This document shows positions 1-64,000 of a stretch of 64,000 nt of DNA, in pieces (the stretch's first letter is position 1; each line of letters opens with the position of its first letter). A program made the position numbers and the translations under genes. The notes beneath the pieces are model-generated. The model had not been told where the DNA came from. It saw nothing but the letters and a program-made list of their open reading frames with translations, and did no database searches. Origin of the DNA: Crocinitomicaceae bacterium (GTDB taxonomy: Bacteria; Bacteroidota; Bacteroidia; Flavobacteriales_D; Crocinitomicaceae); contig JBKCEW010000061.1 of assembly GCA_046304235.1 (NCBI GenBank), positions 1,927 through 65,926 of the forward strand. The letters run 5' to 3'.

Positions 1-647
1 TAAAGAACTTGGCTGAAAACATGTACAACCAACCACTAACCAATATAGTATATATGGGTATGGGTGAACCTTTGTTAAACTATAAAAATGTTGTCCGGTC
101 CGTAGATATATTAAGCTCTGAAGATGGTTTAAATATATCTCCAAAAAGAATAACAGTTTCTACAGCAGGAATTGCTAAAATGATAAAGAAATTGGGAGAC
201 GATGAGGTGCGTTTTAACCTTGCATTATCACTTCATGCTGCAAATGATGAGAAAAGAAGTAAAATCATGGAGATAAATGACACTAATAATTTAGCAACTT
301 TACAAGATGCGTTAGTTTACTTCTATGAAAAAACGGGTACTAGACCTACTTTTGAATACATTATATTTAAAGATTTCAACGACTCTTTGATGGATGCAAA
401 AGAATTAGCAGAATTTTGTAAATGTGTCCCTTGTAAAATAAATATAATCGAATATAATTCCATCGATGATGAAATGTTTCAAAAAGCAGATGATGAAAGA
501 GTGTCTAACTTTGCTTCTTTTCTAGAATCTAGAAATTTAATTGTAAATGTTCGAAGAAGTAGGGGGAAAGATATAGATGCTGCTTGTGGTCAACTAGCAA
601 ACAAAAACAAGATTATTTCAAAAGAGGAACGTATTTTAAAATCTTAA
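1..647 (+). CDS. rlmN: 23S rRNA/tRNA (adenine-C2)-methyltransferase RlmN, C-terminal ~214 aa; the 5' end lies outside the window
   Basis: The frame is open to the window edge (in phase from nt 3). It carries radical-SAM RlmN motifs GMGEPLLNY, ITVSTAG, SLHAANDEKR and a C-terminal RRSRGKDIDAACGQL. Confidence 0.9.
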   Translation, partial: KNLAENMYNQPLTNIVYMGMGEPLLNYKNVVRSVDILSSEDGLNISPKRITVSTAGIAKMIKKLGDDEVRFNLALSLHAANDEKRSKIMEINDTNNLATLQDALVYFYEKTGTRPTFEYIIFKDFNDSLMDAKELAEFCKCVPCKINIIEYNSIDDEMFQKADDERVSNFASFLESRNLIVNVRRSRGKDIDAACGQLANKNKIISKEERILKS

Positions 648-658
648 AATTCAATCAT

Positions 659-693
659 AAAAAAACCGACTCAAAATTAAGTCGGTTTTTTTA
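659..693. terminator. Bidirectional rho-independent terminator between convergent rlmN and nrdA
   Basis: aaaaaaccgac-tcaaaattaa-gtcggtttttt: an 11-nt stem with an A-run on one side and a T-run on the other. Confidence 0.8.
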
Positions 694-708
694 TGATTAT
701 TTAAAATC

Positions 709-3081
709 CTATCCTGCACACATTTCGCAAGAATCTGGATCATCTAATGAACATGCTATTGCTTCTGCAGAATTATTTGCGGCAGCTACTGTAGCTTTCA
801 CTTCAGGCTCTTGAATAAATGATTTGTCAAGAGTAAATTTAATAGCATCGGTAGCAGCTTTTGTTCTCAAGTAATACATACCTGTTTTCAATCCTTTTTT
901 CCAACCATAGAAATGCATAGATGTTAACTTACCAAAATTTGCATTTTCCATGAAAATATTTAGTGATTGAGATTGACAAATAAATGCCCCTCTATCAGCT
1001 GCCAAATCTAAAATACCTTTTTGAGATATTTCCCATGCAGTTTTATATAGTTCTTTTAGATGAGCTGGAATTTCAGGGATATTTTGAACAGATCCGTTAG
1101 AAGCCATTAACTTCGATCTCATTTCTTTATTCCAAAGACCTTCTTTAACTAAATCTTTTAATAAATGTTTATTTACAATAATAAATTCACCTGACAATAC
1201 TCTACGCGTATAAATGTTAGATGTATATGGCTCGAAACATTCATTATTCCCTAAGATTTGGGCAGTAGAAGCTGTTGGCATTGGAGCTAATAACAAGGAG
1301 TTTCTTGCACCATGTTTCATTACCTCTTCTTTCAATAAATCCCACTCCCATCTATTTGAAGGTTTAACCCCCCACATATCAAATTGGAAAACCCCTTTAG
1401 ATAATGGAGAACCAGGAAATGTTTCATAAGGTCCTTCAACTTTTGCTAAATCTTTTGATGCAGTCATAGATGCATAATAGATTGTTTCAAAAATTTCCTT
1501 ATTCAATATTTGCGCTTCAGGAGATTCAAAAGGGTAACGCATTAAAATAAAAGCATCAGCCAATCCTTGTACACCCAAACCAATAGGTCTGTGTCTCATA
1601 TTTGAATTTTTCGCTTCCTCTACTGGGTAGTAGTTTTCATCGATAATTCTATTCAAGTTTATAGTAGCTTGATATGTAACATCAAATAACTTTTGATGAT
1701 CGAATTGACCTTCATCAGTAACAAATTTTGGAAGTGCAATTGAAGCCAAGTTACACACTGCAACCTCATCTGGAGCTGTATATTCAATAATTTCAGTACA
1801 TAAATTTGAAGACTTAATTGTACCTAAATTTTGTTGATTTGATTTTGCATTCGCAGCATCTTTATACAACATATATGGTGTTCCTGTCTCAATTTGAGAT
1901 TCCAAAATCTTAAACCATAAATCTTGAGCTTTGATCGTTTTTCTTCCTTTTCCTTCTGATTCGTATTTTGTATATAAAGCCTCAAATTCTTCACTATGTG
2001 TTTCAGAAAGTCCAGGACATTCGTTTGGACACATCAACGTCCAATTCCCATTACTTTCAACACGTTTCATGAATAAATCTGGAATCCAAAGAGCATAAAA
2101 TAAATCTCTAGCTCTAGCTTCTTCTTTACCATGGTTTTTTCTTAAGTCTAAGAAATCAAAAACATCAGCATGCCATGGTTCAATGTACATCGCAAAAGAT
2201 CCTTTTCTTTTACCCCCACCCTGGTCTACATATCTTGCAGTATCATTGAAAACTCTCAACATCGGTACAATTCCATTAGAGGTACCATTTGTTCCTCTAA
2301 TATAAGAACCAGTTGCTCTAATATCGTGAATAGCTAAACCAATACCACCTGCTGATTGAGATATCTGAGCACAAGATTTTAGTGTGTCATAAATACCATG
2401 AATACTATCTTCCTTCATTGTTAACAAGAAACAAGAAGACATTTGAGGTTTAGGTGTTCCTGCATTAAATAACGTCGGAGTAGCATGCGTAAACCATCCT
2501 TCTGACATTAAATTGTAAGTCTTAACAGCAGACTGAATGTCATTTTTATGAATTCCTACAGAAACTCTCATCAACATTTGTTGAGGTCTTTCAGCAATTT
2601 TACCATCGACTTTCAACAAATAAGATCTAGACAACGTCTTAAATCCAAAATAATCATATTTGAAGTCTCTATCATAAATGATACTAGAATCTAAAAAATC
2701 TTTGTTATTCATGATTGCTTCATAAACATCATCTGCTAATAAAGAAGCTCTTTGATTCGTTTTCGGATCTATATAATTATACAGATCCTCCATTACATCT
2801 GAAAATGATTTTTTTGTTTCTTTGTGTAGATTTGAAACAGCAATTCTAGATGCTAATAAAGCATAATCAGGATGGTCAATTGTTTTCGCAGCAGCAACCT
2901 CAGCAGCTAAGTTATCTAATTCAGAAGTTGTAACTCCATCGTAAATACCTTCGATAACTTTCATTGCAACAGCCTCTGGACTAACTAATGGATCTAACCC
3001 ATAGCACATTTTAATAATACGGGCTGTAATTTTATCAAATTTTACAGCCTCTTTACGACCATCTCTCTTAATTACGTACAT
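709..3081 (-). CDS. nrdA: Ribonucleoside-diphosphate reductase class Ia, alpha subunit
   Basis: 790 aa. It has an N-terminal ATP-cone ([18 protein letters not shown]), catalytic-core motifs (SNLCTEI, PMPTAST) and a C-terminal CxxC tail. Confidence 0.95.
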
Positions 3082-3123
3082 AATTCCTTTTTAATCTTTG
3101 ATTTTTTGTTTATACTAGTTTTA

Positions 3124-4098
3124 TTAGAAATCCGCATCAAGTGTAAATCCGTGACTTTCTTGTCCAGATGTTAGCACCCCTGCTTTTTGATATTCAGAAA
3201 CGCGTTTCTCAAAGAAGTTAGATTTTCCTTGAATTGAAAGCATATCCATAAAATCAAATGGATTTGTTACATTAAATACTTTATCATTACCCAATTCTAA
3301 CAATAATCTGTCAGCAACGAATTCAATATATTGAGACATAAGGTCGCTATTCATTCCAATTAATTTAACTGGAAGGGCTTCAAGAATAAATTCTTTCTCT
3401 ATTTCAACAGCGTCTAAAATAATTTCTCTAATTTCTTCACTTGAAAGTTTATTCACTAGGTGATTATTATATAACAAACAAGCAAAGTCACAATGCAAAC
3501 CTTCGTCACGAGAAATTAACTCATTAGAAAATCCTAAACCTGGCATTAAACCTCTTTTCTTCAACCAAAAGATAGAACAAAATGAACCCGAAAAGAAAAT
3601 ACCTTCCACTGCAGCAAAAGCAACTAAACGTTGAGCGAATGATCCTTTTTCAATCCACTTTAATGCCCAATCTGCTTTTCGGCGAACACAAGACATGGTA
3701 TTAATTGCATTAAACAAATAATTTTTCTCTGCTGTGTCTTTAATATAAGTATCAATTAGTAACGAATAAGTCTCCGAGTGAATATTTTCGATAGCAACTT
3801 GAAAGCCGTAAAAGAACTTAGCTTCTGTATATTGTACTTCAGACAAGAAATTTTCAGCTAAATTTTCATTAACAATACCATCTGATGCAGCAAAAAAAGC
3901 TAAAATATGTTTAACAAAATGTTTCTCATTATCATTTAACTTATTTTCCCAATCAATAATGTCAGCAGACAAATCAATCTCTTCCGCTGTCCAAAAACTA
4001 GCTTCAGCTTTTTTGTAAAAAGACCAAATATCATTGTGTTGAATCGGAAATAACACAAATCTGCCATCATTAGGCTCTAAAATCGGTTCGTAACTCAT
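3124..4098 (-). CDS. nrdB: Ribonucleoside-diphosphate reductase beta subunit (di-iron/tyrosyl radical)
   Basis: 324 aa with ferritin-like motifs ([30 protein letters not shown]). It sits immediately upstream of nrdA on the same strand. Confidence 0.95.
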
Positions 4099-4456
4099 AA
4101 CTAGTGTTTTTATATATTTATATTCTGAATTAATTGAAAATCAAAATGTAACACCTATACTTAATTAATAAATATGGGATTACAAAAATTGCTATTTAAA
4201 TCAGTTTGTGCAACAAAAGAAATTCACATCAATCCAAGTTTATTAACATAGATTTTGGAAACCCTTGAATTTGTTGAGACAAACAGAAATTATTCATAAA
4301 CAAAATGATATTAACAATAAAAATTCTTCTTTTGTCAATAATTTTTTTTCAAAAAAAAGAAAAAATCATCAAAAAAAAAGAAAAGATTTTTAAATAAATT
4401 TACCTCAATATTGAATCGCTGTCAATACACTTTTTTTAATACATTTTAACAATGAA

Positions 4457-5191
4457 TTGTTCAATCAATCGCTACTTCAATTGAATCAAGTCTATACCAA
4501 ATTTATTCATTATTTAGAGCATCTTTTTTTTCCTGATGAATGTATCATTTGTGAAAACGAGACCCAAAACAAGCAGACTTTTATTTGTCATCTGTGCGAA
4601 CATGAATTAGCTTACTCCAAAATGGAAAATGCAACAAAGGAATGTAAAACAAAAAAATTATTTTGGGGAAGGTTTCCAATAGAACTTGGCTATAGTTTAC
4701 TTTATTTTGAAAAAGGAAACTCAACCCAAAAAATCCTACATTCAATAAAATATCAAAATAGAAAATCATTTGCAGTTGAATTAGGTAGAAAGATTGGTGA
4801 AACTTTAAAAAAATCAGAAATCAACTTTCAATTTGACGCACTAATACCAGTACCATTACATCAACATAAAAAATTTGATAGAGGTTACAATCAGAGTGAA
4901 TTACTTTGCAAAGGTATCTCAGAGATTCTTAACATTGAAACTAATAGTAATTTAGTATTGAGAAAAAAGAATACTAAAAGTCAAACGAAACTTAATAAAT
5001 TTCTTCGATGGGAAAATGCACAAAACACGTACGAAATTTCAGAAGAAATAAATTTGAAAAAATGGAAACACATTGCAATTGTAGACGATGTGATTACCAC
5101 AGGTTCAACAATTGAATCAATAGCAAATGAAATCATTTCTATCAATCCGTCAATCAAATTAAGTGTAATTTCACTAGCATTAGCAATCTAA
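4457..5191 (+). CDS. ComF-family phosphoribosyltransferase-domain protein
   Basis: N-terminal CxxC...CxxC zinc-finger-like segment, a PVPLH..K...RGYNQ motif and a C-terminal PRTase motif IVDDVITTGSTI. The track start is TTG, so the exact start is uncertain. Confidence 0.75.
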   Translation: MFNQSLLQLNQVYTKFIHYLEHLFFPDECIICENETQNKQTFICHLCEHELAYSKMENATKECKTKKLFWGRFPIELGYSLLYFEKGNSTQKILHSIKYQNRKSFAVELGRKIGETLKKSEINFQFDALIPVPLHQHKKFDRGYNQSELLCKGISEILNIETNSNLVLRKKNTKSQTKLNKFLRWENAQNTYEISEEINLKKWKHIAIVDDVITTGSTIESIANEIISINPSIKLSVISLALAI

Positions 5192-5193
5192 AT

Positions 5194-6240
5194 ATGGAAA
5201 AAATGAATCATAAAGTTTTAATCGCAGGGGGAGGTTTAGCAGGAATTTGTATAGGTTATCAACTTGCAGAAAAAAATATTCCTTTTCTATTGATTGACAA
5301 CGATTCCAACCAAAGTTCATTGAAGGCGGCTGGATTGATAAATCCCATGGTTTTTAGAAGAATGCTGAAAAGTTGGCGTATAGATGATTTTCTACCATAT
5401 GCATTATCATTTTATAAAAAAGTCGGAAAATATACTGATTCAGAATTTTTTCATTTCTTACCTATGAGAAGAGGGTTCGCGCATCAACAAGAAGTAGAAC
5501 TTTGGGAATCAAAGCAAAATCTAGAAGAATACGGAGAATATCTGAGTGAATTAACAAATGAAGATAGAACCTCAAATACATTGATAAATCATTTCGGCAC
5601 AGGAATCGTAAAACAGACAGGATATATTGACACAAAAACATTCTTGAAAAATTCATACGCTTATTTCAGATCTATTAATTGTTATCAAAAAACAGAATAT
5701 AAATACGATGAATTTGACTTATTAAAACAAACTTTTAGGGGGGAACACTTTGATAAAATCATTTTTTGTGAAGGTTATCAAGGAATTTATAATCCTTGGT
5801 TTAATTATTTACCACTTCAAACTACTAAAGGTCAAACTATTATTATCAAATCAGATACACTAGATACTAACGAAATTCTTAATCGAAAATGCTTTTTACT
5901 TCCTTTAGGAAATAAAGAATTTAAAGTTGGAGCAACTTATGAATGGAATACAACAGATCTTTCAATTACAATTGAAGGATTAAATATTCTCAAAGAAAAT
6001 ATTGAACAATTAATCCATGATCAATATGAAGTAATTCACCAAGATGCTGGAATTAGACCTACTGTAAAAGATAGACGTCCACTGCTTGGAGAACATCCAA
6101 ATTTTGAAAACATTTATATCTTTAACGGTCTTGGTACAAAGGGTTATTCAATGGCTCCTCTTTTATCAAAAGAATTATATAATTTTATATTTGAAAACCA
6201 AGATTTGAATAGAGAAATTAATATTTCTAGGTTCAGCTAG
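5194..6240 (+). CDS. FAD-dependent oxidoreductase (DAO / glycine-oxidase-like family)
   Basis: N-terminal Rossmann dinucleotide motif VLIAGGGLAGICIGYQLA. 348 aa, with DAO-like length and a C-terminal GLGTKG motif. Confidence 0.7.
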   Translation: MEKMNHKVLIAGGGLAGICIGYQLAEKNIPFLLIDNDSNQSSLKAAGLINPMVFRRMLKSWRIDDFLPYALSFYKKVGKYTDSEFFHFLPMRRGFAHQQEVELWESKQNLEEYGEYLSELTNEDRTSNTLINHFGTGIVKQTGYIDTKTFLKNSYAYFRSINCYQKTEYKYDEFDLLKQTFRGEHFDKIIFCEGYQGIYNPWFNYLPLQTTKGQTIIIKSDTLDTNEILNRKCFLLPLGNKEFKVGATYEWNTTDLSITIEGLNILKENIEQLIHDQYEVIHQDAGIRPTVKDRRPLLGEHPNFENIYIFNGLGTKGYSMAPLLSKELYNFIFENQDLNREINISRFS

Positions 6241-6241
6241 T

Positions 6242-6913
6242 TTAATTTTTTCCTTCAATAATAATTACGATTTCACCTTTTGGTGGATTGTTTTCATAGT
6301 ACGTTTTCACTTCTAGAGCAGAACCGCGTTTGAACTCTTCATATATTTTAGAAATCTCTCTTACAACACAAACTCGTTTATCTTCACCCATGAATTCAAT
6401 AATCTGATCAAGGGCCTTAACCAAACGATGTGGTGATTCATAAAGAATAACCGTTCTGTCTTCTCCTGCAATTTGTTTAAATTTAGTTTGTCTTCCTTTT
6501 TTATGCGGCAAAAACCCTTCAAAAGCAAATCTATCAGTCGGAAAGCCACTAGCTACTAACGCAGGTACAAATGCTGTTGGTCCAGGTAAACAGGAAATAG
6601 GAATATCATGCTCAATACACGCACGGACTAATAAAAATCCTGGATCTGAAATTGCTGGGGTGCCTGCATCAGAAACCAAAACAGTTGTTGTATTCGATGC
6701 AATTTGAGAGATTACATTATTCAACACTTTGTGTTCGTTATGAATATGAAAAGACTGAACGTTTTTTTGAATCTCAAGGTGATTTAATAACTTTTTAGTT
6801 ACTCTTGTGTCTTCAGCTAAAATCAGATCAGCATTTTTTAATATTTTGATAGCCCTTAATGTAATATCTTCTAAATTACCAATCGGTGTTGGAACTAATA
6901 CTAATTCTCCCAT
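6242..6913 (-). CDS. rsmI: 16S rRNA (cytidine1402-2'-O)-methyltransferase RsmI
   Basis: The N-terminus LVLVPTPIGNLEDITLRAIKILKNADLILAEDTR and the tetrapyrrole-methylase fold motifs (SDAGTP.ISDPG) are typical of RsmI. Confidence 0.9.
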   Translation of the reverse strand: MGELVLVPTPIGNLEDITLRAIKILKNADLILAEDTRVTKKLLNHLEIQKNVQSFHIHNEHKVLNNVISQIASNTTTVLVSDAGTPAISDPGFLLVRACIEHDIPISCLPGPTAFVPALVASGFPTDRFAFEGFLPHKKGRQTKFKQIAGEDRTVILYESPHRLVKALDQIIEFMGEDKRVCVVREISKIYEEFKRGSALEVKTYYENNPPKGEIVIIIEGKN

Positions 6914-6946
6914 AAAATTAAAAAGAGGATAGTAGCCCTATCCTCT
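6914..6946 (-). terminator. Rho-independent terminator downstream of yebC
   Basis: A perfect 9-bp stem (agaggatag / ctatcctct) with a 5-nt loop, followed on the minus strand by a U-rich tract (complement of aaaattaaaa). Confidence 0.7.
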
Positions 6947-6959
6947 ATATATTTATCAA

Positions 6960-7670
6960 TTATGCAATATTTGTAAAAACTTGTTGAACATCATCATCCT
7001 CTTCAATCTTATCTAAAAGCTTTTCAACATCTACCATTTGCTCTTCAGTTAAATCAATAGGAGAAGTTGGAATACGCTGTAGATTTGCTTTCAATACTTC
7101 AATTTGAAGATCATCAATTGCTTTAGATAGAGTTCCGAAAGCTGTAAAATCACCATATACAAACATTTTATCTTCCTCCACTTCTATAGATTCACATCCA
7201 GCATCAATTAATTCTAATTCAATTTCTTCTGGATCCAAGCCTTCTTTTTTAGCCAATTCAAAAACAGACTTTCTTCCAAACATAAATTCCAATTGACCAT
7301 TTGGTACAATTGATCCTCCCACTTTATTAAAATAAGATTTTACATTAGCAACTGTTCTAGTTGGATTATCTGTAGCACATTCGACATAAACTAAAACCCC
7401 ATGCGGACCTTTACCCTCATAAATAATCTCACTAAAGCTTGCTAAATCTTTTTGCGTAGCTCTTTTAACCGCAGCCTCAATATTATCTTTAGGCATATTT
7501 TGTGCCTTAGCATTCTGAATAGCAGTTCTCAATTTTGCATTCATAGCAGGATCATCTCCTCCTTCTTTTGCTGCCATAGTAATAGCTTTACCTAGTTTAG
7601 GAAACAACTTAGACATTTTATCCCAACGTTTTTCCTTAGCTGCTCTTCGGTATTCAAACGCTCTTCCCAT
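6960..7670 (-). CDS. yebC: YebC/PmpR-family DNA-binding transcriptional regulator
   Basis: 236 aa. The N-terminus [21 protein letters not shown] and overall family-typical sequence are highly conserved. Confidence 0.9.
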
Positions 7671-7694
7671 CGTATACTATTTTATTATAATTGA

Positions 7695-7973
7695 TTAATT
7701 CCTTATTAATTGAACATACCCCTGCCCTTTTATTTTCTCACCACTAGTTCCCTCAATTTCATATTGATAAAAATAAACTCCCTCATCTGCATCTTTACCA
7801 TTAATAGTTCCATCCCATGATTGTGAAGTTTCGGTCATCTCATAGATAGGATTCCCCCATCTATTAAAAATTAAAACATGAATATCTTTTGCATTTTTAA
7901 CAGTAATAAAGAAAGCATCATTTGTTCCGTCATTGTCTGGTGTAAAAACATTTGGAGCTATTTCAACCCTTGG
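7695..7973 (-). other. T9SS type-B C-terminal sorting domain of the giant protein
   Basis: PRVEIAPNVFTPDNDGTNDAFFI...IFNRWGNPIYE...SWDGTINGK...GVYFYQYEI...GYVQLIRN, which is the motif order typical of the CHU_C / gliding-motility C-terminal domain. Confidence 0.8.
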
Positions 7974-10900
7974 AGTATCAAGCTTATCTATTTTAATAGA
8001 AATTAAACTAGAGTCTATACATTTACCATTTTTAGAGATTAAAGTTATTACATAAATCCCAGGTTTCTTATAAAGAGCAGTTACCGGTTCAAGTGTATTT
8101 TTAATTAAAGGAGATTGATCACCGTTTCTAAAATACCATTCAAAATCAGAAGCAGCTGAACTTTTATTTGTCAACAATACATTTAAAGGCTTTACATCAG
8201 ATGCCAAACCAGCTTCTGGTGTTGCTGTAAATTTAGACACAGGTTTATCAATAACATAAACATTAAGTGTATCTGAATTTTTACACCCTAAATTATCCTT
8301 AACAAAGACAACATACGGGTTAATCCCTTTTTTTGGCATAAATGGTACACCATCTAAAACTCCATCACTATACGTATATGTATTATTGTCTTTACCTTTT
8401 AATATAACCAGCTGTGGTTCACCACAAACTACAGGCTCGTCAACATTAATATCAGGTCGTCTATATACAACAACATCAAATTCAGTAGAATCAAAACAAT
8501 TATACTTGTCTGTTACAAACGCTTTGTAAGTGGTATTTTGAGTAGGTTTTGCAATAACTGGATTACAAGTTATACATGAAACATTAGGAGTCCAAACATA
8601 TTTAAGTTCGTTTCCAACCCCTTCTAGTAAGATGGAATCTCCAGGACAAACAGTATTTGGTGCATTTATTTTTGCTTTAGGTTTTGGTCTTACAACTATA
8701 TCAAATTTCATTGTGTCACCAATACACTGACCTACAGATGGTATAACAGTAATTCTAGAAATATTTGTTGTTGAACCTGACGTGTTTTTAGAAACAAAAG
8801 GTAAAATATTACCAATGCCTGATCCATTCACTCCAACGGTTGTATTATTTGAATACCATTCATATTTCGTTCCTGAAACACCTCCAGTAAATTCAATTGT
8901 ATCAGATTTTTCATTGACACAAACATTGATATCTTGAACTTTGTTTACCTTAGTTCCTGGCGTAACAATTAAATCAACATTAGCATTTACATTATTATTT
9001 TGACAGCTGGTATTATCGCCATCTGAAATACTAACTATTTTGTAATTGAAAATCCCCGAGCTATTAGTATTCGCTTTTAAAGTTATAGTGTAAGAGGTAT
9101 TATTGGTTTTAATAGTCTGATTACCTGAATTATTTATACTGTAAACAAAAGTGAATGGAGGGGTTCCATTAGAAGCAGTGAACTCAATTGTTGCATCACC
9201 ATTCATACAAACTCCAGATGGTTTGGAGGTAACTATGGCAGTAGGTAATGGCTTTATAGTTACTGTTTGGGAAATGTTAATATTATTAGAACATGATAAA
9301 TCATCACCATTTTTAACAATATTAACCGTGTAATTATAAATACCTGATGACGAAGTATTTACAGGTATTGATGCTAAATGTTGTCCTTGTCCAGTGCTTA
9401 CATTTTGTGAAGGTCCAAAAGGATTTCCATCTTTCGATATGAAATAGGTAAAAGTAAAAGGAGAAACACCATTTATTCCTGTAATTCTTATTTCTGGACT
9501 ATTTGCTCCCAAACAAACAGAAGCATCAGTCGTTGTTATCTGCGCTGTTGGTAATTCATTTACAATCACATTTTGTATTCCAAAAACATTTGAATTTTTA
9601 CATTGTGAGGAACTAGATTCCTCTACACTTACCAATTCATAGGTATATATTCCAGACTTATTTGTAGGAACAGCAACAGAAACTTCTTCTTTCCCTGGGT
9701 CACTTGAAATAGTTTGTATTGCTCCACCATTTACTTTATATTTAAAAATATAAGGGGCAACACCATTAAAGCCTTTAAACTTAATTTGAGGTGATACAGC
9801 ATTAACACAGACGGTATCTGCACCAGATATTGTTGCTGTTATTAAAGGGTTAATAAATAAATATATAGAATCAGATTTTGGACACACTCCATTAGTTGTG
9901 TATTTAACACTATAACTTCCCGCTTTAGATGATATTGGGAAAATTTCTCCTGAATTTGAATTTAAAGCTAATCCTGATGGTAAAGCTGAAAAAACACCTC
10001 CTTTAAAACCTGTAATTGTTGGAAATGTATTCGATGTTTCATTAGCGCAATATTGAGCAAGATATCCATTAAATGATGGGTCATCTAATTTATTCACATC
10101 GATTGAAAACTTCATCACAGGACCTACACATGTTTTATTAATTGAGGAGATTAAATACTTAGGCGTGACAGAAATAATCGCTGTTTGTTTTACTGTGTTT
10201 GTATTATTATTGGCAATAAAACCATTAATATTTCCTGTACCATTAAAACCAAGACCTATATTGGCATTAGAATTTGCCCATTCAAATGTAGTTCCGTTTA
10301 AATTCGAAACAAAAGGAATTGAATTAATTAAAGATCCAGCACAAACCATAGTATCTCGTTTTTGATCTACTTTAGGATTGTAAACATAAATAGATAAAGT
10401 ATCATAATTATAACAACCGAATTGAGATTGACCTCTTACAATATATTGTTGAGTTGTGTCAGTCTTAGTTGTTACTGTTGCCCCGATACCTAGATTTCCA
10501 ACTAAAGAAGTATGAGGTGTCCATATAAAATTTTCATTTTTAGATGCACCCGTAGCAGAAAGTATTGCACTTCCTCCTTTACAGAAGGATGTATCTTGTT
10601 TACTTGAATTTGCTATTGAGGCAACAATTTTAGGATTTGCTCTTACTTTGTATTTATAATTTACATGACTTCCAATACAAGTTCCAACCCTAGGAGTAAC
10701 TGTAATAGAAGCTATTGCATCAGCTCCCCCGTCAATAGTGCCTAAAGCTTTAAACCCTATGATGTTACCAGCGCCAGAAGCTGGTATTCCAATATTTATA
10801 TTTGAGTTAACCCACTCGAAAATTGTCCCTGCATTACCCGTGAAGTTAACAGGGTCAAACATATCGCCTTGACAAAAACTCTGATCATCTACATCATCTA

Positions 10901-13900
10901 CAGAAGGATTTGATCCAATCCCTATTGTAACTGTAGAATCATCTTTACAATTACCTGGTGTAGTATATTTAATTTGATACATTCCGGGTGTTGAAGAAAT
11001 TAAGTTTATTTTACCCGTTGATGTGTTTATAGACAAACCTATTGGCTGGGAAGAAAAGACACCACCAACTGTTCCATCAATAATCGGAGTTGGATCAGAT
11101 TGTGTAGTACAGAATGAATTGTCACTGTAATGAAATGCTGGATTATCTATCGGATTCACAGTCAAATCAAAAGATTTAGTTGAACCAAAACATCCATTTA
11201 TCTCAGGGGTAACTATAACATTACTAACTATTGAACTACCACCAAAAACTGTTCCTTTTGCAATAAAAGCCGCTATGTTTCCATTTCCAGAAGCTGGTAG
11301 ACCAATATTTGAATTAGAATTTACCCAATTAAATTTAGTATTTGGTGTTCCTGAAAAAGTTATTGGATTAAATGAGTCTCCGAAACATCTATTCTGATTA
11401 GAAATCGTATTTACTTCTGGTAAAGAATTTAACTGGATAGAAATAGTCGTATCCTTTGGACAAGACCCATTTGTAGTGTACGTAATATTGTAATTACCAA
11501 CAAAGGATGTTCCGATTGTTATTCTACCAGTTGTTGGGTTTAACGACAAACCAGAAGGCGAAGAAGTAAAAACTCCCCCCGTTGTTCCTGTTATTATAGG
11601 CAATGGATTTAAATCAGTTTGACAAATTGATGATTTAGGATATTTAAATGTAGGATCATCTAATGAAAGAACAGTAACAGGGAAAGACATTGCACCTCCT
11701 TTACAACCATTTATTTCTGGAGAAACTGTAATAATACCAATAGCACTAGCTCCATTTTTAATTGTTCCTGATGCAGTAAAAGAAGGTATTAATCCAACAC
11801 CAGCTGCAGAAAGTCCAATTGTAGTGTTGGAATTTTTCCAATTAAAAGTTGTGTTTTGTGAACCAGTGAAAGTAATTGATGAAAAAATTGAACCCTGACA
11901 TTTTGGAGAAACCGTTAAATTATTGACATAAGGCATAGGATTTATAACTATTGCTTCTGTTTTTGCTTTTGGACAATTTCCATTAGTTAAATAAGTTACA
12001 TTATAATTACCAGGTAAAGAATTAGAAACATTAATCTTACCGGAATTACTATTCAAGCTTAAGCCTATTGGAACAGAAGTAAATACTCCTCCACTAGTTC
12101 CATTTATAGAAGGACTTATATCTGAATCATTAAAACAAATGTTCGTTGAGGAATAGCTAAATGAAGGATCATCAGAAGGTCGTATTGTTAAATTAAATGT
12201 TTTAGGTGTTCCAATACATGTTCCTACAACTGGAGTTACAGTTATATTTGATGAAATATCAGATTTTGAATTATTGACTCCAACGAAACTTGCTATATTA
12301 CCAGTTCCAGAAGCTGGCAAACCTATGTTAATATTCGAATTTGTCCAATGAAATTGAGTACCTGGAGTACCTGTAAAGGTAATCGCATTGAATGTTGCAC
12401 CATTACATATTGGAGCAACAGAAACTGTATTTACAGTTGGTGCAGAACCTACAGAAATTGTGGTACTTGATGATGTAGAACATTGTGCACTTAAGTTATA
12501 ACTTACGATATAATTTCCGGGACTTGAAGTTGCAAGATTTATCATACCAGAAGTAGAATTCAAAATCAAACCAGTAGGACTCGCAGAAAAAACACCATTT
12601 AAAGGCCCTGTTTGAACTGGAGTTGGATCAGAATCAGTAATACAGTAAGAGGATTGTCCATACTGTATAGTAGAGTTTTGTACTGCGTTTACACTAAGAG
12701 TAAATGTTTTAGAGGTACCTGCACAAGTACCAATAATTGGAGTGACAACGATAATAGAAGATCCAACAGATAGAGATTTGAACGAACTAATATCACCTGT
12801 GCCCGATGAAGATAATCCAATAGCTGAATTTGTATTTGTCCAATTAAAAACGGTACCTGGGTTACCAGTAAAACTTATTTTAGAGAAATTTGAACCAGAA
12901 CAAACAGTTTGATCTGATACAGAATTAACTGTTGGGCTTGAACCTATAGAAATAGGAAAAGTTGAGACATTTGGACATTCACCATGGGTTGTATAAGATA
13001 CTGTATAATTGCCAGAAGTAGAAGTAGCTAAATTTATAGTACCTACTGAATTCATCGAAATTCCAATCGGTGTTGAAGTAAAAGTACCTCCTGTTAATCC
13101 TGAAATAATAGGAGTTGGATTTGTTTGATTTTTACAAAATGAGGTGTTGGTATAGTTGAAAGTTGCATTATCTAAAGGTTTTACAGTTAGACTGAATGTA
13201 ATAGGTATTCCTATACACGTTCCTATTTTTGGCATTACAGTTATTATTGAACTTATTGTAGATCCGCCAACTGAAGTTCCATTTGCTACAAAAGAATTGA
13301 TGTTACCAGAACCACTATCCCCTAGACCAATCGCAGTATTTGAGTTAGTCCATTCATAAACGGTTCCAGGTGCGCCTTGAAAGTCAATAGCGTTAAATGA
13401 TGATCCCTGACAAACAGTTTGAGATGTCACAGGCTGAGCCAAAGGAGCAGAACCAATTGACATTGTTATTGTACTATCATTTTTACAAAAACCATTTGTA
13501 TTGTATGTTATTTGATAATTACCAGCAGTTGCAGAGGTCAAATCTAGAGTACCGGTTGAAGCGTCTATCAACAACCCTGAAGCTGGAAATACTGAAAAAG
13601 TACCCCCTGTTCGGCCTGAAATTGTTGGTGTCGGATTTAATTCTGTAAAACAGTAAGAATTACTTCCATATGCAAATGCTGGGTTGTCTAGACTATTTGT
13701 TGTTAAAATCATAGATTTGGATGTGCCACTACAACCATTCATAATTGGTATAACAGAGATTACAGCACTAGTAGGAGAACCTCCAAGACTAGTTCCTGTC
13801 GCTTTAAACGATGATATGTTCCCCTGTCCAGAAGATGTTAGTCCAATAGATTGATTACTATTCGTCCAAGAAAACGAAGCTCCAACGGTTCCGGTAAAGC

Positions 13901-16900
13901 TAATTGGATCAAAATTTGATCCTTCACATTTTTCCATATTCGATAAATCACTTACGACTGGCGTCTCGTTAATTTTTAAAGCAAAAGACTTAATACTAAA
14001 ACAAGTTCCAGAAGTTTTGTAAATAATAGTATATAGCCCTGGAGTTGATGATGCAATATTTATTTTACCTGTTGAGGAATTAATTGATAGTCCACTAGTA
14101 GAAGAGAAAACTCCTCCTGTAGTTCCAGAAATGACAGGAGTTAAATCTATATTATTCTGACAGACAGAATTAGAGCTGTATATAAACGACGCGTCTTCTG
14201 AAGGATTAACAGTTAGTTTAAATGTTTTTATTGCTCCAGTACAAGCTCCAGAGCGAGGTGTGACAGTAACTGTAGAACTGGCAGTAGAATTGCTAGAATT
14301 AGTGCCTGTAAACGATGCTATGTCACCAATACCTGAACTTGCCAAACCAATAGATGTAATAGAATTCGACCATTCATAAGTTGTACCCAACGTACCTGTG
14401 AATTTTATATCTGTGAAATTTATACCTGAACAAACAGTCTGATCTGGAATATTATTTACTAAAGGAGAATTATTTATTCCTACAGTTGTTGTAGCTGTAT
14501 CTCCACAAGTTCCACTGGTTATATATGTAATTTTATACACTCCTTCAGCCGAAGCTGGGATATTAATAAGGCCTGTAGTTGAATTTATAATCAAACCAAC
14601 TGGAGATGATGTGAATACTCCTCCAGAAGCTCCAGAGATGACAGGAGTAGGATTACTATTTGATGTACAGTACGCAGATTCAGCATAAGATATTTTAACA
14701 TCATCTTTATAGCTAACCGACAAAGTAAAAGATTTAGATGCACCCGTACATGAACCAATTTTAGGAGTGACAATAATGGTTGAAGTAACAAGCGGGTTTG
14801 CTAGTGTTGCTCCGGCACCGGTAAATGCATTTATATTACCCACACCATTAGATGGTAAACCCAGTAAAGCGGGATTACTTGAGGTCCAGTTAAAGGTAGT
14901 ACCTGCAGTACCTGAAAAGTTAATAGCGTTAAAATTACTTCCTGAACAAATTGTTTGAGAAGTAATTGCATTTACGGAAGGATTACTACCAATAGTGATG
15001 GTAAGAGATTGTGAATTTGAACAAGTCCCATTGGTTGTATATGTCAGTGAATAAGTACCAGCATTAGAAGACGCTAGTGTGATCGCTCCAGTATTTGCAT
15101 TAAATATGGCTCCAACTGGAGACATAGTAAAAACACCTCCTTGTTTACCCGTTATATTCGCTATTGGATTAGGATCCAATGTTGAACAAAATGAATTACT
15201 AGGATATGTAAAACTAGGATTCTCTTTAGGATTTACTGTGAGTAAAAAAGTATCTTTAATTCCAACACACGAACCTGAAGTTGGAGTTACTATTATTTTT
15301 CCTGTAATTGAATTTCCGCCAATATTAGTGCCTGTTCCTGTAAATGAGGCAATATTACCTGTCCCTGTTGCTGCTAATCCAATATTGGTATTATCGTTAA
15401 TCCAATTAAAAATTGTTCCTGGAGATCCAGCAAAATTAATCGCATTAAAATTAGAACCTTCACAAATTTGTTGATCTGAAACAGAATTTAAAGTAGGTAA
15501 ATCTGAAATGGCAAAATCAACGATAGAATCGTTAGGGCATGTTCCTTTTGTTTGATAAGTTATTTGATAATAACCCGATTTACTATTTAATAAATTTACA
15601 TTTCCATTTGTATTATTAATCACTAAATCTGCAGAAGAAGAAGTAAAAGTTCCTCCTGTTAAACCAGTAATTATTGGAGTTGGATTTGCATCTAGTTGAC
15701 AAAACGAATTTGATGTATAATTGAAACCTGCGTTATCTAAAGGTTTAACTGTAATCAGAAATTGTTTTGAAATTCCTGTACAACCATTTGCAACTGGTGT
15801 AACATTAATTACTGCGATTTCTGAACTACCTCCAATGCTTGTTCCTTTAGCAGTAAAAGAATTGATATTTCCGGTACCTATTGCAGCCAGACCTATTTTT
15901 GTATTGTTATTGGTCCATTGAAAAACTGGTGTACCTGAACCAGTAAAGTTTATTGTGTTTACATTACTACCATTACATACATCTATATTACTTATTGTAT
16001 TTATAGTTGGAATCTCGTTCACCGTAAAATTAACCGATGCAAATTGAGGACAAACCCCATTAGTAATTACATCGTATCTAATTGTTGTTGAACCAACTGA
16101 AACAGAAGTTACTAATCCAGTAGAACTTACTACTGCCACTGAAGGATTTGAGCTTGTCCATGTTCCACCGGAAGTTCCATTTGTTAATTGTGAATTTGCA
16201 CCTATACAAATAGATGTGGTACCAATTATAGCTGAAACACCTAAAGCCTCTTTAACTGTTACACTAGCACCTACTGTTGTAGAACAATTCGCATTGGTTA
16301 CTTTATAATTTATGGTTGTATTACCCGCAACTTTACCAGTAACTAAACCAAAGGCATTAATCGATGCTACGGTGATATTAGAAGAACTCCAAACTCCTAA
16401 AGGTGTACTATTCGTTAGTTGAATTGTTGAACCTACACAAACATCAGAAACACCATTGATTGCAGGAACAACTGGGTAAGAATTCACATTAATATCTAAC
16501 GTTTTAGAAGAAGAGCAACCATTTGTTGTTACTGTATAACTAATTCTAGATTTACCGGCAGACAATCCACTTACTAATCCATTTAATACGGTAGCTACCA
16601 CAGTACTACTTGAGCTCCAAACTCCACCAATTGTAGCATTTGTTAACGTCAAATTATCACCAATACACAACGAATCTTTTCCTATAATATTTGCAACTAC
16701 TGGTAGAGCAAAAACATTAACCGTAGTACTTATACTATTTGTACATCCACCTATTGCCACAGTATAATTAATAATGGTTGACCCTGCTGATAAAGGTGTA
16801 ACTACCCCTGAACTATTTATAGTTGCAACTCCTAAAGATGTACTTGTCCAAGAACCACCTATAGTTAAAGAAGACAATGTAGTTGTCTCACCTATACAAA

Positions 16901-19900
16901 CATCCGTTTTACCTGTAATTGGTGAAATTGTTGGTTTGGCATTTACAGTGATTCTTCCTGTAGCAAATGAATTTCCACAACCACCTGTAAGCGATATTGA
17001 ATAATCAAAAGTTCCAAATTCTGTTGGTGTACCGCTCAATGTAATTGTATTACTAGCCCAAACAGCATTAATGCCTGTTGGTAACCCAGTAGTACTTCCA
17101 ATTCCTGTAGCACCTGTTGTTGAATGAGTTATTGCTGTTAGCGGAGAATTTATACATAAAGTTGGAGTTGAACTTGCAATACTAGCAGTATTTGCTGAAG
17201 TTACTGTAATGGTTCCTGTTGATGTTATTGTTCCACAACCTCCCGTTAATGTAATCGTATAATTAAATGGTCCTGATGCTGTTGGCGTTCCAGTGATGGT
17301 TGCCACATTTCCTGCCCAGCTTCCTGTAACGCCGGTAGGTAAACCAATAAACGTAGCACCTGTTGCACCTGTGGTTCCATAAGTTATGTCTGTTATTGCC
17401 GTATTGATACATTTCGTTTGGGCATCAGTCCCAACTGCGGAACTTAACGTTGATGTATTATTTGGAGTAACAATGATTGTTCCTGTTGATGTCGTCGTTC
17501 CACAACCACCCGTTAAGTTTACCGTATAATTAAATGGTCCTGATGCTGTTGGAGTTCCAGTAATGGTTGCCACATTTCCTGCCCAGCTTCCTGTAACTCC
17601 GGTAGGTAAACCAACAAACGTTGCTCCTGTTGCACCTGTGGTTCCATAAGTAATAGTCGTTATTGCTGTATTGATACATTTCGTTTGGGCATCAGTCCCA
17701 ACTGCGGAACTTAACGTTGATGTATTGTTTGGAGTGACAATGATTCTTCCTGTTGAAATCGTTGTTCCACAACCTCCTGTTAATGTTACGGTATAATTAA
17801 ACGTTCCCGATGCTGTTGGAGTTCCAGTAATGGTTGCCACATTTCCTACCCAGCTTCCTGTAACGCCTGCCGGCAAACCAACAAACGTTGCTCCTGTAGC
17901 TCCTGTTGTTGCATAAGTAATAGTCGTTATTGCTGTATTGATACATTTCGTTTGGGCATCAGTGCCTACTGCGGAACTTAACGTTGAAGTATTCTCTGGT
18001 GTTACTGTAATGATTCCTGTTGATGTTATTGTTCCACAACCACCCGTTAAGGTTACTGTATAATTAAATGTTCCTGATGCTGTTGGCGTTCCAGTGATGG
18101 TTGCCACATTTCCTGCCCAGCTTCCTGTAACGCCAGAAGGTAAACCACTAAACGTAGCTCCTGTTGAACCTGTGGTTCCATAAGTTATATCTGTTATTGC
18201 CGTATTGACACATTTCGTTTGAGCATCAGTTCCTACTGCGGAACTTAACGTTGATGTATTGTTTGGAGTGACAATGATTCTTCCTGTTGAAATCGTTGTT
18301 CCACAACCTCCTGTTAAGGTTACGGTATAATTAAACGTTCCCGATGCTGTTGGAGTTCCAGTAATGGTTGCCACATTTCCTACCCAGCTTCCTGTAACGC
18401 CAGAAGGTAAACCACTAAACGTAGCTCCTGTTGCGCCTGTGGTTCCATAAGTTATATCTGTTATTGCTGTATTGATACATTTCGTTTGGGCATCAGTGCC
18501 TACTGCGGAACTTAATGCTGAAGTATTCTCTGGTGTTACTGTAATGATTCCTGTTGATGTCGTCGTTCCACAACCACCCGTTAAGGTTACCGTATAATTA
18601 AATGGTCCTGATGCTGTTGGAGTTCCAGTAATGGTTGCCACATTTCCTACCCAGCTTCCTGTAACTCCTGCCGGCAAACCAACAAACGTTGCGCCTGTTG
18701 AACCTGTGGTTCCATAAGTTATATCTGTTATTGCCGTATTGACACATTTCGTTTGAGCATCAGTTCCTACTGCGGAACTTAATGCTGAAGTATTCTCTGG
18801 TGTTACTGTAATGATTCCTGTTGATGTTATTGTTCCACAACCTCCCGTTAATGTAATCGTATAATTAAACGTTCCCGATGCTATTGGCGTTCCAGTGATA
18901 GTTGCCACATTTCCTGCCCAGCTTCCTGTAACGCCAGAAGGTAAACTACTAAACGTAGCTCCTGTTGCGCCTGTGGTTCCATAAGTTATATCTGTTATTG
19001 CTGTATTGATACATTTCGTTTGGGCATCAGTGCCTACTGCGGAACTTAACGTTGATGTATTGTTTGGAGTGACAATGATTCTTCCTGTTGAAATCGTCGT
19101 TCCACAACCTCCCGTTAAGGTTACCGTATAATTAAATGGTCCTGATGCTGTTGGAGTTCCAGTAATGGTTGCCACATTTCCTGCCCAGCTTCCACTTACT
19201 CCTGCCGGCAAACCAACAAACGTTGCACCTGTTGCGCCTGTTGTAGCATAAGTAATAGTCGTTATTGCTGTATTGATACATTTCGTTTGGGCATCAGTCC
19301 CAACTGCGGAACTTAACGTTGAAGTATTATCTGGTGTTACTGTAATGATTCCTGTTGATGTTATTGTTCCACAACCACCCGTTAAGGTTACCGTATAATT
19401 AAATGGTCCTGATGCTGTTGGAGTACCAGTAATGGTTGCCACATTTCCTGCCCAGCTTCCTGTAACCCCAGAAGGTAAACCACTAAACGTAGCTCCTGTT
19501 GCGCCTGTGGTTCCATAAGTTATATCTGTTATTGCTGTACTGATACATTTCGTTTGGGCATCAGTGCCTACTGCGGAACTTAATGCTGAAGTATTCTCTG
19601 GTGTTACTGTAATGATTCCTGTTGATGTTATTGTTCCACAACCTCCCGTTAATGTAATCGTATAATTAAATGGTCCTGATGCTGTTGGGGTTCCAGTAAT
19701 GGTTGCCACATTTCCTGTCCAGCTTCCTGTAACGCCTGCCGGCAAACCAACAAACGTTGAGCCTGTTGCGCCTGTTGTAGCATAAGTAATAGTCGTTATT
19801 GCTGTATTGATACAAGTCGTTTGGGCATCTGTACCTACTGCTGAACTTAAGGTTGATGTGTTGTCCGCACTTACAGTTATTGTACCAGTAGCTACAATGT

Positions 19901-22097
19901 TACCACACCCACCTGTGAGAGGAATTGAATAATTAAACGTTCCAGACTCAGTAGGTGTACCAGTAATAGTTATTGCATTACTTGCCCATATTGCCGAAAC
20001 ACCAGCAGGTAAACCACTAGGAGTGTCTATTCCTGTAGCTCCCGTAGTTGTATGCGTAATCGAAGTTAATGGTGTATTGATACATAAAGTTGGAGTTGAA
20101 CTAGGGAGACCAACTGTATTGAAAGGAATAATTACCACAGGAACCTCTGTTCTTGTAGAAGACAAACAACCAGTTACCTGATCTCTTGCTTCCGCAAAGT
20201 AACTTGTAGATAAAGCTTCATTTGTGGTAAATGTATTACCTGTAAAAATAATTGAACCACCTATTGAACTACTAAACCAATCTACATCTTGTCCAGCGTT
20301 TGGAGTTGCATTCAAATTAACTACACCCGGACCACAACGGGTTTCACCAGATGCAACTGGTGGAGCCAAAATTGAATTAATTGTAACTTTTACTGGCACT
20401 CTGCTTGTTGATTTACAACCTGTTATTTGATTTACAGCATCAGCATAAAGTGTAGTATCTTTATTAATTAGTCCAGTTGTATAGCTGGTACCTGTGTAAA
20501 ATGATGATTCAATTGGATTTGTTGTTAAGTACCATCTAGCATCTTGATTAACCCCATTTAGTACTACATCTAATGTAACTGTACCTTCACCACATCTTGA
20601 TTTATCGATAGGTGTTGGAGCTAAAGGAATAGAATTTACTGTTGCAGTAACAGGTGTTCTATCTACCGATGTACAACCTGTTGTTATATTCTTTGCTTGA
20701 GCATAATAGGTAGTTGTATTTTCAATTTCTGGAGTAGTATAATTCGAAGAACTACCACCGGATAACACAGTTCCACCAGTCGATAATTCATACCATTCAA
20801 TAGATTCTCCAACACCTGGAGTAGCAGATAAATTAACGATACCTTTACCACACCTACTACCTGATGTCGTAATTGGTTTAATCGGTGGCGTATTTACAAT
20901 TGCTTTAATCTCTGTTTTTGATGATAGACAACCTGTTAGTGTGTTTTTTGCTTCAGCATAAAAAGAAGTTGTAGTTGAGATTGTCGGTGTAGTTAATGTT
21001 AACCCTGTTCCCAAAACCGTCACTTGGTCTGCCGCATACCATTTGATAGTAGTTCCAGTAACTGTTGAAACTTTCAAATTAACTTTTCCAGAACCACATC
21101 TAGAACTATCAGAACCTGTGGGAGCTAATGGTGGATTTTTATCCTCATAAATGGTAATACTATCTTTACTAGAACAACCATTTGCGAGAAAACCTGTAAC
21201 AATATATTTAGCTGGACTAGATATAATAATACTTGACGTATTACTCCCTTCCGACCAAGAATAACTCACCCCACCACTAGATGACAATGTAATGTTTTGT
21301 ACATTACAAGTTAACGTATCAATCGACTTGTCATTTATTATGATCGTTGGCAAACCATTTACATTAATGTTGCCAAACAAGGTAGAATCCTCTGAAACGG
21401 GGCAAGCGCCACTTGCTGTAACAGAATAATTATATGGAGATGCTGCATTTGATGTAGGGGCACCATGGATTTTTAAAAAAGGGTATGCATAGGTAAAGGT
21501 GACACCAGCAGGTAATCCTGAAGCTGTAGCAGTAGTTGCATTCGCATCAACTTGGTACTTTATAGTGTCTAAAGGTGAATTTAGACAAACCGTTTGATTC
21601 GATGAAGCTAAAGATGATATTAAGTTAATTTCATTTCCTTTAACATAAAAAGTCTCTGTTTGATCTATGCCAGGACTGAAATCACCTGTACATGTTGCAG
21701 ACATTTGAACAGTATATTTTCCTTTTTTAGAAAAATCTCCGACAGTAGTGACATTAACATATCTTGACCCTCCAGGACTAATAGAAGTTCCTGAATTTAA
21801 AGATGTTGTAAAAGATTGAACTACTGGTCCTGTAATACTTATGGTTATTGTTACTGGAGTAGATACAACATTCAAACTACTTGTACCATTATTTACAATT
21901 TTGACTTGTAGAGTTCTTCCAGTAGCGGGACACATCCCATCTTCAGGATGTGGATCACCACTAGTAGTTAAAGCTGTCGCCGCAACATTAACTGACTGAG
22001 CACTAGACCCTAAAGCAAACACAAAAATAAATAAAGCACCTAACAAAAATTTAAGTGAAAAACTATTTGTGTTCAATATATATTTAATTTTCAACAT
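7695..22097 (-). CDS. Giant (4,800 aa) repetitive cell-surface protein/adhesin, a T9SS substrate with a type-B (gliding-motility-associated) C-terminal sorting domain
   Basis: A single uninterrupted 14,403-nt ORF. It has a signal peptide (MLKIKY...FVFALGSSAQS), serial Cys-containing Ig/PKD/BIG2-like repeat families, and a terminal ~90 aa with FTPDNDGTNDAF..NRWGN..WDG..GVYFYQY. Confidence 0.9.
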   Translation of the reverse strand: MLKIKYILNTNSFSLKFLLGALFIFVFALGSSAQSVNVAATALTTSGDPHPEDGMCPATGRTLQVKIVNNGTSSLNVVSTPVTITISITGPVVQSFTTSLNSGTSISPGGSRYVNVTTVGDFSKKGKYTVQMSATCTGDFSPGIDQTETFYVKGNEINLISSLASSNQTVCLNSPLDTIKYQVDANATTATASGLPAGVTFTYAYPFLKIHGAPTSNAASPYNYSVTASGACPVSEDSTLFGNINVNGLPTIIINDKSIDTLTCNVQNITLSSSGGVSYSWSEGSNTSSIIISSPAKYIVTGFLANGCSSKDSITIYEDKNPPLAPTGSDSSRCGSGKVNLKVSTVTGTTIKWYAADQVTVLGTGLTLTTPTISTTTSFYAEAKNTLTGCLSSKTEIKAIVNTPPIKPITTSGSRCGKGIVNLSATPGVGESIEWYELSTGGTVLSGGSSSNYTTPEIENTTTYYAQAKNITTGCTSVDRTPVTATVNSIPLAPTPIDKSRCGEGTVTLDVVLNGVNQDARWYLTTNPIESSFYTGTSYTTGLINKDTTLYADAVNQITGCKSTSRVPVKVTINSILAPPVASGETRCGPGVVNLNATPNAGQDVDWFSSSIGGSIIFTGNTFTTNEALSTSYFAEARDQVTGCLSSTRTEVPVVIIPFNTVGLPSSTPTLCINTPLTSITHTTTGATGIDTPSGLPAGVSAIWASNAITITGTPTESGTFNYSIPLTGGCGNIVATGTITVSADNTSTLSSAVGTDAQTTCINTAITTITYATTGATGSTFVGLPAGVTGSWTGNVATITGTPTASGPFNYTITLTGGCGTITSTGIITVTPENTSALSSAVGTDAQTKCISTAITDITYGTTGATGATFSGLPSGVTGSWAGNVATITGTPTASGPFNYTVTLTGGCGTITSTGIITVTPDNTSTLSSAVGTDAQTKCINTAITTITYATTGATGATFVGLPAGVSGSWAGNVATITGTPTASGPFNYTVTLTGGCGTTISTGRIIVTPNNTSTLSSAVGTDAQTKCINTAITDITYGTTGATGATFSSLPSGVTGSWAGNVATITGTPIASGTFNYTITLTGGCGTITSTGIITVTPENTSALSSAVGTDAQTKCVNTAITDITYGTTGSTGATFVGLPAGVTGSWVGNVATITGTPTASGPFNYTVTLTGGCGTTTSTGIITVTPENTSALSSAVGTDAQTKCINTAITDITYGTTGATGATFSGLPSGVTGSWVGNVATITGTPTASGTFNYTVTLTGGCGTTISTGRIIVTPNNTSTLSSAVGTDAQTKCVNTAITDITYGTTGSTGATFSGLPSGVTGSWAGNVATITGTPTASGTFNYTVTLTGGCGTITSTGIITVTPENTSTLSSAVGTDAQTKCINTAITTITYATTGATGATFVGLPAGVTGSWVGNVATITGTPTASGTFNYTVTLTGGCGTTISTGRIIVTPNNTSTLSSAVGTDAQTKCINTAITTITYGTTGATGATFVGLPTGVTGSWAGNVATITGTPTASGPFNYTVNLTGGCGTTTSTGTIIVTPNNTSTLSSAVGTDAQTKCINTAITDITYGTTGATGATFIGLPTGVTGSWAGNVATITGTPTASGPFNYTITLTGGCGTITSTGTITVTSANTASIASSTPTLCINSPLTAITHSTTGATGIGSTTGLPTGINAVWASNTITLSGTPTEFGTFDYSISLTGGCGNSFATGRITVNAKPTISPITGKTDVCIGETTTLSSLTIGGSWTSTSLGVATINSSGVVTPLSAGSTIINYTVAIGGCTNSISTTVNVFALPVVANIIGKDSLCIGDNLTLTNATIGGVWSSSSTVVATVLNGLVSGLSAGKSRISYTVTTNGCSSSKTLDINVNSYPVVPAINGVSDVCVGSTIQLTNSTPLGVWSSSNITVASINAFGLVTGKVAGNTTINYKVTNANCSTTVGASVTVKEALGVSAIIGTTSICIGANSQLTNGTSGGTWTSSNPSVAVVSSTGLVTSVSVGSTTIRYDVITNGVCPQFASVNFTVNEIPTINTISNIDVCNGSNVNTINFTGSGTPVFQWTNNNTKIGLAAIGTGNINSFTAKGTSIGGSSEIAVINVTPVANGCTGISKQFLITVKPLDNAGFNYTSNSFCQLDANPTPIITGLTGGTFTSSSADLVINNTNGNVNLLNSKSGYYQITYQTKGTCPNDSIVDFAISDLPTLNSVSDQQICEGSNFNAINFAGSPGTIFNWINDNTNIGLAATGTGNIASFTGTGTNIGGNSITGKIIVTPTSGSCVGIKDTFLLTVNPKENPSFTYPSNSFCSTLDPNPIANITGKQGGVFTMSPVGAIFNANTGAITLASSNAGTYSLTYTTNGTCSNSQSLTITIGSNPSVNAITSQTICSGSNFNAINFSGTAGTTFNWTSSNPALLGLPSNGVGNINAFTGAGATLANPLVTSTIIVTPKIGSCTGASKSFTLSVSYKDDVKISYAESAYCTSNSNPTPVISGASGGVFTSSPVGLIINSTTGLINIPASAEGVYKITYITSGTCGDTATTTVGINNSPLVNNIPDQTVCSGINFTDIKFTGTLGTTYEWSNSITSIGLASSGIGDIASFTGTNSSNSTASSTVTVTPRSGACTGAIKTFKLTVNPSEDASFIYSSNSVCQNNIDLTPVISGTTGGVFSSTSGLSINSSTGKINIASSTPGLYTIIYKTSGTCFSIKSFALKINETPVVSDLSNMEKCEGSNFDPISFTGTVGASFSWTNSNQSIGLTSSGQGNISSFKATGTSLGGSPTSAVISVIPIMNGCSGTSKSMILTTNSLDNPAFAYGSNSYCFTELNPTPTISGRTGGTFSVFPASGLLIDASTGTLDLTSATAGNYQITYNTNGFCKNDSTITMSIGSAPLAQPVTSQTVCQGSSFNAIDFQGAPGTVYEWTNSNTAIGLGDSGSGNINSFVANGTSVGGSTISSIITVMPKIGTCIGIPITFSLTVKPLDNATFNYTNTSFCKNQTNPTPIISGLTGGTFTSTPIGISMNSVGTINLATSTSGNYTVSYTTHGECPNVSTFPISIGSSPTVNSVSDQTVCSGSNFSKISFTGNPGTVFNWTNTNSAIGLSSSGTGDISSFKSLSVGSSIIVVTPIIGTCAGTSKTFTLSVNAVQNSTIQYGQSSYCITDSDPTPVQTGPLNGVFSASPTGLILNSTSGMINLATSSPGNYIVSYNLSAQCSTSSSTTISVGSAPTVNTVSVAPICNGATFNAITFTGTPGTQFHWTNSNINIGLPASGTGNIASFVGVNNSKSDISSNITVTPVVGTCIGTPKTFNLTIRPSDDPSFSYSSTNICFNDSDISPSINGTSGGVFTSVPIGLSLNSNSGKINVSNSLPGNYNVTYLTNGNCPKAKTEAIVINPMPYVNNLTVSPKCQGSIFSSITFTGSQNTTFNWKNSNTTIGLSAAGVGLIPSFTASGTIKNGASAIGIITVSPEINGCKGGAMSFPVTVLSLDDPTFKYPKSSICQTDLNPLPIITGTTGGVFTSSPSGLSLNPTTGRITIGTSFVGNYNITYTTNGSCPKDTTISIQLNSLPEVNTISNQNRCFGDSFNPITFSGTPNTKFNWVNSNSNIGLPASGNGNIAAFIAKGTVFGGSSIVSNVIVTPEINGCFGSTKSFDLTVNPIDNPAFHYSDNSFCTTQSDPTPIIDGTVGGVFSSQPIGLSINTSTGKINLISSTPGMYQIKYTTPGNCKDDSTVTIGIGSNPSVDDVDDQSFCQGDMFDPVNFTGNAGTIFEWVNSNINIGIPASGAGNIIGFKALGTIDGGADAIASITVTPRVGTCIGSHVNYKYKVRANPKIVASIANSSKQDTSFCKGGSAILSATGASKNENFIWTPHTSLVGNLGIGATVTTKTDTTQQYIVRGQSQFGCYNYDTLSIYVYNPKVDQKRDTMVCAGSLINSIPFVSNLNGTTFEWANSNANIGLGFNGTGNINGFIANNNTNTVKQTAIISVTPKYLISSINKTCVGPVMKFSIDVNKLDDPSFNGYLAQYCANETSNTFPTITGFKGGVFSALPSGLALNSNSGEIFPISSKAGSYSVKYTTNGVCPKSDSIYLFINPLITATISGADTVCVNAVSPQIKFKGFNGVAPYIFKYKVNGGAIQTISSDPGKEEVSVAVPTNKSGIYTYELVSVEESSSSQCKNSNVFGIQNVIVNELPTAQITTTDASVCLGANSPEIRITGINGVSPFTFTYFISKDGNPFGPSQNVSTGQGQHLASIPVNTSSSGIYNYTVNIVKNGDDLSCSNNINISQTVTIKPLPTAIVTSKPSGVCMNGDATIEFTASNGTPPFTFVYSINNSGNQTIKTNNTSYTITLKANTNSSGIFNYKIVSISDGDNTSCQNNNVNANVDLIVTPGTKVNKVQDINVCVNEKSDTIEFTGGVSGTKYEWYSNNTTVGVNGSGIGNILPFVSKNTSGSTTNISRITVIPSVGQCIGDTMKFDIVVRPKPKAKINAPNTVCPGDSILLEGVGNELKYVWTPNVSCITCNPVIAKPTQNTTYKAFVTDKYNCFDSTEFDVVVYRRPDINVDEPVVCGEPQLVILKGKDNNTYTYSDGVLDGVPFMPKKGINPYVVFVKDNLGCKNSDTLNVYVIDKPVSKFTATPEAGLASDVKPLNVLLTNKSSAASDFEWYFRNGDQSPLIKNTLEPVTALYKKPGIYVITLISKNGKCIDSSLISIKIDKLDTPRVEIAPNVFTPDNDGTNDAFFITVKNAKDIHVLIFNRWGNPIYEMTETSQSWDGTINGKDADEGVYFYQYEIEGTSGEKIKGQGYVQLIRN
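8680..16013 (-). repeat. Diverged protein-level repeats. 13 copies of a ~90-aa module (C..GS.F..I.F.G..GT.F.W.N.N..IGL...G.GNI..F) are present, and 12 are each followed by a second ~70-aa module (F.Y....C.....PTP.I.G..GG.F.S.P.GL.....TG.I.L..S..G.Y...Y.T.G.C)
   Basis: I counted the F/Y-x-W-x-N-x-N-xx-IGL motif 13 times in the translation. The first 11 dual modules are contiguous with a period of ~163 aa. The series is interrupted by an Ig-like segment and by three ~100-aa repeats (~8,960-9,860). Confidence 0.75.
16014..16937 (-). repeat. Four BIG2-like (bacterial Ig-like group 2) repeats of ~77 aa
   Basis: Repeating pattern I.G....C.G....L....GG.W.SS...VA.....G.V....AG...I.Y.V...C. Confidence 0.65.
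16938..20108 (-). repeat. Twelve-unit in-frame tandem array, 267 nt (89 aa) per core unit. Ten near-identical core units span 17181-19850, flanked by one diverged unit on each side
   Basis: Core unit: LSSAVGTDAQTKCINTAIT[DT]ITY[GA]TTGATGATF.GLP.GVTGSW.GNVATITGTPTASG[PT]FNYTVTLTGGCGT..STG.I.VTP.NTS. The L codon of unit 1 is at 19848-19850 and that of unit 10 at 17445-17447, and the difference is exactly 9 x 267 nt. Confidence 0.9.
20109..21137 (-). repeat. Four ~85-aa Ig-like repeats (..RCG.G.V.L.A.......WY.........G..YTTP.I..TT.YYA.A.N..TGC.S..R..V...V)
   Basis: The RCG...WY/WF...TGC pattern recurs four times in the translation. This type of repeat is commonly seen N-terminal in CHU_C-type proteins. 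Confidence 0.65.
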
Positions 22098-22297
22098 ATT
22101 AACGAAAAAGTAAACTTTGTATTATTGAAATACAACTTTCAAAAATAACATTATATATTCAAAAACATTACGTTCAAATCGCAAAAAGGTTTATTCAAAA
22201 TCATAATTTACACATAAAAAAACTTATGCTCAATTTTTTTGAACAATTTGTGGATTAGTGAATTCGAAAAATTATTAAAACATAATCCATTTTTTGA

Positions 22298-22328
22298 TTG
22301 TTTCAATACCACAAAATAGGTATTTTTG
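22298..22328 (+). promoter_or_regulatory. Candidate Bacteroidota sigma-A promoter for the suf operon (-33 TTG, 20-nt spacer, -7 TATTTTTG)
   Basis: TTG at 22298-22300 and TATTTTTG (TAnnTTTG consensus) at 22321-22328, ~55 nt upstream of the sufA ATG. This is a motif match only. Confidence 0.3.
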
Positions 22329-22383
22329 CACTGTAATTTTGTTTATTTAAAATTAGTCTAAATAAATATAAGCAATTATCGAT

Positions 22384-22707
22384 ATGATTAAAGTAACAGA
22401 TAACGCTAAAAAACAAGCCATTAGATTAATGGAAGATGAAAACAAGGAAGGATATTTCATCCGTGTTGGAGTTCAAGGAGGTGGATGTTCAGGTTTAATG
22501 TATCAACTTACATTCGACAATGAAATGAAAGAAGATGATAAAGAATTTTTTGATAACGACATTAAAGTGGTGGTTGACAAAAAAAGTTTCTTGTATTTAA
22601 TCGGAACTACACTTGATTTTTCAGGAGGATTAAATGGAAAAGGATTTGTTTTCCAAAATCCAAATGCAGACAGAACGTGTGGTTGTGGAGAAAGTTTCTC
22701 CGTTTAA
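22384..22707 (+). CDS. sufA: Fe-S cluster assembly A-type carrier (HesB/IscA/SufA family)
   Basis: 107 aa, with GGGCSG near the N-terminus and a C-terminal CGCGESF motif. It is the first gene of the suf cluster. Confidence 0.85.
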
Positions 22708-22718
22708 AAAATTCAACA

Positions 22719-24170
22719 ATGGCATATACAGAAAATGAATTAGCCAAAGATTTACAAAATCAAGAATACAAATTTGGTTTTGTAACCAACATTGAAGCAG
22801 ATCAAGCTCCAAAAGGATTAAATGAAGACATAATTCGCTTTATTTCTGCTAAGAAAAATGAGCCTGAATGGCTATTAGAATATCGATTGAATGCTTTCAA
22901 AACATGGTTACAAATGACTGAACCTGAATGGGCTCATGTACATTACGAAAAACCAAAATTTCAAGATATCATTTATTATTCTGCACCAAAACAAAAGAAA
23001 AAATACGAAAGTTGGGATGATGTTGAACCTGAATTGAAAGAAACCATGAAGAAATTGGGGATTTCAATGGATGAACAACAACGTCTTACTGGTACAAACG
23101 TAGCTGTAGATTTCGTTATGGATAGTGTTTCTGTTGCAACTTCATTCAAGGCTAAATTACAAGAATTAGGAATTATCTTTTGTTCTTTTTCAGATGCAGT
23201 TCAAGAACATCCTGAATTAGTTAAAAAATACATGGGTACAGTAGTACCACATACAGATAATTTCTACGCAGCTTTGAATAGTGCTGTATTCACAGATGGT
23301 TCTTTTTGCTACATACCTAAAGGTGTTAGATGCCCAATGGAATTATCTACTTACTTCCGTATAAACGAAGGTGGTACAGGTCAATTCGAAAGAACCTTAG
23401 TAGTTGCAGATGAAGGAGCTTATGTTTCTTATTTAGAAGGATGTACAGCTCCTCAACGTGATGAAAATCAATTACACGCAGCGGTTGTGGAATTGATTGC
23501 ATTGGATAATGCAGAAATCAAATATTCAACTGTACAAAACTGGTATCCTGGTGATGCTGAAGGAAAAGGAGGTGTTTTCAACTTTGTAACAAAACGTGGT
23601 TTGTGCGAGAAAAATGCTAAAATTTCGTGGACTCAGGTTGAAACTGGTTCTGCTGTAACGTGGAAGTATCCATCTTGTGTGCTTAAAGGAGAAAATTCGG
23701 TAGGAGAATTTTATTCAGTAGCAGTAACTAATAATTACCAACAAGCGGATACTGGAACGAAAATGATTCATTTAGGAAAGAATACTAAAAGTACGATTAT
23801 CTCAAAAGGTATTTCTGCTGGTAAATCGCATAATTCTTACCGTGGTTTGGTGCAAATTCACAAAAACGCAACAAACGCTCGTAACTTTTCACAATGTGAT
23901 TCTTTGTTAATGGGTGATACATGTGGTGCGCATACTTTTCCATATATAGAATGTAAAAACAGCAGTGCGAAAATCGAACACGAAGCGACTACTTCAAAAA
24001 TTGGGGAAGACCAAATATTTTACTGTTTACAACGTGGTATCAGCGAAGAAAAAGCGATTAGCTTGATTGTGAACGGTTACTGTAAAGAAGTACTAAACCA
24101 ATTACCTATGGAATTTGCCGTTGAGGCTCAAAAACTGCTTGCGATTAGTTTGGAAGGATCAGTTGGATAA
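22719..24170 (+). CDS. sufB: Fe-S cluster assembly scaffold protein SufB
   Basis: 483 aa from the ATG at 22719 ([10 protein letters not shown]...). The track start at 22677 overlaps sufA and was rejected. The SufB core is highly conserved ([38 protein letters not shown]). Confidence 0.95.
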
Positions 24171-24174
24171 ATTT

Positions 24175-24333
24175 AGATTGAAAGATTACAGATTGGAAGA
24201 TTGCAGATTACAGATTACAGATTACAGATTACAGATTGCAGATTGGAAGATTGAAGATTGCAGATTACAGATTGGAAGATTGAAGATTGAAGATTGAAGA
24301 TTGAAGATTTGAAGATTGCAGATTACAGATTAG
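24175..24333 (+). repeat. Microsatellite-like array of 22 direct units of 7-8 nt, AGATT[AG][CAG](A)
   Basis: Unit count by hand: AGATTAC x7, AGATTGC x4, AGATTGA x5, AGATTGGA x3, plus AGATTGAA, AGATTTGA and AGATTAG. The array starts 5 nt after the sufB stop and decays into an ATTA-rich sequence up to the next ATG. Confidence 0.95.
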
Positions 24334-24371
24334 AAAATTAAACATTAAGCATTACAAATTAAACATTATAA

Positions 24372-24785
24372 ATGGCTACTATTAAAAACTTTGAAGAGTT
24401 AGATGTTTGGAAACTGGGTATGGAGTTATGCTCTGATATCTACAGTCTCACAAATACTGATTTATTTTCAAAAGATTATAGTTTAAAAGACCAAACTAGA
24501 CGTGCAGCAATTTCTGTTCCATCTAATATTTCCGAAGGTTATGAAAGAGAAGGGATAAATCAATTCATCTACTTTCTAGTAATTGCAAAAGGTTCGTGTG
24601 GAGAATTAAGAACACAATTGAAAATTGCTCTTAATTTAAAATATATTAACGAAAAAGAATATTATAGACTAAATGATAAATGTTTATCAACTAGTAAACA
24701 ACTTGCTGGATTTATTAAATATTTGAGAAATTATAAACAAAATGATAAAAATTACGATTCGCAAATTCAAACTATCAATTTGTAA
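24372..24785 (+). CDS. Four-helix-bundle protein of the 23S rRNA-intervening-sequence protein family (Avd-like superfamily)
   Basis: 137 aa. The signature is L.VW.....L....Y.....F...E.Y.L..Q.RRAA.S...NI.EG..R........F...A.GS..E..T.L. Confidence 0.85.
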   Translation: MATIKNFEELDVWKLGMELCSDIYSLTNTDLFSKDYSLKDQTRRAAISVPSNISEGYEREGINQFIYFLVIAKGSCGELRTQLKIALNLKYINEKEYYRLNDKCLSTSKQLAGFIKYLRNYKQNDKNYDSQIQTINL

Positions 24786-24802
24786 TCTGCAATTTGTAAT
24801 TT
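24761..24802 (-). repeat. Six heptamer units that are the reverse complement of the AGATTRC family (GCAAATT CAAACTA TCAATTT GTAATCT GCAATTT GTAATTT)
   Basis: These units overlap the last 7 sense codons and the stop codon (24783-24785) of the four-helix-bundle gene. GTAATCTGCAAT at 24782-24793 is the exact complement of ATTGCAGATTAC in the left array (e.g. 24200-24211). Confidence 0.8.
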
Positions 24803-24818
24803 GATAATTATAAGGAAA

Positions 24819-25571
24819 ATGATTAAAATAGATAACTTACACGCTTCCATTAATGGGAAGGAAATATTGAAAGGCTTAAACTTAGAAGTGAAAGCTGGAG
24901 AAGTTCACGCGATTATGGGTCCAAATGGTGCGGGTAAAAGCACCTTGGCTTCTGTATTAGCTGGTCGTGAAGAATATGAAATCACAGAAGGTGAAGTGAC
25001 TTTTGATGGAAAGGATTTATTAGAACTTTCTACGGAAGACAGAGCACGTGAAGGATTGTTCTTGGCGTTTCAATATCCGGTGGAAATTCCTGGAGTTTCT
25101 AATGTAAATTTCTTGCGTACTGCATTAAACGAAAAACGTGAGTATTTAGGTCAAGATCCTATTTCAGCGAAAGACTTTATGCAAATGGTGCGTGATAAAT
25201 CAAAGATAGTTGAATTGGATTCTAAATTGGCTAATAGATCTGTGAACGAAGGTTTCTCTGGCGGTGAGAAAAAACGTAACGAGATTTTCCAAATGGCGAT
25301 GTTAGAACCGAAATTAGCAATTCTAGACGAGACTGATTCTGGGTTAGATATTGATGCTTTACGTATTGTAGCAACTGGTGTAACTAAATTGAAATCAGAA
25401 GAAAATGCAACTATAGTAATCACTCACTACCAACGCTTATTAGACTACATCGTACCGGATTACGTACACGTTCTTTACAACGGAAAAATTGTAAAAACGG
25501 GACCAAAAGAATTAGCATTGGAGTTAGAAGAAAAAGGATACGATTGGATTAAGGCAGAGTTTGGGGAGTAG
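24819..25571 (+). CDS. sufC: Fe-S cluster assembly ATPase SufC
   Basis: 250 aa from the ATG at 24819 (MIKIDNLHA...). It has Walker A GPNGAGKST, the ABC signature FSGGEKKR and Walker B LAILDETDSGLD. Confidence 0.95.
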   Translation: MIKIDNLHASINGKEILKGLNLEVKAGEVHAIMGPNGAGKSTLASVLAGREEYEITEGEVTFDGKDLLELSTEDRAREGLFLAFQYPVEIPGVSNVNFLRTALNEKREYLGQDPISAKDFMQMVRDKSKIVELDSKLANRSVNEGFSGGEKKRNEIFQMAMLEPKLAILDETDSGLDIDALRIVATGVTKLKSEENATIVITHYQRLLDYIVPDYVHVLYNGKIVKTGPKELALELEEKGYDWIKAEFGE

Positions 25572-25572
25572 G

Positions 25573-25641
25573 CTTCGACAAGCTCAGCCTGACAGACTTC
25601 GACAAGCTCAGTCTGACTAAATCGACAGGCTCAGTCTGACA
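25573..25641 (+). repeat. Three tandem copies (24-nt period) of a 21-22-nt REP-like element, CTTCGACAAGCTCAGYCTGACA
   Basis: Copies lie at 25573-25594, 25597-25617 and 25621-25641 (the third is diverged: ATCGACAGGCTCAGTCTGACA). The array starts 2 nt after the sufC stop and ends 38 nt before the sufD ATG. Confidence 0.9.
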
Positions 25642-25679
25642 TTAATTAAAATAAAACAGGGTAACCAAATTAGGTTAAA

Positions 25680-26942
25680 ATGGAAGAAACTAAAAAATTT
25701 CACGAGCGCATAGCAACAAAGGGGTATACTTTGGTATTACCTCAAGAACTTCGTGAAAAATCATTAGAAATATTAAACGAAACTGCTTTCCCAACGACGA
25801 AAACGGAAGCGTGGAAATATACACGTACAACTCGTATTAGTAATGGAACTTTTCAATTAGCAAATCCAACTATACAATCTGTTACTCCTTATTTGATTGA
25901 AGGATTAAACGGAAACATATTAGTATTTGTAAATGGATTTTACCAAGCAAATCTTTCAACAATCATAGATACTAAAGGACTTCACGTTTCGTCACTTGCA
26001 TGTACTCCACACGATTGGGTGAAAGCAAATACGAAAGTAAGTTTGGAAGGAGAAGTATTTAATGCTTTGAATACCGCATTTACTACTGATGGAGTATGTA
26101 TTGAAATTGCTAAAAATGCGATTATCGAGGAACCAATACAGTTAATTTATATTACAACTGGTTCGGCTGTTTTATCATCGGTTCGCAATATTTTAATTGC
26201 AAACGACAATTCAGAGGCGACTGTTACGATGAATTACGTGGGTGAAAATGCAGAGGCAAACTTTACGAATGTAATTACAGAAGTAACTGTAAAAACAAAC
26301 GCTTCGTTGTCTATTCATAAAGTTCAACACGAAAACAATACCAATTTCCATATTAACACGGAAACAGTATCACAAGGAAGAGATTCTCGTTTTACTTTAT
26401 CTACTTCTACCTTTTCGGGAGCAATCGTACGTAATAATGTATATGTTCACGTGGATGGTGAAAATGCTGAAACAAACTTATATGGTTTGTATTTGACAGA
26501 CGACAAACAGTTAGTAGATAACCATACCGTGATTGACCACAAAGTACCAAACTGTAATTCAAACGAATTATACAAAGGGGTGTTGGATGGACAATCAACC
26601 GGTGTTTTTAACGGAAAAGTATATGTTCGTGAACAAGCTCAAAAAATCAATGCTTTTCAATCAAATGGGAATGTATTACTGAGTGATAACGCTTCGATGA
26701 ACTCAAAACCAGAATTGGAAATCTATGCGGATGATGTTAAATGTTCTCACGGATCTACAACAGGTCAAATTGACGAAGAAGCAATATTCTATTTACGTGC
26801 GAGAGGAATTTCTGAAAAATCAGCAAAAAGTTTAATGATAAACGGATTTGTTGGTGAAGTAGTTGACCAAATTTCAAACGAAATTGTTCGTGAACAGATT
26901 ACAAAATTGATGGCGCAGAAGTTAGGATATTCTTTTGAATAA
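25680..26942 (+). CDS. sufD: Fe-S cluster assembly protein SufD
   Basis: 420 aa. The SufBD beta-helix C-terminal region (ELEIYADDVKCSHGSTTGQIDEEAIFYLRARGI) and its operon position support the call. Confidence 0.9.
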   Translation: MEETKKFHERIATKGYTLVLPQELREKSLEILNETAFPTTKTEAWKYTRTTRISNGTFQLANPTIQSVTPYLIEGLNGNILVFVNGFYQANLSTIIDTKGLHVSSLACTPHDWVKANTKVSLEGEVFNALNTAFTTDGVCIEIAKNAIIEEPIQLIYITTGSAVLSSVRNILIANDNSEATVTMNYVGENAEANFTNVITEVTVKTNASLSIHKVQHENNTNFHINTETVSQGRDSRFTLSTSTFSGAIVRNNVYVHVDGENAETNLYGLYLTDDKQLVDNHTVIDHKVPNCNSNELYKGVLDGQSTGVFNGKVYVREQAQKINAFQSNGNVLLSDNASMNSKPELEIYADDVKCSHGSTTGQIDEEAIFYLRARGISEKSAKSLMINGFVGEVVDQISNEIVREQITKLMAQKLGYSFE

Positions 26943-26976
26943 ACTACTTTTGACAATATAGATTCTTCAGTAAACT

Positions 26977-27714
26977 ATGGAAGAACGTTTAGATAAAATA
27001 CTTATTCAGCGCGGTTTGATTACTACTCGAGTTCGAGCAGAAAAAATGATTCTCGAAACAGGAGTAAAAGTGGGGGGTAAACTCATTAATAAACCTGGAA
27101 AAAAATTTCCGTTGGATGTAGAAATTGAAATGCTAGCAGAAGAAATACCTTGGGTTTCTCGCGGCGCTTTCAAACTTATTCACGGATTAGATTTTTGGAA
27201 TCTTTCTGTTGCTGGACTAACCGCAATGGATTTAGGTGCTTCCACTGGTGGATTTACAGAAGTATTGCTTTCCAGAGATATCGAAAAAGTATATTGTGTT
27301 GACGTAGGTACAAATCAATTGCATCAAACGATAAAGTCCAACGATAAAGTCATTGATATTAGTAAGACTCATATCCGTGAATTGACGAAACACCAAGTTT
27401 CAGAGTTAGTTGATTTAGTGGTGATTGACGTATCTTTTATTTCGTTGGAAAAAGTGTTGCCTTTTGTGCATCCGTTTTTAAAAGACGAAGGACAAATCAT
27501 CACCTTGGTAAAACCACAATTTGAAGTCGGTAAAGAAAACATTTCGAAGGGAGGAATTGTTAAAAACACACTACTCTACCCTACGGTAATTGAAAATATC
27601 AAAAAAGTAAGTGAGCGTTGTAATTTGGAATACCGAGGACATATAGACTCACCAATTCTTGGAGGTGATGGAAACAAAGAATTTTTAATGTGGCTTACTA
27701 AAAAGCCTATATAA
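26977..27714 (+). CDS. tlyA: TlyA-family rRNA (cytidine-2'-O)-methyltransferase (S4 domain + FtsJ-like MTase)
   Basis: N-terminal S4-like RLDKILIQRGL..TR..A...I, the WVSRGAFKL motif, and SAM-binding DLGASTGGFTEVLL. Confidence 0.85.
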   Translation: MEERLDKILIQRGLITTRVRAEKMILETGVKVGGKLINKPGKKFPLDVEIEMLAEEIPWVSRGAFKLIHGLDFWNLSVAGLTAMDLGASTGGFTEVLLSRDIEKVYCVDVGTNQLHQTIKSNDKVIDISKTHIRELTKHQVSELVDLVVIDVSFISLEKVLPFVHPFLKDEGQIITLVKPQFEVGKENISKGGIVKNTLLYPTVIENIKKVSERCNLEYRGHIDSPILGGDGNKEFLMWLTKKPI

Positions 27715-27722
27715 TAATTGGT

Positions 27723-28958
27723 ATGGAAACGACCGGTAAAAGAAAGTTTAATTTACGTGAAATCAGAGAAGACTTTCCTGCTTTACGTCAAACAGTATAT
27801 GGTAAAAATTTGATTTATTTCGATAATGGTGCGACTTCTCAAAAACCGCAATTTGTCATCGATGCAATTAACCGATACTATACCAAAGACAATGCGAATA
27901 TTCACCGTGGAGTTCATCATTTAAGTCAAAAAGCAACCAACGAATACGAGGCTTCTCGTAAAACAATTGCCACATATTTGAATGCAAAACATACACACGA
28001 AATAATTTTCACTAAAGGAACAACAGAAGGAATAAATTTGGTTGCATATTCTTTCGGGCTATTATTACAAAAAGGAGATGAGGTAATTATATCTGCAATG
28101 GAACACCATTCAAACATAGTTCCTTGGCAAATGCTCTGTGAGCGTGTAGGATGTGTATTGAAAGTGATTCCGATTAATAAAAAAGGAGAAATCATTTATG
28201 ATGAATACCTACAATTATTAACAGAAAAGACCAAACTCGTTGCTGTTACGCATATTTCCAATTCCTTGGGAACAATCAATCCTATCAAAAAAATAATAGA
28301 TGATGCTCATAAAGTAGGAGCGAAAGTATTGATTGATGGTGCGCAAAGTATTCAACATACAAAAATTGATGTTCAAGCATTAGATTGTGATTTTTATGTG
28401 TTTTCTGGTCATAAAGTATTCGGTCCAACTGGTATTGGCGTACTTTATGGTAAAGAAGCAATCTTAAATAAAATGCCTCCTTATCAAGGTGGTGGAGATA
28501 TGATTTTAAAGGTGACGTTTGAAAAAACAACCTACAACGAATTACCATTCAAGTTTGAAGCAGGAACGCCTCACATTGCCGGAGCCATTTGTTTAGGTAA
28601 AGCGATTGAATACCTAAATCAATTTAACATTGAAGATTTAGAAAGACACGAATTGGAATTGGCTGATTATGCTACTGATTTGTTGTTAACGTTTGAAGGA
28701 CTTCACATTATCGGTGAATCAAAGAAAAAAACAAGCGTGGTTTCTTTTGTTGTCGACGGTGCTCACCCGTTTGATATAGGTACACTATTAGACAAACAAG
28801 GAGTAGCAGTTCGCACAGGACACCATTGTACCCAACCGATTATGGACTTTTACAAAATACCTGGAACTGTAAGAGCATCTTTTGCCTTTTACAATACCAA
28901 GGAAGAAATAGATTATTTTATAGCTGCGCTTGATAAAGCAATAACGATGTTAAGATAA
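27723..28958 (+). CDS. sufS: Cysteine desulfurase SufS (class V aminotransferase, group II)
   Basis: 411 aa, with NANIHRGVH, the FSGHK PLP-lysine motif, and RTGHHC containing the active-site Cys. Confidence 0.95.
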   Translation: METTGKRKFNLREIREDFPALRQTVYGKNLIYFDNGATSQKPQFVIDAINRYYTKDNANIHRGVHHLSQKATNEYEASRKTIATYLNAKHTHEIIFTKGTTEGINLVAYSFGLLLQKGDEVIISAMEHHSNIVPWQMLCERVGCVLKVIPINKKGEIIYDEYLQLLTEKTKLVAVTHISNSLGTINPIKKIIDDAHKVGAKVLIDGAQSIQHTKIDVQALDCDFYVFSGHKVFGPTGIGVLYGKEAILNKMPPYQGGGDMILKVTFEKTTYNELPFKFEAGTPHIAGAICLGKAIEYLNQFNIEDLERHELELADYATDLLLTFEGLHIIGESKKKTSVVSFVVDGAHPFDIGTLLDKQGVAVRTGHHCTQPIMDFYKIPGTVRASFAFYNTKEEIDYFIAALDKAITMLR

Positions 28959-28962
28959 GGAT

Positions 28963-29385
28963 ATGACCTTAAACGAAAAACAAGTGGAATTAATTGATGA
29001 GTTTTCTGTCTTCGATGATTGGATGGATAAGTATCAATACATCATTGATTTAGGAAATGACCTTGCTCCTTTCGATGAAACAAAAAGAACGAAAGACAGA
29101 ATCATTGAAGGATGTCAATCGCAAGTTTGGTTAGACGCCTCGTATGATGGAAACGTGATGCATTTTGAAGCAGATTCAGATGCAATTATCACGAAAGGAA
29201 TTATTGCGATGTTAATTCGAGTGCTGGATAATGAAAAACCGGAAGAAATTGCAAAATGTGATTTCCATTTCATCAATGAGATAGGTTTGTATGAGCACTT
29301 ATCCCCTACTCGTTCGAATGGTTTAGCAAGTATGGTCAAAAAAATGAAAATGGCAGCTTTGATGGCTGTTGGTCAAAACGGATAA
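28963..29385 (+). CDS. sufE: Sulfur acceptor protein SufE
   Basis: 140 aa with the GCQSQVWL active-site motif. It lies directly after sufS. Confidence 0.9.
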   Translation: MTLNEKQVELIDEFSVFDDWMDKYQYIIDLGNDLAPFDETKRTKDRIIEGCQSQVWLDASYDGNVMHFEADSDAIITKGIIAMLIRVLDNEKPEEIAKCDFHFINEIGLYEHLSPTRSNGLASMVKKMKMAALMAVGQNG

Positions 29386-29387
29386 TT

Positions 29388-29693
29388 ATGGTAGAGTTAG
29401 AAAATAATATTGTTTCGATGTTAAAGACAATCTATGACCCGGAAATTCCAGTGGATATTTACGAGTTAGGATTGATTTATGAGGTGAAAATTTCCAAAGA
29501 AAACGACGTTGTAATAGATATGACATTGACTTCTCCAAATTGTCCCGTAGCAGAAACGTTACCAAAAGAAGTAGAAGACAAAGTAAAATCGGTAGAAGGT
29601 GTTGCCTCATGTATCGTGAATATTGTCTTTGACCCTTCGTGGGATAAGGATATGATGTCTGAAGAAGCAAAACTAGAATTAGGCTTTTTGTAA
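29388..29693 (+). CDS. sufT: DUF59/MIP18-family Fe-S assembly protein (SufT-like)
   Basis: 101 aa, with IYDPEIPV.IYELGLIY and the LTSPNCPVAE motif typical of DUF59. Confidence 0.8.
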   Translation: MVELENNIVSMLKTIYDPEIPVDIYELGLIYEVKISKENDVVIDMTLTSPNCPVAETLPKEVEDKVKSVEGVASCIVNIVFDPSWDKDMMSEEAKLELGFL

Positions 29694-29836
29694 CTTCGAC
29701 AAGCTCAGTCTGACAAAAAGACTTTATAAATTTAATTTGTCAGATTGAGCATGTCGAAATCAGACAAATTAAATTTATATTTTGTATATTTAAGAAAGAC
29801 ACTTTGCTCATTTTTGTCACGCTGAGCTTGTCGAAG
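29694..29836. repeat. Cluster of three REP-like elements, one direct (29694-29715) and two inverted (29738-29758, 29815-29836)
   Basis: CTTCGACAAGCTCAGTCTGACA / TGTCAGATTGAGCATGTCGAA / TGTCACGCTGAGCTTGTCGAAG. The first two are complementary at 19 of 21 positions. Confidence 0.9.
29725..29779 (+). terminator. Long AT-rich hairpin (17-bp perfect stem) followed by a T-rich tract; possible terminator of the suf operon
   Basis: tataaatttaatttgtc (29725-29741) is the exact complement of gacaaattaaatttata (29763-29779), followed by tttttgtatattt. The stem is entirely A/T-rich, so stability is uncertain. Confidence 0.4.
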
Positions 29837-29870
29837 TGGACATAAAAAAGCAAAGTAAAAACAAAGTGTT

Positions 29871-31115
29871 ATGAGAAGAGTTGTAATCACTGGAATGGGG
29901 GCGTTAACGCCGATTGGGAATTCTGTAGAAGCATATTGGGAAAATCTTAAAAATGGGGTAAGTGGTGCAGGTCCGATTACCAAATTTGACACCGAAAAGT
30001 TTAAAACGACTTTTGCGTGTGAATTAAAGGGATATGACCCAAAAGCACATTTTGATGTTAAAGAAATCAGAAAATACGACCCATTTACACAATATGCCTT
30101 GGTTGCTGTGGATGAAGCAGTAAAACAAGCACAACTTAATTTTGAGAAATTAAATGTAAACCGTATTGGTGTGATTTGGGGATCTGGAAATGGAGGGATC
30201 CAAACATTTCAAGATCAAATGATGGAATTTTGTCAAGGTGACGGAACACCAAGATTTACACCATTCTTTATACCTCGTATTTTAGTTGATATTGCCTCTG
30301 GAATCATTTCCATTAAATACGGATTAAGAGGCGTAAATTATTGTCCAGTATCTGCTTGTGCCACTTCAAACACTGCATTGATTGATGCTTTCAACTACAT
30401 TCGTTGGAACAAAGCAGATATCATTATTTCGGGTGGTTCAGAAGCGGCGATTAATCAAGCGGCGATTGGTGGATTCTCTGCTGCACAGGCTTTATCAAAA
30501 CGCAACGATGACCCAACAACAGCTTCAAGACCTTTTGATGTCAATCGTGACGGTTTTGTAATGGGTGAAGGTTCAGGCGCATTGATTTTAGAAGAATATG
30601 ATCACGCTGTTAAACGTGGCGCAACAATACTTGGCGAAATTGTAGGAGGTGGAATGGCTGCTGATGCTTACCACTTAACAGGAACGCACCCAGAAGGAGA
30701 AGGTGCAGTACTAGGTATGGAATTAGCTATCGAAGAAGCAGGAATTACCGCTTCTGACGTTGATTATATCAATATGCACGCTACTTCTACTCCGCAAGGA
30801 GATGTGAGTGAATTAATTGCTGCAAAACGTGTTTTTGGAGAAAATCAAAAATTAAGTGTTTCTGGAACGAAATCGATGACTGGACATTTATTGGGTGCTG
30901 CAGGTGCTATTGAGGCCATTGCCTGTGTGAAAGCATTGCAAGACCAAATTGTACCACCAACCATCAATACAGAAACAATTGAACCAGAATATGCTTCAAT
31001 GTTCCATTTCCCTTTACACAAAGGAAAGGCTAAAACGATGACGTATGCGATGAGTAATACCTTTGGTTTTGGTGGACATATTGCTTCGGTCATTTTTAAA
31101 AAATTTGAAAAATAA
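29871..31115 (+). CDS. fabF: Beta-ketoacyl-ACP synthase II
   Basis: 414 aa, with the active-site ACATS, HATSTP and GHLLGAAG motifs. Confidence 0.95.
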   Translation: MRRVVITGMGALTPIGNSVEAYWENLKNGVSGAGPITKFDTEKFKTTFACELKGYDPKAHFDVKEIRKYDPFTQYALVAVDEAVKQAQLNFEKLNVNRIGVIWGSGNGGIQTFQDQMMEFCQGDGTPRFTPFFIPRILVDIASGIISIKYGLRGVNYCPVSACATSNTALIDAFNYIRWNKADIIISGGSEAAINQAAIGGFSAAQALSKRNDDPTTASRPFDVNRDGFVMGEGSGALILEEYDHAVKRGATILGEIVGGGMAADAYHLTGTHPEGEGAVLGMELAIEEAGITASDVDYINMHATSTPQGDVSELIAAKRVFGENQKLSVSGTKSMTGHLLGAAGAIEAIACVKALQDQIVPPTINTETIEPEYASMFHFPLHKGKAKTMTYAMSNTFGFGGHIASVIFKKFEK

Positions 31116-31135
31116 TTCAATACAAAATGATATTC

Positions 31136-31166
31136 AAAGCCTTACAGAGATGTAGGGCTTTTTTTA
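31136..31166 (+). terminator. Rho-independent terminator after fabF
   Basis: aaagccttaca-gaga-tgtagggcttt followed by ttttt. Confidence 0.8.
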
Positions 31167-31471
31167 TGAAGAAAATTGTATTATTAAATCTATTAAATAA
31201 TAGCTTATAATTGAATGATCTAAATAAAATTTAAAACCAAAATTAAAGATTAGATTATATTTTATATTTTTGGACTTATTTAATACTTAATTAAGTTTAA
31301 AGATGAACTTAAGTTACCGACAAGTTTAAAAACAATAGACGATCAGCAGGTTCTAACTCACTTATCGCCTTACTAAAAATAAAATTAATATAATAACTGG
31401 AGTCCAGAAATCAGTAAAAAAAACGGGGCGTATCCCAAAAGCCATATGAGTAAGAAATAATTTAATAATAA

Positions 31472-31936
31472 ATGAATCTAAATTTATCTACAATAATACT
31501 ATCAGTACCTTCGTTAGGAATATCTGAAATAATATTAATAATAATTTTTATAAGTTTTGGCTTAGGCTTAATTCCAACAATATTCTATTTAATAACTCTT
31601 CAAAATACACTAAAAGAAATAAGTGTTGAAAATCGTAAAATGAAACCTAGTCAAGTTTGGTTAATGCTAATACCACTATTTGGAATTGCTTGGCAATTTA
31701 TTTTAATAAGTAGAATTAGTGAGTCATTAAAAAGTGAATTTTCATCAAGAAGCATTTCAATAAATGAAGAAAAACCAGGTTATTCCATTGGATTAACCTA
31801 CTGCATACTATTTTGTTGCGGTTGGATACCGGTACTCGGTTTATTAGCTGCTATTGGAGGCTTAGTTTGTTGGATAATATACTGGGTTAAAATAAATGAT
31901 TTTAAGAAAAAACTTCAACAAACAAAATTTATTTAA
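31472..31936 (+). CDS. Hypothetical small integral membrane protein (about 4 predicted TM segments)
   Basis: 154 aa with hydrophobic stretches IILIIIFISFGLGLIPTIFYLI, VWLMLIPLFGIAWQFILI, LTYCILFCCGWIPVL and LLAAIGGLVCWIIYWV. I did not recognise a family. Confidence 0.5.
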   Translation: MNLNLSTIILSVPSLGISEIILIIIFISFGLGLIPTIFYLITLQNTLKEISVENRKMKPSQVWLMLIPLFGIAWQFILISRISESLKSEFSSRSISINEEKPGYSIGLTYCILFCCGWIPVLGLLAAIGGLVCWIIYWVKINDFKKKLQQTKFI

Positions 31937-32078
31937 AAATATAATAAATATTCATACACCCTATTCAACACAAAGCCTTAAAATTATTGTCACTTATACT
32001 AAAAGTACTCCAACACGTAATTAAAACGCATTTAATAAAAATTTAAGTATGTTGTTTTCCGATTTGATTTAATACTAT

Positions 32079-32108
32079 AGCCAAGTTTTAACGACTTGGC
32101 TTTTTTTT
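32079..32108 (+). terminator. Rho-independent terminator ~140 nt downstream of the membrane ORF
   Basis: agccaagt-tttaacg-acttggct followed by 7 T. Confidence 0.7.
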
Positions 32109-32470
32109 GAATGTAACCTATTAAAAACAAGCTGTTTTTTGATTGATAGGCACTAAAGATCCCCTACACATAAAACTACTGTTTATAGAAATGCATAATT
32201 GACCTTTACAATAGTCTTATAAAAAATCACTAATTTAAAAGTGTCTCATATATTTTTAATTTGATAAGCTGTTTTAAGAATTTTATACGAAGTATAAAAT
32301 CAAATCTTTTATATCCTAAAATTCAACATCTAGATTATAAAATCGCTTAAAATGGTTATTTTTAAGTGAATTTTAGTTCGGGTTTAGTCTCTCTAACTCT
32401 AGAATAGGTTTGAGACGAACTGACGTTGCCTCACACTTATAACTTCACTAAAAAAGACTAATTTTATCTC

Positions 32471-33507
32471 ATGGATCAGAATCAAATAAATATTGAATTT
32501 GCAAGTTGGATAAATTCGTTGAAAAAGAAAGTTCAATCTGCGAGACAAAAAATTGCTTTTTCGATTAACTCTCAACTTTTAGAATTGTATTTTGGGAAAT
32601 AGGAAAAGACGTTGATTCTAAACTTAAAAGTTCTAATTGGGGAACGAATATAATTGATAAAATTTCTTCTGAATTAACATCAGAGTTTCCTGATATCAAA
32701 GGTTTTTCACGGAGAAATATTTATGCTATTAGACAATGGTATTTATTTTATTCTCAAAAATATGAATTTGTGCCACAAGCTGTGGCACAAATTCCTTGGG
32801 GACATAATCGATTAAATATTAGTAAAATAAAAGATATTCAGATAGCTGAATTTTATATCGAACAATGTCTCAAAAATGCATGGGATAGAGATACGTTAGA
32901 AATTCAAATTAAATCAGCATTACATAATAGAATTGGTAGCTCTTCTAACAATTTTCTTAATACGCTTCCTGACAATCAATCAAAACTAGCAAATGAAACA
33001 TTAAAAGATCCGTATAATTTTGACTTTTTAGGTTTACAAGAAGATGTTTTAGAAAAAGTAATAGAAGATGAATTAACAAAACACATTACAAAATTTCTAT
33101 TAGAATTAGGTAAAGGTTTTGCGTTTATTGGAAGGCAATATAAAATAGAAATAAGTGAAACAGATTATTTCATTGATATGCTTTTCTATCATTTAGAACT
33201 ACGTTCATATGTTGTTATTGAACTAAAATCTGGGAAATTCAAACCTGAATACGCTGGAAAGTTAAACTTTTATTTATCTGCCATTGATAGTCAGTTAAAA
33301 AAAGAATTTGATAATCCAACTATAGGGATTTTACTTTGTAAATCAAAAGATAAAATAGAAGCTGAATATGCGCTACGCGACATCAATAAGCCTATGGGTA
33401 TAAGCGAGTATAGACTAACTGAAGCAATCCCAGAAAATATAAAATATAAATTGCCTACGATTGAAGAATTAGAGAACGAATTAAAAAAAAACGAAAACGA
33501 GGGTTAA
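32471..33507 (+). pseudogene. DUF1016 / YhcG-family PDDEXK nuclease-domain gene, interrupted by a frameshift in a T-run
   Basis: The ATG at 32471 gives MDQNQINIEF...QLLELYFGK and then a stop at 32600-32602. The frame one position upstream (the -1 frame) continues WEIGKDVDSKL...RNIYAIRQWYLFY...IPWGHN and runs without stops into the 245-aa ORF ending at 33507. The C-terminal core is GKGFAFIGRQY...DMLFYH..L...VVIELK. Confidence 0.75.
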
Positions 33508-33649
33508 CAGCACCTTAAAACTAGGCTCTTAAACTCACTTCGAATAAATATTTACTACATTTGAAAATAAATCTCGCTTCGAGTTTTGGGTGCTTTGCCT
33601 CGGTATCGCCCATCGCTAAAGGCGCAAAACGTTAAATATAACCAGACTC

Positions 33650-34732
33650 TTAAAACCGCTCTATCACCTCCCCACTTGTCAATTGATACGTTTTAAAACA
33701 ATTGGCTGTTAAACACGAATGCACAGGAAGAATATATAAAACATCACCTACTTTGTAATTTGAAATTATTTCATCTGATACAGAAATAATTCCATGTTCT
33801 TGCGACAAACTTTTTACGTAAATTCCATCGATGATTTCTCCCCAACCATCGGTTGTTTGTTTTACAATTCTACCGTAGATAGTACCTAAGATTGGATCAA
33901 CAAAAGCATCTTTTGCAAAGTGAACTCCACCTCCGTGCATAATCATTTCATTTTTATCCTCGTGAATTGCCACAACAGGACAAGCCATAGCGATTGCAAT
34001 CTCTTCATTTGTATTTGATCCTATTGAAGCTTGTTGAATATCGTAAAACACGAAATTTCCTGGTCTAATTTCATCTACCATTGAAAAATCTTCTACCACG
34101 CTGCATGTTGGTGTATCACCTACCGAAATAATCAGATTTGGGTAATCCGCTTTATACTTTTCTTTAAATGGTAAAATGATTGAAATACTTTCTTTGTGAG
34201 TAGCTTCAATTTCCTCGTAACTAGAAGATTTATAACTATGACCAGCATGACCTAAAAATCCAAGGAAATTTAATTTATCACTTGCTATAGTTTTAGCAAG
34301 AATGGCATCAATTAATTCAAAATTATCCGGTTGAACACCTGTTCGCTTATACCCTACGTCGATTTTAATAAAGAAACCAATTGAATGAGTAAGGTTTTTT
34401 ATTAGAAAATCAACAGCCTCCAAGTTCACAATCACCACATTCAACTGTATTTTAGAAGCCAAATCATTGATGGTATCAATTTCCAAAAAATTCACTGGAA
34501 AAGCCACTGTAATGTCATTCCATTCAGGAGCGAAATAGTTGGCCATATCCAACGAAGAAACGGTAATCTTGTTCACTCCCGCATCCTTAAACCAACGTCC
34601 GATTGCTAATGATTGATGTGTTTTAAAATGTGCTCTAAATTCAACATTGTTTCGCTTTGCTTTATCCGCAATTTTTTGAATGTTCGCACGACATTTTTTT
34701 TCATCAACAAGGAAAGTAGGTTTTGTGATCAT
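33650..34732 (-). CDS. D-TA-family PLP-dependent enzyme (alanine-racemase-fold; D-threonine aldolase / D-serine dehydratase-like)
   Basis: 360 aa. The N-terminus PTFLVDEKKCRANI..I..KA......FRAHFKTHQS carries the PLP lysine, and there is a C-terminal D-serine-dehydratase-like domain. Confidence 0.7.
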   Translation of the reverse strand: MITKPTFLVDEKKCRANIQKIADKAKRNNVEFRAHFKTHQSLAIGRWFKDAGVNKITVSSLDMANYFAPEWNDITVAFPVNFLEIDTINDLASKIQLNVVIVNLEAVDFLIKNLTHSIGFFIKIDVGYKRTGVQPDNFELIDAILAKTIASDKLNFLGFLGHAGHSYKSSSYEEIEATHKESISIILPFKEKYKADYPNLIISVGDTPTCSVVEDFSMVDEIRPGNFVFYDIQQASIGSNTNEEIAIAMACPVVAIHEDKNEMIMHGGGVHFAKDAFVDPILGTIYGRIVKQTTDGWGEIIDGIYVKSLSQEHGIISVSDEIISNYKVGDVLYILPVHSCLTANCFKTYQLTSGEVIERF

Positions 34733-34771
34733 GAAAATTGAGAATTATAAATTATGAATTAAAATTGATAC

Positions 34772-34802
34772 AAAAAATGGCTACCGTTTCGGATAGCCAT
34801 TT
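34772..34802 (-). terminator. Rho-independent terminator of the atp operon
   Basis: On the minus strand: aatggctatc-cgaaac-ggtagccatt followed by tttttt. It lies 20 nt after the atpG stop. Confidence 0.8.
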
Positions 34803-34821
34803 AAATAAAATGTATTTACTT

Positions 34822-35697
34822 TTAGTTACCTTTTAACGCTTCAGCACCACCAACGATTTCTAAGATTTCGTTTGTAATTGCAGCTTGACGTGCTTTGTTG
34901 TAACTTAATGTTAATGTTCTTTTCAATTCTTTCGCGTTGTCTGTTGCTTTGTGCATTGCAGTCATACGCGCACCGTGTTCAGAAGCATGAGAATCTAAAA
35001 GTGCTTTGAAGAATTGAGTTTTCAACGATTTTGGAATTAAATCCTCGATGATTTCCGTTTTGCTTGGTTCGAAAATGTATTCCACATTTGTAGAAGAAGC
35101 TTCGTTTGTAATTGGAGCAATCGGCAGTAATTGTTCCGCTTTTACATCCTGAACACTTGCGTTAACAAATGAGTTATATACAACCACTACTTTGTCAAAT
35201 TTCTTTTGCAAGAAAAGATTAGTAACATTTTCAGCGATTTCTGCTGCGTTAGCGAAAGTTAAATTAGAGAAGATATCCTCACTACCAACTTCTTTGTTAT
35301 CGATACGGATATCGCTTCTTCTAAACGCATCAGTTACTTTCTTACCAAAACAAATGATATTTACATTAGCGTTTGCGTAAGTTTTATTCACCAACTCATT
35401 TACTTTCTTAATGACGTTGTTGTTAAATCCTCCACATAAACCTCTGTTGGAAGAAATAGCTAACACAAGAATATTGCTTTCTTGTCTGATTTCTGAGTAT
35501 GGATTTTCAGAGATATCAGTCGTAGCACTCAAATTACCTAAAAGTTCTTGCAATTTATTTGAATACGGTCTCATTTGCGTAATTGCATCTTGAGCCTTTT
35601 TCAATTTAGCAGCAGAAACCATCTTCATAGCAGAAGTAATCTGCATCGTTGAAGAGATAGAGGTAATTCGGTTTTTAATTTCTTTTAAGTTTGCCAT
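34822..35697 (-). CDS. atpG: F0F1 ATP synthase subunit gamma
   Basis: 291 aa, with MANLKEIKNRI.S...T..IT.AMKMVSAAKL and the C-terminal ITNEILEIVGGAEAL. Confidence 0.95.
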   Translation of the reverse strand: MANLKEIKNRITSISSTMQITSAMKMVSAAKLKKAQDAITQMRPYSNKLQELLGNLSATTDISENPYSEIRQESNILVLAISSNRGLCGGFNNNVIKKVNELVNKTYANANVNIICFGKKVTDAFRRSDIRIDNKEVGSEDIFSNLTFANAAEIAENVTNLFLQKKFDKVVVVYNSFVNASVQDVKAEQLLPIAPITNEASSTNVEYIFEPSKTEIIEDLIPKSLKTQFFKALLDSHASEHGARMTAMHKATDNAKELKRTLTLSYNKARQAAITNEILEIVGGAEALKGN

Positions 35698-35750
35698 AAC
35701 TTTAGTTCAAAGAGGGTATTTTTTCAAACACCCTCTAGATTATAAACTTA

Positions 35751-37325
35751 TTAATATTTTGAAGCGATTTCTTTAGCAACTTTAGATAATACATCTGTTG
35801 CTTCGTCTGTGTATTTACCTGCTTTTAAAGAAAGTAATACATCAGCGTGTTTAGCCTCTAAGTAGTTTAAGTATTCTTTTTCGAACTCTTTCACTTTATT
35901 TACAGGTACTTTTTGAATCAATCCTTTCGTACCAACGTAAATAATAGCAATTTGCTTCTCTACTGGGTAAGGGTCACCATCTTGTTGTTTCAAGATTTCA
36001 ACGTTACGAGCACCTTTATCCAATACATATTTAGTAGCAGCATCTAAGTCAGAACCAAATTTAGCGAAAGCTTCTAACTCACGGTATTGAGCTTGGTCTA
36101 ATTTCAATGTACCAGCTACTTTTTTCATTGACTTAATTTGAGCATTACCACCTACACGAGATACAGAGATACCAACGTTAATTGCAGGACGGATACCAGC
36201 GTTAAATAAGTCACTTTCCAAGAATATCTGACCATCAGTAATCGAAATTACGTTTGTTGGGATATAAGCAGAAACGTCACCACCTTGAGTTTCGATGATT
36301 GGAAGAGCTGTCAAAGAGCCTCCTCCTTTCACTTTACCTTTTAAACTTTCAGGTAAATCGTTCATGTTAGCAGCGATTTCATCATCATTGATGATTTTAG
36401 CAGCTCTTTCTAATAAACGAGAGTGTAAGTAGAATACGTCACCTGGGTAAGCCTCACGACCTGGAGGACGACGTAATAATAAAGAAACCTCACGGTAAGC
36501 TACCGCTTGTTTAGATAAATCATCATAAATAATTAATGCAGGTCTTCCTGTATCACGGAAATACTCACCAATCGCAGCACCAGTCATTGGAGCATAGAAC
36601 TGCATTGGAGCAGATTCTGAAGCATTTGCAGCAACAACAACTGTATAAGCCATTGCACCAGCTTCTTCTAATTTTTTAACGATACCTGCAACAGTAGACC
36701 CTTTTTGACCTACAGCAACGTAGATACAGAAAACAGGCTCTCCTCTATCGAAGAATTCTTTTTGATTAATAATTGTATCAATAGCAACAGTAGTTTTACC
36801 AGTTTGACGGTCACCAATGATTAACTCACGTTGTCCACGTCCTACAGGAATCATCGCATCGATTGATTTGATACCAGTTTGTAACGGTTCAGTTACTGGT
36901 TGACGGAAAATAACCCCAGGAGCTTTACGCTCGATAGGCATTTCAAACAATTCACCAGAGAATTCACCTTTACCATCGATTGGGTTACCAAGTGTGTCAA
37001 CAACGCGACCTACCATTCCTTCACCTACTTTTACAGAAGCAATTTTACCTAATCTTTTTACCGTATCACCTTCTTTTACTAATGAAGATTTTCCAAGTAA
37101 TACAGCACCAACGTTATCTTCTTCTAAGTTTAGTGCGATTCCTTGTAAACCACCATCGAATTCAATTAATTCACCGTATTGAACTCCATCAAGTCCATAA
37201 ATACGTGCAATACCGTCACCAATTTGTAGTACGGTACCTACTTCCTGAAGCTCCGCTTCTGTACGGAAGCCAGAAAGTTGTTCTCTTAAAATTGCAGAAA
37301 CTTCTGCTGGTTTTACATCTGCCAT
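35751..37325 (-). CDS. atpA: F0F1 ATP synthase subunit alpha
   Basis: 524 aa, with Walker A GDRQTGKT and the conserved alpha-subunit core. Confidence 0.97.
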
Positions 37326-37361
37326 ATGTGTTTCATTTTACGCCTTGAAAGGCAAATCAAA

Positions 37362-37895
37362 CTATCGTTTTAAACGTTGTTTTAAATTTTTCAATTGATT
37401 AGCTACAGAAGCATCTACTTGAGTGTTTCCGATTTTAACTACAAAACCACCTAAGATTTCTTCATCAATTTTCTCAGTCAATTCGATTTCTCCTTTCACT
37501 GCTGGTTTCACTTTCGCTAAAATAGCAGCCACAGTTGCTTCGTCTAATTTTTTAGAAGAAACCAATGTTACAGGAACAATTCCTTTGTGAGCTTTTAATT
37601 GATCTTGAAAAGAAGCAGCAATTTCAACTAAGATATTCTCTCTACCGTTTTTCGTAATCAATGCTACGAAAGCTAGAGACAACTCATCGAAATAATCGAA
37701 GATTTGGTTGAAAATAGAAACCTTCTTATCTGCTTGAATCAACGGACTAGACAAGAATAATTGAAAGTCACGTGTTTCATCGTTAGCAGCAACAACTGCG
37801 TTCATATCATTAGAAATTGCTTCAAGCTTATTTTGCTCAATAGCTAATTCTAATAATGCTTTTGCGTATCTAACTGCTGATTTAGTACTTTTCAT
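37362..37895 (-). CDS. atpH: F0F1 ATP synthase subunit delta (OSCP)
   Basis: 177 aa. The N-terminus VRYAKALLELA, the position between atpF and atpA, and the OSCP-like length support the call. Confidence 0.85.
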   Translation of the reverse strand: MKSTKSAVRYAKALLELAIEQNKLEAISNDMNAVVAANDETRDFQLFLSSPLIQADKKVSIFNQIFDYFDELSLAFVALITKNGRENILVEIAASFQDQLKAHKGIVPVTLVSSKKLDEATVAAILAKVKPAVKGEIELTEKIDEEILGGFVVKIGNTQVDASVANQLKNLKQRLKR

Positions 37896-37903
37896 TGCGA
37901 AAA

Positions 37904-38404
37904 TTAATTCAAGTTAATATCTTCAGCTAACTTAGTTGCTAATGCTTTTTGTTTGTCGTCAGAGGCCAATTCAGTACGAACGATTTTTTCAGCGATTTCA
38001 ATAGACAAAGAAGCTACGTGTAATTTCAATTCAGAAATTGCAGCAGATTTCTCTAATTCAATTGCATGATGAGCAGCAGCTAGTACTTTTTCAGCTTCAA
38101 CTTTAGCATTATTTTTAGCGTCCTCAATCATTTTGTTCGCTGTTTCTTTCGCATCTTTCACGATAGCATCTCTTTCAGCTCTTGCTTCTTTCAATAAGTT
38201 ATCGTTTGCAGCTTTCAACTCAGAAATCTCTTTGCGAGCATTTTCAGCCATATTGATTGCATTTTCAATTCCTTCTTCACGCTCTTGTAACGCATTCAAA
38301 ATTGGTTTCCATGCAAATTTTCTCATTAATAAAATCAATACTAACAAGATTACTGATTGCATCACAAATAACCCTGGAGAAAAGTCGTTTAATAATTGTT
38401 CCAT
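37904..38404 (-). CDS. atpF: F0F1 ATP synthase subunit B
   Basis: 166 aa, with a single N-terminal TM segment followed by a long charged coiled-coil. The operon position also supports it. Confidence 0.85.
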   Translation of the reverse strand: MEQLLNDFSPGLFVMQSVILLVLILLMRKFAWKPILNALQEREEGIENAINMAENARKEISELKAANDNLLKEARAERDAIVKDAKETANKMIEDAKNNAKVEAEKVLAAAHHAIELEKSAAISELKLHVASLSIEIAEKIVRTELASDDKQKALATKLAEDINLN

Positions 38405-38495
38405 TGTATTTTATTTATTCTTTGTTTTGTTTTTTGTTTTTTTAAAAAACATTTTCCACGACCAACCGTCATGGAAAATGTTAATTTCTCTTGGA

Positions 38496-38687
<192 letters not shown>

Positions 38688-38720
38688 TTATAGATTATAT
38701 GTTAAACAAAAAATTACTAA

Positions 38721-39833
38721 TTAATGATGGTCGTGGTCTTCCACAGCCATTCCTATAAACAATGATGATAACATTGTGAAGATAAACGCTTGCAAGAACG
38801 CTACCAACAACTCTATCACCATAATGAATGATGTTAACAAGAAAGAAACACCTGTAGAACCAACTGGCCCAAACATTGCTTTCATTGTAATCATCAAGGC
38901 AATCAAACTCATTAATACGAAGTGACCCGCTGTAATGTTAGCGAACAAACGAATTGTTAATGAAAAAGGTTTTGTAAACAAACCTAACACCTCGATTGGT
39001 GCTAAAATAATTTTCATTGGGACTGGTACGCCTGGCATCCAGAAAATATGTCCCCAATAGGATTTGTTACCACTGAATTGAACGATAAAAAACGTAAACA
39101 ATGCCAAACACAACGTTACAGCGATGTTACCAGTCACGTTAAACCCTAGTGGAGTTAAACCTAATAAATTCAAAATCCAAATAAAGAAAAACACTGTTAA
39201 TAAGAACGGCATGAATCTTTTGTATTTTTTCTCACCGATGTTAGGTCTAGCGATTTCATCACGTACATACAACACTAAAGGCTCTAACACTCTTCCTAAA
39301 CCAGTTGGGATTGGACCTTTTTTATAGCTTCTTGCTAAAGAACCGAAGAATAAAATCATCAATAAGCCAGCGATTAAAATACCTAAAGCGCTTTTTGTAA
39401 TAGATAAATCTAACGGTTTATAGTTTGAAGGATGTTCTCCGTGCATGTGAATAGTACCATTTTTATCAGTACCATAAATTTTTCCATGGAATAATTTATA
39501 ATGCTTCCCGTTACTTTCTACAACAGCTTCACCATGGTGAAAATTAGCAGCAGAAAAAACATGTAATCCATTGTCTAACAAGATTACAGGTAATGAAAAT
39601 CCAATATGTTTCCCAGTAGAACCATCTGTGTACAACACAAAATCATGAGCATCTTGTAAGTGATGTTTGATATAACCAGTAATCTCGTCAGGAGTATTGA
39701 TTGGTCCTTCAGAACCATGAGATTCCTTTTTGTTGTGACCTGATTTAGCATGTTCATTAGCAAATGTTATTGAGCTAAAAGCCAAACAAATGAATGTTAA
39801 AAGGATTCCGAGTTGCAATGTTACTTTTTTCAT
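38721..39833 (-). CDS. atpB: F0F1 ATP synthase subunit A (with a long N-terminal extension)
   Basis: 370 aa. The C-terminal half has the a-subunit motif SLTIRLFANITAGH. The N-terminal ~150 aa extension carries a signal-like segment. Confidence 0.9.
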   Translation of the reverse strand: MKKVTLQLGILLTFICLAFSSITFANEHAKSGHNKKESHGSEGPINTPDEITGYIKHHLQDAHDFVLYTDGSTGKHIGFSLPVILLDNGLHVFSAANFHHGEAVVESNGKHYKLFHGKIYGTDKNGTIHMHGEHPSNYKPLDLSITKSALGILIAGLLMILFFGSLARSYKKGPIPTGLGRVLEPLVLYVRDEIARPNIGEKKYKRFMPFLLTVFFFIWILNLLGLTPLGFNVTGNIAVTLCLALFTFFIVQFSGNKSYWGHIFWMPGVPVPMKIILAPIEVLGLFTKPFSLTIRLFANITAGHFVLMSLIALMITMKAMFGPVGSTGVSFLLTSFIMVIELLVAFLQAFIFTMLSSLFIGMAVEDHDHH

Positions 39834-39912
39834 ATTTCTGTAATCAGATTATCTATGAGGTACTTAAAATCGAGTGCAAAAATACATAATAATTTAAAAT
39901 AAAAAACTTTTT

Positions 39913-40320
39913 TTATTGTTTGTCTGTCTTTTGCATCAGTAGATTTGACACTACCAAGGTTTCTAAAAACAAGAAAACGAAAAGCGGAATAAGAATAAAC
40001 ATTTTATCAATCAAAAGAATTGTTTTTAACTCCAACATTTTTGAGTAAAAAATCATCATAAAAAGTCCCATCTTGACAAACATACCCACCAAAAAACCGT
40101 GTCCAGCATTATTAGGCATTACTGTAAAAAGTAATTCAATTCCAGTTACAATAATAACAGAAGAAATGCCAAAAAACACATATAAAGAAACCTCAGTAAA
40201 TGGTAGATTCCAATCAAATAAAATAGACTGAATAAAGCACATTACTATCGCTACCGCAACAATAATACCATTAAAAACCAACAATCTTTTTACTAAACTA
40301 CTTTTTTGCATCATCTTCAT
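39913..40320 (-). CDS. Hypothetical 4-TM membrane protein encoded between the atpZ-like gene and atpB
   Basis: I chose the ATG at 40320 (MKMMQKSSLVKRLL...) rather than the track start at 40374, which lies deep inside the upstream gene. The product is strongly hydrophobic. Confidence 0.5.
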   Translation of the reverse strand: MKMMQKSSLVKRLLVFNGIIVAVAIVMCFIQSILFDWNLPFTEVSLYVFFGISSVIIVTGIELLFTVMPNNAGHGFLVGMFVKMGLFMMIFYSKMLELKTILLIDKMFILIPLFVFLFLETLVVSNLLMQKTDKQ

Positions 40321-40546
40321 TAGACATTTTAATAACCTGTCGAATAACCGAATAGGTCGAACCAAAAACGGCAAACAAAGTTAATACTTTATCATAGCCA
40401 AACGTTTCGCTTGGGTGATTTTTATCTAACCAAGCACCTAACAAATGACATAAGTAGATTGTTAATCCCATTTGCAATCCAAGCGAAGAAAACTTCAACC
40501 AAACATTGGATGATTTAGTTACTTTATTTTGTTGTTTATTTTCCAA
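40298..40546 (-). CDS. AtpZ/AtpI-family small membrane protein (putative F0F1 accessory subunit)
   Basis: 82 aa with two TM segments, KFSSLGLQMGLTIYLCHLLGAWLD. It is the first gene of the atp cluster. The track start is TTG, so the start is uncertain. Confidence 0.6.
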   Translation of the reverse strand: MENKQQNKVTKSSNVWLKFSSLGLQMGLTIYLCHLLGAWLDKNHPSETFGYDKVLTLFAVFGSTYSVIRQVIKMSNEDDAKK

Positions 40547-40652
40547 GACACAAATTTTTAAACCAATATACGTAATTTAAAAGAATATTGACACGAAAGA
40601 AAGGAAGAATAATTTCCCTTGTCAAAAAGTATCTCTTATATTTGTTGCATAT

Positions 40653-41624
40653 ATGATGACTGTGGATGAAATAATGCAGCCGATAGAGGCAGAAATGAAG
40701 GAATTTGAACTTCACTTCAAATCACATCTACAATCAAAAGTTCCTCTTTTAGATAAGATTACACATTACATCATTAAACGTAAAGGAAAACAAATGCGCC
40801 CTATGTTTTTGTTTTTAACCGCAAAAATGTTGGGTGAAATCAATACTAAAACTTACCAAGCTGCTACCTTAGTTGAATTATTACATACAGCAACCTTGGT
40901 ACATGACGATGTGGTTGATGACGCAAACGAACGGAGAGGATTTTTCTCGATTAATGCCCTTTGGAAAAATAAAATTGCCGTTTTAGTGGGAGATTACATG
41001 CTTTCACGAATTCTATTATTATCAATTGAAAATAAAAATATACGTGTATTAGAAATAGTAGCAAGAGCGGTAAGAGAAATGAGTGAAGGAGAATTGTTGC
41101 AAATTGAAAAAGCACGCAAATTAGACATTACAGAAGAAGTTTATTTTGAAGTCATTCGTCAAAAAACAGCTTCTTTGATTGCTACTGTTTGTGAATCTGC
41201 TAGTGCCTCTGTAGATCGTGAAGACCAAGCAGCAAATATGCGAAAGTTTGGAGAGTTAGTAGGATTAGCATTTCAAATCAAGGACGATATTTTTGATTAC
41301 GGTGATTACGATGATATTGGAAAACCAACAGGTTTAGATATTCGAGAGCGTAAAATGACTTTGCCGTTAATTTATGCCTTAAACAATAGCGATAAATCAG
41401 TTCGTAAGGAATTGATTTACATTGTTAAAAACAAAAACGAAGATAAAAATTCAGTGAAAAGAGCCATTGAATTAATTCATCAATCTGGTGGTATTCAGTA
41501 CGCTACAAAAAAAATGCACGCATTGAAAGAGGAAGCTTTAGATTTAATAAAAGACATTCCAGAATCAGCCTCGAAGCAATCATTAATTGGTTTAGTAAAT
41601 TATTCTATTGAACGTAAAAAATAA
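40653..41624 (+). CDS. Polyprenyl diphosphate synthase (IspB-like, trans-IPPS family)
   Basis: 323 aa, with a first DDxxD in LVHDDVVDDANERRG and a second in FQIKDDIFDYG. Confidence 0.9.
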   Translation: MMTVDEIMQPIEAEMKEFELHFKSHLQSKVPLLDKITHYIIKRKGKQMRPMFLFLTAKMLGEINTKTYQAATLVELLHTATLVHDDVVDDANERRGFFSINALWKNKIAVLVGDYMLSRILLLSIENKNIRVLEIVARAVREMSEGELLQIEKARKLDITEEVYFEVIRQKTASLIATVCESASASVDREDQAANMRKFGELVGLAFQIKDDIFDYGDYDDIGKPTGLDIRERKMTLPLIYALNNSDKSVRKELIYIVKNKNEDKNSVKRAIELIHQSGGIQYATKKMHALKEEALDLIKDIPESASKQSLIGLVNYSIERKK

Positions 41625-41628
41625 AAGT

Positions 41629-42045
41629 ATGAAATTGATAATTAGTTTGGTACTATTAGTATCTCTAACCTTTTTTTCATGTTCAAGAAATGAAAAAACG
41701 GAAGAAAAAGCAACTGAAAAGTTAGAAAAAATAGAATCTTTAGTAGAAATTAAAAACGGTATTTATACAGAATACTATCCCGGAAGAAAACAAATTAAAT
41801 TCCAAGGCGAACAAGACAATATGGGTAATCGCCAAGGAAAATGGACGTTCTACAGCGAAACAGGGATCGAATTAAGTTCTACACATTACGAACATGGTAA
41901 AAAACACGGTGCATCATTTGCTAAATATCCTAACGGCGCTCTTCATTATATTGGAGAATACGAAAATGATAAAGAAGTAGGTATTTGGAAAATGTATGAT
42001 GAAAAAGGAAATCTAGCAACAGAAAAAGACTACAGTAAACCTTAA
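41629..42045 (+). CDS. Lipoprotein with MORN-variant (YwqK-like) repeats
   Basis: The ATG at 41629 gives MKLIISLVLLVSLTFFSC (lipobox). Repeated G.W..Y...G motifs follow (GKWTFYSETG, GIWKMYDEKG). Confidence 0.6.
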   Translation: MKLIISLVLLVSLTFFSCSRNEKTEEKATEKLEKIESLVEIKNGIYTEYYPGRKQIKFQGEQDNMGNRQGKWTFYSETGIELSSTHYEHGKKHGASFAKYPNGALHYIGEYENDKEVGIWKMYDEKGNLATEKDYSKP

Positions 42046-44054
42046 TGTCAAGAATACCCCCGCATATCATAGATGAAATAATGCAAACCTCAAGAATTGA
42101 AGAGGTTATAGGGGAATTTGTACACTTAAAAAGAGCTGGTTCAAATTTAAAAGGATTAAGTCCTTTCACAGATGAAAAGACACCCTCATTCGTAGTTTCA
42201 CCGGCAAAACAAATCTTTAAATGTTTTTCTACAGGGAAAGGAGGTTCCGTTGTCACCTTTCTGATGGAAAAGGAACATTATTCCTATCCTGAAGCACTAA
42301 AATGGCTAGCGAATAAATACAATATTACCTTACCAGAAGAACGTGAGCCTACCGCAGAGGAACTAGCACAAATCACTGAAAAAGAAAGTCTTTTCATTAT
42401 CAACGAATTTGCTAGAAATCATTTTGTTGAACGTATGCACGAAACAGATGAAGGAAAGGCCGTTGGACTAAACTACTTCATTGAGAGAGGTTTTCGCAAA
42501 GACATTATTGAAAAATTTCAATTAGGTTATTGTCTTGAAAAGGGAAATGATTTTACAGAAAATGCGATCCAAAAAGGATATAAATTAGAATATCTTGAAA
42601 AAATTGGACTTATTAAATCCAAGGATAATCGCCATTTTGATTTTTTCAGAGGACGTGTTATGTTTCCTATACACTCCGTTTCAGGACGTGTATTAGGATT
42701 TGGAGGAAGAACCTTATTAGCAGATAAAAAAATTGCCAAATATTTCAATTCACCAGAAAGTGTCATTTATAATAAAAGTGATATTCTCTATGGGTTGTAT
42801 TATGCAAAAGGAGATATCGTTAAGTACGATAATTGCTATTTGGTTGAAGGCTATACAGATGTAATCAGTATGCACCAAGCCGGAATTATTAATGTCGTTT
42901 CGTCTTCTGGTACATCATTGACCCATGGACAAATAAAACTCATCCGTCGTTATACTCAAAACGTAACTATTTTATATGATGGTGATGCTGCAGGAATAAA
43001 GGCCTCATTTAGAGGGATCGATTTATTATTAGAAGAAGGTCTAAATGTTAGAGTCGTTTTATTTCCTGATGGAGATGACCCTGATTCCTACTCCAAAAAG
43101 GTTTCAAACGAAGAATTAAATCAATATATAAAATCTCACATGAAAGACTTTGTTTCTTTCAAAGCAGAGATATTATTAGGCGAAAACGGAGTTCAAGATC
43201 CAATACAACGAGCAAAATTAATTCACGATATCGTCCACTCTATTTCATTGATTCCTGATGAAATTAGTAGAACCGTTTATTCTCAAGAAATTTCAAAAAG
43301 ATTTGAAATAGATATCAATATCATACATCAAGAGTTATTTAAACTACGTAAAAATCAATTAGCAAAACAACAAGCAACAAATACTCCTCAACAAGCTCTT
43401 GAACCTGAAATCCCTACATACGAGTCAGCAACCACTGAAAATCAAAGTACACAGACTTCAGATACAAAACACCATTTTATTTCATTGGATCATGCTGAAT
43501 ATGATTTGATTCGGATATTGGTTAAATATGGAGTTTTGGCCATTGAAATAGAAATTACTAATGAATTTCAACAAAAAACAAAAATAGAAACTTCAGTAAC
43601 GGAGTTAGTTTGTGCTGAAATACATAAAGATCAAATGTTTTTTGAAAACACTGTTTTTCAACGATTATTTAACGAAGTAAATGAAAGCTTAAACCAAGAA
43701 AAACGTTTCTTAAAACCAAGTCATTTCTTAAAATCTACAGATATAGAAATAGTAAAATTAGTTTCTGATATCGAAAACGAACCCTATGAATTAAGCCATA
43801 ATTGGCTAAAAGAAAAGAACATAGAAACAAACTATGAAATTGACAAACTTTCAGATGCTGTTTTAACCTCGATTTATCATTTCAAAATGAGTCGAATCAT
43901 AAAACGCATTTACGAAATTCAATCAGAACTTGCTAATTTAAATGCAGCCAATGATGATGAATTTGCATCGATGAGTTTATTATTAATGGAACAAGTAAAA
44001 TTAGAGCAAGTAAAAACCGTATTATCAAAAGCATTAGGCAGAACCATTTTGTAA
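42045..44054 (+). CDS. dnaG: DNA primase
   Basis: 669 aa, with a zinc-binding region (GLSPFTDEKTPSFVVSPAKQIFKCFSTGKGG) and a TOPRIM domain (EGYTDV...LYDGDAAG). The ATG overlaps the upstream stop (TAATG). Confidence 0.95.
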   Translation: MSRIPPHIIDEIMQTSRIEEVIGEFVHLKRAGSNLKGLSPFTDEKTPSFVVSPAKQIFKCFSTGKGGSVVTFLMEKEHYSYPEALKWLANKYNITLPEEREPTAEELAQITEKESLFIINEFARNHFVERMHETDEGKAVGLNYFIERGFRKDIIEKFQLGYCLEKGNDFTENAIQKGYKLEYLEKIGLIKSKDNRHFDFFRGRVMFPIHSVSGRVLGFGGRTLLADKKIAKYFNSPESVIYNKSDILYGLYYAKGDIVKYDNCYLVEGYTDVISMHQAGIINVVSSSGTSLTHGQIKLIRRYTQNVTILYDGDAAGIKASFRGIDLLLEEGLNVRVVLFPDGDDPDSYSKKVSNEELNQYIKSHMKDFVSFKAEILLGENGVQDPIQRAKLIHDIVHSISLIPDEISRTVYSQEISKRFEIDINIIHQELFKLRKNQLAKQQATNTPQQALEPEIPTYESATTENQSTQTSDTKHHFISLDHAEYDLIRILVKYGVLAIEIEITNEFQQKTKIETSVTELVCAEIHKDQMFFENTVFQRLFNEVNESLNQEKRFLKPSHFLKSTDIEIVKLVSDIENEPYELSHNWLKEKNIETNYEIDKLSDAVLTSIYHFKMSRIIKRIYEIQSELANLNAANDDEFASMSLLLMEQVKLEQVKTVLSKALGRTIL

Positions 44055-44058
44055 AAAT

Positions 44059-45201
44059 ATGAGTGAAACATTATTTGAGTTAGGTCCTTATAAAGTATGT
44101 ATGTGGAATTTGTTAGCCCTATCTATCATTTATACCATTGCATTTATTTTAAGTCGATTGACTCATCAATCATTAAAAAAATACCTGATTGACAACAACA
44201 TAAAACTTGAAGGTAGAAGAACAACACTTTTAAAATTATCAAGTCAAAGTGTTTATTTCCTTGCAGCATATATCTCCATTTTAAGTTTTAAAATCAACAA
44301 TAACCACGTTTCTTTCACTGACTTTTTGAACTACAAAATTGTAGAATCAAAACAAGCGAACATTTCTTTCTTCCAGATAATCATTGTTATTGGAGTTTTT
44401 TTCGCTGCTAGAATATCTGTCAACTTCATGAAATTATATTATAATAAGAAGTTAAGACAAAAAGAAAGTTTTAATCCGAGTACAGAATATATCTATGTTC
44501 AAACAACAAAATATGCTATTTATGTATTCTCTATTTTATTCAGTTTAAATCTTTTCGAAATAAATATTTCTCTACTGCTCACTGGTTCAGCAGCTATGTT
44601 GGCCGTAATTGGTTTTATTTTCCAAGATGTATTTAAAGACATGTTTTCTGGACTCGTTTTACTTTTTGAAGGAACCATAAAAATCGGTGACATTGTAGAA
44701 ATTAGAGATTCAAAATTCAAAGAACCTGTATTTGCTAAAATATTAAAAATCAACGTAAGAAGTACCCAAATCGAAACACGCGAAGGAAATGTATTTATCA
44801 TTCCAAACGCAAAACTAACCCAAGAATATGTAGAAAATTGGAGCCAAAATAATGAGTTAACTCGTTCAACCATTTTTATTACAGTACAATACGGTACAGA
44901 TTGTGATTTGGTAATTAATCTTTTAAAGCAAGCAGCATTAAGTCATCCTAAGGTTAAAAAAAACAATCCTATTCAAGTTCGTCTTCGAGATTTTGGAGAA
45001 AATGGATTGGAAATGGAATTATTATTTTGGTGCGATAACACATGGGATATAAATAATTACAAATCAGAAATTAGATTAGAAATCAATCGATTATTTAATC
45101 AATACAACATAAAAATACCTTATCCACATCGTCATTTAGTTTATGATAAACCAACCGAAATTGAAAACAAAAACAGTACTAATTATGAAAGTTCTTTTTA
45201 A
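44059..45201 (+). CDS. Mechanosensitive ion channel family protein (MscS-like)
   Basis: 380 aa, with N-terminal TM helices followed by the MscS beta-domain motif G.IKIGD.VEI......A.I..I..R.T.I.T.EG....IPNA. Confidence 0.8.
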   Translation: MSETLFELGPYKVCMWNLLALSIIYTIAFILSRLTHQSLKKYLIDNNIKLEGRRTTLLKLSSQSVYFLAAYISILSFKINNNHVSFTDFLNYKIVESKQANISFFQIIIVIGVFFAARISVNFMKLYYNKKLRQKESFNPSTEYIYVQTTKYAIYVFSILFSLNLFEINISLLLTGSAAMLAVIGFIFQDVFKDMFSGLVLLFEGTIKIGDIVEIRDSKFKEPVFAKILKINVRSTQIETREGNVFIIPNAKLTQEYVENWSQNNELTRSTIFITVQYGTDCDLVINLLKQAALSHPKVKKNNPIQVRLRDFGENGLEMELLFWCDNTWDINNYKSEIRLEINRLFNQYNIKIPYPHRHLVYDKPTEIENKNSTNYESSF

Positions 45202-45802
45202 CCTAATCTTAAGCATTAGTATTGGTGTTCAATTTACTTATTCTCAGAATTGGGATATAAATCTTTTAAAATCAGTAAATAGTCAATACACCGAAAATGT
45301 TGGTAAACCAATGATTATAGTGACTGAAAGCATTACTCCTGTATCATTAGCAGCACCTATAGGAATATTTATAGCAGGAACTATCAAAAAAAATGATAAA
45401 CTAAAACATGATGCAATTTCAATAGGTGTATCTCAATTGTTTTCGAGTATATTAACCGTTGGATTAAAACTAGGAATTAATCGTCCTAGACCATCGATAA
45501 CCTACCCAAATGATATCACAAAATATTCTAGTGCAGGCTCTCCCTCTTTTCCTTCTGGTCATACAAGCATGGCATTTAATGTTGCAACTGCATTAACTCT
45601 AAATTACCCGAAATGGTATGTATATGTGCCCGCCTATCTTTGGGCAAGTAGTGTCGGTTATTCTAGAATGTATTTAGGAGTGCATTATCCATCAGATGTA
45701 TTAGTCGGAGCAGTTATAGGTAGTGGAACTGCTATTCTTACTGAATATGGGAGAAAGTATTTGGTAGAAAAAAGAAACAGGAAAGTTGAGAATCAGTTTT
45801 AG
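45185..45802 (+). CDS. PAP2-superfamily phosphatase
   Basis: The ATG at 45185 gives MKVLFNLILS. The PAP2 motifs are KLGINRPRP, PSGHTS and SRMYLGVHYPSDV. The gene overlaps the MscS-like gene by 17 nt. Confidence 0.85.
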   Translation: MKVLFNLILSISIGVQFTYSQNWDINLLKSVNSQYTENVGKPMIIVTESITPVSLAAPIGIFIAGTIKKNDKLKHDAISIGVSQLFSSILTVGLKLGINRPRPSITYPNDITKYSSAGSPSFPSGHTSMAFNVATALTLNYPKWYVYVPAYLWASSVGYSRMYLGVHYPSDVLVGAVIGSGTAILTEYGRKYLVEKRNRKVENQF

Positions 45803-45837
45803 ATTCAAAGATTACAGATTACAGATTGAAAGATTAC
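45801..45837 (+). repeat. Solo array of 5 units of the AGATTAC-family heptamer (AGATTCAA AGATTAC AGATTAC AGATTGAA AGATTAC)
   Basis: This is the same unit family as 24175-24333. It fills the gap between convergent PAP2 (stop at 45800-45802) and gpsA, and covers the gpsA stop codon (45834-45836). Confidence 0.9.
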
Positions 45838-46832
45838 GACAATTTATCTGCTAAGATTTTCATCTCGATGACAGGAGATATTTTTTCGTAAACGATGTTA
45901 TAAACCGCTTGAATAATAGGCATCTCAACATTGAATTTTTTATTGATTTCAACTAAACATTTTACAGCATAATATCCTTCAGCAACCATTTCCATTTCAA
46001 GTTGAGCACTTTTTACAGAATACCCTTTTCCTATCATGAAACCAAAAGTTCGGTTACGAGAAAACTTTGAGTAGGCAGTTACTAATAAGTCACCTAAATA
46101 AGCACTAGACTTCACATCACGGTGTATCGGGTGAACAACATCGATGAAGTTTTCGATTTCTTGAATTGCATTAGATACTAACACAGACTGGAAATTGTCA
46201 CCATAGCCTAATCCCGCACAAATACCTGATGCAACTGCATATACGTTTTTCAATACCGCAGAAAACTCTGTTCCAAATAAATCATCAGAAATAGTAGTTT
46301 TGATATAACGACAAGCCAACGCGCGCGCCATATTGTTTGCAATAACCTCATCTTGACAAGCAATTGTCAGGTAAGATAAACGCTCTAAGGCAACTTCTTC
46401 GGCATGACAAGGCCCACAAATAATTCCGATTTTAGAATAAGGAACACCAAATGATTTATGTATAAACCTTGCTGGTATAGAGTTGTATTCAGGAATAATT
46501 CCTTTAACCGCTGAAAATACTACTTTACCATGAAAAATATCTTTCGGAACATTTTCAAACAATTTCGTTAAAAAGGCAGAAGGAGTAGCAATGATAATGT
46601 AATTCGCTTCATTAATAATTTCTTCCAAATTAGAAGAAACAACTAACTTATCCGTATTGAACTCAACAGATTGTAAGTATTTTGGATTGTGTTTGAACTT
46701 AAGAATGTGGTTGACAGATTCGTCTGATCTTAGCCACCAATACACTTTTTCTTGTGTATTACATAGTATTTTAACTTGTGCTGTAGCCCAACTACCACCA
46801 CCAATGACTGCTATTTTCTTTTCTTTCACCAT
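45834..46832 (-). CDS. gpsA: NAD(P)H-dependent glycerol-3-phosphate dehydrogenase
   Basis: 332 aa, with the N-terminal Rossmann motif IAVIGGGSWATA, plus GPCHAEEV and the C-terminal domain. Confidence 0.92.
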   Translation of the reverse strand: MVKEKKIAVIGGGSWATAQVKILCNTQEKVYWWLRSDESVNHILKFKHNPKYLQSVEFNTDKLVVSSNLEEIINEANYIIIATPSAFLTKLFENVPKDIFHGKVVFSAVKGIIPEYNSIPARFIHKSFGVPYSKIGIICGPCHAEEVALERLSYLTIACQDEVIANNMARALACRYIKTTISDDLFGTEFSAVLKNVYAVASGICAGLGYGDNFQSVLVSNAIQEIENFIDVVHPIHRDVKSSAYLGDLLVTAYSKFSRNRTFGFMIGKGYSVKSAQLEMEMVAEGYYAVKCLVEINKKFNVEMPIIQAVYNIVYEKISPVIEMKILADKLS

Positions 46833-47011
46833 GTAATAGAAAACAAATTTAATATTATTTTAGGGTTAATTTACATTACGAACTTCTTTTTGAAAAGTAT
46901 TTAAAATTAAATAAATGATTTACAAATACTTATGTGAATTTAATTCAAAATGAATTTAAGAACATTTTGATTTAAAAATTAATGTATATTTAAAATAAGA
47001 AACTATTAACT

Positions 47012-48916
47012 ATGGGATTACAAGACCTTAAAATAAATTCTTTTGAAGAATATCAACAACAGTATCAAAAAAGTATAAATCAACCAGAACTTTTTTGGGA
47101 TGAAATCGGTTCACATTTTACTTGGAAAAAAAAATGGATCAAGGTTTTGTCTTGGGATTTTGAAAAATTAAATATTCGTTGGTTTGAAGGAGGTACGTTA
47201 AATATTACTGAAAATATATTTGAAAGAAACTTACCTACTTTAAAAAATACACCAGCTATTATTTGGGAACCAAATTCCCCAGAAGCTGAAAACAAAACAC
47301 TCACCTATCAAGAACTTTACGAAGCCGTAAATCAATGTGCAAATGCGTTAAAATCATTAGGTATTGGTAAAGGCGATCGTGTTTGTATTTATTTACCAAT
47401 GGTACCTGAATTAGCGATTTCAGTACTTGCTTGTGCTCGAATAGGCGCGGTTCATTCTGTTGTATTTGCAGGATTTTCAGCAACTTCATTATCAGATAGA
47501 ATCATCGATGCGGAAGCAAAATTGGTTATAACCGCTGATGGTTTAAGACGTGGTGCAAAAACGGTAGCCTTAAAAGAAGTGGTTGATGAAGCAGTAAAAA
47601 ATACTCCATCCGTAGAAAAAGTATTGGTTCTAAATGTATTAAACGAGAATATTCAATTCAACCCTTCTTTAGATGTAAAATGGGAGGAGATTGTTCCACA
47701 ACAATCAACTGAATGTCCTGCGGAAGAAATGGATAGTGAGGATTATTTATTCATTTTATATACTTCAGGCTCTACTGGTAAACCAAAAGGTGTAGTACAT
47801 ACATGTGGCGGATATATGGTGTACACGGCTTATAGTTTCACGAATGTATATCAATATACTCCGGGCGATATTCATTGGTGTACAGCCGATATTGGTTGGA
47901 TTACAGGTCATTCCTATATTATTTATGGACCATTATTAAGTGGAGCAACAACAGTAATGTTTGAAGGGATTCCAACTTATCCAGACGCAGGAAGATTTTG
48001 GGAAATTGTAGAAAAATACAAAGTGAATCAGTTTTTAACTGCTCCAACGGCGATTCGTTCATTAATGGCTTTTGGAGAAGAGACCGTTGAGAAATATAAT
48101 TTGAGTTCTTTAAAAGTAATTGGAACTGTTGGAGAACCCATCAACGAGGAAGCGTGGCATTGGTATGCGACACACGTTGGAAAAGATGTGTGTCCGGTGG
48201 TAGATAACTGGTGGCAAACAGAAACAGGAGGAATTATGATTTCGGGAATTGGAAATCTTTCTCCACAAAAACCAACTTTTGCAGGCTATCCCCTTCCAGG
48301 AATTCAGCCTGTATTATTAAATCAAGCAGGAGAGGAAATTCAAGAACACGAAGTAGAAGGTTATTTGTGTGTAAAATTCCCATGGCCTTCTATGATTCGC
48401 ACTACTTATGGAGATCACCAACGTTGTATAGATACTTATTTCTCTAATTATAAAGGATATTATTTTACAGGAGATGGAGCGAAAAGAGATGCAGATGGAA
48501 TGTACCGAATCATTGGAAGAATAGACGATGTTATCAATGTTTCGGGTCACCGCTTTGGTACTGCAGAAATTGAAAATGCCATCAATGAAGATCCGCAAAT
48601 AATAGAATCAGCAGTAGTGGGTTACCCTCATCCAATCAAAGGACAATCAATTTATGCCTTTGTTGTTTCAGATCATCCGATTGAAAAACAAGATGAAGCA
48701 CGTAAATCAATTCTTGAAACAGTTACAAATATCATAGGTAAGATTGCATTACCGGAAAAAATTCAGTTCGTTTCTGGTTTACCTAAAACTCGTTCAGGTA
48801 AAATTATGCGTCGAATTTTACGCAAAGTAGCAGAAGGAGAAATTGAAAGTTTAGGTGATACCTCCACCCTACTTGATCCTTCTGTTGTTGAAGAAATTGT
48901 GAAGAATAGGATATAA
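47012..48916 (+). CDS. acs: Acetyl-CoA synthetase (AMP-forming)
   Basis: 634 aa, with the AMP-binding motif YTSGSTGKPKGV, then WWQTETGG, and the C-terminal LPKTRSGKIMRRILRK. Confidence 0.95.
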   Translation: MGLQDLKINSFEEYQQQYQKSINQPELFWDEIGSHFTWKKKWIKVLSWDFEKLNIRWFEGGTLNITENIFERNLPTLKNTPAIIWEPNSPEAENKTLTYQELYEAVNQCANALKSLGIGKGDRVCIYLPMVPELAISVLACARIGAVHSVVFAGFSATSLSDRIIDAEAKLVITADGLRRGAKTVALKEVVDEAVKNTPSVEKVLVLNVLNENIQFNPSLDVKWEEIVPQQSTECPAEEMDSEDYLFILYTSGSTGKPKGVVHTCGGYMVYTAYSFTNVYQYTPGDIHWCTADIGWITGHSYIIYGPLLSGATTVMFEGIPTYPDAGRFWEIVEKYKVNQFLTAPTAIRSLMAFGEETVEKYNLSSLKVIGTVGEPINEEAWHWYATHVGKDVCPVVDNWWQTETGGIMISGIGNLSPQKPTFAGYPLPGIQPVLLNQAGEEIQEHEVEGYLCVKFPWPSMIRTTYGDHQRCIDTYFSNYKGYYFTGDGAKRDADGMYRIIGRIDDVINVSGHRFGTAEIENAINEDPQIIESAVVGYPHPIKGQSIYAFVVSDHPIEKQDEARKSILETVTNIIGKIALPEKIQFVSGLPKTRSGKIMRRILRKVAEGEIESLGDTSTLLDPSVVEEIVKNRI

Positions 48917-49000
48917 GTGGAAAGATTAATTCAGATATCAAGTATTGAATTTTGTATATTTGTATAAACTATTTAACAGAAATTAAATATATTAAAAGCA

Positions 49001-49252
49001 ATGGAAACAAACAACTTAGTTATTTTTCATCCTAATAACTCAGAACAAATTTCTGCATTAAGAGCTCTAGCCAAAATATTAAAATTAGATGTAGAAATTA
49101 CTACACAAGAAAAACTTGAGAAAAAAGTAAGAATTAACAAAGAAAAACAACGGGTTTTTAACGATATTCGAGAGGCTGTTGACGAATTAAAGTTGGTAAA
49201 ATCTGGTAAAAAGAAAGCTAGAAACGTAGAAGATCTTTTAAATGAATTATAA
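49001..49252 (+). CDS. Putative antitoxin of a type II TA pair
   Basis: 83 aa. It overlaps the downstream toxin-like ORF by 11 nt. The call rests on small size and genetic architecture only, and I did not recognise a family with confidence. Confidence 0.45.
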   Translation: METNNLVIFHPNNSEQISALRALAKILKLDVEITTQEKLEKKVRINKEKQRVFNDIREAVDELKLVKSGKKKARNVEDLLNEL

Positions 49253-49565
49253 AATACAAACGCTATCTAAATTTGATAAAAATTTAAAAGCACTCATTAA
49301 AAAATACCCTTCACTTAAAAGTGAATTTATTGAATTTGTAAAAAACTTAAAAGAAAATCCTATACAAGGCACTCAAATTGCGCCAAACTGTTACAAAATA
49401 AGAATTTCGATTTCATCAAAAGGAAAAGGAAAATCTTCTGGTGCAAGAATTATCACCAATATTATTATTTCGGAAGAAACAGTCTATCTTCTTACAATTT
49501 ATGATAAATCAGAAAAGTCTTCAATTTCAGATAAAGAGTTAAAGGAATTGCTAAAAGAAATATAA
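49242..49565 (+). CDS. RelE/ParE-superfamily (HigB/Gp49-like) toxin
   Basis: 107 aa. The pattern ..F.K..K.L.KK...L......I..L..NP..G......YK.R......GKGKSSGARII........VYLLTIYDKSEK..I is typical of RelE-like mRNA interferases. Confidence 0.55.
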   Translation: MNYKIQTLSKFDKNLKALIKKYPSLKSEFIEFVKNLKENPIQGTQIAPNCYKIRISISSKGKGKSSGARIITNIIISEETVYLLTIYDKSEKSSISDKELKELLKEI

Positions 49566-49568
49566 AAT

Positions 49569-50033
49569 CTATTTTAATTCTTTCAATTCTAATCCAATAT
49601 CATAAACTCCGTAAAGTACTTTTTGGATCACCCCTTGCTCTAATACGAACGTATATTTTCCTGCAGTTGGAAACTTTCTATTTCTGAAAACTAATTTATT
49701 CTCAACGATAGAACCTGTTTTTTTACCTAACCAATATCCCTTATCATCTGAAATTTGAATTTCAAAAGGTTCACGGTATCTTTTTTTATCTGGAGTTACT
49801 GAATTCATATACACCCAAGCATTACGGTATTGATAATGCGTAGATGTTCTGAAAGTCAATATCATTTCATAGGTTTTATTCGCGTCTTTTATATCAATAA
49901 CGAAGGTTGGTTTTTGCTTTCTAGACCATGTCAAATTAGTAAAAGAGACTGATTCTTGAAAATAAGGACTATCTCCGCACGAAGTAAGTACAAACAGTAG
50001 TAAAAAAATACCTGTAAATAAATTTTTATTCAT
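49569..50033 (-). CDS. gldH: Gliding-motility lipoprotein GldH
   Basis: The ATG at 50033 gives MNKNLFTGIFLLLFVLTSC (lipobox). ~154 aa, with GldH-like size and motifs (W....P.F.I.I.D....Y......R....Y.Y.N.W). It overlaps the PSP1 stop (ATGAATAA). The longer track ORF was rejected. Confidence 0.65.
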   Translation of the reverse strand: MNKNLFTGIFLLLFVLTSCGDSPYFQESVSFTNLTWSRKQKPTFVIDIKDANKTYEMILTFRTSTHYQYRNAWVYMNSVTPDKKRYREPFEIQISDDKGYWLGKKTGSIVENKLVFRNRKFPTAGKYTFVLEQGVIQKVLYGVYDIGLELKELK

Positions 50034-51375
50034 TTTTAGCATTGTTTGAATCCGGAAGATTTTGATTTCTGTTTTTATCAAAATTCCTTCGGTTATTATT
50101 TCTTCGTTTGTTATTGTTATTTCTATTTTTCTGAGCCACATCAGTTGATTGATTTGCTTCAACATCACTATTTTCAGTAGTTACAGCTACTGTTTTTTGA
50201 TCTCTATCAACACGTTGAGGTTTATTTTGATTCGGATTAGTTGATTGATTTGGGTTTCTTGTTGGTTTATTTTTTTTCTTCTTTCCGAAATTATCATCAA
50301 AACGACTTAAACTATCCTGACCAACTACATTTTCATAAGCAATTTCAGCCACAACTGTTTCTTGAATCATAAAATCCTTCAAGGTATGTGGTTTTTTCTT
50401 TTGTTGATTCATGCTTACGATTTCCTTTACTCGATCAGGAGAAAGCGGGATGAACTCATTTTCACCATCCATCACAAACCACATTAGCCTTTTGAAAACA
50501 TCTGTTTTTACGTGAAAAGCGGTTCCTTTTTCAGTATATAATTTAGTCTCCGCAGGTGGAAAATGCTTAATTGCATCCAAATACATATCCAATTCGTAGT
50601 TCAAACAGCATTTCAATTTACCACATTGTCCTGCTAATTTTTGAGGATTTAGTGACAATTGTTGGTATCGTGCTGCTGAAGTTGAAACTGATCTGAAATC
50701 TGTTAACCAAGTTGAACAACATAATTCTCTACCACACGAACCGATACCTCCTAAACGAGATGCCTCTTGACGAGATCCAATTTGACGCATTTCAATACGC
50801 ACCTTGAATTTCTCTGCCATGTCTTTGATTAACTGACGAAAGTCAACACGGTCATCAGAGGTATAATAAAATGTCGCTTTGGTTAAATCCCCTTGATACT
50901 CAACATCAGATATTTTCATATCCAAGTTTAAGTTTACAGCCAAGGTTCTCGCTTGATACATTACTTCTTTTTCAAGATTGCGCGCCTCCATCCATTTCTG
51001 AACATCATCTTGATTTGCAATGCGATATATTTGAGGGGTTTCCGTATTCTCCTTATTCCCACTCTTTTTATTTACCTGTATTCTGGCTAACTCTCCTACG
51101 ATTGAAACAACACCCACATCAAATCCTGGACTAGCCTCAACCACCACGATATCTCCTACATTTAATGAAAGATTTTTCGTGTTTTTATAGAAACTTTTAC
51201 GACCGTTTTTAAATCGTATTTCTGCTATATCAAAAGGTTTCATTCCTTGTGGCAACGTCATATTTGCCAACCAGTCAAAAACTCCTAATTTATTACAACC
51301 ACCAGAACTACAGGTTCCGTTACTTTGACAGCCACCCGAAGAACAACCGCCAGTGCCACAATTAGAACATCCCAT
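50026..51375 (-). CDS. PSP1-domain protein (RicT/YaaT-like) with a Cys/Gly-rich N-terminus and a low-complexity basic tail
   Basis: The N-terminus is MGCSNCGTGGCSSGGCQSNGTCSSGGCNKL, and the PSP1 C-terminal core is KISDVEYQGD..KATFYYT.D.RVDFR.LI...A..F.VRIEMRQIG.R. The C-terminal ~110 aa is N/K/R/Q-rich. Confidence 0.85.
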   Translation of the reverse strand: MGCSNCGTGGCSSGGCQSNGTCSSGGCNKLGVFDWLANMTLPQGMKPFDIAEIRFKNGRKSFYKNTKNLSLNVGDIVVVEASPGFDVGVVSIVGELARIQVNKKSGNKENTETPQIYRIANQDDVQKWMEARNLEKEVMYQARTLAVNLNLDMKISDVEYQGDLTKATFYYTSDDRVDFRQLIKDMAEKFKVRIEMRQIGSRQEASRLGGIGSCGRELCCSTWLTDFRSVSTSAARYQQLSLNPQKLAGQCGKLKCCLNYELDMYLDAIKHFPPAETKLYTEKGTAFHVKTDVFKRLMWFVMDGENEFIPLSPDRVKEIVSMNQQKKKPHTLKDFMIQETVVAEIAYENVVGQDSLSRFDDNFGKKKKNKPTRNPNQSTNPNQNKPQRVDRDQKTVAVTTENSDVEANQSTDVAQKNRNNNNKRRNNNRRNFDKNRNQNLPDSNNAKNE

Positions 51376-51462
51376 AGTTATAAAAATTGAACTGCAAATG
51401 TACTGAATTTATCTGTGAAGTGTTTTGATTTGAATTGAGAAATTAAAAAGCAATAAAAAATT

Positions 51463-52362
51463 CTAGAAATACAATCCTTTTAGATAACAGACATTATTCT
51501 GCCAATAGATGGTAGGGAAAGGGATTTTAATCGCATTAAAGGGTTTAATAAATGCTTTAAGTGTTTTGTTGTTAATATTTAATTGAGTTAAATCAATATC
51601 AAAAGAAAGTAAAAAACGACGTTGGGCGTTGTAAGTAACCCCATTAAAAATGGCCTTGTTTTCTGTACCATATAATTTTGCATCTATGCCATAACCTAAG
51701 GATAAACAGAACCACTTTGGTAAAGGTATTTTAGAAGAAAAATGGGCAGGTGCAAAAGAAAACCAATAAGTTTGACCGTTATAATCTTTTAAATAACGTT
51801 GTACGAAATTATCACCTAGCACTTGTGGTCGCAAGATGGCGTATTCCGTTGGATGGTAACTTTGCTTTAATAAAATTCGTTGCGAATCAAAATAATATTC
51901 TTGTGTAGCATAAGCAACTGCACCCAACGTATTCGCAATCATATCACCCCAAGAAAATCCCCATTCAACACTTTTACCATCTAATATTTCCAAGGTAGTC
52001 TGGTATCCAAAGGCAACTGCAGAACCAATAATTGCCGTAGGAACTTTTTTCATACCTGCCCAACGATTAAATAAGGCTACACTCTTACTAATATGATAGG
52101 CTGTATAAACATGCCCTAACTTATCCATTTGAAGCCATTCATCCCAATCATTAAAAGTGTGCAATTTAGTTGAAGGATAATCAGCATACCAAACATAATT
52201 CAAAGCCAAAATACTAGAAGTCCACGAGGTCATATATAATGCTGTAATCCCGAGTGATCTATTTTTATGTAAAGAATCTGCGTTTTTGAAAAAGGATTGA
52301 GAAAAGGAAAAATGAAACGTAAAAACAAGACCTAAAACCAATATGATTTTCTTCACTTGCAT
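51463..52362 (-). CDS. DUF2279-like secreted/outer-membrane-associated protein
   Basis: 299 aa with a signal peptide and the motif FNDWDEWLQMDKLGHVYTAYHIS. The family assignment is from memory of that motif only. Confidence 0.45.
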   Translation of the reverse strand: MQVKKIILVLGLVFTFHFSFSQSFFKNADSLHKNRSLGITALYMTSWTSSILALNYVWYADYPSTKLHTFNDWDEWLQMDKLGHVYTAYHISKSVALFNRWAGMKKVPTAIIGSAVAFGYQTTLEILDGKSVEWGFSWGDMIANTLGAVAYATQEYYFDSQRILLKQSYHPTEYAILRPQVLGDNFVQRYLKDYNGQTYWFSFAPAHFSSKIPLPKWFCLSLGYGIDAKLYGTENKAIFNGVTYNAQRRFLLSFDIDLTQLNINNKTLKAFIKPFNAIKIPFPTIYWQNNVCYLKGLYF

Positions 52363-52363
52363 A

Positions 52364-53647
52364 TCAAAATGTTCTTACGAAATTAATCAACAAGTCTTTG
52401 ATATCGTTGAATTTCGCAAAAGATAAATTTTCATAGGTATCAAATACATCATGGTAATTTTTGTTGGGTCCCATAGTGTATATAAAAAACGCAGGAACAT
52501 TCATTTTACTAAACCAATAATGATCTGAATTCGCTGCTTCACCTCGAGGTTTAATCAACGATAATCCTTTTTTCTCTTCATTGACTTTAACCAAACGATT
52601 AAATTCCTCCGTGTGTTTAGTCCCATTTACAACTGTAATTCCCTCTTCACCACTACCCATAATATCTAAATTCACCAAAAATTTAATATTCTTCAAATCT
52701 ATCCAAGGGTAACGGACAAAATATTCTGAACCTAAAAGCCCGACTTCTTCTCCAGCAAAAGCAATAATCATCACATTGTAATCCAAGGGATTTTCTTTGA
52801 AATACTTGGCTAATTCAAACAACATCGCCACACCGGAAGCATTGTCATTTGCCCCTGGAAAATAGGTTTGACTTCCCATTGCTCCTAAATGATCATAATG
52901 TGCAGTCAAAACGATGGTTTGTGCTTTTTCACGGTCTTTTTTCTTCTTTAATGCAGAAGGTACAAAACCAATTACATTCGAAGAAATCTGATTAATTAAA
53001 TATTTTGCTTTGATATCTGTAAAAATTTCAGCCGATGGTTTAAACTTATTTCCTTTCAAATAAATCAACCCATACCCTAATGGTTCACGACCCACTGAAA
53101 ATGTAAACTTTTCATCAGTTAACACTAACACATCAACTGCCTGTGCCAACATCGGAATGTAATCTAACTTTGCCTTTTTTAAAGAATCTCCTTTTAATCC
53201 TCTTATATCAACCACTACACTAAAAATCCCTTGTTTTTCTTTTTCTTTAGAAAATGCAAAACGATATTTTAACTGGTCATCAAATAATTCCGAGGTAGAT
53301 AACTGAACATAACGCCAATATCCTTTTACAGTTCCACAATTTGGGTCAACCATATAATCAACTCCTGGAACGAGTGTGTCTTGATTAATCATCAAAGTCA
53401 TTGCACCTGGAAAAGCAACCACAGGATTTTTAAATGACTGGAAATACGATTTTCCTGGATATGGATCAATAGTTAATTTCTTTAATTCATTCTCTAAAAA
53501 TCGAGCAGCAAGAGAATCGCCTTGTTTTACATATCCTCTACCAAAAAAAACTTTAGAGCAAAGGGCTTTTGAAATTTGTTTCCCATATTCTTGAGCAAAT
53601 GCTCCGAACGAAAAAAGAAAACAAAAAACAAGAAAAAAATTACGCAT
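52364..53647 (-). CDS. M28-family metallopeptidase (aminopeptidase)
   Basis: The start was moved to the ATG at 53647 (MRNFFLVFCFLFSFGAFAQ signal peptide). The Zn-ligand motifs are AHYDHLG, GANDNASG and FAGEEVGLLGS. Confidence 0.85.
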   Translation of the reverse strand: MRNFFLVFCFLFSFGAFAQEYGKQISKALCSKVFFGRGYVKQGDSLAARFLENELKKLTIDPYPGKSYFQSFKNPVVAFPGAMTLMINQDTLVPGVDYMVDPNCGTVKGYWRYVQLSTSELFDDQLKYRFAFSKEKEKQGIFSVVVDIRGLKGDSLKKAKLDYIPMLAQAVDVLVLTDEKFTFSVGREPLGYGLIYLKGNKFKPSAEIFTDIKAKYLINQISSNVIGFVPSALKKKKDREKAQTIVLTAHYDHLGAMGSQTYFPGANDNASGVAMLFELAKYFKENPLDYNVMIIAFAGEEVGLLGSEYFVRYPWIDLKNIKFLVNLDIMGSGEEGITVVNGTKHTEEFNRLVKVNEEKKGLSLIKPRGEAANSDHYWFSKMNVPAFFIYTMGPNKNYHDVFDTYENLSFAKFNDIKDLLINFVRTF

Positions 53648-54464
53648 ATCTTCTTGCGATCTTTTGTACAAATTCGGTAACTAATGTAGTCTCCAAATTC
53701 CAAGAAAATTCCTCTTTGAATTTATTTAAAACATCTTTTGCCTGAGAAAAGTTATCTAATGTGTCAAATAGTTGAACTGCTTGGTAAAACGATTCACTAG
53801 AACCATTGAAAAGTTCGTGTGTCATTTGTAGTTTTTCATTCAAACCGAAAGCACCAGTCAATGAATCTAATTTCTTTGCCATTAATTGAGATCCTAACGA
53901 ATTATCAGAAACTTCTAACATTTTATCAAAAGCATCTTTTTGTCCTTGAGAAGCCACATTCACAGGTTCTGATGAATTAACAACTTCTACAACAGGTTCA
54001 ACAACTGCAATCTCTTCTTTTATTTCCGCAGTGATAGGTTCAACAACAGTTTCAGTCATTTGAACATTTTCTGGAATAATTACTTCTTCATTAGTATCTT
54101 CCAATGGTTTACTTTCAGATTCTAATTCGTCAAACAATGAAAAAGACATATCAAAAGTTGGCTGTTCAAATTCTTTAACGGTTATATTTTCTTGTTTATC
54201 GATTGTTTCTGAAATAATTTCAGGAACATTTTCAATTGGAGTTACTATCGCTTCTTCTAATGGAACTAGAATATGTGGCTCTAGGTTTTTGATAACACTT
54301 TTTTCGTATGCTTTGTGTCTCAATACAATCGCTCTTTCGTATAGTTCACGAGTTTGATTGACAAGTGTTTCCAATTCATTTACTGATAATTCACCTTTGT
54401 TTAAAGAATGAAATAATGAATTTACTGATTCTAACAACGAATCTTTTGTATCAAATGAAGACAT
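53640..54464 (-). CDS. Hypothetical acidic protein (E/V/T-rich central region)
   Basis: 274-aa ORF that overlaps the downstream M28 start by 8 nt. I recognised no family. Confidence 0.45.
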   Translation of the reverse strand: MSSFDTKDSLLESVNSLFHSLNKGELSVNELETLVNQTRELYERAIVLRHKAYEKSVIKNLEPHILVPLEEAIVTPIENVPEIISETIDKQENITVKEFEQPTFDMSFSLFDELESESKPLEDTNEEVIIPENVQMTETVVEPITAEIKEEIAVVEPVVEVVNSSEPVNVASQGQKDAFDKMLEVSDNSLGSQLMAKKLDSLTGAFGLNEKLQMTHELFNGSSESFYQAVQLFDTLDNFSQAKDVLNKFKEEFSWNLETTLVTEFVQKIARRYA

Positions 54465-54527
54465 ACCTACAGAATTTATGGTTGTAAAATTAAAAACTTT
54501 TTAGACATCGTTTGGGGTGTAAGCGGT

Positions 54528-55652
54528 TTATTTCTTACTTAAAAATCCCCAATAGGTCGAGCGATTGAGAGCAAATTGTCCTGCTTCTGGATAGTATTTT
54601 TTGAAACTCAACGGAAATTTAGGTTTACCTCGTTTGTCCCATATGGATTTGTAAGCCATAATCTGCCCAGCTTTCTCTTCAATAAAGTCCATCTGCAAAC
54701 GGGTATGGGTTCTCCAAAAATAGTAGTTGCTTGTGTTTGCATTAAAATCATTCCACTTTATACGCTCCGCAATCAACCAGTTTTTCCAAAGGGCATCGAC
54801 ATCGTTTCGTAAGTCCAACGGATGGAAATTCTTAATAATCGCATTACGGAAACCGTTGTCCATAAAATATACTATGTGCGTCTTTTTCAATTCGTAACGA
54901 TGGTAATTAAAATAAGAAGGTATTTTTTTAAGGATAAAGGCTTTTTCCAATAAATCGATATAACGTTCCACCGTTTCATTGTCTAACCCAACTCGAAATC
55001 CTAAATCGTGATATGAAATCGGTTCTCCCAAATCAAATGCTAAACATTGCAATAACTTCATCAATTTTGCACCTTTGTTGATACGTTCTTTCGGATTTAG
55101 ATGAGTAAAAACGGCTTCTTTCACCAACCCAATCAAATATTTATCAGCGTTTTCTGGATTTGCTAATACTTCCGGGAAATTTCCGAAAATCAGACGTTCT
55201 TCCAAGCGTTTATCAAATTCTACTACCCCCATTTGGTTAGCCATCTCCTGAAACATCAAGGGATAAATACGCATTTCCAACCCTTCCGTTCGCAACACAT
55301 CACGAAACATTTTATCAATGACAGGTTCATACGAGCAACACAATACCAAATGCATTTCATATCGGTTGTAGATCACCTCTTCGATCAGCTCTTGTAAGCG
55401 GGTAAAAAACTGCGCTTCTTTGAAAAGCACGTACTTTTTTCCTTCAAAAACTTTGATAAAATCGCCTTTTTGGATATTTTCTAATTTTTTGATGATTTTC
55501 TTTTTCGACCCGTCTAAATGGAGAATCTGTTCTTTGTCTTCAATGACACTTTCTACCAACAACTCGGATTGCACTCCTCGCATTCCCAATAACAACAATA
55601 AAGGATTGTTGCTTAAATGTTCTTGTATTTTGGGAGCGATGTAACGTTGCAT
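54528..55652 (-). CDS. DUF4143-domain protein of the AAA-ATPase (COG1373-like) family with degenerate Walker motifs
   Basis: 374 aa with the family architecture: an N-terminal P-loop-like region and a C-terminal DUF4143 (KTHIVYFMDNGFRN, QMDFIEE). The P-loop position reads GMRGVQSE and the Walker B position reads VLFKEAQ. Confidence 0.6.
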   Translation of the reverse strand: MQRYIAPKIQEHLSNNPLLLLLGMRGVQSELLVESVIEDKEQILHLDGSKKKIIKKLENIQKGDFIKVFEGKKYVLFKEAQFFTRLQELIEEVIYNRYEMHLVLCCSYEPVIDKMFRDVLRTEGLEMRIYPLMFQEMANQMGVVEFDKRLEERLIFGNFPEVLANPENADKYLIGLVKEAVFTHLNPKERINKGAKLMKLLQCLAFDLGEPISYHDLGFRVGLDNETVERYIDLLEKAFILKKIPSYFNYHRYELKKTHIVYFMDNGFRNAIIKNFHPLDLRNDVDALWKNWLIAERIKWNDFNANTSNYYFWRTHTRLQMDFIEEKAGQIMAYKSIWDKRGKPKFPLSFKKYYPEAGQFALNRSTYWGFLSKK

Positions 55653-55795
55653 AGAAAAATGTTTAATTCTGCGAAATTAAGGAAAGTTTGAGGTTTTCCA
55701 AACAGTCTTCGGTAGGCTCTGACTTACAAGGAAATCAAAACTATTTAAAAAAGAATGTAAAGATCACCTCCACTGCCCCTCCTCAAGGAGGGAAA

Positions 55796-57064
55796 CTAAA
55801 AAACAGATACTTTTTCGAAGAACGAAAGGTAGCGTTTGGAGTTCATAAATTTGTTGCCACCGTAACAATACACTCTGTAAAAGTGGTCGTTATAGAGGAA
55901 AATACGCATCCAACACATTCCTACTCCATATTGTTGTGAAATACCTTCGTAAGCAATGGTTCCGTCTTTGAGTTTAACTCGTTTAATTACTGCTTTTTCT
56001 GGAGCATTAAAGACACTTTCTACGTAACGTTCCAAGGAGAAATTTTTATAAGAAGGCTCTATTTCAATTTTATAGGTATTCCCTTGTCCCATTTCTTGAT
56101 ATACGACTGCCGTGTGTTCTCCATCACGAATAACTAACGGTTTCCCTCCAAATTCGGCCTTAAAATGTAATTGCTCGTTTCGGTAAATAAAATGGTTATT
56201 TTGCTGAAAGGTTCCAATAATTTCAGCCGGTTGTCCTGTAAAAGTGGCTGCAACTTGTCTTACTTTATAGCCTCTGTCTCGCAAAAGTTGAATCAATCCA
56301 TCTTTTCCTGATAAATGTGCAGCACCCACCGCCATAAAAACTCCGTATTGTTTGGAAAGTGTGTCAAAGCCATCCATCATCACATAATTACGCTCATTTA
56401 TCAGCCATTGATATCCATCTTTTATATTTTTCAATTGATTTTCAACAGATTTACGCAATCTTTCGATATCTCCTTCTTGATAGGCTTTGATGAGCATTTC
56501 TTCTGTAACTTGCTCAGTTGGTGTGCTAATTCCAGGAAAAGTAGATTTATTTAACATCTCATAAGCAGCCAATTGATCGTCCACACTTTCCAGAGTAAAA
56601 CATTTCTTACCTGAATTGTAAGCATATAATTGTAAGGATAAATCCAAAAATTGCGGTCGTCCATCTTCGTTTCCGTATCGTGTTTTGGATGCTCTTCTGT
56701 TTGTCGTCGTTGGATTTCCGGCAGCATCAAAAGTTAATTCTGCGGATTTAATTCGGGTATCCACCGAAGAAAACATACTGTATAAATCGGCTTCAATGAC
56801 TACCGCTTCTGATTTATATAATGATGTATAAGTGCTATCTGTAAAATGAAAAACACGTGGATCATTCGAATGATACGTTCCAAAAATGTAGCACGGCTTT
56901 TTTATCCCTTTTCCTGTAACCCTCCACAACAATTGATGGTTCGAATTAGAAACATTTTGCTGAGAATGAATAATAAAAGATTGTAAAATAACAAAAAAGC
57001 TAAGCCCAAGTAAGGACTTTCCTTTTCGTAAGTTGTGTTCTATATGCTTAAAAGTAAGTACCAA
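55796..57064 (-). CDS. TraB/GumN-family protein
   Basis: 422 aa, with a signal peptide followed by LLWRVTGKGIKKPCYIFGTYHSND and a later AVGAAHLSG motif. The track start is TTG, 8 nt after the polA stop, so the start is uncertain. Confidence 0.7.
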   Translation of the reverse strand: MVLTFKHIEHNLRKGKSLLGLSFFVILQSFIIHSQQNVSNSNHQLLWRVTGKGIKKPCYIFGTYHSNDPRVFHFTDSTYTSLYKSEAVVIEADLYSMFSSVDTRIKSAELTFDAAGNPTTTNRRASKTRYGNEDGRPQFLDLSLQLYAYNSGKKCFTLESVDDQLAAYEMLNKSTFPGISTPTEQVTEEMLIKAYQEGDIERLRKSVENQLKNIKDGYQWLINERNYVMMDGFDTLSKQYGVFMAVGAAHLSGKDGLIQLLRDRGYKVRQVAATFTGQPAEIIGTFQQNNHFIYRNEQLHFKAEFGGKPLVIRDGEHTAVVYQEMGQGNTYKIEIEPSYKNFSLERYVESVFNAPEKAVIKRVKLKDGTIAYEGISQQYGVGMCWMRIFLYNDHFYRVYCYGGNKFMNSKRYLSFFEKVSVF

Positions 57065-57071
57065 TCAATTC

Positions 57072-59873
57072 TTAATGAGCATCTAACCAATTATCAGCGA
57101 TTTTCATCTCCACCTCCATCGGTACCACCAAATGTATGGCATTTTCCATTGCGTTGCGCACTAATTCTTGCATTATTTCGTGTTCGCTGTGATGCACGTC
57201 AAACACCAATTCATCGTGTACTTGCAATAGCAACTTTGATTGAACACCTTGTTCTTGCATCGCTTTATCAACTGCAATCATTGCCAACTTGATAATGTCT
57301 GCCGCAGAACCTTGTATCGGCGCATTAACCGCATTTCGTTCAGCGTATCCTCTTACAATCGCATTTGCAGAATTGATGTCTGGTAAATATCTTCTGCGTT
57401 TACGAATGGTTTCAACATAACCTAATTCTCTTGCCTCGCTCACCATTTTATCCATAAAAGACTTAATCGTAGCGTATTGTGCAAAGTAACTATCAATAAT
57501 CGATTTTGCTTCGATACGAGAAATACCTAAATTCTGTGCTAATCCAAAAGCCGATTGACCATATAAAATTCCAAAGTTCACTGCTTTCGCTGCGCTTCGT
57601 TGGTCTTTCGTTACCTCATCCATCGGTACTTGAAACACTTTTGCAGCAGTTGCCGTGTGAATATCGTGTCTTTGCTGAAACGCTTCAATCATCGCTGGGT
57701 CTTCACTCAATGCTGCGATGATACGCAACTCAATTTGTGAGTAATCCGCCGACATTATTTTGAAATCTGCGTTGCGGGCAATAAAGTTTTTTCGAATTTC
57801 TTTTCCTTTCTGCGTACGAATTGGAATGTTTTGCAAATTCGGATTATTCGAACTCAAACGACCTGTAGCAGCCACAGTTTGCATGTAATTTGTATGCACT
57901 CTTCCGTCTTTAACATCACGCAACGTTGGAAGCGGGTCCACGTAGGTACCTTTTAATTTTTTATTTTGTCTGTATTCCAAAATCTTACCAATAATCGGGT
58001 GGTCATTTCGGAATTGCTCCAAGGCATCCTCCGAGGTTTGATATTGCCCAGTTTTGGTTTTTTTCGCTTTGGAACTGATTTTCATTTTATCAAACAATAC
58101 CTCTCCTAATTGTTTCGGAGAATCAAGATTGAAATCGGCATCTGCAATTTCTTTTATCTCTTTTTCAAGTTTTACGCTTTCTTCTTCTAAAACAATGGAA
58201 TACTTTTGCAATCCTTCTACATCAATATTAACCCCTTCTTTTTCCATACGTTGCAACACGCGAACCAAAGGCATTTCCATTTCGTAGAAAAGTTCCTTTA
58301 AATGGTCTTTTTGGATTTGTGGTTCCAAAATTGCTTTCAATTGCATCGTAATATCTGCATCTTCACACGCATAATCAGAAACCTCACGCGGTTCTAAATC
58401 ACGCATATTTCCTTGATTTTTTCCTTTTTTACCGATTAACGTTTCGATGGAAATCGGTTGGTATTGCAAATAATATTCTGCCAAGAAATCCATACTTTGT
58501 TTGGATTCGGGCTGAATTAAATAATGAGCAATCATCGTATCAAAAAGCGGACCTTTCACGACAACATTATAATTCGCAAGTACGTGCAAATCATATTTGA
58601 TATTATGACCTACTTTTTCGATACTTTCGTTTTCAAAAAAAGGTAAAAACGCATCTACAATTTTTTGTGCATCTGCTTGTTCGTTTGGTACAGCGACATA
58701 AAACGCTTCACGAGATTTAAACGAAAAAGACATTCCCACTAATTCAGCATTCAACGCATCTTTATTGGTAGTTTCTGTATCAAAACACACGCTTTTTTGT
58801 TGTAACAACAAGGCTAACAATTCTGCACGTTCCTCTTCTGACGTGATTAAATGGTAGTTGGGTTTTTCCGTTACAATCGTTTTTAATTCAGCCGTAGGAA
58901 GCGGTTCTTGAATTTCTAATAAACTCTGCGTTCCAAACAAATCAAATTGTCCTGCTTCATTCACAAGGGCTGTTACCGAAATTTCTTCTCCTGTGATACG
59001 TTTTGCTAAGGTTCTAAATTCTAATTCAGTGAAAACCTCCTTGATTTTTTCGTTATCCGGTTCTTCTAATACTAAATCTAACGGGTCGAAAGGCACATCT
59101 ACATCTAAAATAATCGTAGCCAACTTTTTAGAAAGCAATCCTTGTTCTGCAAAATTGATTACATTTTCCTTTTGCTTGCCCTTCAATTCATTCGCATTGG
59201 CAATTAAATTCTCCACAGAACCGTATTCTTGCACTAATTTTTTCGCTGTTTTTTCGCCAATTCCAGGGATTCCAGGGATATTATCCGAAGCATCTCCCCA
59301 TAATCCAAGGATATCAATCACTTTCAAGGGATGGTCCACCTCAAATTTCTCACATACCTCTTTTACACCCAAAATAGATGCAGGGTCTCCTCCTCTACCC
59401 GGCTTGTAAATGAAAATTTTATCCGACACCAACTGACCAAAATCCTTATCCGGCGTCATCATATACGTATAAAATCCTTCTTCTTCCGCAATTTTCGCCA
59501 TCGTACCTATAATATCATCTGCTTCAAAACCAGATTTCAATAAAATCGGAATATTAAATGCTTCGATGATTTTTTTAATAGGGTCTATCATCGAACGAAT
59601 GTCTTCCGGCATTTCCTCTCGGTGCGCTTTGTAATCCGCAAATTCTTCTTGTCGGTTCGTAGCACCACCAGGCGCATCAAATACCACCGCCATATGTGTA
59701 GGTTTCTCTTTTTTGATTACGTCAATCAATACATTCGTAAAACCGAAAGCCGCCGAGGTATTTTGTCCTTTTGAATTCACACGTGGATTTTTAGCAAAGG
59801 CAAAATAGGCTCTGTATATCAATGCAAAAGCATCAAGTAAGAATAATTTTTTATCGTGAACAGGAGTTAACAT
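57072..59873 (-). CDS. polA: DNA polymerase I
   Basis: 933 aa, comprising a 5'-3' exonuclease (LFLLDAFALIYRAYFA), a 3'-5' exonuclease domain, and polymerase motifs (DYSQIELR, RSAAKAVNFGILYG, QVHDE). Confidence 0.97.
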   Translation of the reverse strand: MLTPVHDKKLFLLDAFALIYRAYFAFAKNPRVNSKGQNTSAAFGFTNVLIDVIKKEKPTHMAVVFDAPGGATNRQEEFADYKAHREEMPEDIRSMIDPIKKIIEAFNIPILLKSGFEADDIIGTMAKIAEEEGFYTYMMTPDKDFGQLVSDKIFIYKPGRGGDPASILGVKEVCEKFEVDHPLKVIDILGLWGDASDNIPGIPGIGEKTAKKLVQEYGSVENLIANANELKGKQKENVINFAEQGLLSKKLATIILDVDVPFDPLDLVLEEPDNEKIKEVFTELEFRTLAKRITGEEISVTALVNEAGQFDLFGTQSLLEIQEPLPTAELKTIVTEKPNYHLITSEEERAELLALLLQQKSVCFDTETTNKDALNAELVGMSFSFKSREAFYVAVPNEQADAQKIVDAFLPFFENESIEKVGHNIKYDLHVLANYNVVVKGPLFDTMIAHYLIQPESKQSMDFLAEYYLQYQPISIETLIGKKGKNQGNMRDLEPREVSDYACEDADITMQLKAILEPQIQKDHLKELFYEMEMPLVRVLQRMEKEGVNIDVEGLQKYSIVLEEESVKLEKEIKEIADADFNLDSPKQLGEVLFDKMKISSKAKKTKTGQYQTSEDALEQFRNDHPIIGKILEYRQNKKLKGTYVDPLPTLRDVKDGRVHTNYMQTVAATGRLSSNNPNLQNIPIRTQKGKEIRKNFIARNADFKIMSADYSQIELRIIAALSEDPAMIEAFQQRHDIHTATAAKVFQVPMDEVTKDQRSAAKAVNFGILYGQSAFGLAQNLGISRIEAKSIIDSYFAQYATIKSFMDKMVSEARELGYVETIRKRRRYLPDINSANAIVRGYAERNAVNAPIQGSAADIIKLAMIAVDKAMQEQGVQSKLLLQVHDELVFDVHHSEHEIMQELVRNAMENAIHLVVPMEVEMKIADNWLDAH

Positions 59874-59921
59874 TTTTTTTAGTTATGAGTTATGATTTAT
59901 AGATTATGGGTTGATTTTAAC

Positions 59922-59960
59922 TTTCCCCGTACCCTTCGAGAACCTCAGGGTACGGGGAAA
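59922..59960 (-). terminator. GC-rich hairpin (14-bp stem) downstream of cysS whose loop is a diverged copy of the REP-like 13-mer
   Basis: tttccccgtaccct / agggtacggggaaa enclose tcgagaacctc. Including the closing T:A pair, the 13-mer reads TTCGAGAACCTCA, versus TTCGACAAGCTCA in the suf-operon copies. No canonical U-tract follows. Confidence 0.55.
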
Positions 59961-59965
59961 TATCA

Positions 59966-61432
59966 TTACTTCCAACTAGTGCCTTCTTTTCCGTCTTTGA
60001 TAACAATTCCAACGGCTGCTAATCCATCACGGATTTGGTCAGAAGTCGTCCAATCTTTGTTTGTGCGTGCTTGTTGGCGAAGATTTAAAACCAATTCCAT
60101 TACACCGTCTAATTTGCTATCATCTTGTTCGGTAGTCATAGCCAATCCTAGTACATCACTCACAAAACTGTACATTTCAGTTGATAAAAGTGATAAATCA
60201 TCCGCTGTAATAGTAGCATTTCCGTCCGAAATAGAATTGATATATTTCACACTTTCAAATAATTGTGCTAACAACATCGGTGCATTAAAATCATCATTCA
60301 TCGCAGTATAAAAACTATCCACTAATGCTTTTACATCGGTAGAAGAACTTGTTGCTGTTGGCAATTTTTCCAATTTCGAAAGTGCTTCTGAAAGTCTTAC
60401 GAACCCTTTTTCAGCGGCATTTAATGAATCTGTTGATAAGTCAAGTGTGCTTCTATAATGTGCTTGCATCATACAAAAACGCAACACATTTGCAGGATAG
60501 GGCTTTTCAAAAACATTGGTAGTTCCTTCAATAATCTCTTTCGGTAAGAAATAGTTGTTGAAAGACTTACTCATTTTCTGCCCATTAACATTCAACATAT
60601 TTGCGTGCATCCAATATTTAGCAGGATTACAACCTAACGCACCACAGTTTTGAGCAATTTCATCTTCGTGATGAGGAAATTTCAAATCCATTCCTCCTCC
60701 ATGAATATCAAAATGATTTCCTAAATATTTTGTACTCATTGCCGTACACTCAATGTGCCAACCTGGATTTCCATCACCCCATGGTGAACGCCAAATTTGC
60801 ATATCTTCCGGATTTGCCTTTTTCCACAAAGCGAAATCTGCAAAGAAACGTTTTTCGTCTTGTGCATTTAAGGTTCTTGTTTCCTCGGCTAACTCATCTA
60901 TTTTGCGTCCACTCAAAATTCCGTATTCGAACTTCTCACTATAAGCACGCACATCAAAATAAACCGATCCGTTTACAACATACGCCAATCCATTGTCAAT
61001 GATTTTCTCAATGATTTCAATTTGCTCTTGAATATGTCCTGTTGCCGTTGGCTCAATACTTGGCGGCAACATATTATAAATACGTTGTAATTCTTGAAAT
61101 TTGACATTGTATTTATAGACAATTTCTAAGGATTGTACTTGTTCCAATTTCGCTACTTTTCCTATGCTATCCACATCTTCCCCAGCACTGTTGGTTATAT
61201 GACCTGCATCGGTGATATTTCGAACATATTTCACTTGGAAACCTAATTTCAATAAGTATCTGTAAATCAAATCAAAATTGATGAATGTACGCATATTCCC
61301 CATGTGAGGTTCACTATAAAGTGTTGGTCCACAGACATACATCCCTACTTTATCCTGGTTTATAGGCTCAAACTTTTCTTTTTGACCACTTAAACTATTG
61401 TAAATATGTAAATTGTTCGAAATTGTATTCAT
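59966..61432 (-). CDS. cysS: Cysteine--tRNA ligase
   Basis: 488 aa, with the class I motifs HMGNMRT (HIGH region) and KMSKS. Confidence 0.95.
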   Translation of the reverse strand: MNTISNNLHIYNSLSGQKEKFEPINQDKVGMYVCGPTLYSEPHMGNMRTFINFDLIYRYLLKLGFQVKYVRNITDAGHITNSAGEDVDSIGKVAKLEQVQSLEIVYKYNVKFQELQRIYNMLPPSIEPTATGHIQEQIEIIEKIIDNGLAYVVNGSVYFDVRAYSEKFEYGILSGRKIDELAEETRTLNAQDEKRFFADFALWKKANPEDMQIWRSPWGDGNPGWHIECTAMSTKYLGNHFDIHGGGMDLKFPHHEDEIAQNCGALGCNPAKYWMHANMLNVNGQKMSKSFNNYFLPKEIIEGTTNVFEKPYPANVLRFCMMQAHYRSTLDLSTDSLNAAEKGFVRLSEALSKLEKLPTATSSSTDVKALVDSFYTAMNDDFNAPMLLAQLFESVKYINSISDGNATITADDLSLLSTEMYSFVSDVLGLAMTTEQDDSKLDGVMELVLNLRQQARTNKDWTTSDQIRDGLAAVGIVIKDGKEGTSWK

Positions 61433-61571
61433 AATTTATTACCTTAGAGCAACAAAGATAGTAAAGAGGACTATTTTTAGATGCAATATAAAAGTATAAT
61501 GAAACTTTCTGAATTGAAATAACGTATTTTGTATTTCAATTCTCTATGTTTATTTAACCAAAAGATTTAAA

Positions 61572-62357
61572 ATGAAATTGAAAATAATTTATATATGTTC
61601 TTTATTTATTTTGATAAGTAATCAATCAATTTCCCAAAATAAATTTTCTCTTTTTGTTGATGATGAAGAAGATGACTCAATTACAAAACGTTATTATGAA
61701 CTTCATGATGGTCATTGGGCTGGTATAGATTTTGGTGTTAATTTAATGTTGGATAAATCTTTCAATAGAAATTTTGATGGGAATACTCAATTTAAAAACA
61801 ATGCTTTAACATCTTATAATTTTCGGTTAAATTTCATTGACCATAAATTTGTAATTAAAGAAGATAAATTCGGAATAACAATTGGTGCTGGATACCATCA
61901 CAGTTCGTTTGATTTTATAAAAAATTACACACTTAAAGAATCTTTTGATAAAATAACTGATGATAAAAAAGTAATTCAATCTTTTGATTCATTGAATTTT
62001 ACTTATAATAAAATAAGAGCATCTTATTTACAAATACCCCTTTTGTTTGAATACACACCCAATAAATTCACTTGGGTATCCCTCGGTGTAATTGCTGGTT
62101 ATCGATTTGGTTCATCAACTAAAAATCTATTTGAATATCAAAAAGTACAGTACATTAGTAAAACCAAAGGAAACTTTAATTTAAATACTTTCCAATGCGA
62201 CGCTACTGCTAGATTTGGCTATAAAAGCTTTGGTGGATATGTAAGTTATGCTTTAATTTCCCTTTTTAATAGCAATGATGTATTTGATAGCAAACACATT
62301 AAAAGTAAGATTCCAAACATAAATCCATTATCTTTTGGTTTAACATTTAACTACTAA
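61572..62357 (+). CDS. Outer-membrane beta-barrel protein (porin/PorT-like family)
   Basis: 261 aa, with a signal peptide, an alternating beta-strand pattern, and the C-terminal LSFGLTFNY. Confidence 0.6.
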   Translation: MKLKIIYICSLFILISNQSISQNKFSLFVDDEEDDSITKRYYELHDGHWAGIDFGVNLMLDKSFNRNFDGNTQFKNNALTSYNFRLNFIDHKFVIKEDKFGITIGAGYHHSSFDFIKNYTLKESFDKITDDKKVIQSFDSLNFTYNKIRASYLQIPLLFEYTPNKFTWVSLGVIAGYRFGSSTKNLFEYQKVQYISKTKGNFNLNTFQCDATARFGYKSFGGYVSYALISLFNSNDVFDSKHIKSKIPNINPLSFGLTFNY

Positions 62358-62360
62358 TGT

Positions 62361-63119
62361 ATGAGTCAACGTCTGTTTACTATTTACTTAGTACTATCAG
62401 TCTTTTTTATTTATGCTTTTGTTTTCAAAAACGAAAAAAAAGAAGATTATTCAATTCCTTCAACAGATAAAAACGATTTAGTAATTTGCCATACAGGCTA
62501 TTGTCTTTCGTACAGTGTTAATTTTAAACTTGCAAAATGGGTAGCTTACGAATTGACTTTGGCAGAAACACAGGGAACTTTTGCTCGAAATGATAAATTC
62601 AAACCAGATCCTTTAATCACCCGAAATAGTGCATCTCTTGCAGATTACAAAAAATCAGGTTATGATCGTGGTCATTTAGCTCCGGCGGCAGATATGAAAT
62701 GGTCAGCTGATGCTATGAGAGAATCTTTTTACCTTTCTAATATGTCACCTCAAGACAAAAGCTTTAATCGTGGAATTTGGAAAAAACTCGAAGAACAAGT
62801 GCGTAATTGGGCGATAGAAAATAAAACCGTTTACATCACTACTGGACCTATCCTCGAAAAAGGACTTCCAACCATTGGCCCTAATCAAATTCCTATTCCA
62901 AAAGCCTTTTATAAAGTTGTACTAGATTACTCACAACCAGATATTAAGGCCATCGGATTTATCATTCCAAACCAAGGAAGTAGTTTACCATTATCTAACT
63001 ATACAATACCTATAGATGATATCGAAAAACGAACTCACATCGATTTCTTTTCAAAACTGCCCGATGAAATTGAAAACAGAATCGAGCAGACCGTTTGTAA
63101 TCAATGTTGGGGATTGTAA
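62361..63119 (+). CDS. DNA/RNA non-specific endonuclease (NUC1/EndoG-like, beta-beta-alpha-Me)
   Basis: 252 aa, with an N-terminal TM/signal segment, the active site DRGHLAP, and SNMSPQ...FNRG.W..LE. Confidence 0.88.
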   Translation: MSQRLFTIYLVLSVFFIYAFVFKNEKKEDYSIPSTDKNDLVICHTGYCLSYSVNFKLAKWVAYELTLAETQGTFARNDKFKPDPLITRNSASLADYKKSGYDRGHLAPAADMKWSADAMRESFYLSNMSPQDKSFNRGIWKKLEEQVRNWAIENKTVYITTGPILEKGLPTIGPNQIPIPKAFYKVVLDYSQPDIKAIGFIIPNQGSSLPLSNYTIPIDDIEKRTHIDFFSKLPDEIENRIEQTVCNQCWGL

Positions 63120-63180
63120 AAAAATTTGCACATTCAAATAAATTAACTAAATTTGTAACAGTTTTAAGAATTAATTGATT

Positions 63181-63210
63181 GAGGGGATGAAAAAATCCCC
63201 TCTTTTTTTT
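63181..63210 (+). terminator. Rho-independent terminator after the endonuclease gene
   Basis: gagggga-tgaaaaaa-tcccctc followed by 8 T. Confidence 0.8.
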
Positions 63211-63214
63211 CGCA

Positions 63215-63691
63215 ATGATTACAAAAGATTTAGTACGCAAGTTAGCACAAGAGCGAATCGATGAGTTAGACAGAGGTTTATTCATCGTGGATATTTCCAT
63301 TTCTAAAAAATCGGTTATTGAGTTAGAAATAGATAAAGTAGAAGGATACGTTGCGATTGAAGATTGCGTTTCTGTTTCACGTAATGTTGAGCATAATTTA
63401 GACAGAGAAGAGCAAGACTTTGAACTTCACGTGTCATCAGCAGGATTAGACAAACCACTTCGTGTACTTCCACAATACCTTAAAAATATTGGAAGAACTG
63501 TTGCATTAACTTTGAAAGATGGTTCTGAAAAAGAAGCTGTTTTGAAGGAAGCAACTGAAGAAGCATTGGTTGTTACTACTACTCGTGTAGAGAAAAAAGA
63601 AGGAACTAAAAAGAAAGAAACCATCATTGAGGATGAAACCATTCCAATGACAGAAATAAAAGAAACAAAAATTGTTATTTCATTTAAATAA
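63215..63691 (+). CDS. rimP: Ribosome maturation factor RimP
   Basis: 158 aa. It sits immediately upstream of nusA, and its RimP-like N- and C-terminal domains (L.V.SAG.D.PL) fit the family. Confidence 0.85.
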   Translation: MITKDLVRKLAQERIDELDRGLFIVDISISKKSVIELEIDKVEGYVAIEDCVSVSRNVEHNLDREEQDFELHVSSAGLDKPLRVLPQYLKNIGRTVALTLKDGSEKEAVLKEATEEALVVTTTRVEKKEGTKKKETIIEDETIPMTEIKETKIVISFK

Positions 63692-63703
63692 AAAAAACAG
63701 GCG

Positions 63704-64000
63704 ATGAATAGCTTAGAGTTAGTGGATTCGTTTTCGGAATTCAAAGAATTAAAAAGTATTGACAAGCAAACAATGCAACATGTTTTGGAAGATGTATTCC
63801 GTGCGATGTTGAAGAAAAAATTCAATACGGACGAACACATTGCGGTGATTGTTAATATAGAGAAAGGTGACGTTCAAATTTTCGTAAACAAAGAAATCGT
63901 TCCAGATGGAGAAGTTGAAGATTCAAACACAGAAATTGCTTACTCTGATGCCATCAAAATCGAACCTGATTTTGAAGTAGGTGAAGAAGTATCAGAAGAA
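63704..64000 (+). CDS. nusA: Transcription termination/antitermination factor NusA, N-terminal 99 aa; the 3' end lies outside the window
   Basis: The ATG at 63704 opens a frame that stays open to the window end: MNSLELVDSFSEFKELKSIDKQTMQHVLEDVFRAMLKKKF. It follows rimP as in the conserved rimP-nusA-infB arrangement. Confidence 0.85.
   Translation, partial: MNSLELVDSFSEFKELKSIDKQTMQHVLEDVFRAMLKKKFNTDEHIAVIVNIEKGDVQIFVNKEIVPDGEVEDSNTEIAYSDAIKIEPDFEVGEEVSEE

Follow-up and report, generated by a model that had tools for sequence, protein, structure and literature searches.

A probable IVS-type hairpin cassette, bracketed by inverted heptamer arrays, between sufB and sufC of a Crocinitomicaceae bacterium

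Intervening sequences (IVSs) of rRNA genes and the S23p/IVP proteins that they encode have been known for decades, and their origin and function are still called unclear (PMC4990558). In the 23S IVS of Coxiella burnetii, the S23p ORF (family PF05635) lies in the loop of a 28-bp stem; two to three tandem GACAGAT heptamers, strain-variable in number, precede the ORF, and RNase III cuts the stem at the first heptamer, as cleavage mapping showed (PMC4990558). The Coxiella ORF is in sense orientation to the host transcript, is not accompanied by a mobility gene, and is decaying and apparently untranslated. That the ORF might be a mobility component is an old idea (Ralph and McClelland 1993, as cited in PMC4990558). 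Avd, a factor of diversity-generating retroelements (DGRs), belongs to PF05635 as well; the function of this large family is still called unknown (PMC4990558; 2024 CPR study). IVP genes also occur in cas operons (PMC3936711), and, as far as the account in PMC4990558 goes, a toroidal homopentamer is known for the member XCC0516 only.

Tandem 7-nt units are also found as intergenic direct repeats: TAACTGA heptamers of Beggiatoaceae, Cyanobacteria and some Bacteroidetes lie mostly in forward orientation upstream of start codons and vary in copy number (PMC4679880). They are presented there as direct repeats, and the searched text names neither a paired inverted array nor a PF05635 link. Cyanobacterial STRR heptanucleotides belong to the same class of intergenic tandem heptamer repeats. 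Vioque reportedly found STRR repeats in 1997 within the gene for RNase P RNA in heterocyst-forming cyanobacteria. REP/BIME hairpins and MITEs are dispersed intergenic inverted-repeat elements that, like the cassette described here, occur inside operons. The arms of the cassette, in contrast, are tandem arrays of a lineage-specific 7–9-nt unit and not a fixed palindrome, and it has neither a RAYT/transposase partner nor a target-site duplication.

We analysed a window of 64,000 nt, the whole stretch of DNA from a Crocinitomicaceae contig to which all positions refer; the genes and cassette features located below are on its + strand. The neighbourhood consists of sufA, sufB, sufC, sufD, a tlyA-like gene, sufS, sufE, a DUF59 gene and the gene of a 4800-aa adhesin. 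sufB (22719–24170; PF01458 SUFBD_core, E 2e-82) ends with TAA at 24168–24170 and sufC (24819–25571; PF00005 ABC_tran, E 7e-26) begins with the ATG at 24819, which agrees with the 648 nt that the first-pass annotation had placed between them. Its statement that no mobility gene is present also stood: the neighbourhood has no recombinase, reverse transcriptase or transposase. An Rfam search of 23800–25800 in E-value mode detected no rRNA or other family, with sub-threshold miRNA/snoRNA noise as its only output. Whereas IVSs are hosted by rRNA helices, the cassette sits in the spacer of a protein-coding operon and thus falls outside a definition of IVSs by their rRNA gene.

The gap had been said to contain a 137-aa gene of the 23S rRNA intervening-sequence family. 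The gene (24372–24785) matched PF05635 23S_rRNA_IVP (E 9e-34; 116.3 bits against a cutoff of 33.8; profile positions 1–105 of 106) and TIGR02436 'four helix bundle protein' (E 1e-33; 115.7 bits against 24), confirming the assignment. By phmmer, the protein is homologous to two solved four-helix bundles, XCC0516 (PDB 2GSC, an entry with five chains; E 1.3e-16) and BT 2RLD (E 2.6e-4), and it has 844 homologues at E<1e-5. A weak match to PHROG 'Avd protein of DGR' (E 4.5e-4) was far exceeded by those to PF05635 and TIGR02436; PADLOC gave no match that would place the protein in a defence system. Avd belongs to the same homologous four-helix-bundle fold family. Its role is nucleic-acid-associated. 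Unlike the window's locus, DGRs comprise a reverse transcriptase, a template repeat and a variable repeat; none of these lies near the IVP gene, and the ORFs within about 5 kb are all suf genes, the tlyA-like gene or the giant adhesin. The dN/dS of the IVP gene is 0.03–0.2, indicating strong purifying selection, whereas the Coxiella ORF is decaying. A selfish element had been one of the possibilities raised at first; the purifying selection makes a decaying selfish ORF unlikely.

The left array (24175–24333) consists of 22 direct AGATT(R)(N) units of 7 or 8 nt with starts from 24175 to 24327, the number originally counted. They are spaced by 7 nt (16 times) or 8 nt (five times) and comprise seven AGATTAC, five AGATTGA, four AGATTGC, three AGATTGGA and three singletons, with the AGATT core invariant in 22 of 22. 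TRF gave a period of 7 and 20.7 copies. Double-unit matches in the window numbered 25, where 2.9±1.9 were expected and 0 of 100 shuffles reached 25. The right arm (24756–24809) encodes about the last eight IVP codons and the stop codon, so that the reported overlap with the gene end is real. Six reverse-complement units had been described in it. The arm is present, reading gcaaatt, caaacta, tcaattt, gtaatct, gcaattt and gtaattt over 24761–24803, but only the last four (24775–24803) are good heptamers. Three of these have AATTT instead of AATCT, a change that keeps the pairing as G.U. The proposed complementarity of the arrays was likewise found: GTAATCTGCAAT at 24782 is the exact complement of ATTGCAGATTAC at 24200, 24257 and 24315, and the inverted-repeat arms are 28–35 nt long with 80–86% complementarity. 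Both cassette ends thus carry terminal inverted repeats, which consist of tandem arrays and not of unique termini. One array of the AGATT-type unit stands alone at 45803–45837, with no partner array.

The limits of the insert were read from a relative (locus L163) with an empty sufB-sufC junction, TAA-taatcaataattacttaaaaa-ATG, whose 21-nt spacer has no heptamers. Since the window's 3' remainder, gataattataaggaaa-ATG (24801–24818, sharing 3 nt with the cassette end as drawn), resembles this spacer, the insert starts just past the sufB stop and finishes with the right arm, that is 24171–24803 or 633 nt with an approximate 3' boundary. No direct repeat indicative of a target-site duplication was evident at these boundaries. 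The stretch between the left array and the IVP start codon (24334–24371) is A/T-rich with degenerate ATTAAAC-type units; it does not pair with the right arm in the fold described below and presumably serves as the translation-initiation region of the IVP gene.

Folding of the gap and comparison of junctions in relatives had both been proposed in the first-pass annotation. In silico, the minimum-free-energy fold of 24150–24830 contains a 48-bp long-range helix in which 24213–24266 of the left array pairs with 24756–24809, and sufC starts 10 nt past the last paired base. The predicted structure, with the ORF in sense orientation to the suf genes, is in line with the earlier view that the ORF could sit in the loop of a long imperfect stem. 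Right-arm bases 24766–24803 pair with the left array at an ensemble probability of about 1.0, and alternative left-array registers 7 nt apart are nearly equivalent. The arm-only duplex had −47.2 kcal/mol compared with −21.3±3.8 for 300 dinucleotide shuffles (z=−6.9).

We observed a modest strand asymmetry of the kind expected for RNA pairing. Eight G.U pairs occur in the window's stem, seven with the G on the left arm, and the duplex energy is −38.8 kcal/mol for the sense and −27.1 for the antisense strand. Unrestricted RNAduplex with 220-nt flanks yielded very long spurious duplexes and was used for relative comparisons only. Across loci, the sense strand was the stabler one in 61 cases versus 32 (p=0.002), with the suf-linked loci among them being phylogenetically non-independent, and G.U-compatible mismatches outnumbered A.C mismatches by 102 to 70 (p=0.018). 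Control genes leaned the same way, though less strongly (−1.8 kcal/mol, p=0.009).

We favour, with a probability of roughly 0.6, a reading of the 633-nt insert as an IVS-type hairpin cassette in an mRNA operon, with a stem formed in RNA and probably processed by RNase III. Like the rRNA IVSs of Coxiella burnetii and Leptospira, the cassette has a PF05635 protein in the loop and a flanking complementary stem; as in Coxiella, the ORF is in sense and a mobility gene is absent. GACAGAT is close to the window's TACAGAT/TGCAGAT reading, although the array here has 22 units and that of Coxiella two to three. Given such heptamers in the Coxiella IVS, and RNase III cleavage of its stem, formation of the stem at the RNA level is the best explanation. 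RNase III excision has been demonstrated for Coxiella and would apply to the window's cassette by analogy.

According to this proposal, transcription of the suf operon would start upstream of sufA and read through the cassette, and the right arm would pair with whichever register of the far longer left array is complementary to it. The resulting helix of about 48 bp would tolerate G.U pairs and loop out the IVP ORF. As in rRNA IVSs carrying PF05635 proteins, it may be a substrate of RNase III, whose cleavage would free the IVP mRNA and split sufAB from sufC and the downstream segment; an uncleaved helix would still keep the sufB stop near the sufC start. The cassette may also have a consequence for suf expression. 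The IVP protein is probably made and functional. The arrays would grow and shrink by slippage, with the two arms evolving in concert, and a clean loss of the entire unit would be possible. No Bacteroidetes −7 box (TAnnTTTG) on the + strand and no terminator-like hairpin or site was found in 22341–26038 or in the cassette, which fits read-through transcription. Matches of sigma-70 type were at shuffle level, in a search whose sigma-70 promoter type does not cover Bacteroidota. An internal promoter or terminator in the cassette was rejected on these grounds.

Some features fit the proposal poorly. Three traits go beyond what a simple stem would account for: the build of the arms as tandem arrays around an invariant 5-nt core, a left array (159 nt) that greatly exceeds the right arm (about 45 nt) in length, and the partnerless array at 45803–45837. 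In variants of 137 aa, a ribosome translating the end of the IVP gene would briefly melt the right arm; orthologues of 125 aa end before it. Complementarity of the arms could also be kept at the DNA level without an RNA function.

About 30 loci of Crocinitomicaceae and other Bacteroidota share the conserved arrangement sufB-IVP-sufC, with SufB 75–99% and SufC 66–100% identical to the window's proteins. All of these loci have forward short-unit repeats upstream and the reverse complement downstream. The units differ between lineages while remaining complementary: CAGATTR/YAATCTG in the window's clade, GAAAGTT/AACTTTC in L024 and L025, and AACGTT-type units in L040 and L043. Many loci (L006, L014, L018) have only three to four units. 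The cassette is ancient and largely vertically inherited at sufB-sufC, not a recent or sporadic insertion. That it is a discrete unit was upheld, since the clean empty junction of L163 is nested within the occupied clade of the SufC tree. This is one of 113 empty junctions among 142 sampled. Deeper in the tree, occupied and empty junctions are interleaved, and the distribution among relatives is sporadic, as it is for IVSs.

The flanks of 93 non-redundant PF05635 genes, drawn from many phyla, were set against those of 223 control genes in their neighbourhood. Shared 6-mer counts between the flanks were too noisy (chance background about 6) and were replaced by local alignment scores. The inverted flank score had a median of 15 for PF05635 genes and 8 for controls, and 82% of the 93 exceeded the control 95th percentile (Mann-Whitney p=3e-35), whereas direct-orientation scores were at background. 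Arrays with periods of 6–9 nt were about 14-fold denser beside IVP genes, with periods of 7 (68 arrays), 8 (41) and 9 (12). In 83 of 90 cases (92%), an IVP gene pointed the same way as its upstream neighbour; the median gap was 66 nt. Relatives lacking the repeats, or paralogues lacking arrays, had been named beforehand as observations that would speak against a cassette; the relatives retain the repeats and most paralogues elsewhere have arrays. The AGATT-type heptamer itself, in contrast to the initial emphasis on it, is not special, as other lineages use quite different 7–9-nt units. Paralogues on one contig (L050, L038, L053) have different units, each complementary to its own partner arm, and for this reason the heptamer was rejected as a genome-wide trans signal as a general rule. 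A gathering-mode Rfam search of 18 other IVP loci returned nothing. We did not find the inverted-array rule around PF05635 genes described in the literature, nor an Rfam family for it.

A broader idea, which we consider speculative and on balance doubtful, is that PF05635 genes with inverted 7–9-nt arrays make up a single, widespread class of self-contained 'protein-coding IVS' cassettes that colonise rRNA genes and mRNA operons and are neutralised by an RNA stem and RNase III. Each IVP oligomer might then recognise its own arrays, which would explain the paralogue-specific units, and the IVP might be the maintenance or mobility factor of IVSs. If true, free-standing PF05635 members across phyla would share a diagnostic architecture, an ORF within inverted arrays of a fast-evolving 7–9-nt unit; rRNA IVSs would be linked to operon-resident copies (suf, ABC transporters and the cas operons of PMC3936711); and a way would be suggested in which, at the RNA level, a gene can sit in an essential operon without breaking it. 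The same layout around most sampled PF05635 genes makes the old IVS puzzle testable in cultivable Bacteroidota.

An element acting on DNA is an unlikely alternative. Here the arrays would be subterminal protein-binding repeats on double-stranded DNA, as at transposon ends, bound by an IVP oligomer or a host factor, and the cassette would be mobile now or have been so once, with the IVP as its mobility or maintenance factor, as in the proposal of Ralph and McClelland cited above. Arms of short units with an invariant core, specific to each paralogue, would suit a sequence-specific binder, and the presence or absence of the cassette as a unit (L163), its residence at different suf junctions by lineage and its occurrence in other operons (the IVP-ABC-IVP-ABC arrangement of L076; the cas operons) would suit mobility. 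Related loci also contain ORF-less hairpins with array arms (L041 and L055, L009, L010 and L012), analogous to MITEs. On the other hand, a 137-aa four-helix bundle without a catalytic domain, no transposase or recombinase nearby, no evident target-site duplication and the mostly vertical inheritance of the suf-linked copies argue against it. The sense-strand G.U bias would be unexpected under a DNA-only model, as would the 92% co-orientation in the case of a DNA transposon whose insertions are not filtered by selection.

Between strains the left array varies as a VNTR, from six to 22 units. Contigs with an identical IVP protein have 22, 22, 22 and 21 units, strains that are 96% identical have 14 and six, and the upstream gaps of L001–L004, all with one IVP protein, measure 110–215 nt; metagenome assemblies probably break at the sufB-sufC locus. 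Such variation, the very unequal lengths of the left and right arrays and the existence of a solo array would also be expected if the arrays were functionless, slippage-prone microsatellites whose arms stay similar through intramolecular template switching or gene conversion, the IVP being a passenger of the operon. Intergenic heptamer direct repeats for which no function has so far been described exist in other bacteria (PMC4679880). We regard this neutral origin as quite unlikely. The right arm is invariant in same-species contigs in which the left array varies; an inverted layout in 82% of sampled members across phyla, despite complete turnover of the units, is hard to obtain without selection or a mechanism intrinsic to the element; and RNase III has been shown to cut the Coxiella stem (PMC4990558).

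Autoregulation by RNA binding, in which an IVP oligomer would bind its own single-stranded heptamers as TRAP wraps spaced triplets and so control its own or sufC translation or transcript stability, with the inverted arm as a competing anti-array, appears decidedly unlikely to us. A tandem period of conserved core and variable linker, a separate unit for each paralogue and a left array much longer than a stem requires would agree with it, as would the pentamers in the family (the five chains of 2GSC; the XCC0516 toroid in the account of PMC4990558). Against it, no PF05635 member is known to bind RNA sequence-specifically, and many loci have as few as three to four units.

A role of the IVP in Fe-S assembly that would explain its long residence in the operon is hardly credible: the conserved position in about 30 loci under purifying selection and a second, independently occupied junction, sufS|sufE in two other lineages (L062, L167), speak for it, but PF05635 genes lie in many unrelated operons and in rRNA genes, 113 of the 142 sampled sufB-sufC junctions are empty, one of them inside the occupied clade, an IVP gene at another suf junction in about 1 of 20 unbiased loci is within chance for a multi-copy family, and the IVP has diverged much more quickly than the Suf proteins (76% versus 99% identity between the window and L005).

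The stop codon of sufB (TAA, 24168-24170; PF01458, E 2e-82) and the start codon of sufC (24819; ABC_tran), both on the + strand, are separated by a gap of 648 nt. The first-pass annotation had placed a 137-aa IVS-protein gene in this gap, and we recovered it there (24372-24785, + strand) as a clear member of PF05635 (23S_rRNA_IVP, E 9e-34) and TIGR02436 ('four helix bundle protein', E 1e-33). The protein also matched the solved XCC0516 protein 2GSC (E 1e-16) and gave a weak hit to the PHROG 'Avd protein of DGR'. Upstream lies an array of exactly 22 AGATT units on the + strand (unit starts 24175 to 24327, spaced by 7 nt 16 times and by 8 nt five times), the number counted in the earlier reading; TRF reported a period of 7 and 20.7 copies. 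The window has 25 double-unit heptamer matches, where 2.9 were expected. The right arm (24761-24803, + strand) carries reverse-complement units; of the six proposed earlier, two are weak and the other four good. Three right-arm units have AATTT in place of AATCT, a change that keeps pairing as G.U. The complementarity of the arms noticed earlier at 24782-24793 is exact: GTAATCTGCAAT (24782, right arm) is the complement of ATTGCAGATTAC, which is present three times in the left array.

Folding of 24150-24830 in silico gave the long stem that the first-pass annotation had envisaged. A 48-bp long-range helix across the cassette pairs 24213-24266 with 24756-24809, with an ensemble probability of about 1 that right-arm bases 24766-24803 are paired with left-array units. 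The arm duplex reached −47.2 kcal/mol, compared with −21.3±3.8 kcal/mol in 300 shuffles (z=−6.9). Eight of the 48 pairs are G.U, with the G on the left arm in seven of the eight, and the window duplex was more stable in the sense (−38.8 kcal/mol) than in the antisense (−27.1 kcal/mol) orientation. Across loci the sense duplex was the more stable at 61 loci versus 32 (p=0.002), and mismatches were G.U-compatible in 102 cases versus 70 A.C (p=0.018). This modest strand bias favours sense-RNA pairing and is supportive, not decisive, because control genes lean the same way, though less strongly. The operon around the window cassette showed no terminator-like hairpin, and a + strand search from 22341 to 26038 found no Bacteroidetes-type −7 box. 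Family-wide, IVP genes were co-oriented with the upstream gene in 83/90 cases (median gap 66 nt). We propose, with a probability of roughly 0.6, that a stem forms at the RNA level with the IVP ORF in its loop, and that RNase III probably cleaves it. Pairing in vivo, this cleavage and any effect on sufB or sufC expression are what we infer for the living cell.

The inverted-array layout extended to 59 IVP loci outside the suf operon, with quite different units (e.g. CAAGTTN/AACTTGN, GGGCTAA/CCCTTAG, GTTCAAG/CTTGAAC and GGGTCCT/CAGGACC), from Bacteroidales, Acidobacteriota, Planctomycetota, Verrucomicrobiota, Gammaproteobacteria (Grimontia, Vibrio) and candidate phyla. We aligned the upstream flank locally with the reverse complement of the downstream flank for 93 non-redundant IVP genes and for 223 other genes of the same loci. 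The median score was 15 for IVP genes and 8 for controls (Mann-Whitney p=3e-35), and 82% of the IVP genes exceeded the control 95th percentile; their same-orientation flank scores were at background level. Arrays of period 6-9 numbered 128 in the 9% of sequence adjoining IVP genes and 89 in the remaining 91%, with best-array periods of 7 (68), 8 (41) and 9 (12). The first-pass annotation had proposed testing paralogues for inverted AGATTAC-type arrays; most sampled IVP genes do have inverted arrays, but other lineages use quite different units. Paralogues on one contig (related loci L050, L038 and L053, numbered in their own coordinates) had different units, each matched to its own partner arm, and recent duplicates (L076, L077) had a common unit. 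Since units differ between loci and paralogues and the arms still match, what is conserved is that the two arms complement each other in cis. L038, L052 and L053 (UBP2/Edwardsbacteria MAGs) have three to four IVP paralogues inside about 5 kb; those at matching positions in the different genomes are orthologues, and every paralogue has a repeat unit of its own.

All occupied suf loci likewise kept forward short-unit tandem repeats 5′ of the IVP gene and their reverse complement 3′ of it. The unit was CAGATTR/YAATCTG in the window's clade, GAAAGTT/AACTTTC in L024 and L025, and of AACGTT type in L040 and L043; the arrays are conserved as architecture, not as sequence. Array length is very labile. 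Four contigs with an identical IVP protein (P0028) had upstream gaps of 110, 161, 193 and 215 nt; left arrays comprised 22, 22, 22 and 21 units in contigs carrying the window's own IVP protein, and 14 and 6 units in 96%-identical strains. The right arm was unchanged across the contigs and strains in which the left array varied from 6 to 22 units. Comparison of these loci documents the anatomy of the cassette and its evolution.

Among 120 metagenome loci retrieved by a degenerate pattern for empty sufB-sufC junctions, L163 (SufC 89% and SufB C-terminus 97% identical to the window) was nested within the occupied clade, beside the Fluviicola locus L020, in a SufC neighbour-joining tree. Empty and occupied sites both exist, and the cassette is discrete. 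The L163 junction reads TAA-taatcaataattacttaaaaa-ATG and has no heptamers; its spacer is similar to the final 18 nt in front of the window's sufC, and this sets the limits of the insert at 24171 and about 24803. At greater depth, where a single-protein neighbour-joining tree is weak, occupied and empty junctions were interleaved. CAGATT-unit suf copies were monophyletic on the IVP tree, with L024 and L025 as sister; a second insertion at this junction is possible because L040 and L043 were placed elsewhere. L043 also has about 1 kb (2992-4000) with an extra ORF (3004-3468) between sufB and the cassette. Two Bacteroidota lineages, L062 and L167, lack an insert at sufB-sufC and instead have an IVP cassette (L062 4001-4390; L167 4248-4607), bracketed by inverted arrays belonging to it, between sufS and sufE of the same operon. 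A family with many copies might reach this position by chance, or the suf operon could be a favoured host. An earlier paper reported IVP genes lying between cas genes (PMC3936711).

IVP homologues numbered 844 at E<1e-5. A scan with the IVP alignment, one genome per species, gave 80 loci, 21 of them with sufA-sufB-IVP-sufC-sufD synteny, and close homologues of the window protein were at sufB-sufC in every contig fetched. Together these make about 30 occupied loci, from Lishizhenia, Fluviicola, Crocinitomicaceae, Vicingus and other Bacteroidota MAGs (identity to the window: SufB 75-99%, IVP 49-76%). The IVP evolves faster, being 76% identical between the window and L005 where the Suf proteins are 99% identical. 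The gene is old at this site and no recent arrival. Since dN/dS was 0.03-0.2 (0.02-0.03 in less saturated pairs), indicating purifying selection, the ORF is a working gene, which makes a selfish ORF in decay unlikely. IVP synonymous divergence was below that of sufB/sufC in L009 versus L012 (0.12 against 0.52-0.64) and L017 versus L019 (0.51 against 0.91-0.96), possibly through RNA-level constraint inside the ORF or recent cassette exchange between lineages.

The closest studied system is the 23S IVS of Coxiella burnetii, in which a 28-bp stem has an S23p (PF05635) ORF in its loop, two to three tandem GACAGAT heptamers of strain-variable number lie upstream of the ORF, and RNase III was mapped to cut the stem where the first heptamer begins (PMC4990558). 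The window element probably works alike; however, it is not in an rRNA gene, the defining feature of an IVS, and the Coxiella ORF is decaying. The RNA stem does not account for tandem-array arms with an invariant core, one arm several times longer than the other, and a solo array of the window unit at 45803-45837. We therefore keep alive recognition of the arrays by the IVP at the DNA level or at the RNA level, and neutral slippage with conversion. A transposon is not indicated, with neither target-site duplication nor transposase, and DGR membership was ruled out, with no reverse transcriptase, template or variable repeats, in line with the earlier remark that no mobility gene accompanies the cassette. 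Intergenic heptamer direct repeats are documented in bacteria (PMC4679880); they are described there with neither inverted partners nor a PF05635 link, whereas the window arrays have both. PF05635/TIGR02436 is a known family, and the inverted-array rule around its genes was described in no paper found (coverage was incomplete) and in no Rfam family.

The solo mini-array (tagattcaaagattacagattacagattgaaagattac) has no IVP gene and is flanked by two convergent genes, one on the + strand (45143-45802), whose end it follows, and one on the − strand (45834-46832); reverse-complement heptamer matches on the opposite strand were absent from the window outside 24776-24795. ORF-less hairpins, one arm being a forward and the other a reverse array of the local unit, were found at L041 5161-5236, at L055 5168-5236 and 5922-6067, and upstream of the IVP gene at about 3845-3995 in L009, L010 and L012. 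They occupy spacers of operons in which IVP cassettes are also present, and resemble emptied cassettes. Non-IVP genes may also sit between such arrays, because in L034 hairpins of 8-nt units (CAATATGC/ATTGGCAT; 212-301 and 961-987) bracket a 213-aa ORF (316-954), whose HxHxDH-type motif hints at a hydrolase of the metallo-beta-lactamase fold.

A second dispersed repeat family of about 20-24 nt (CTTCGACAAGCTCAGTCTGACA) has six copies in the window against 0.02 expected: three in tandem in the sufC-sufD spacer (25573-25641) and three, one forward and two inverted, after the last suf-cluster gene (29693-29837), where two form a 27-nt pair, 93% complementary and 91 nt apart. The sufC-sufD copies vary among same-species contigs, with an extra inverted copy in L212. 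Directly upstream of the suf operon, a position kept in relatives, is a 4800-aa ORF (7695-22097, − strand) with many Ig-like repeats, including ten 267-nt tandem repeats of 87% identity within 17200-19856; its counterparts have a CHU_C C-terminal domain. In the operon of this clade, a tlyA-like gene (26977-27714) interrupts the sufD-sufS junction; its orthologues have S4 and FtsJ methyltransferase domains.
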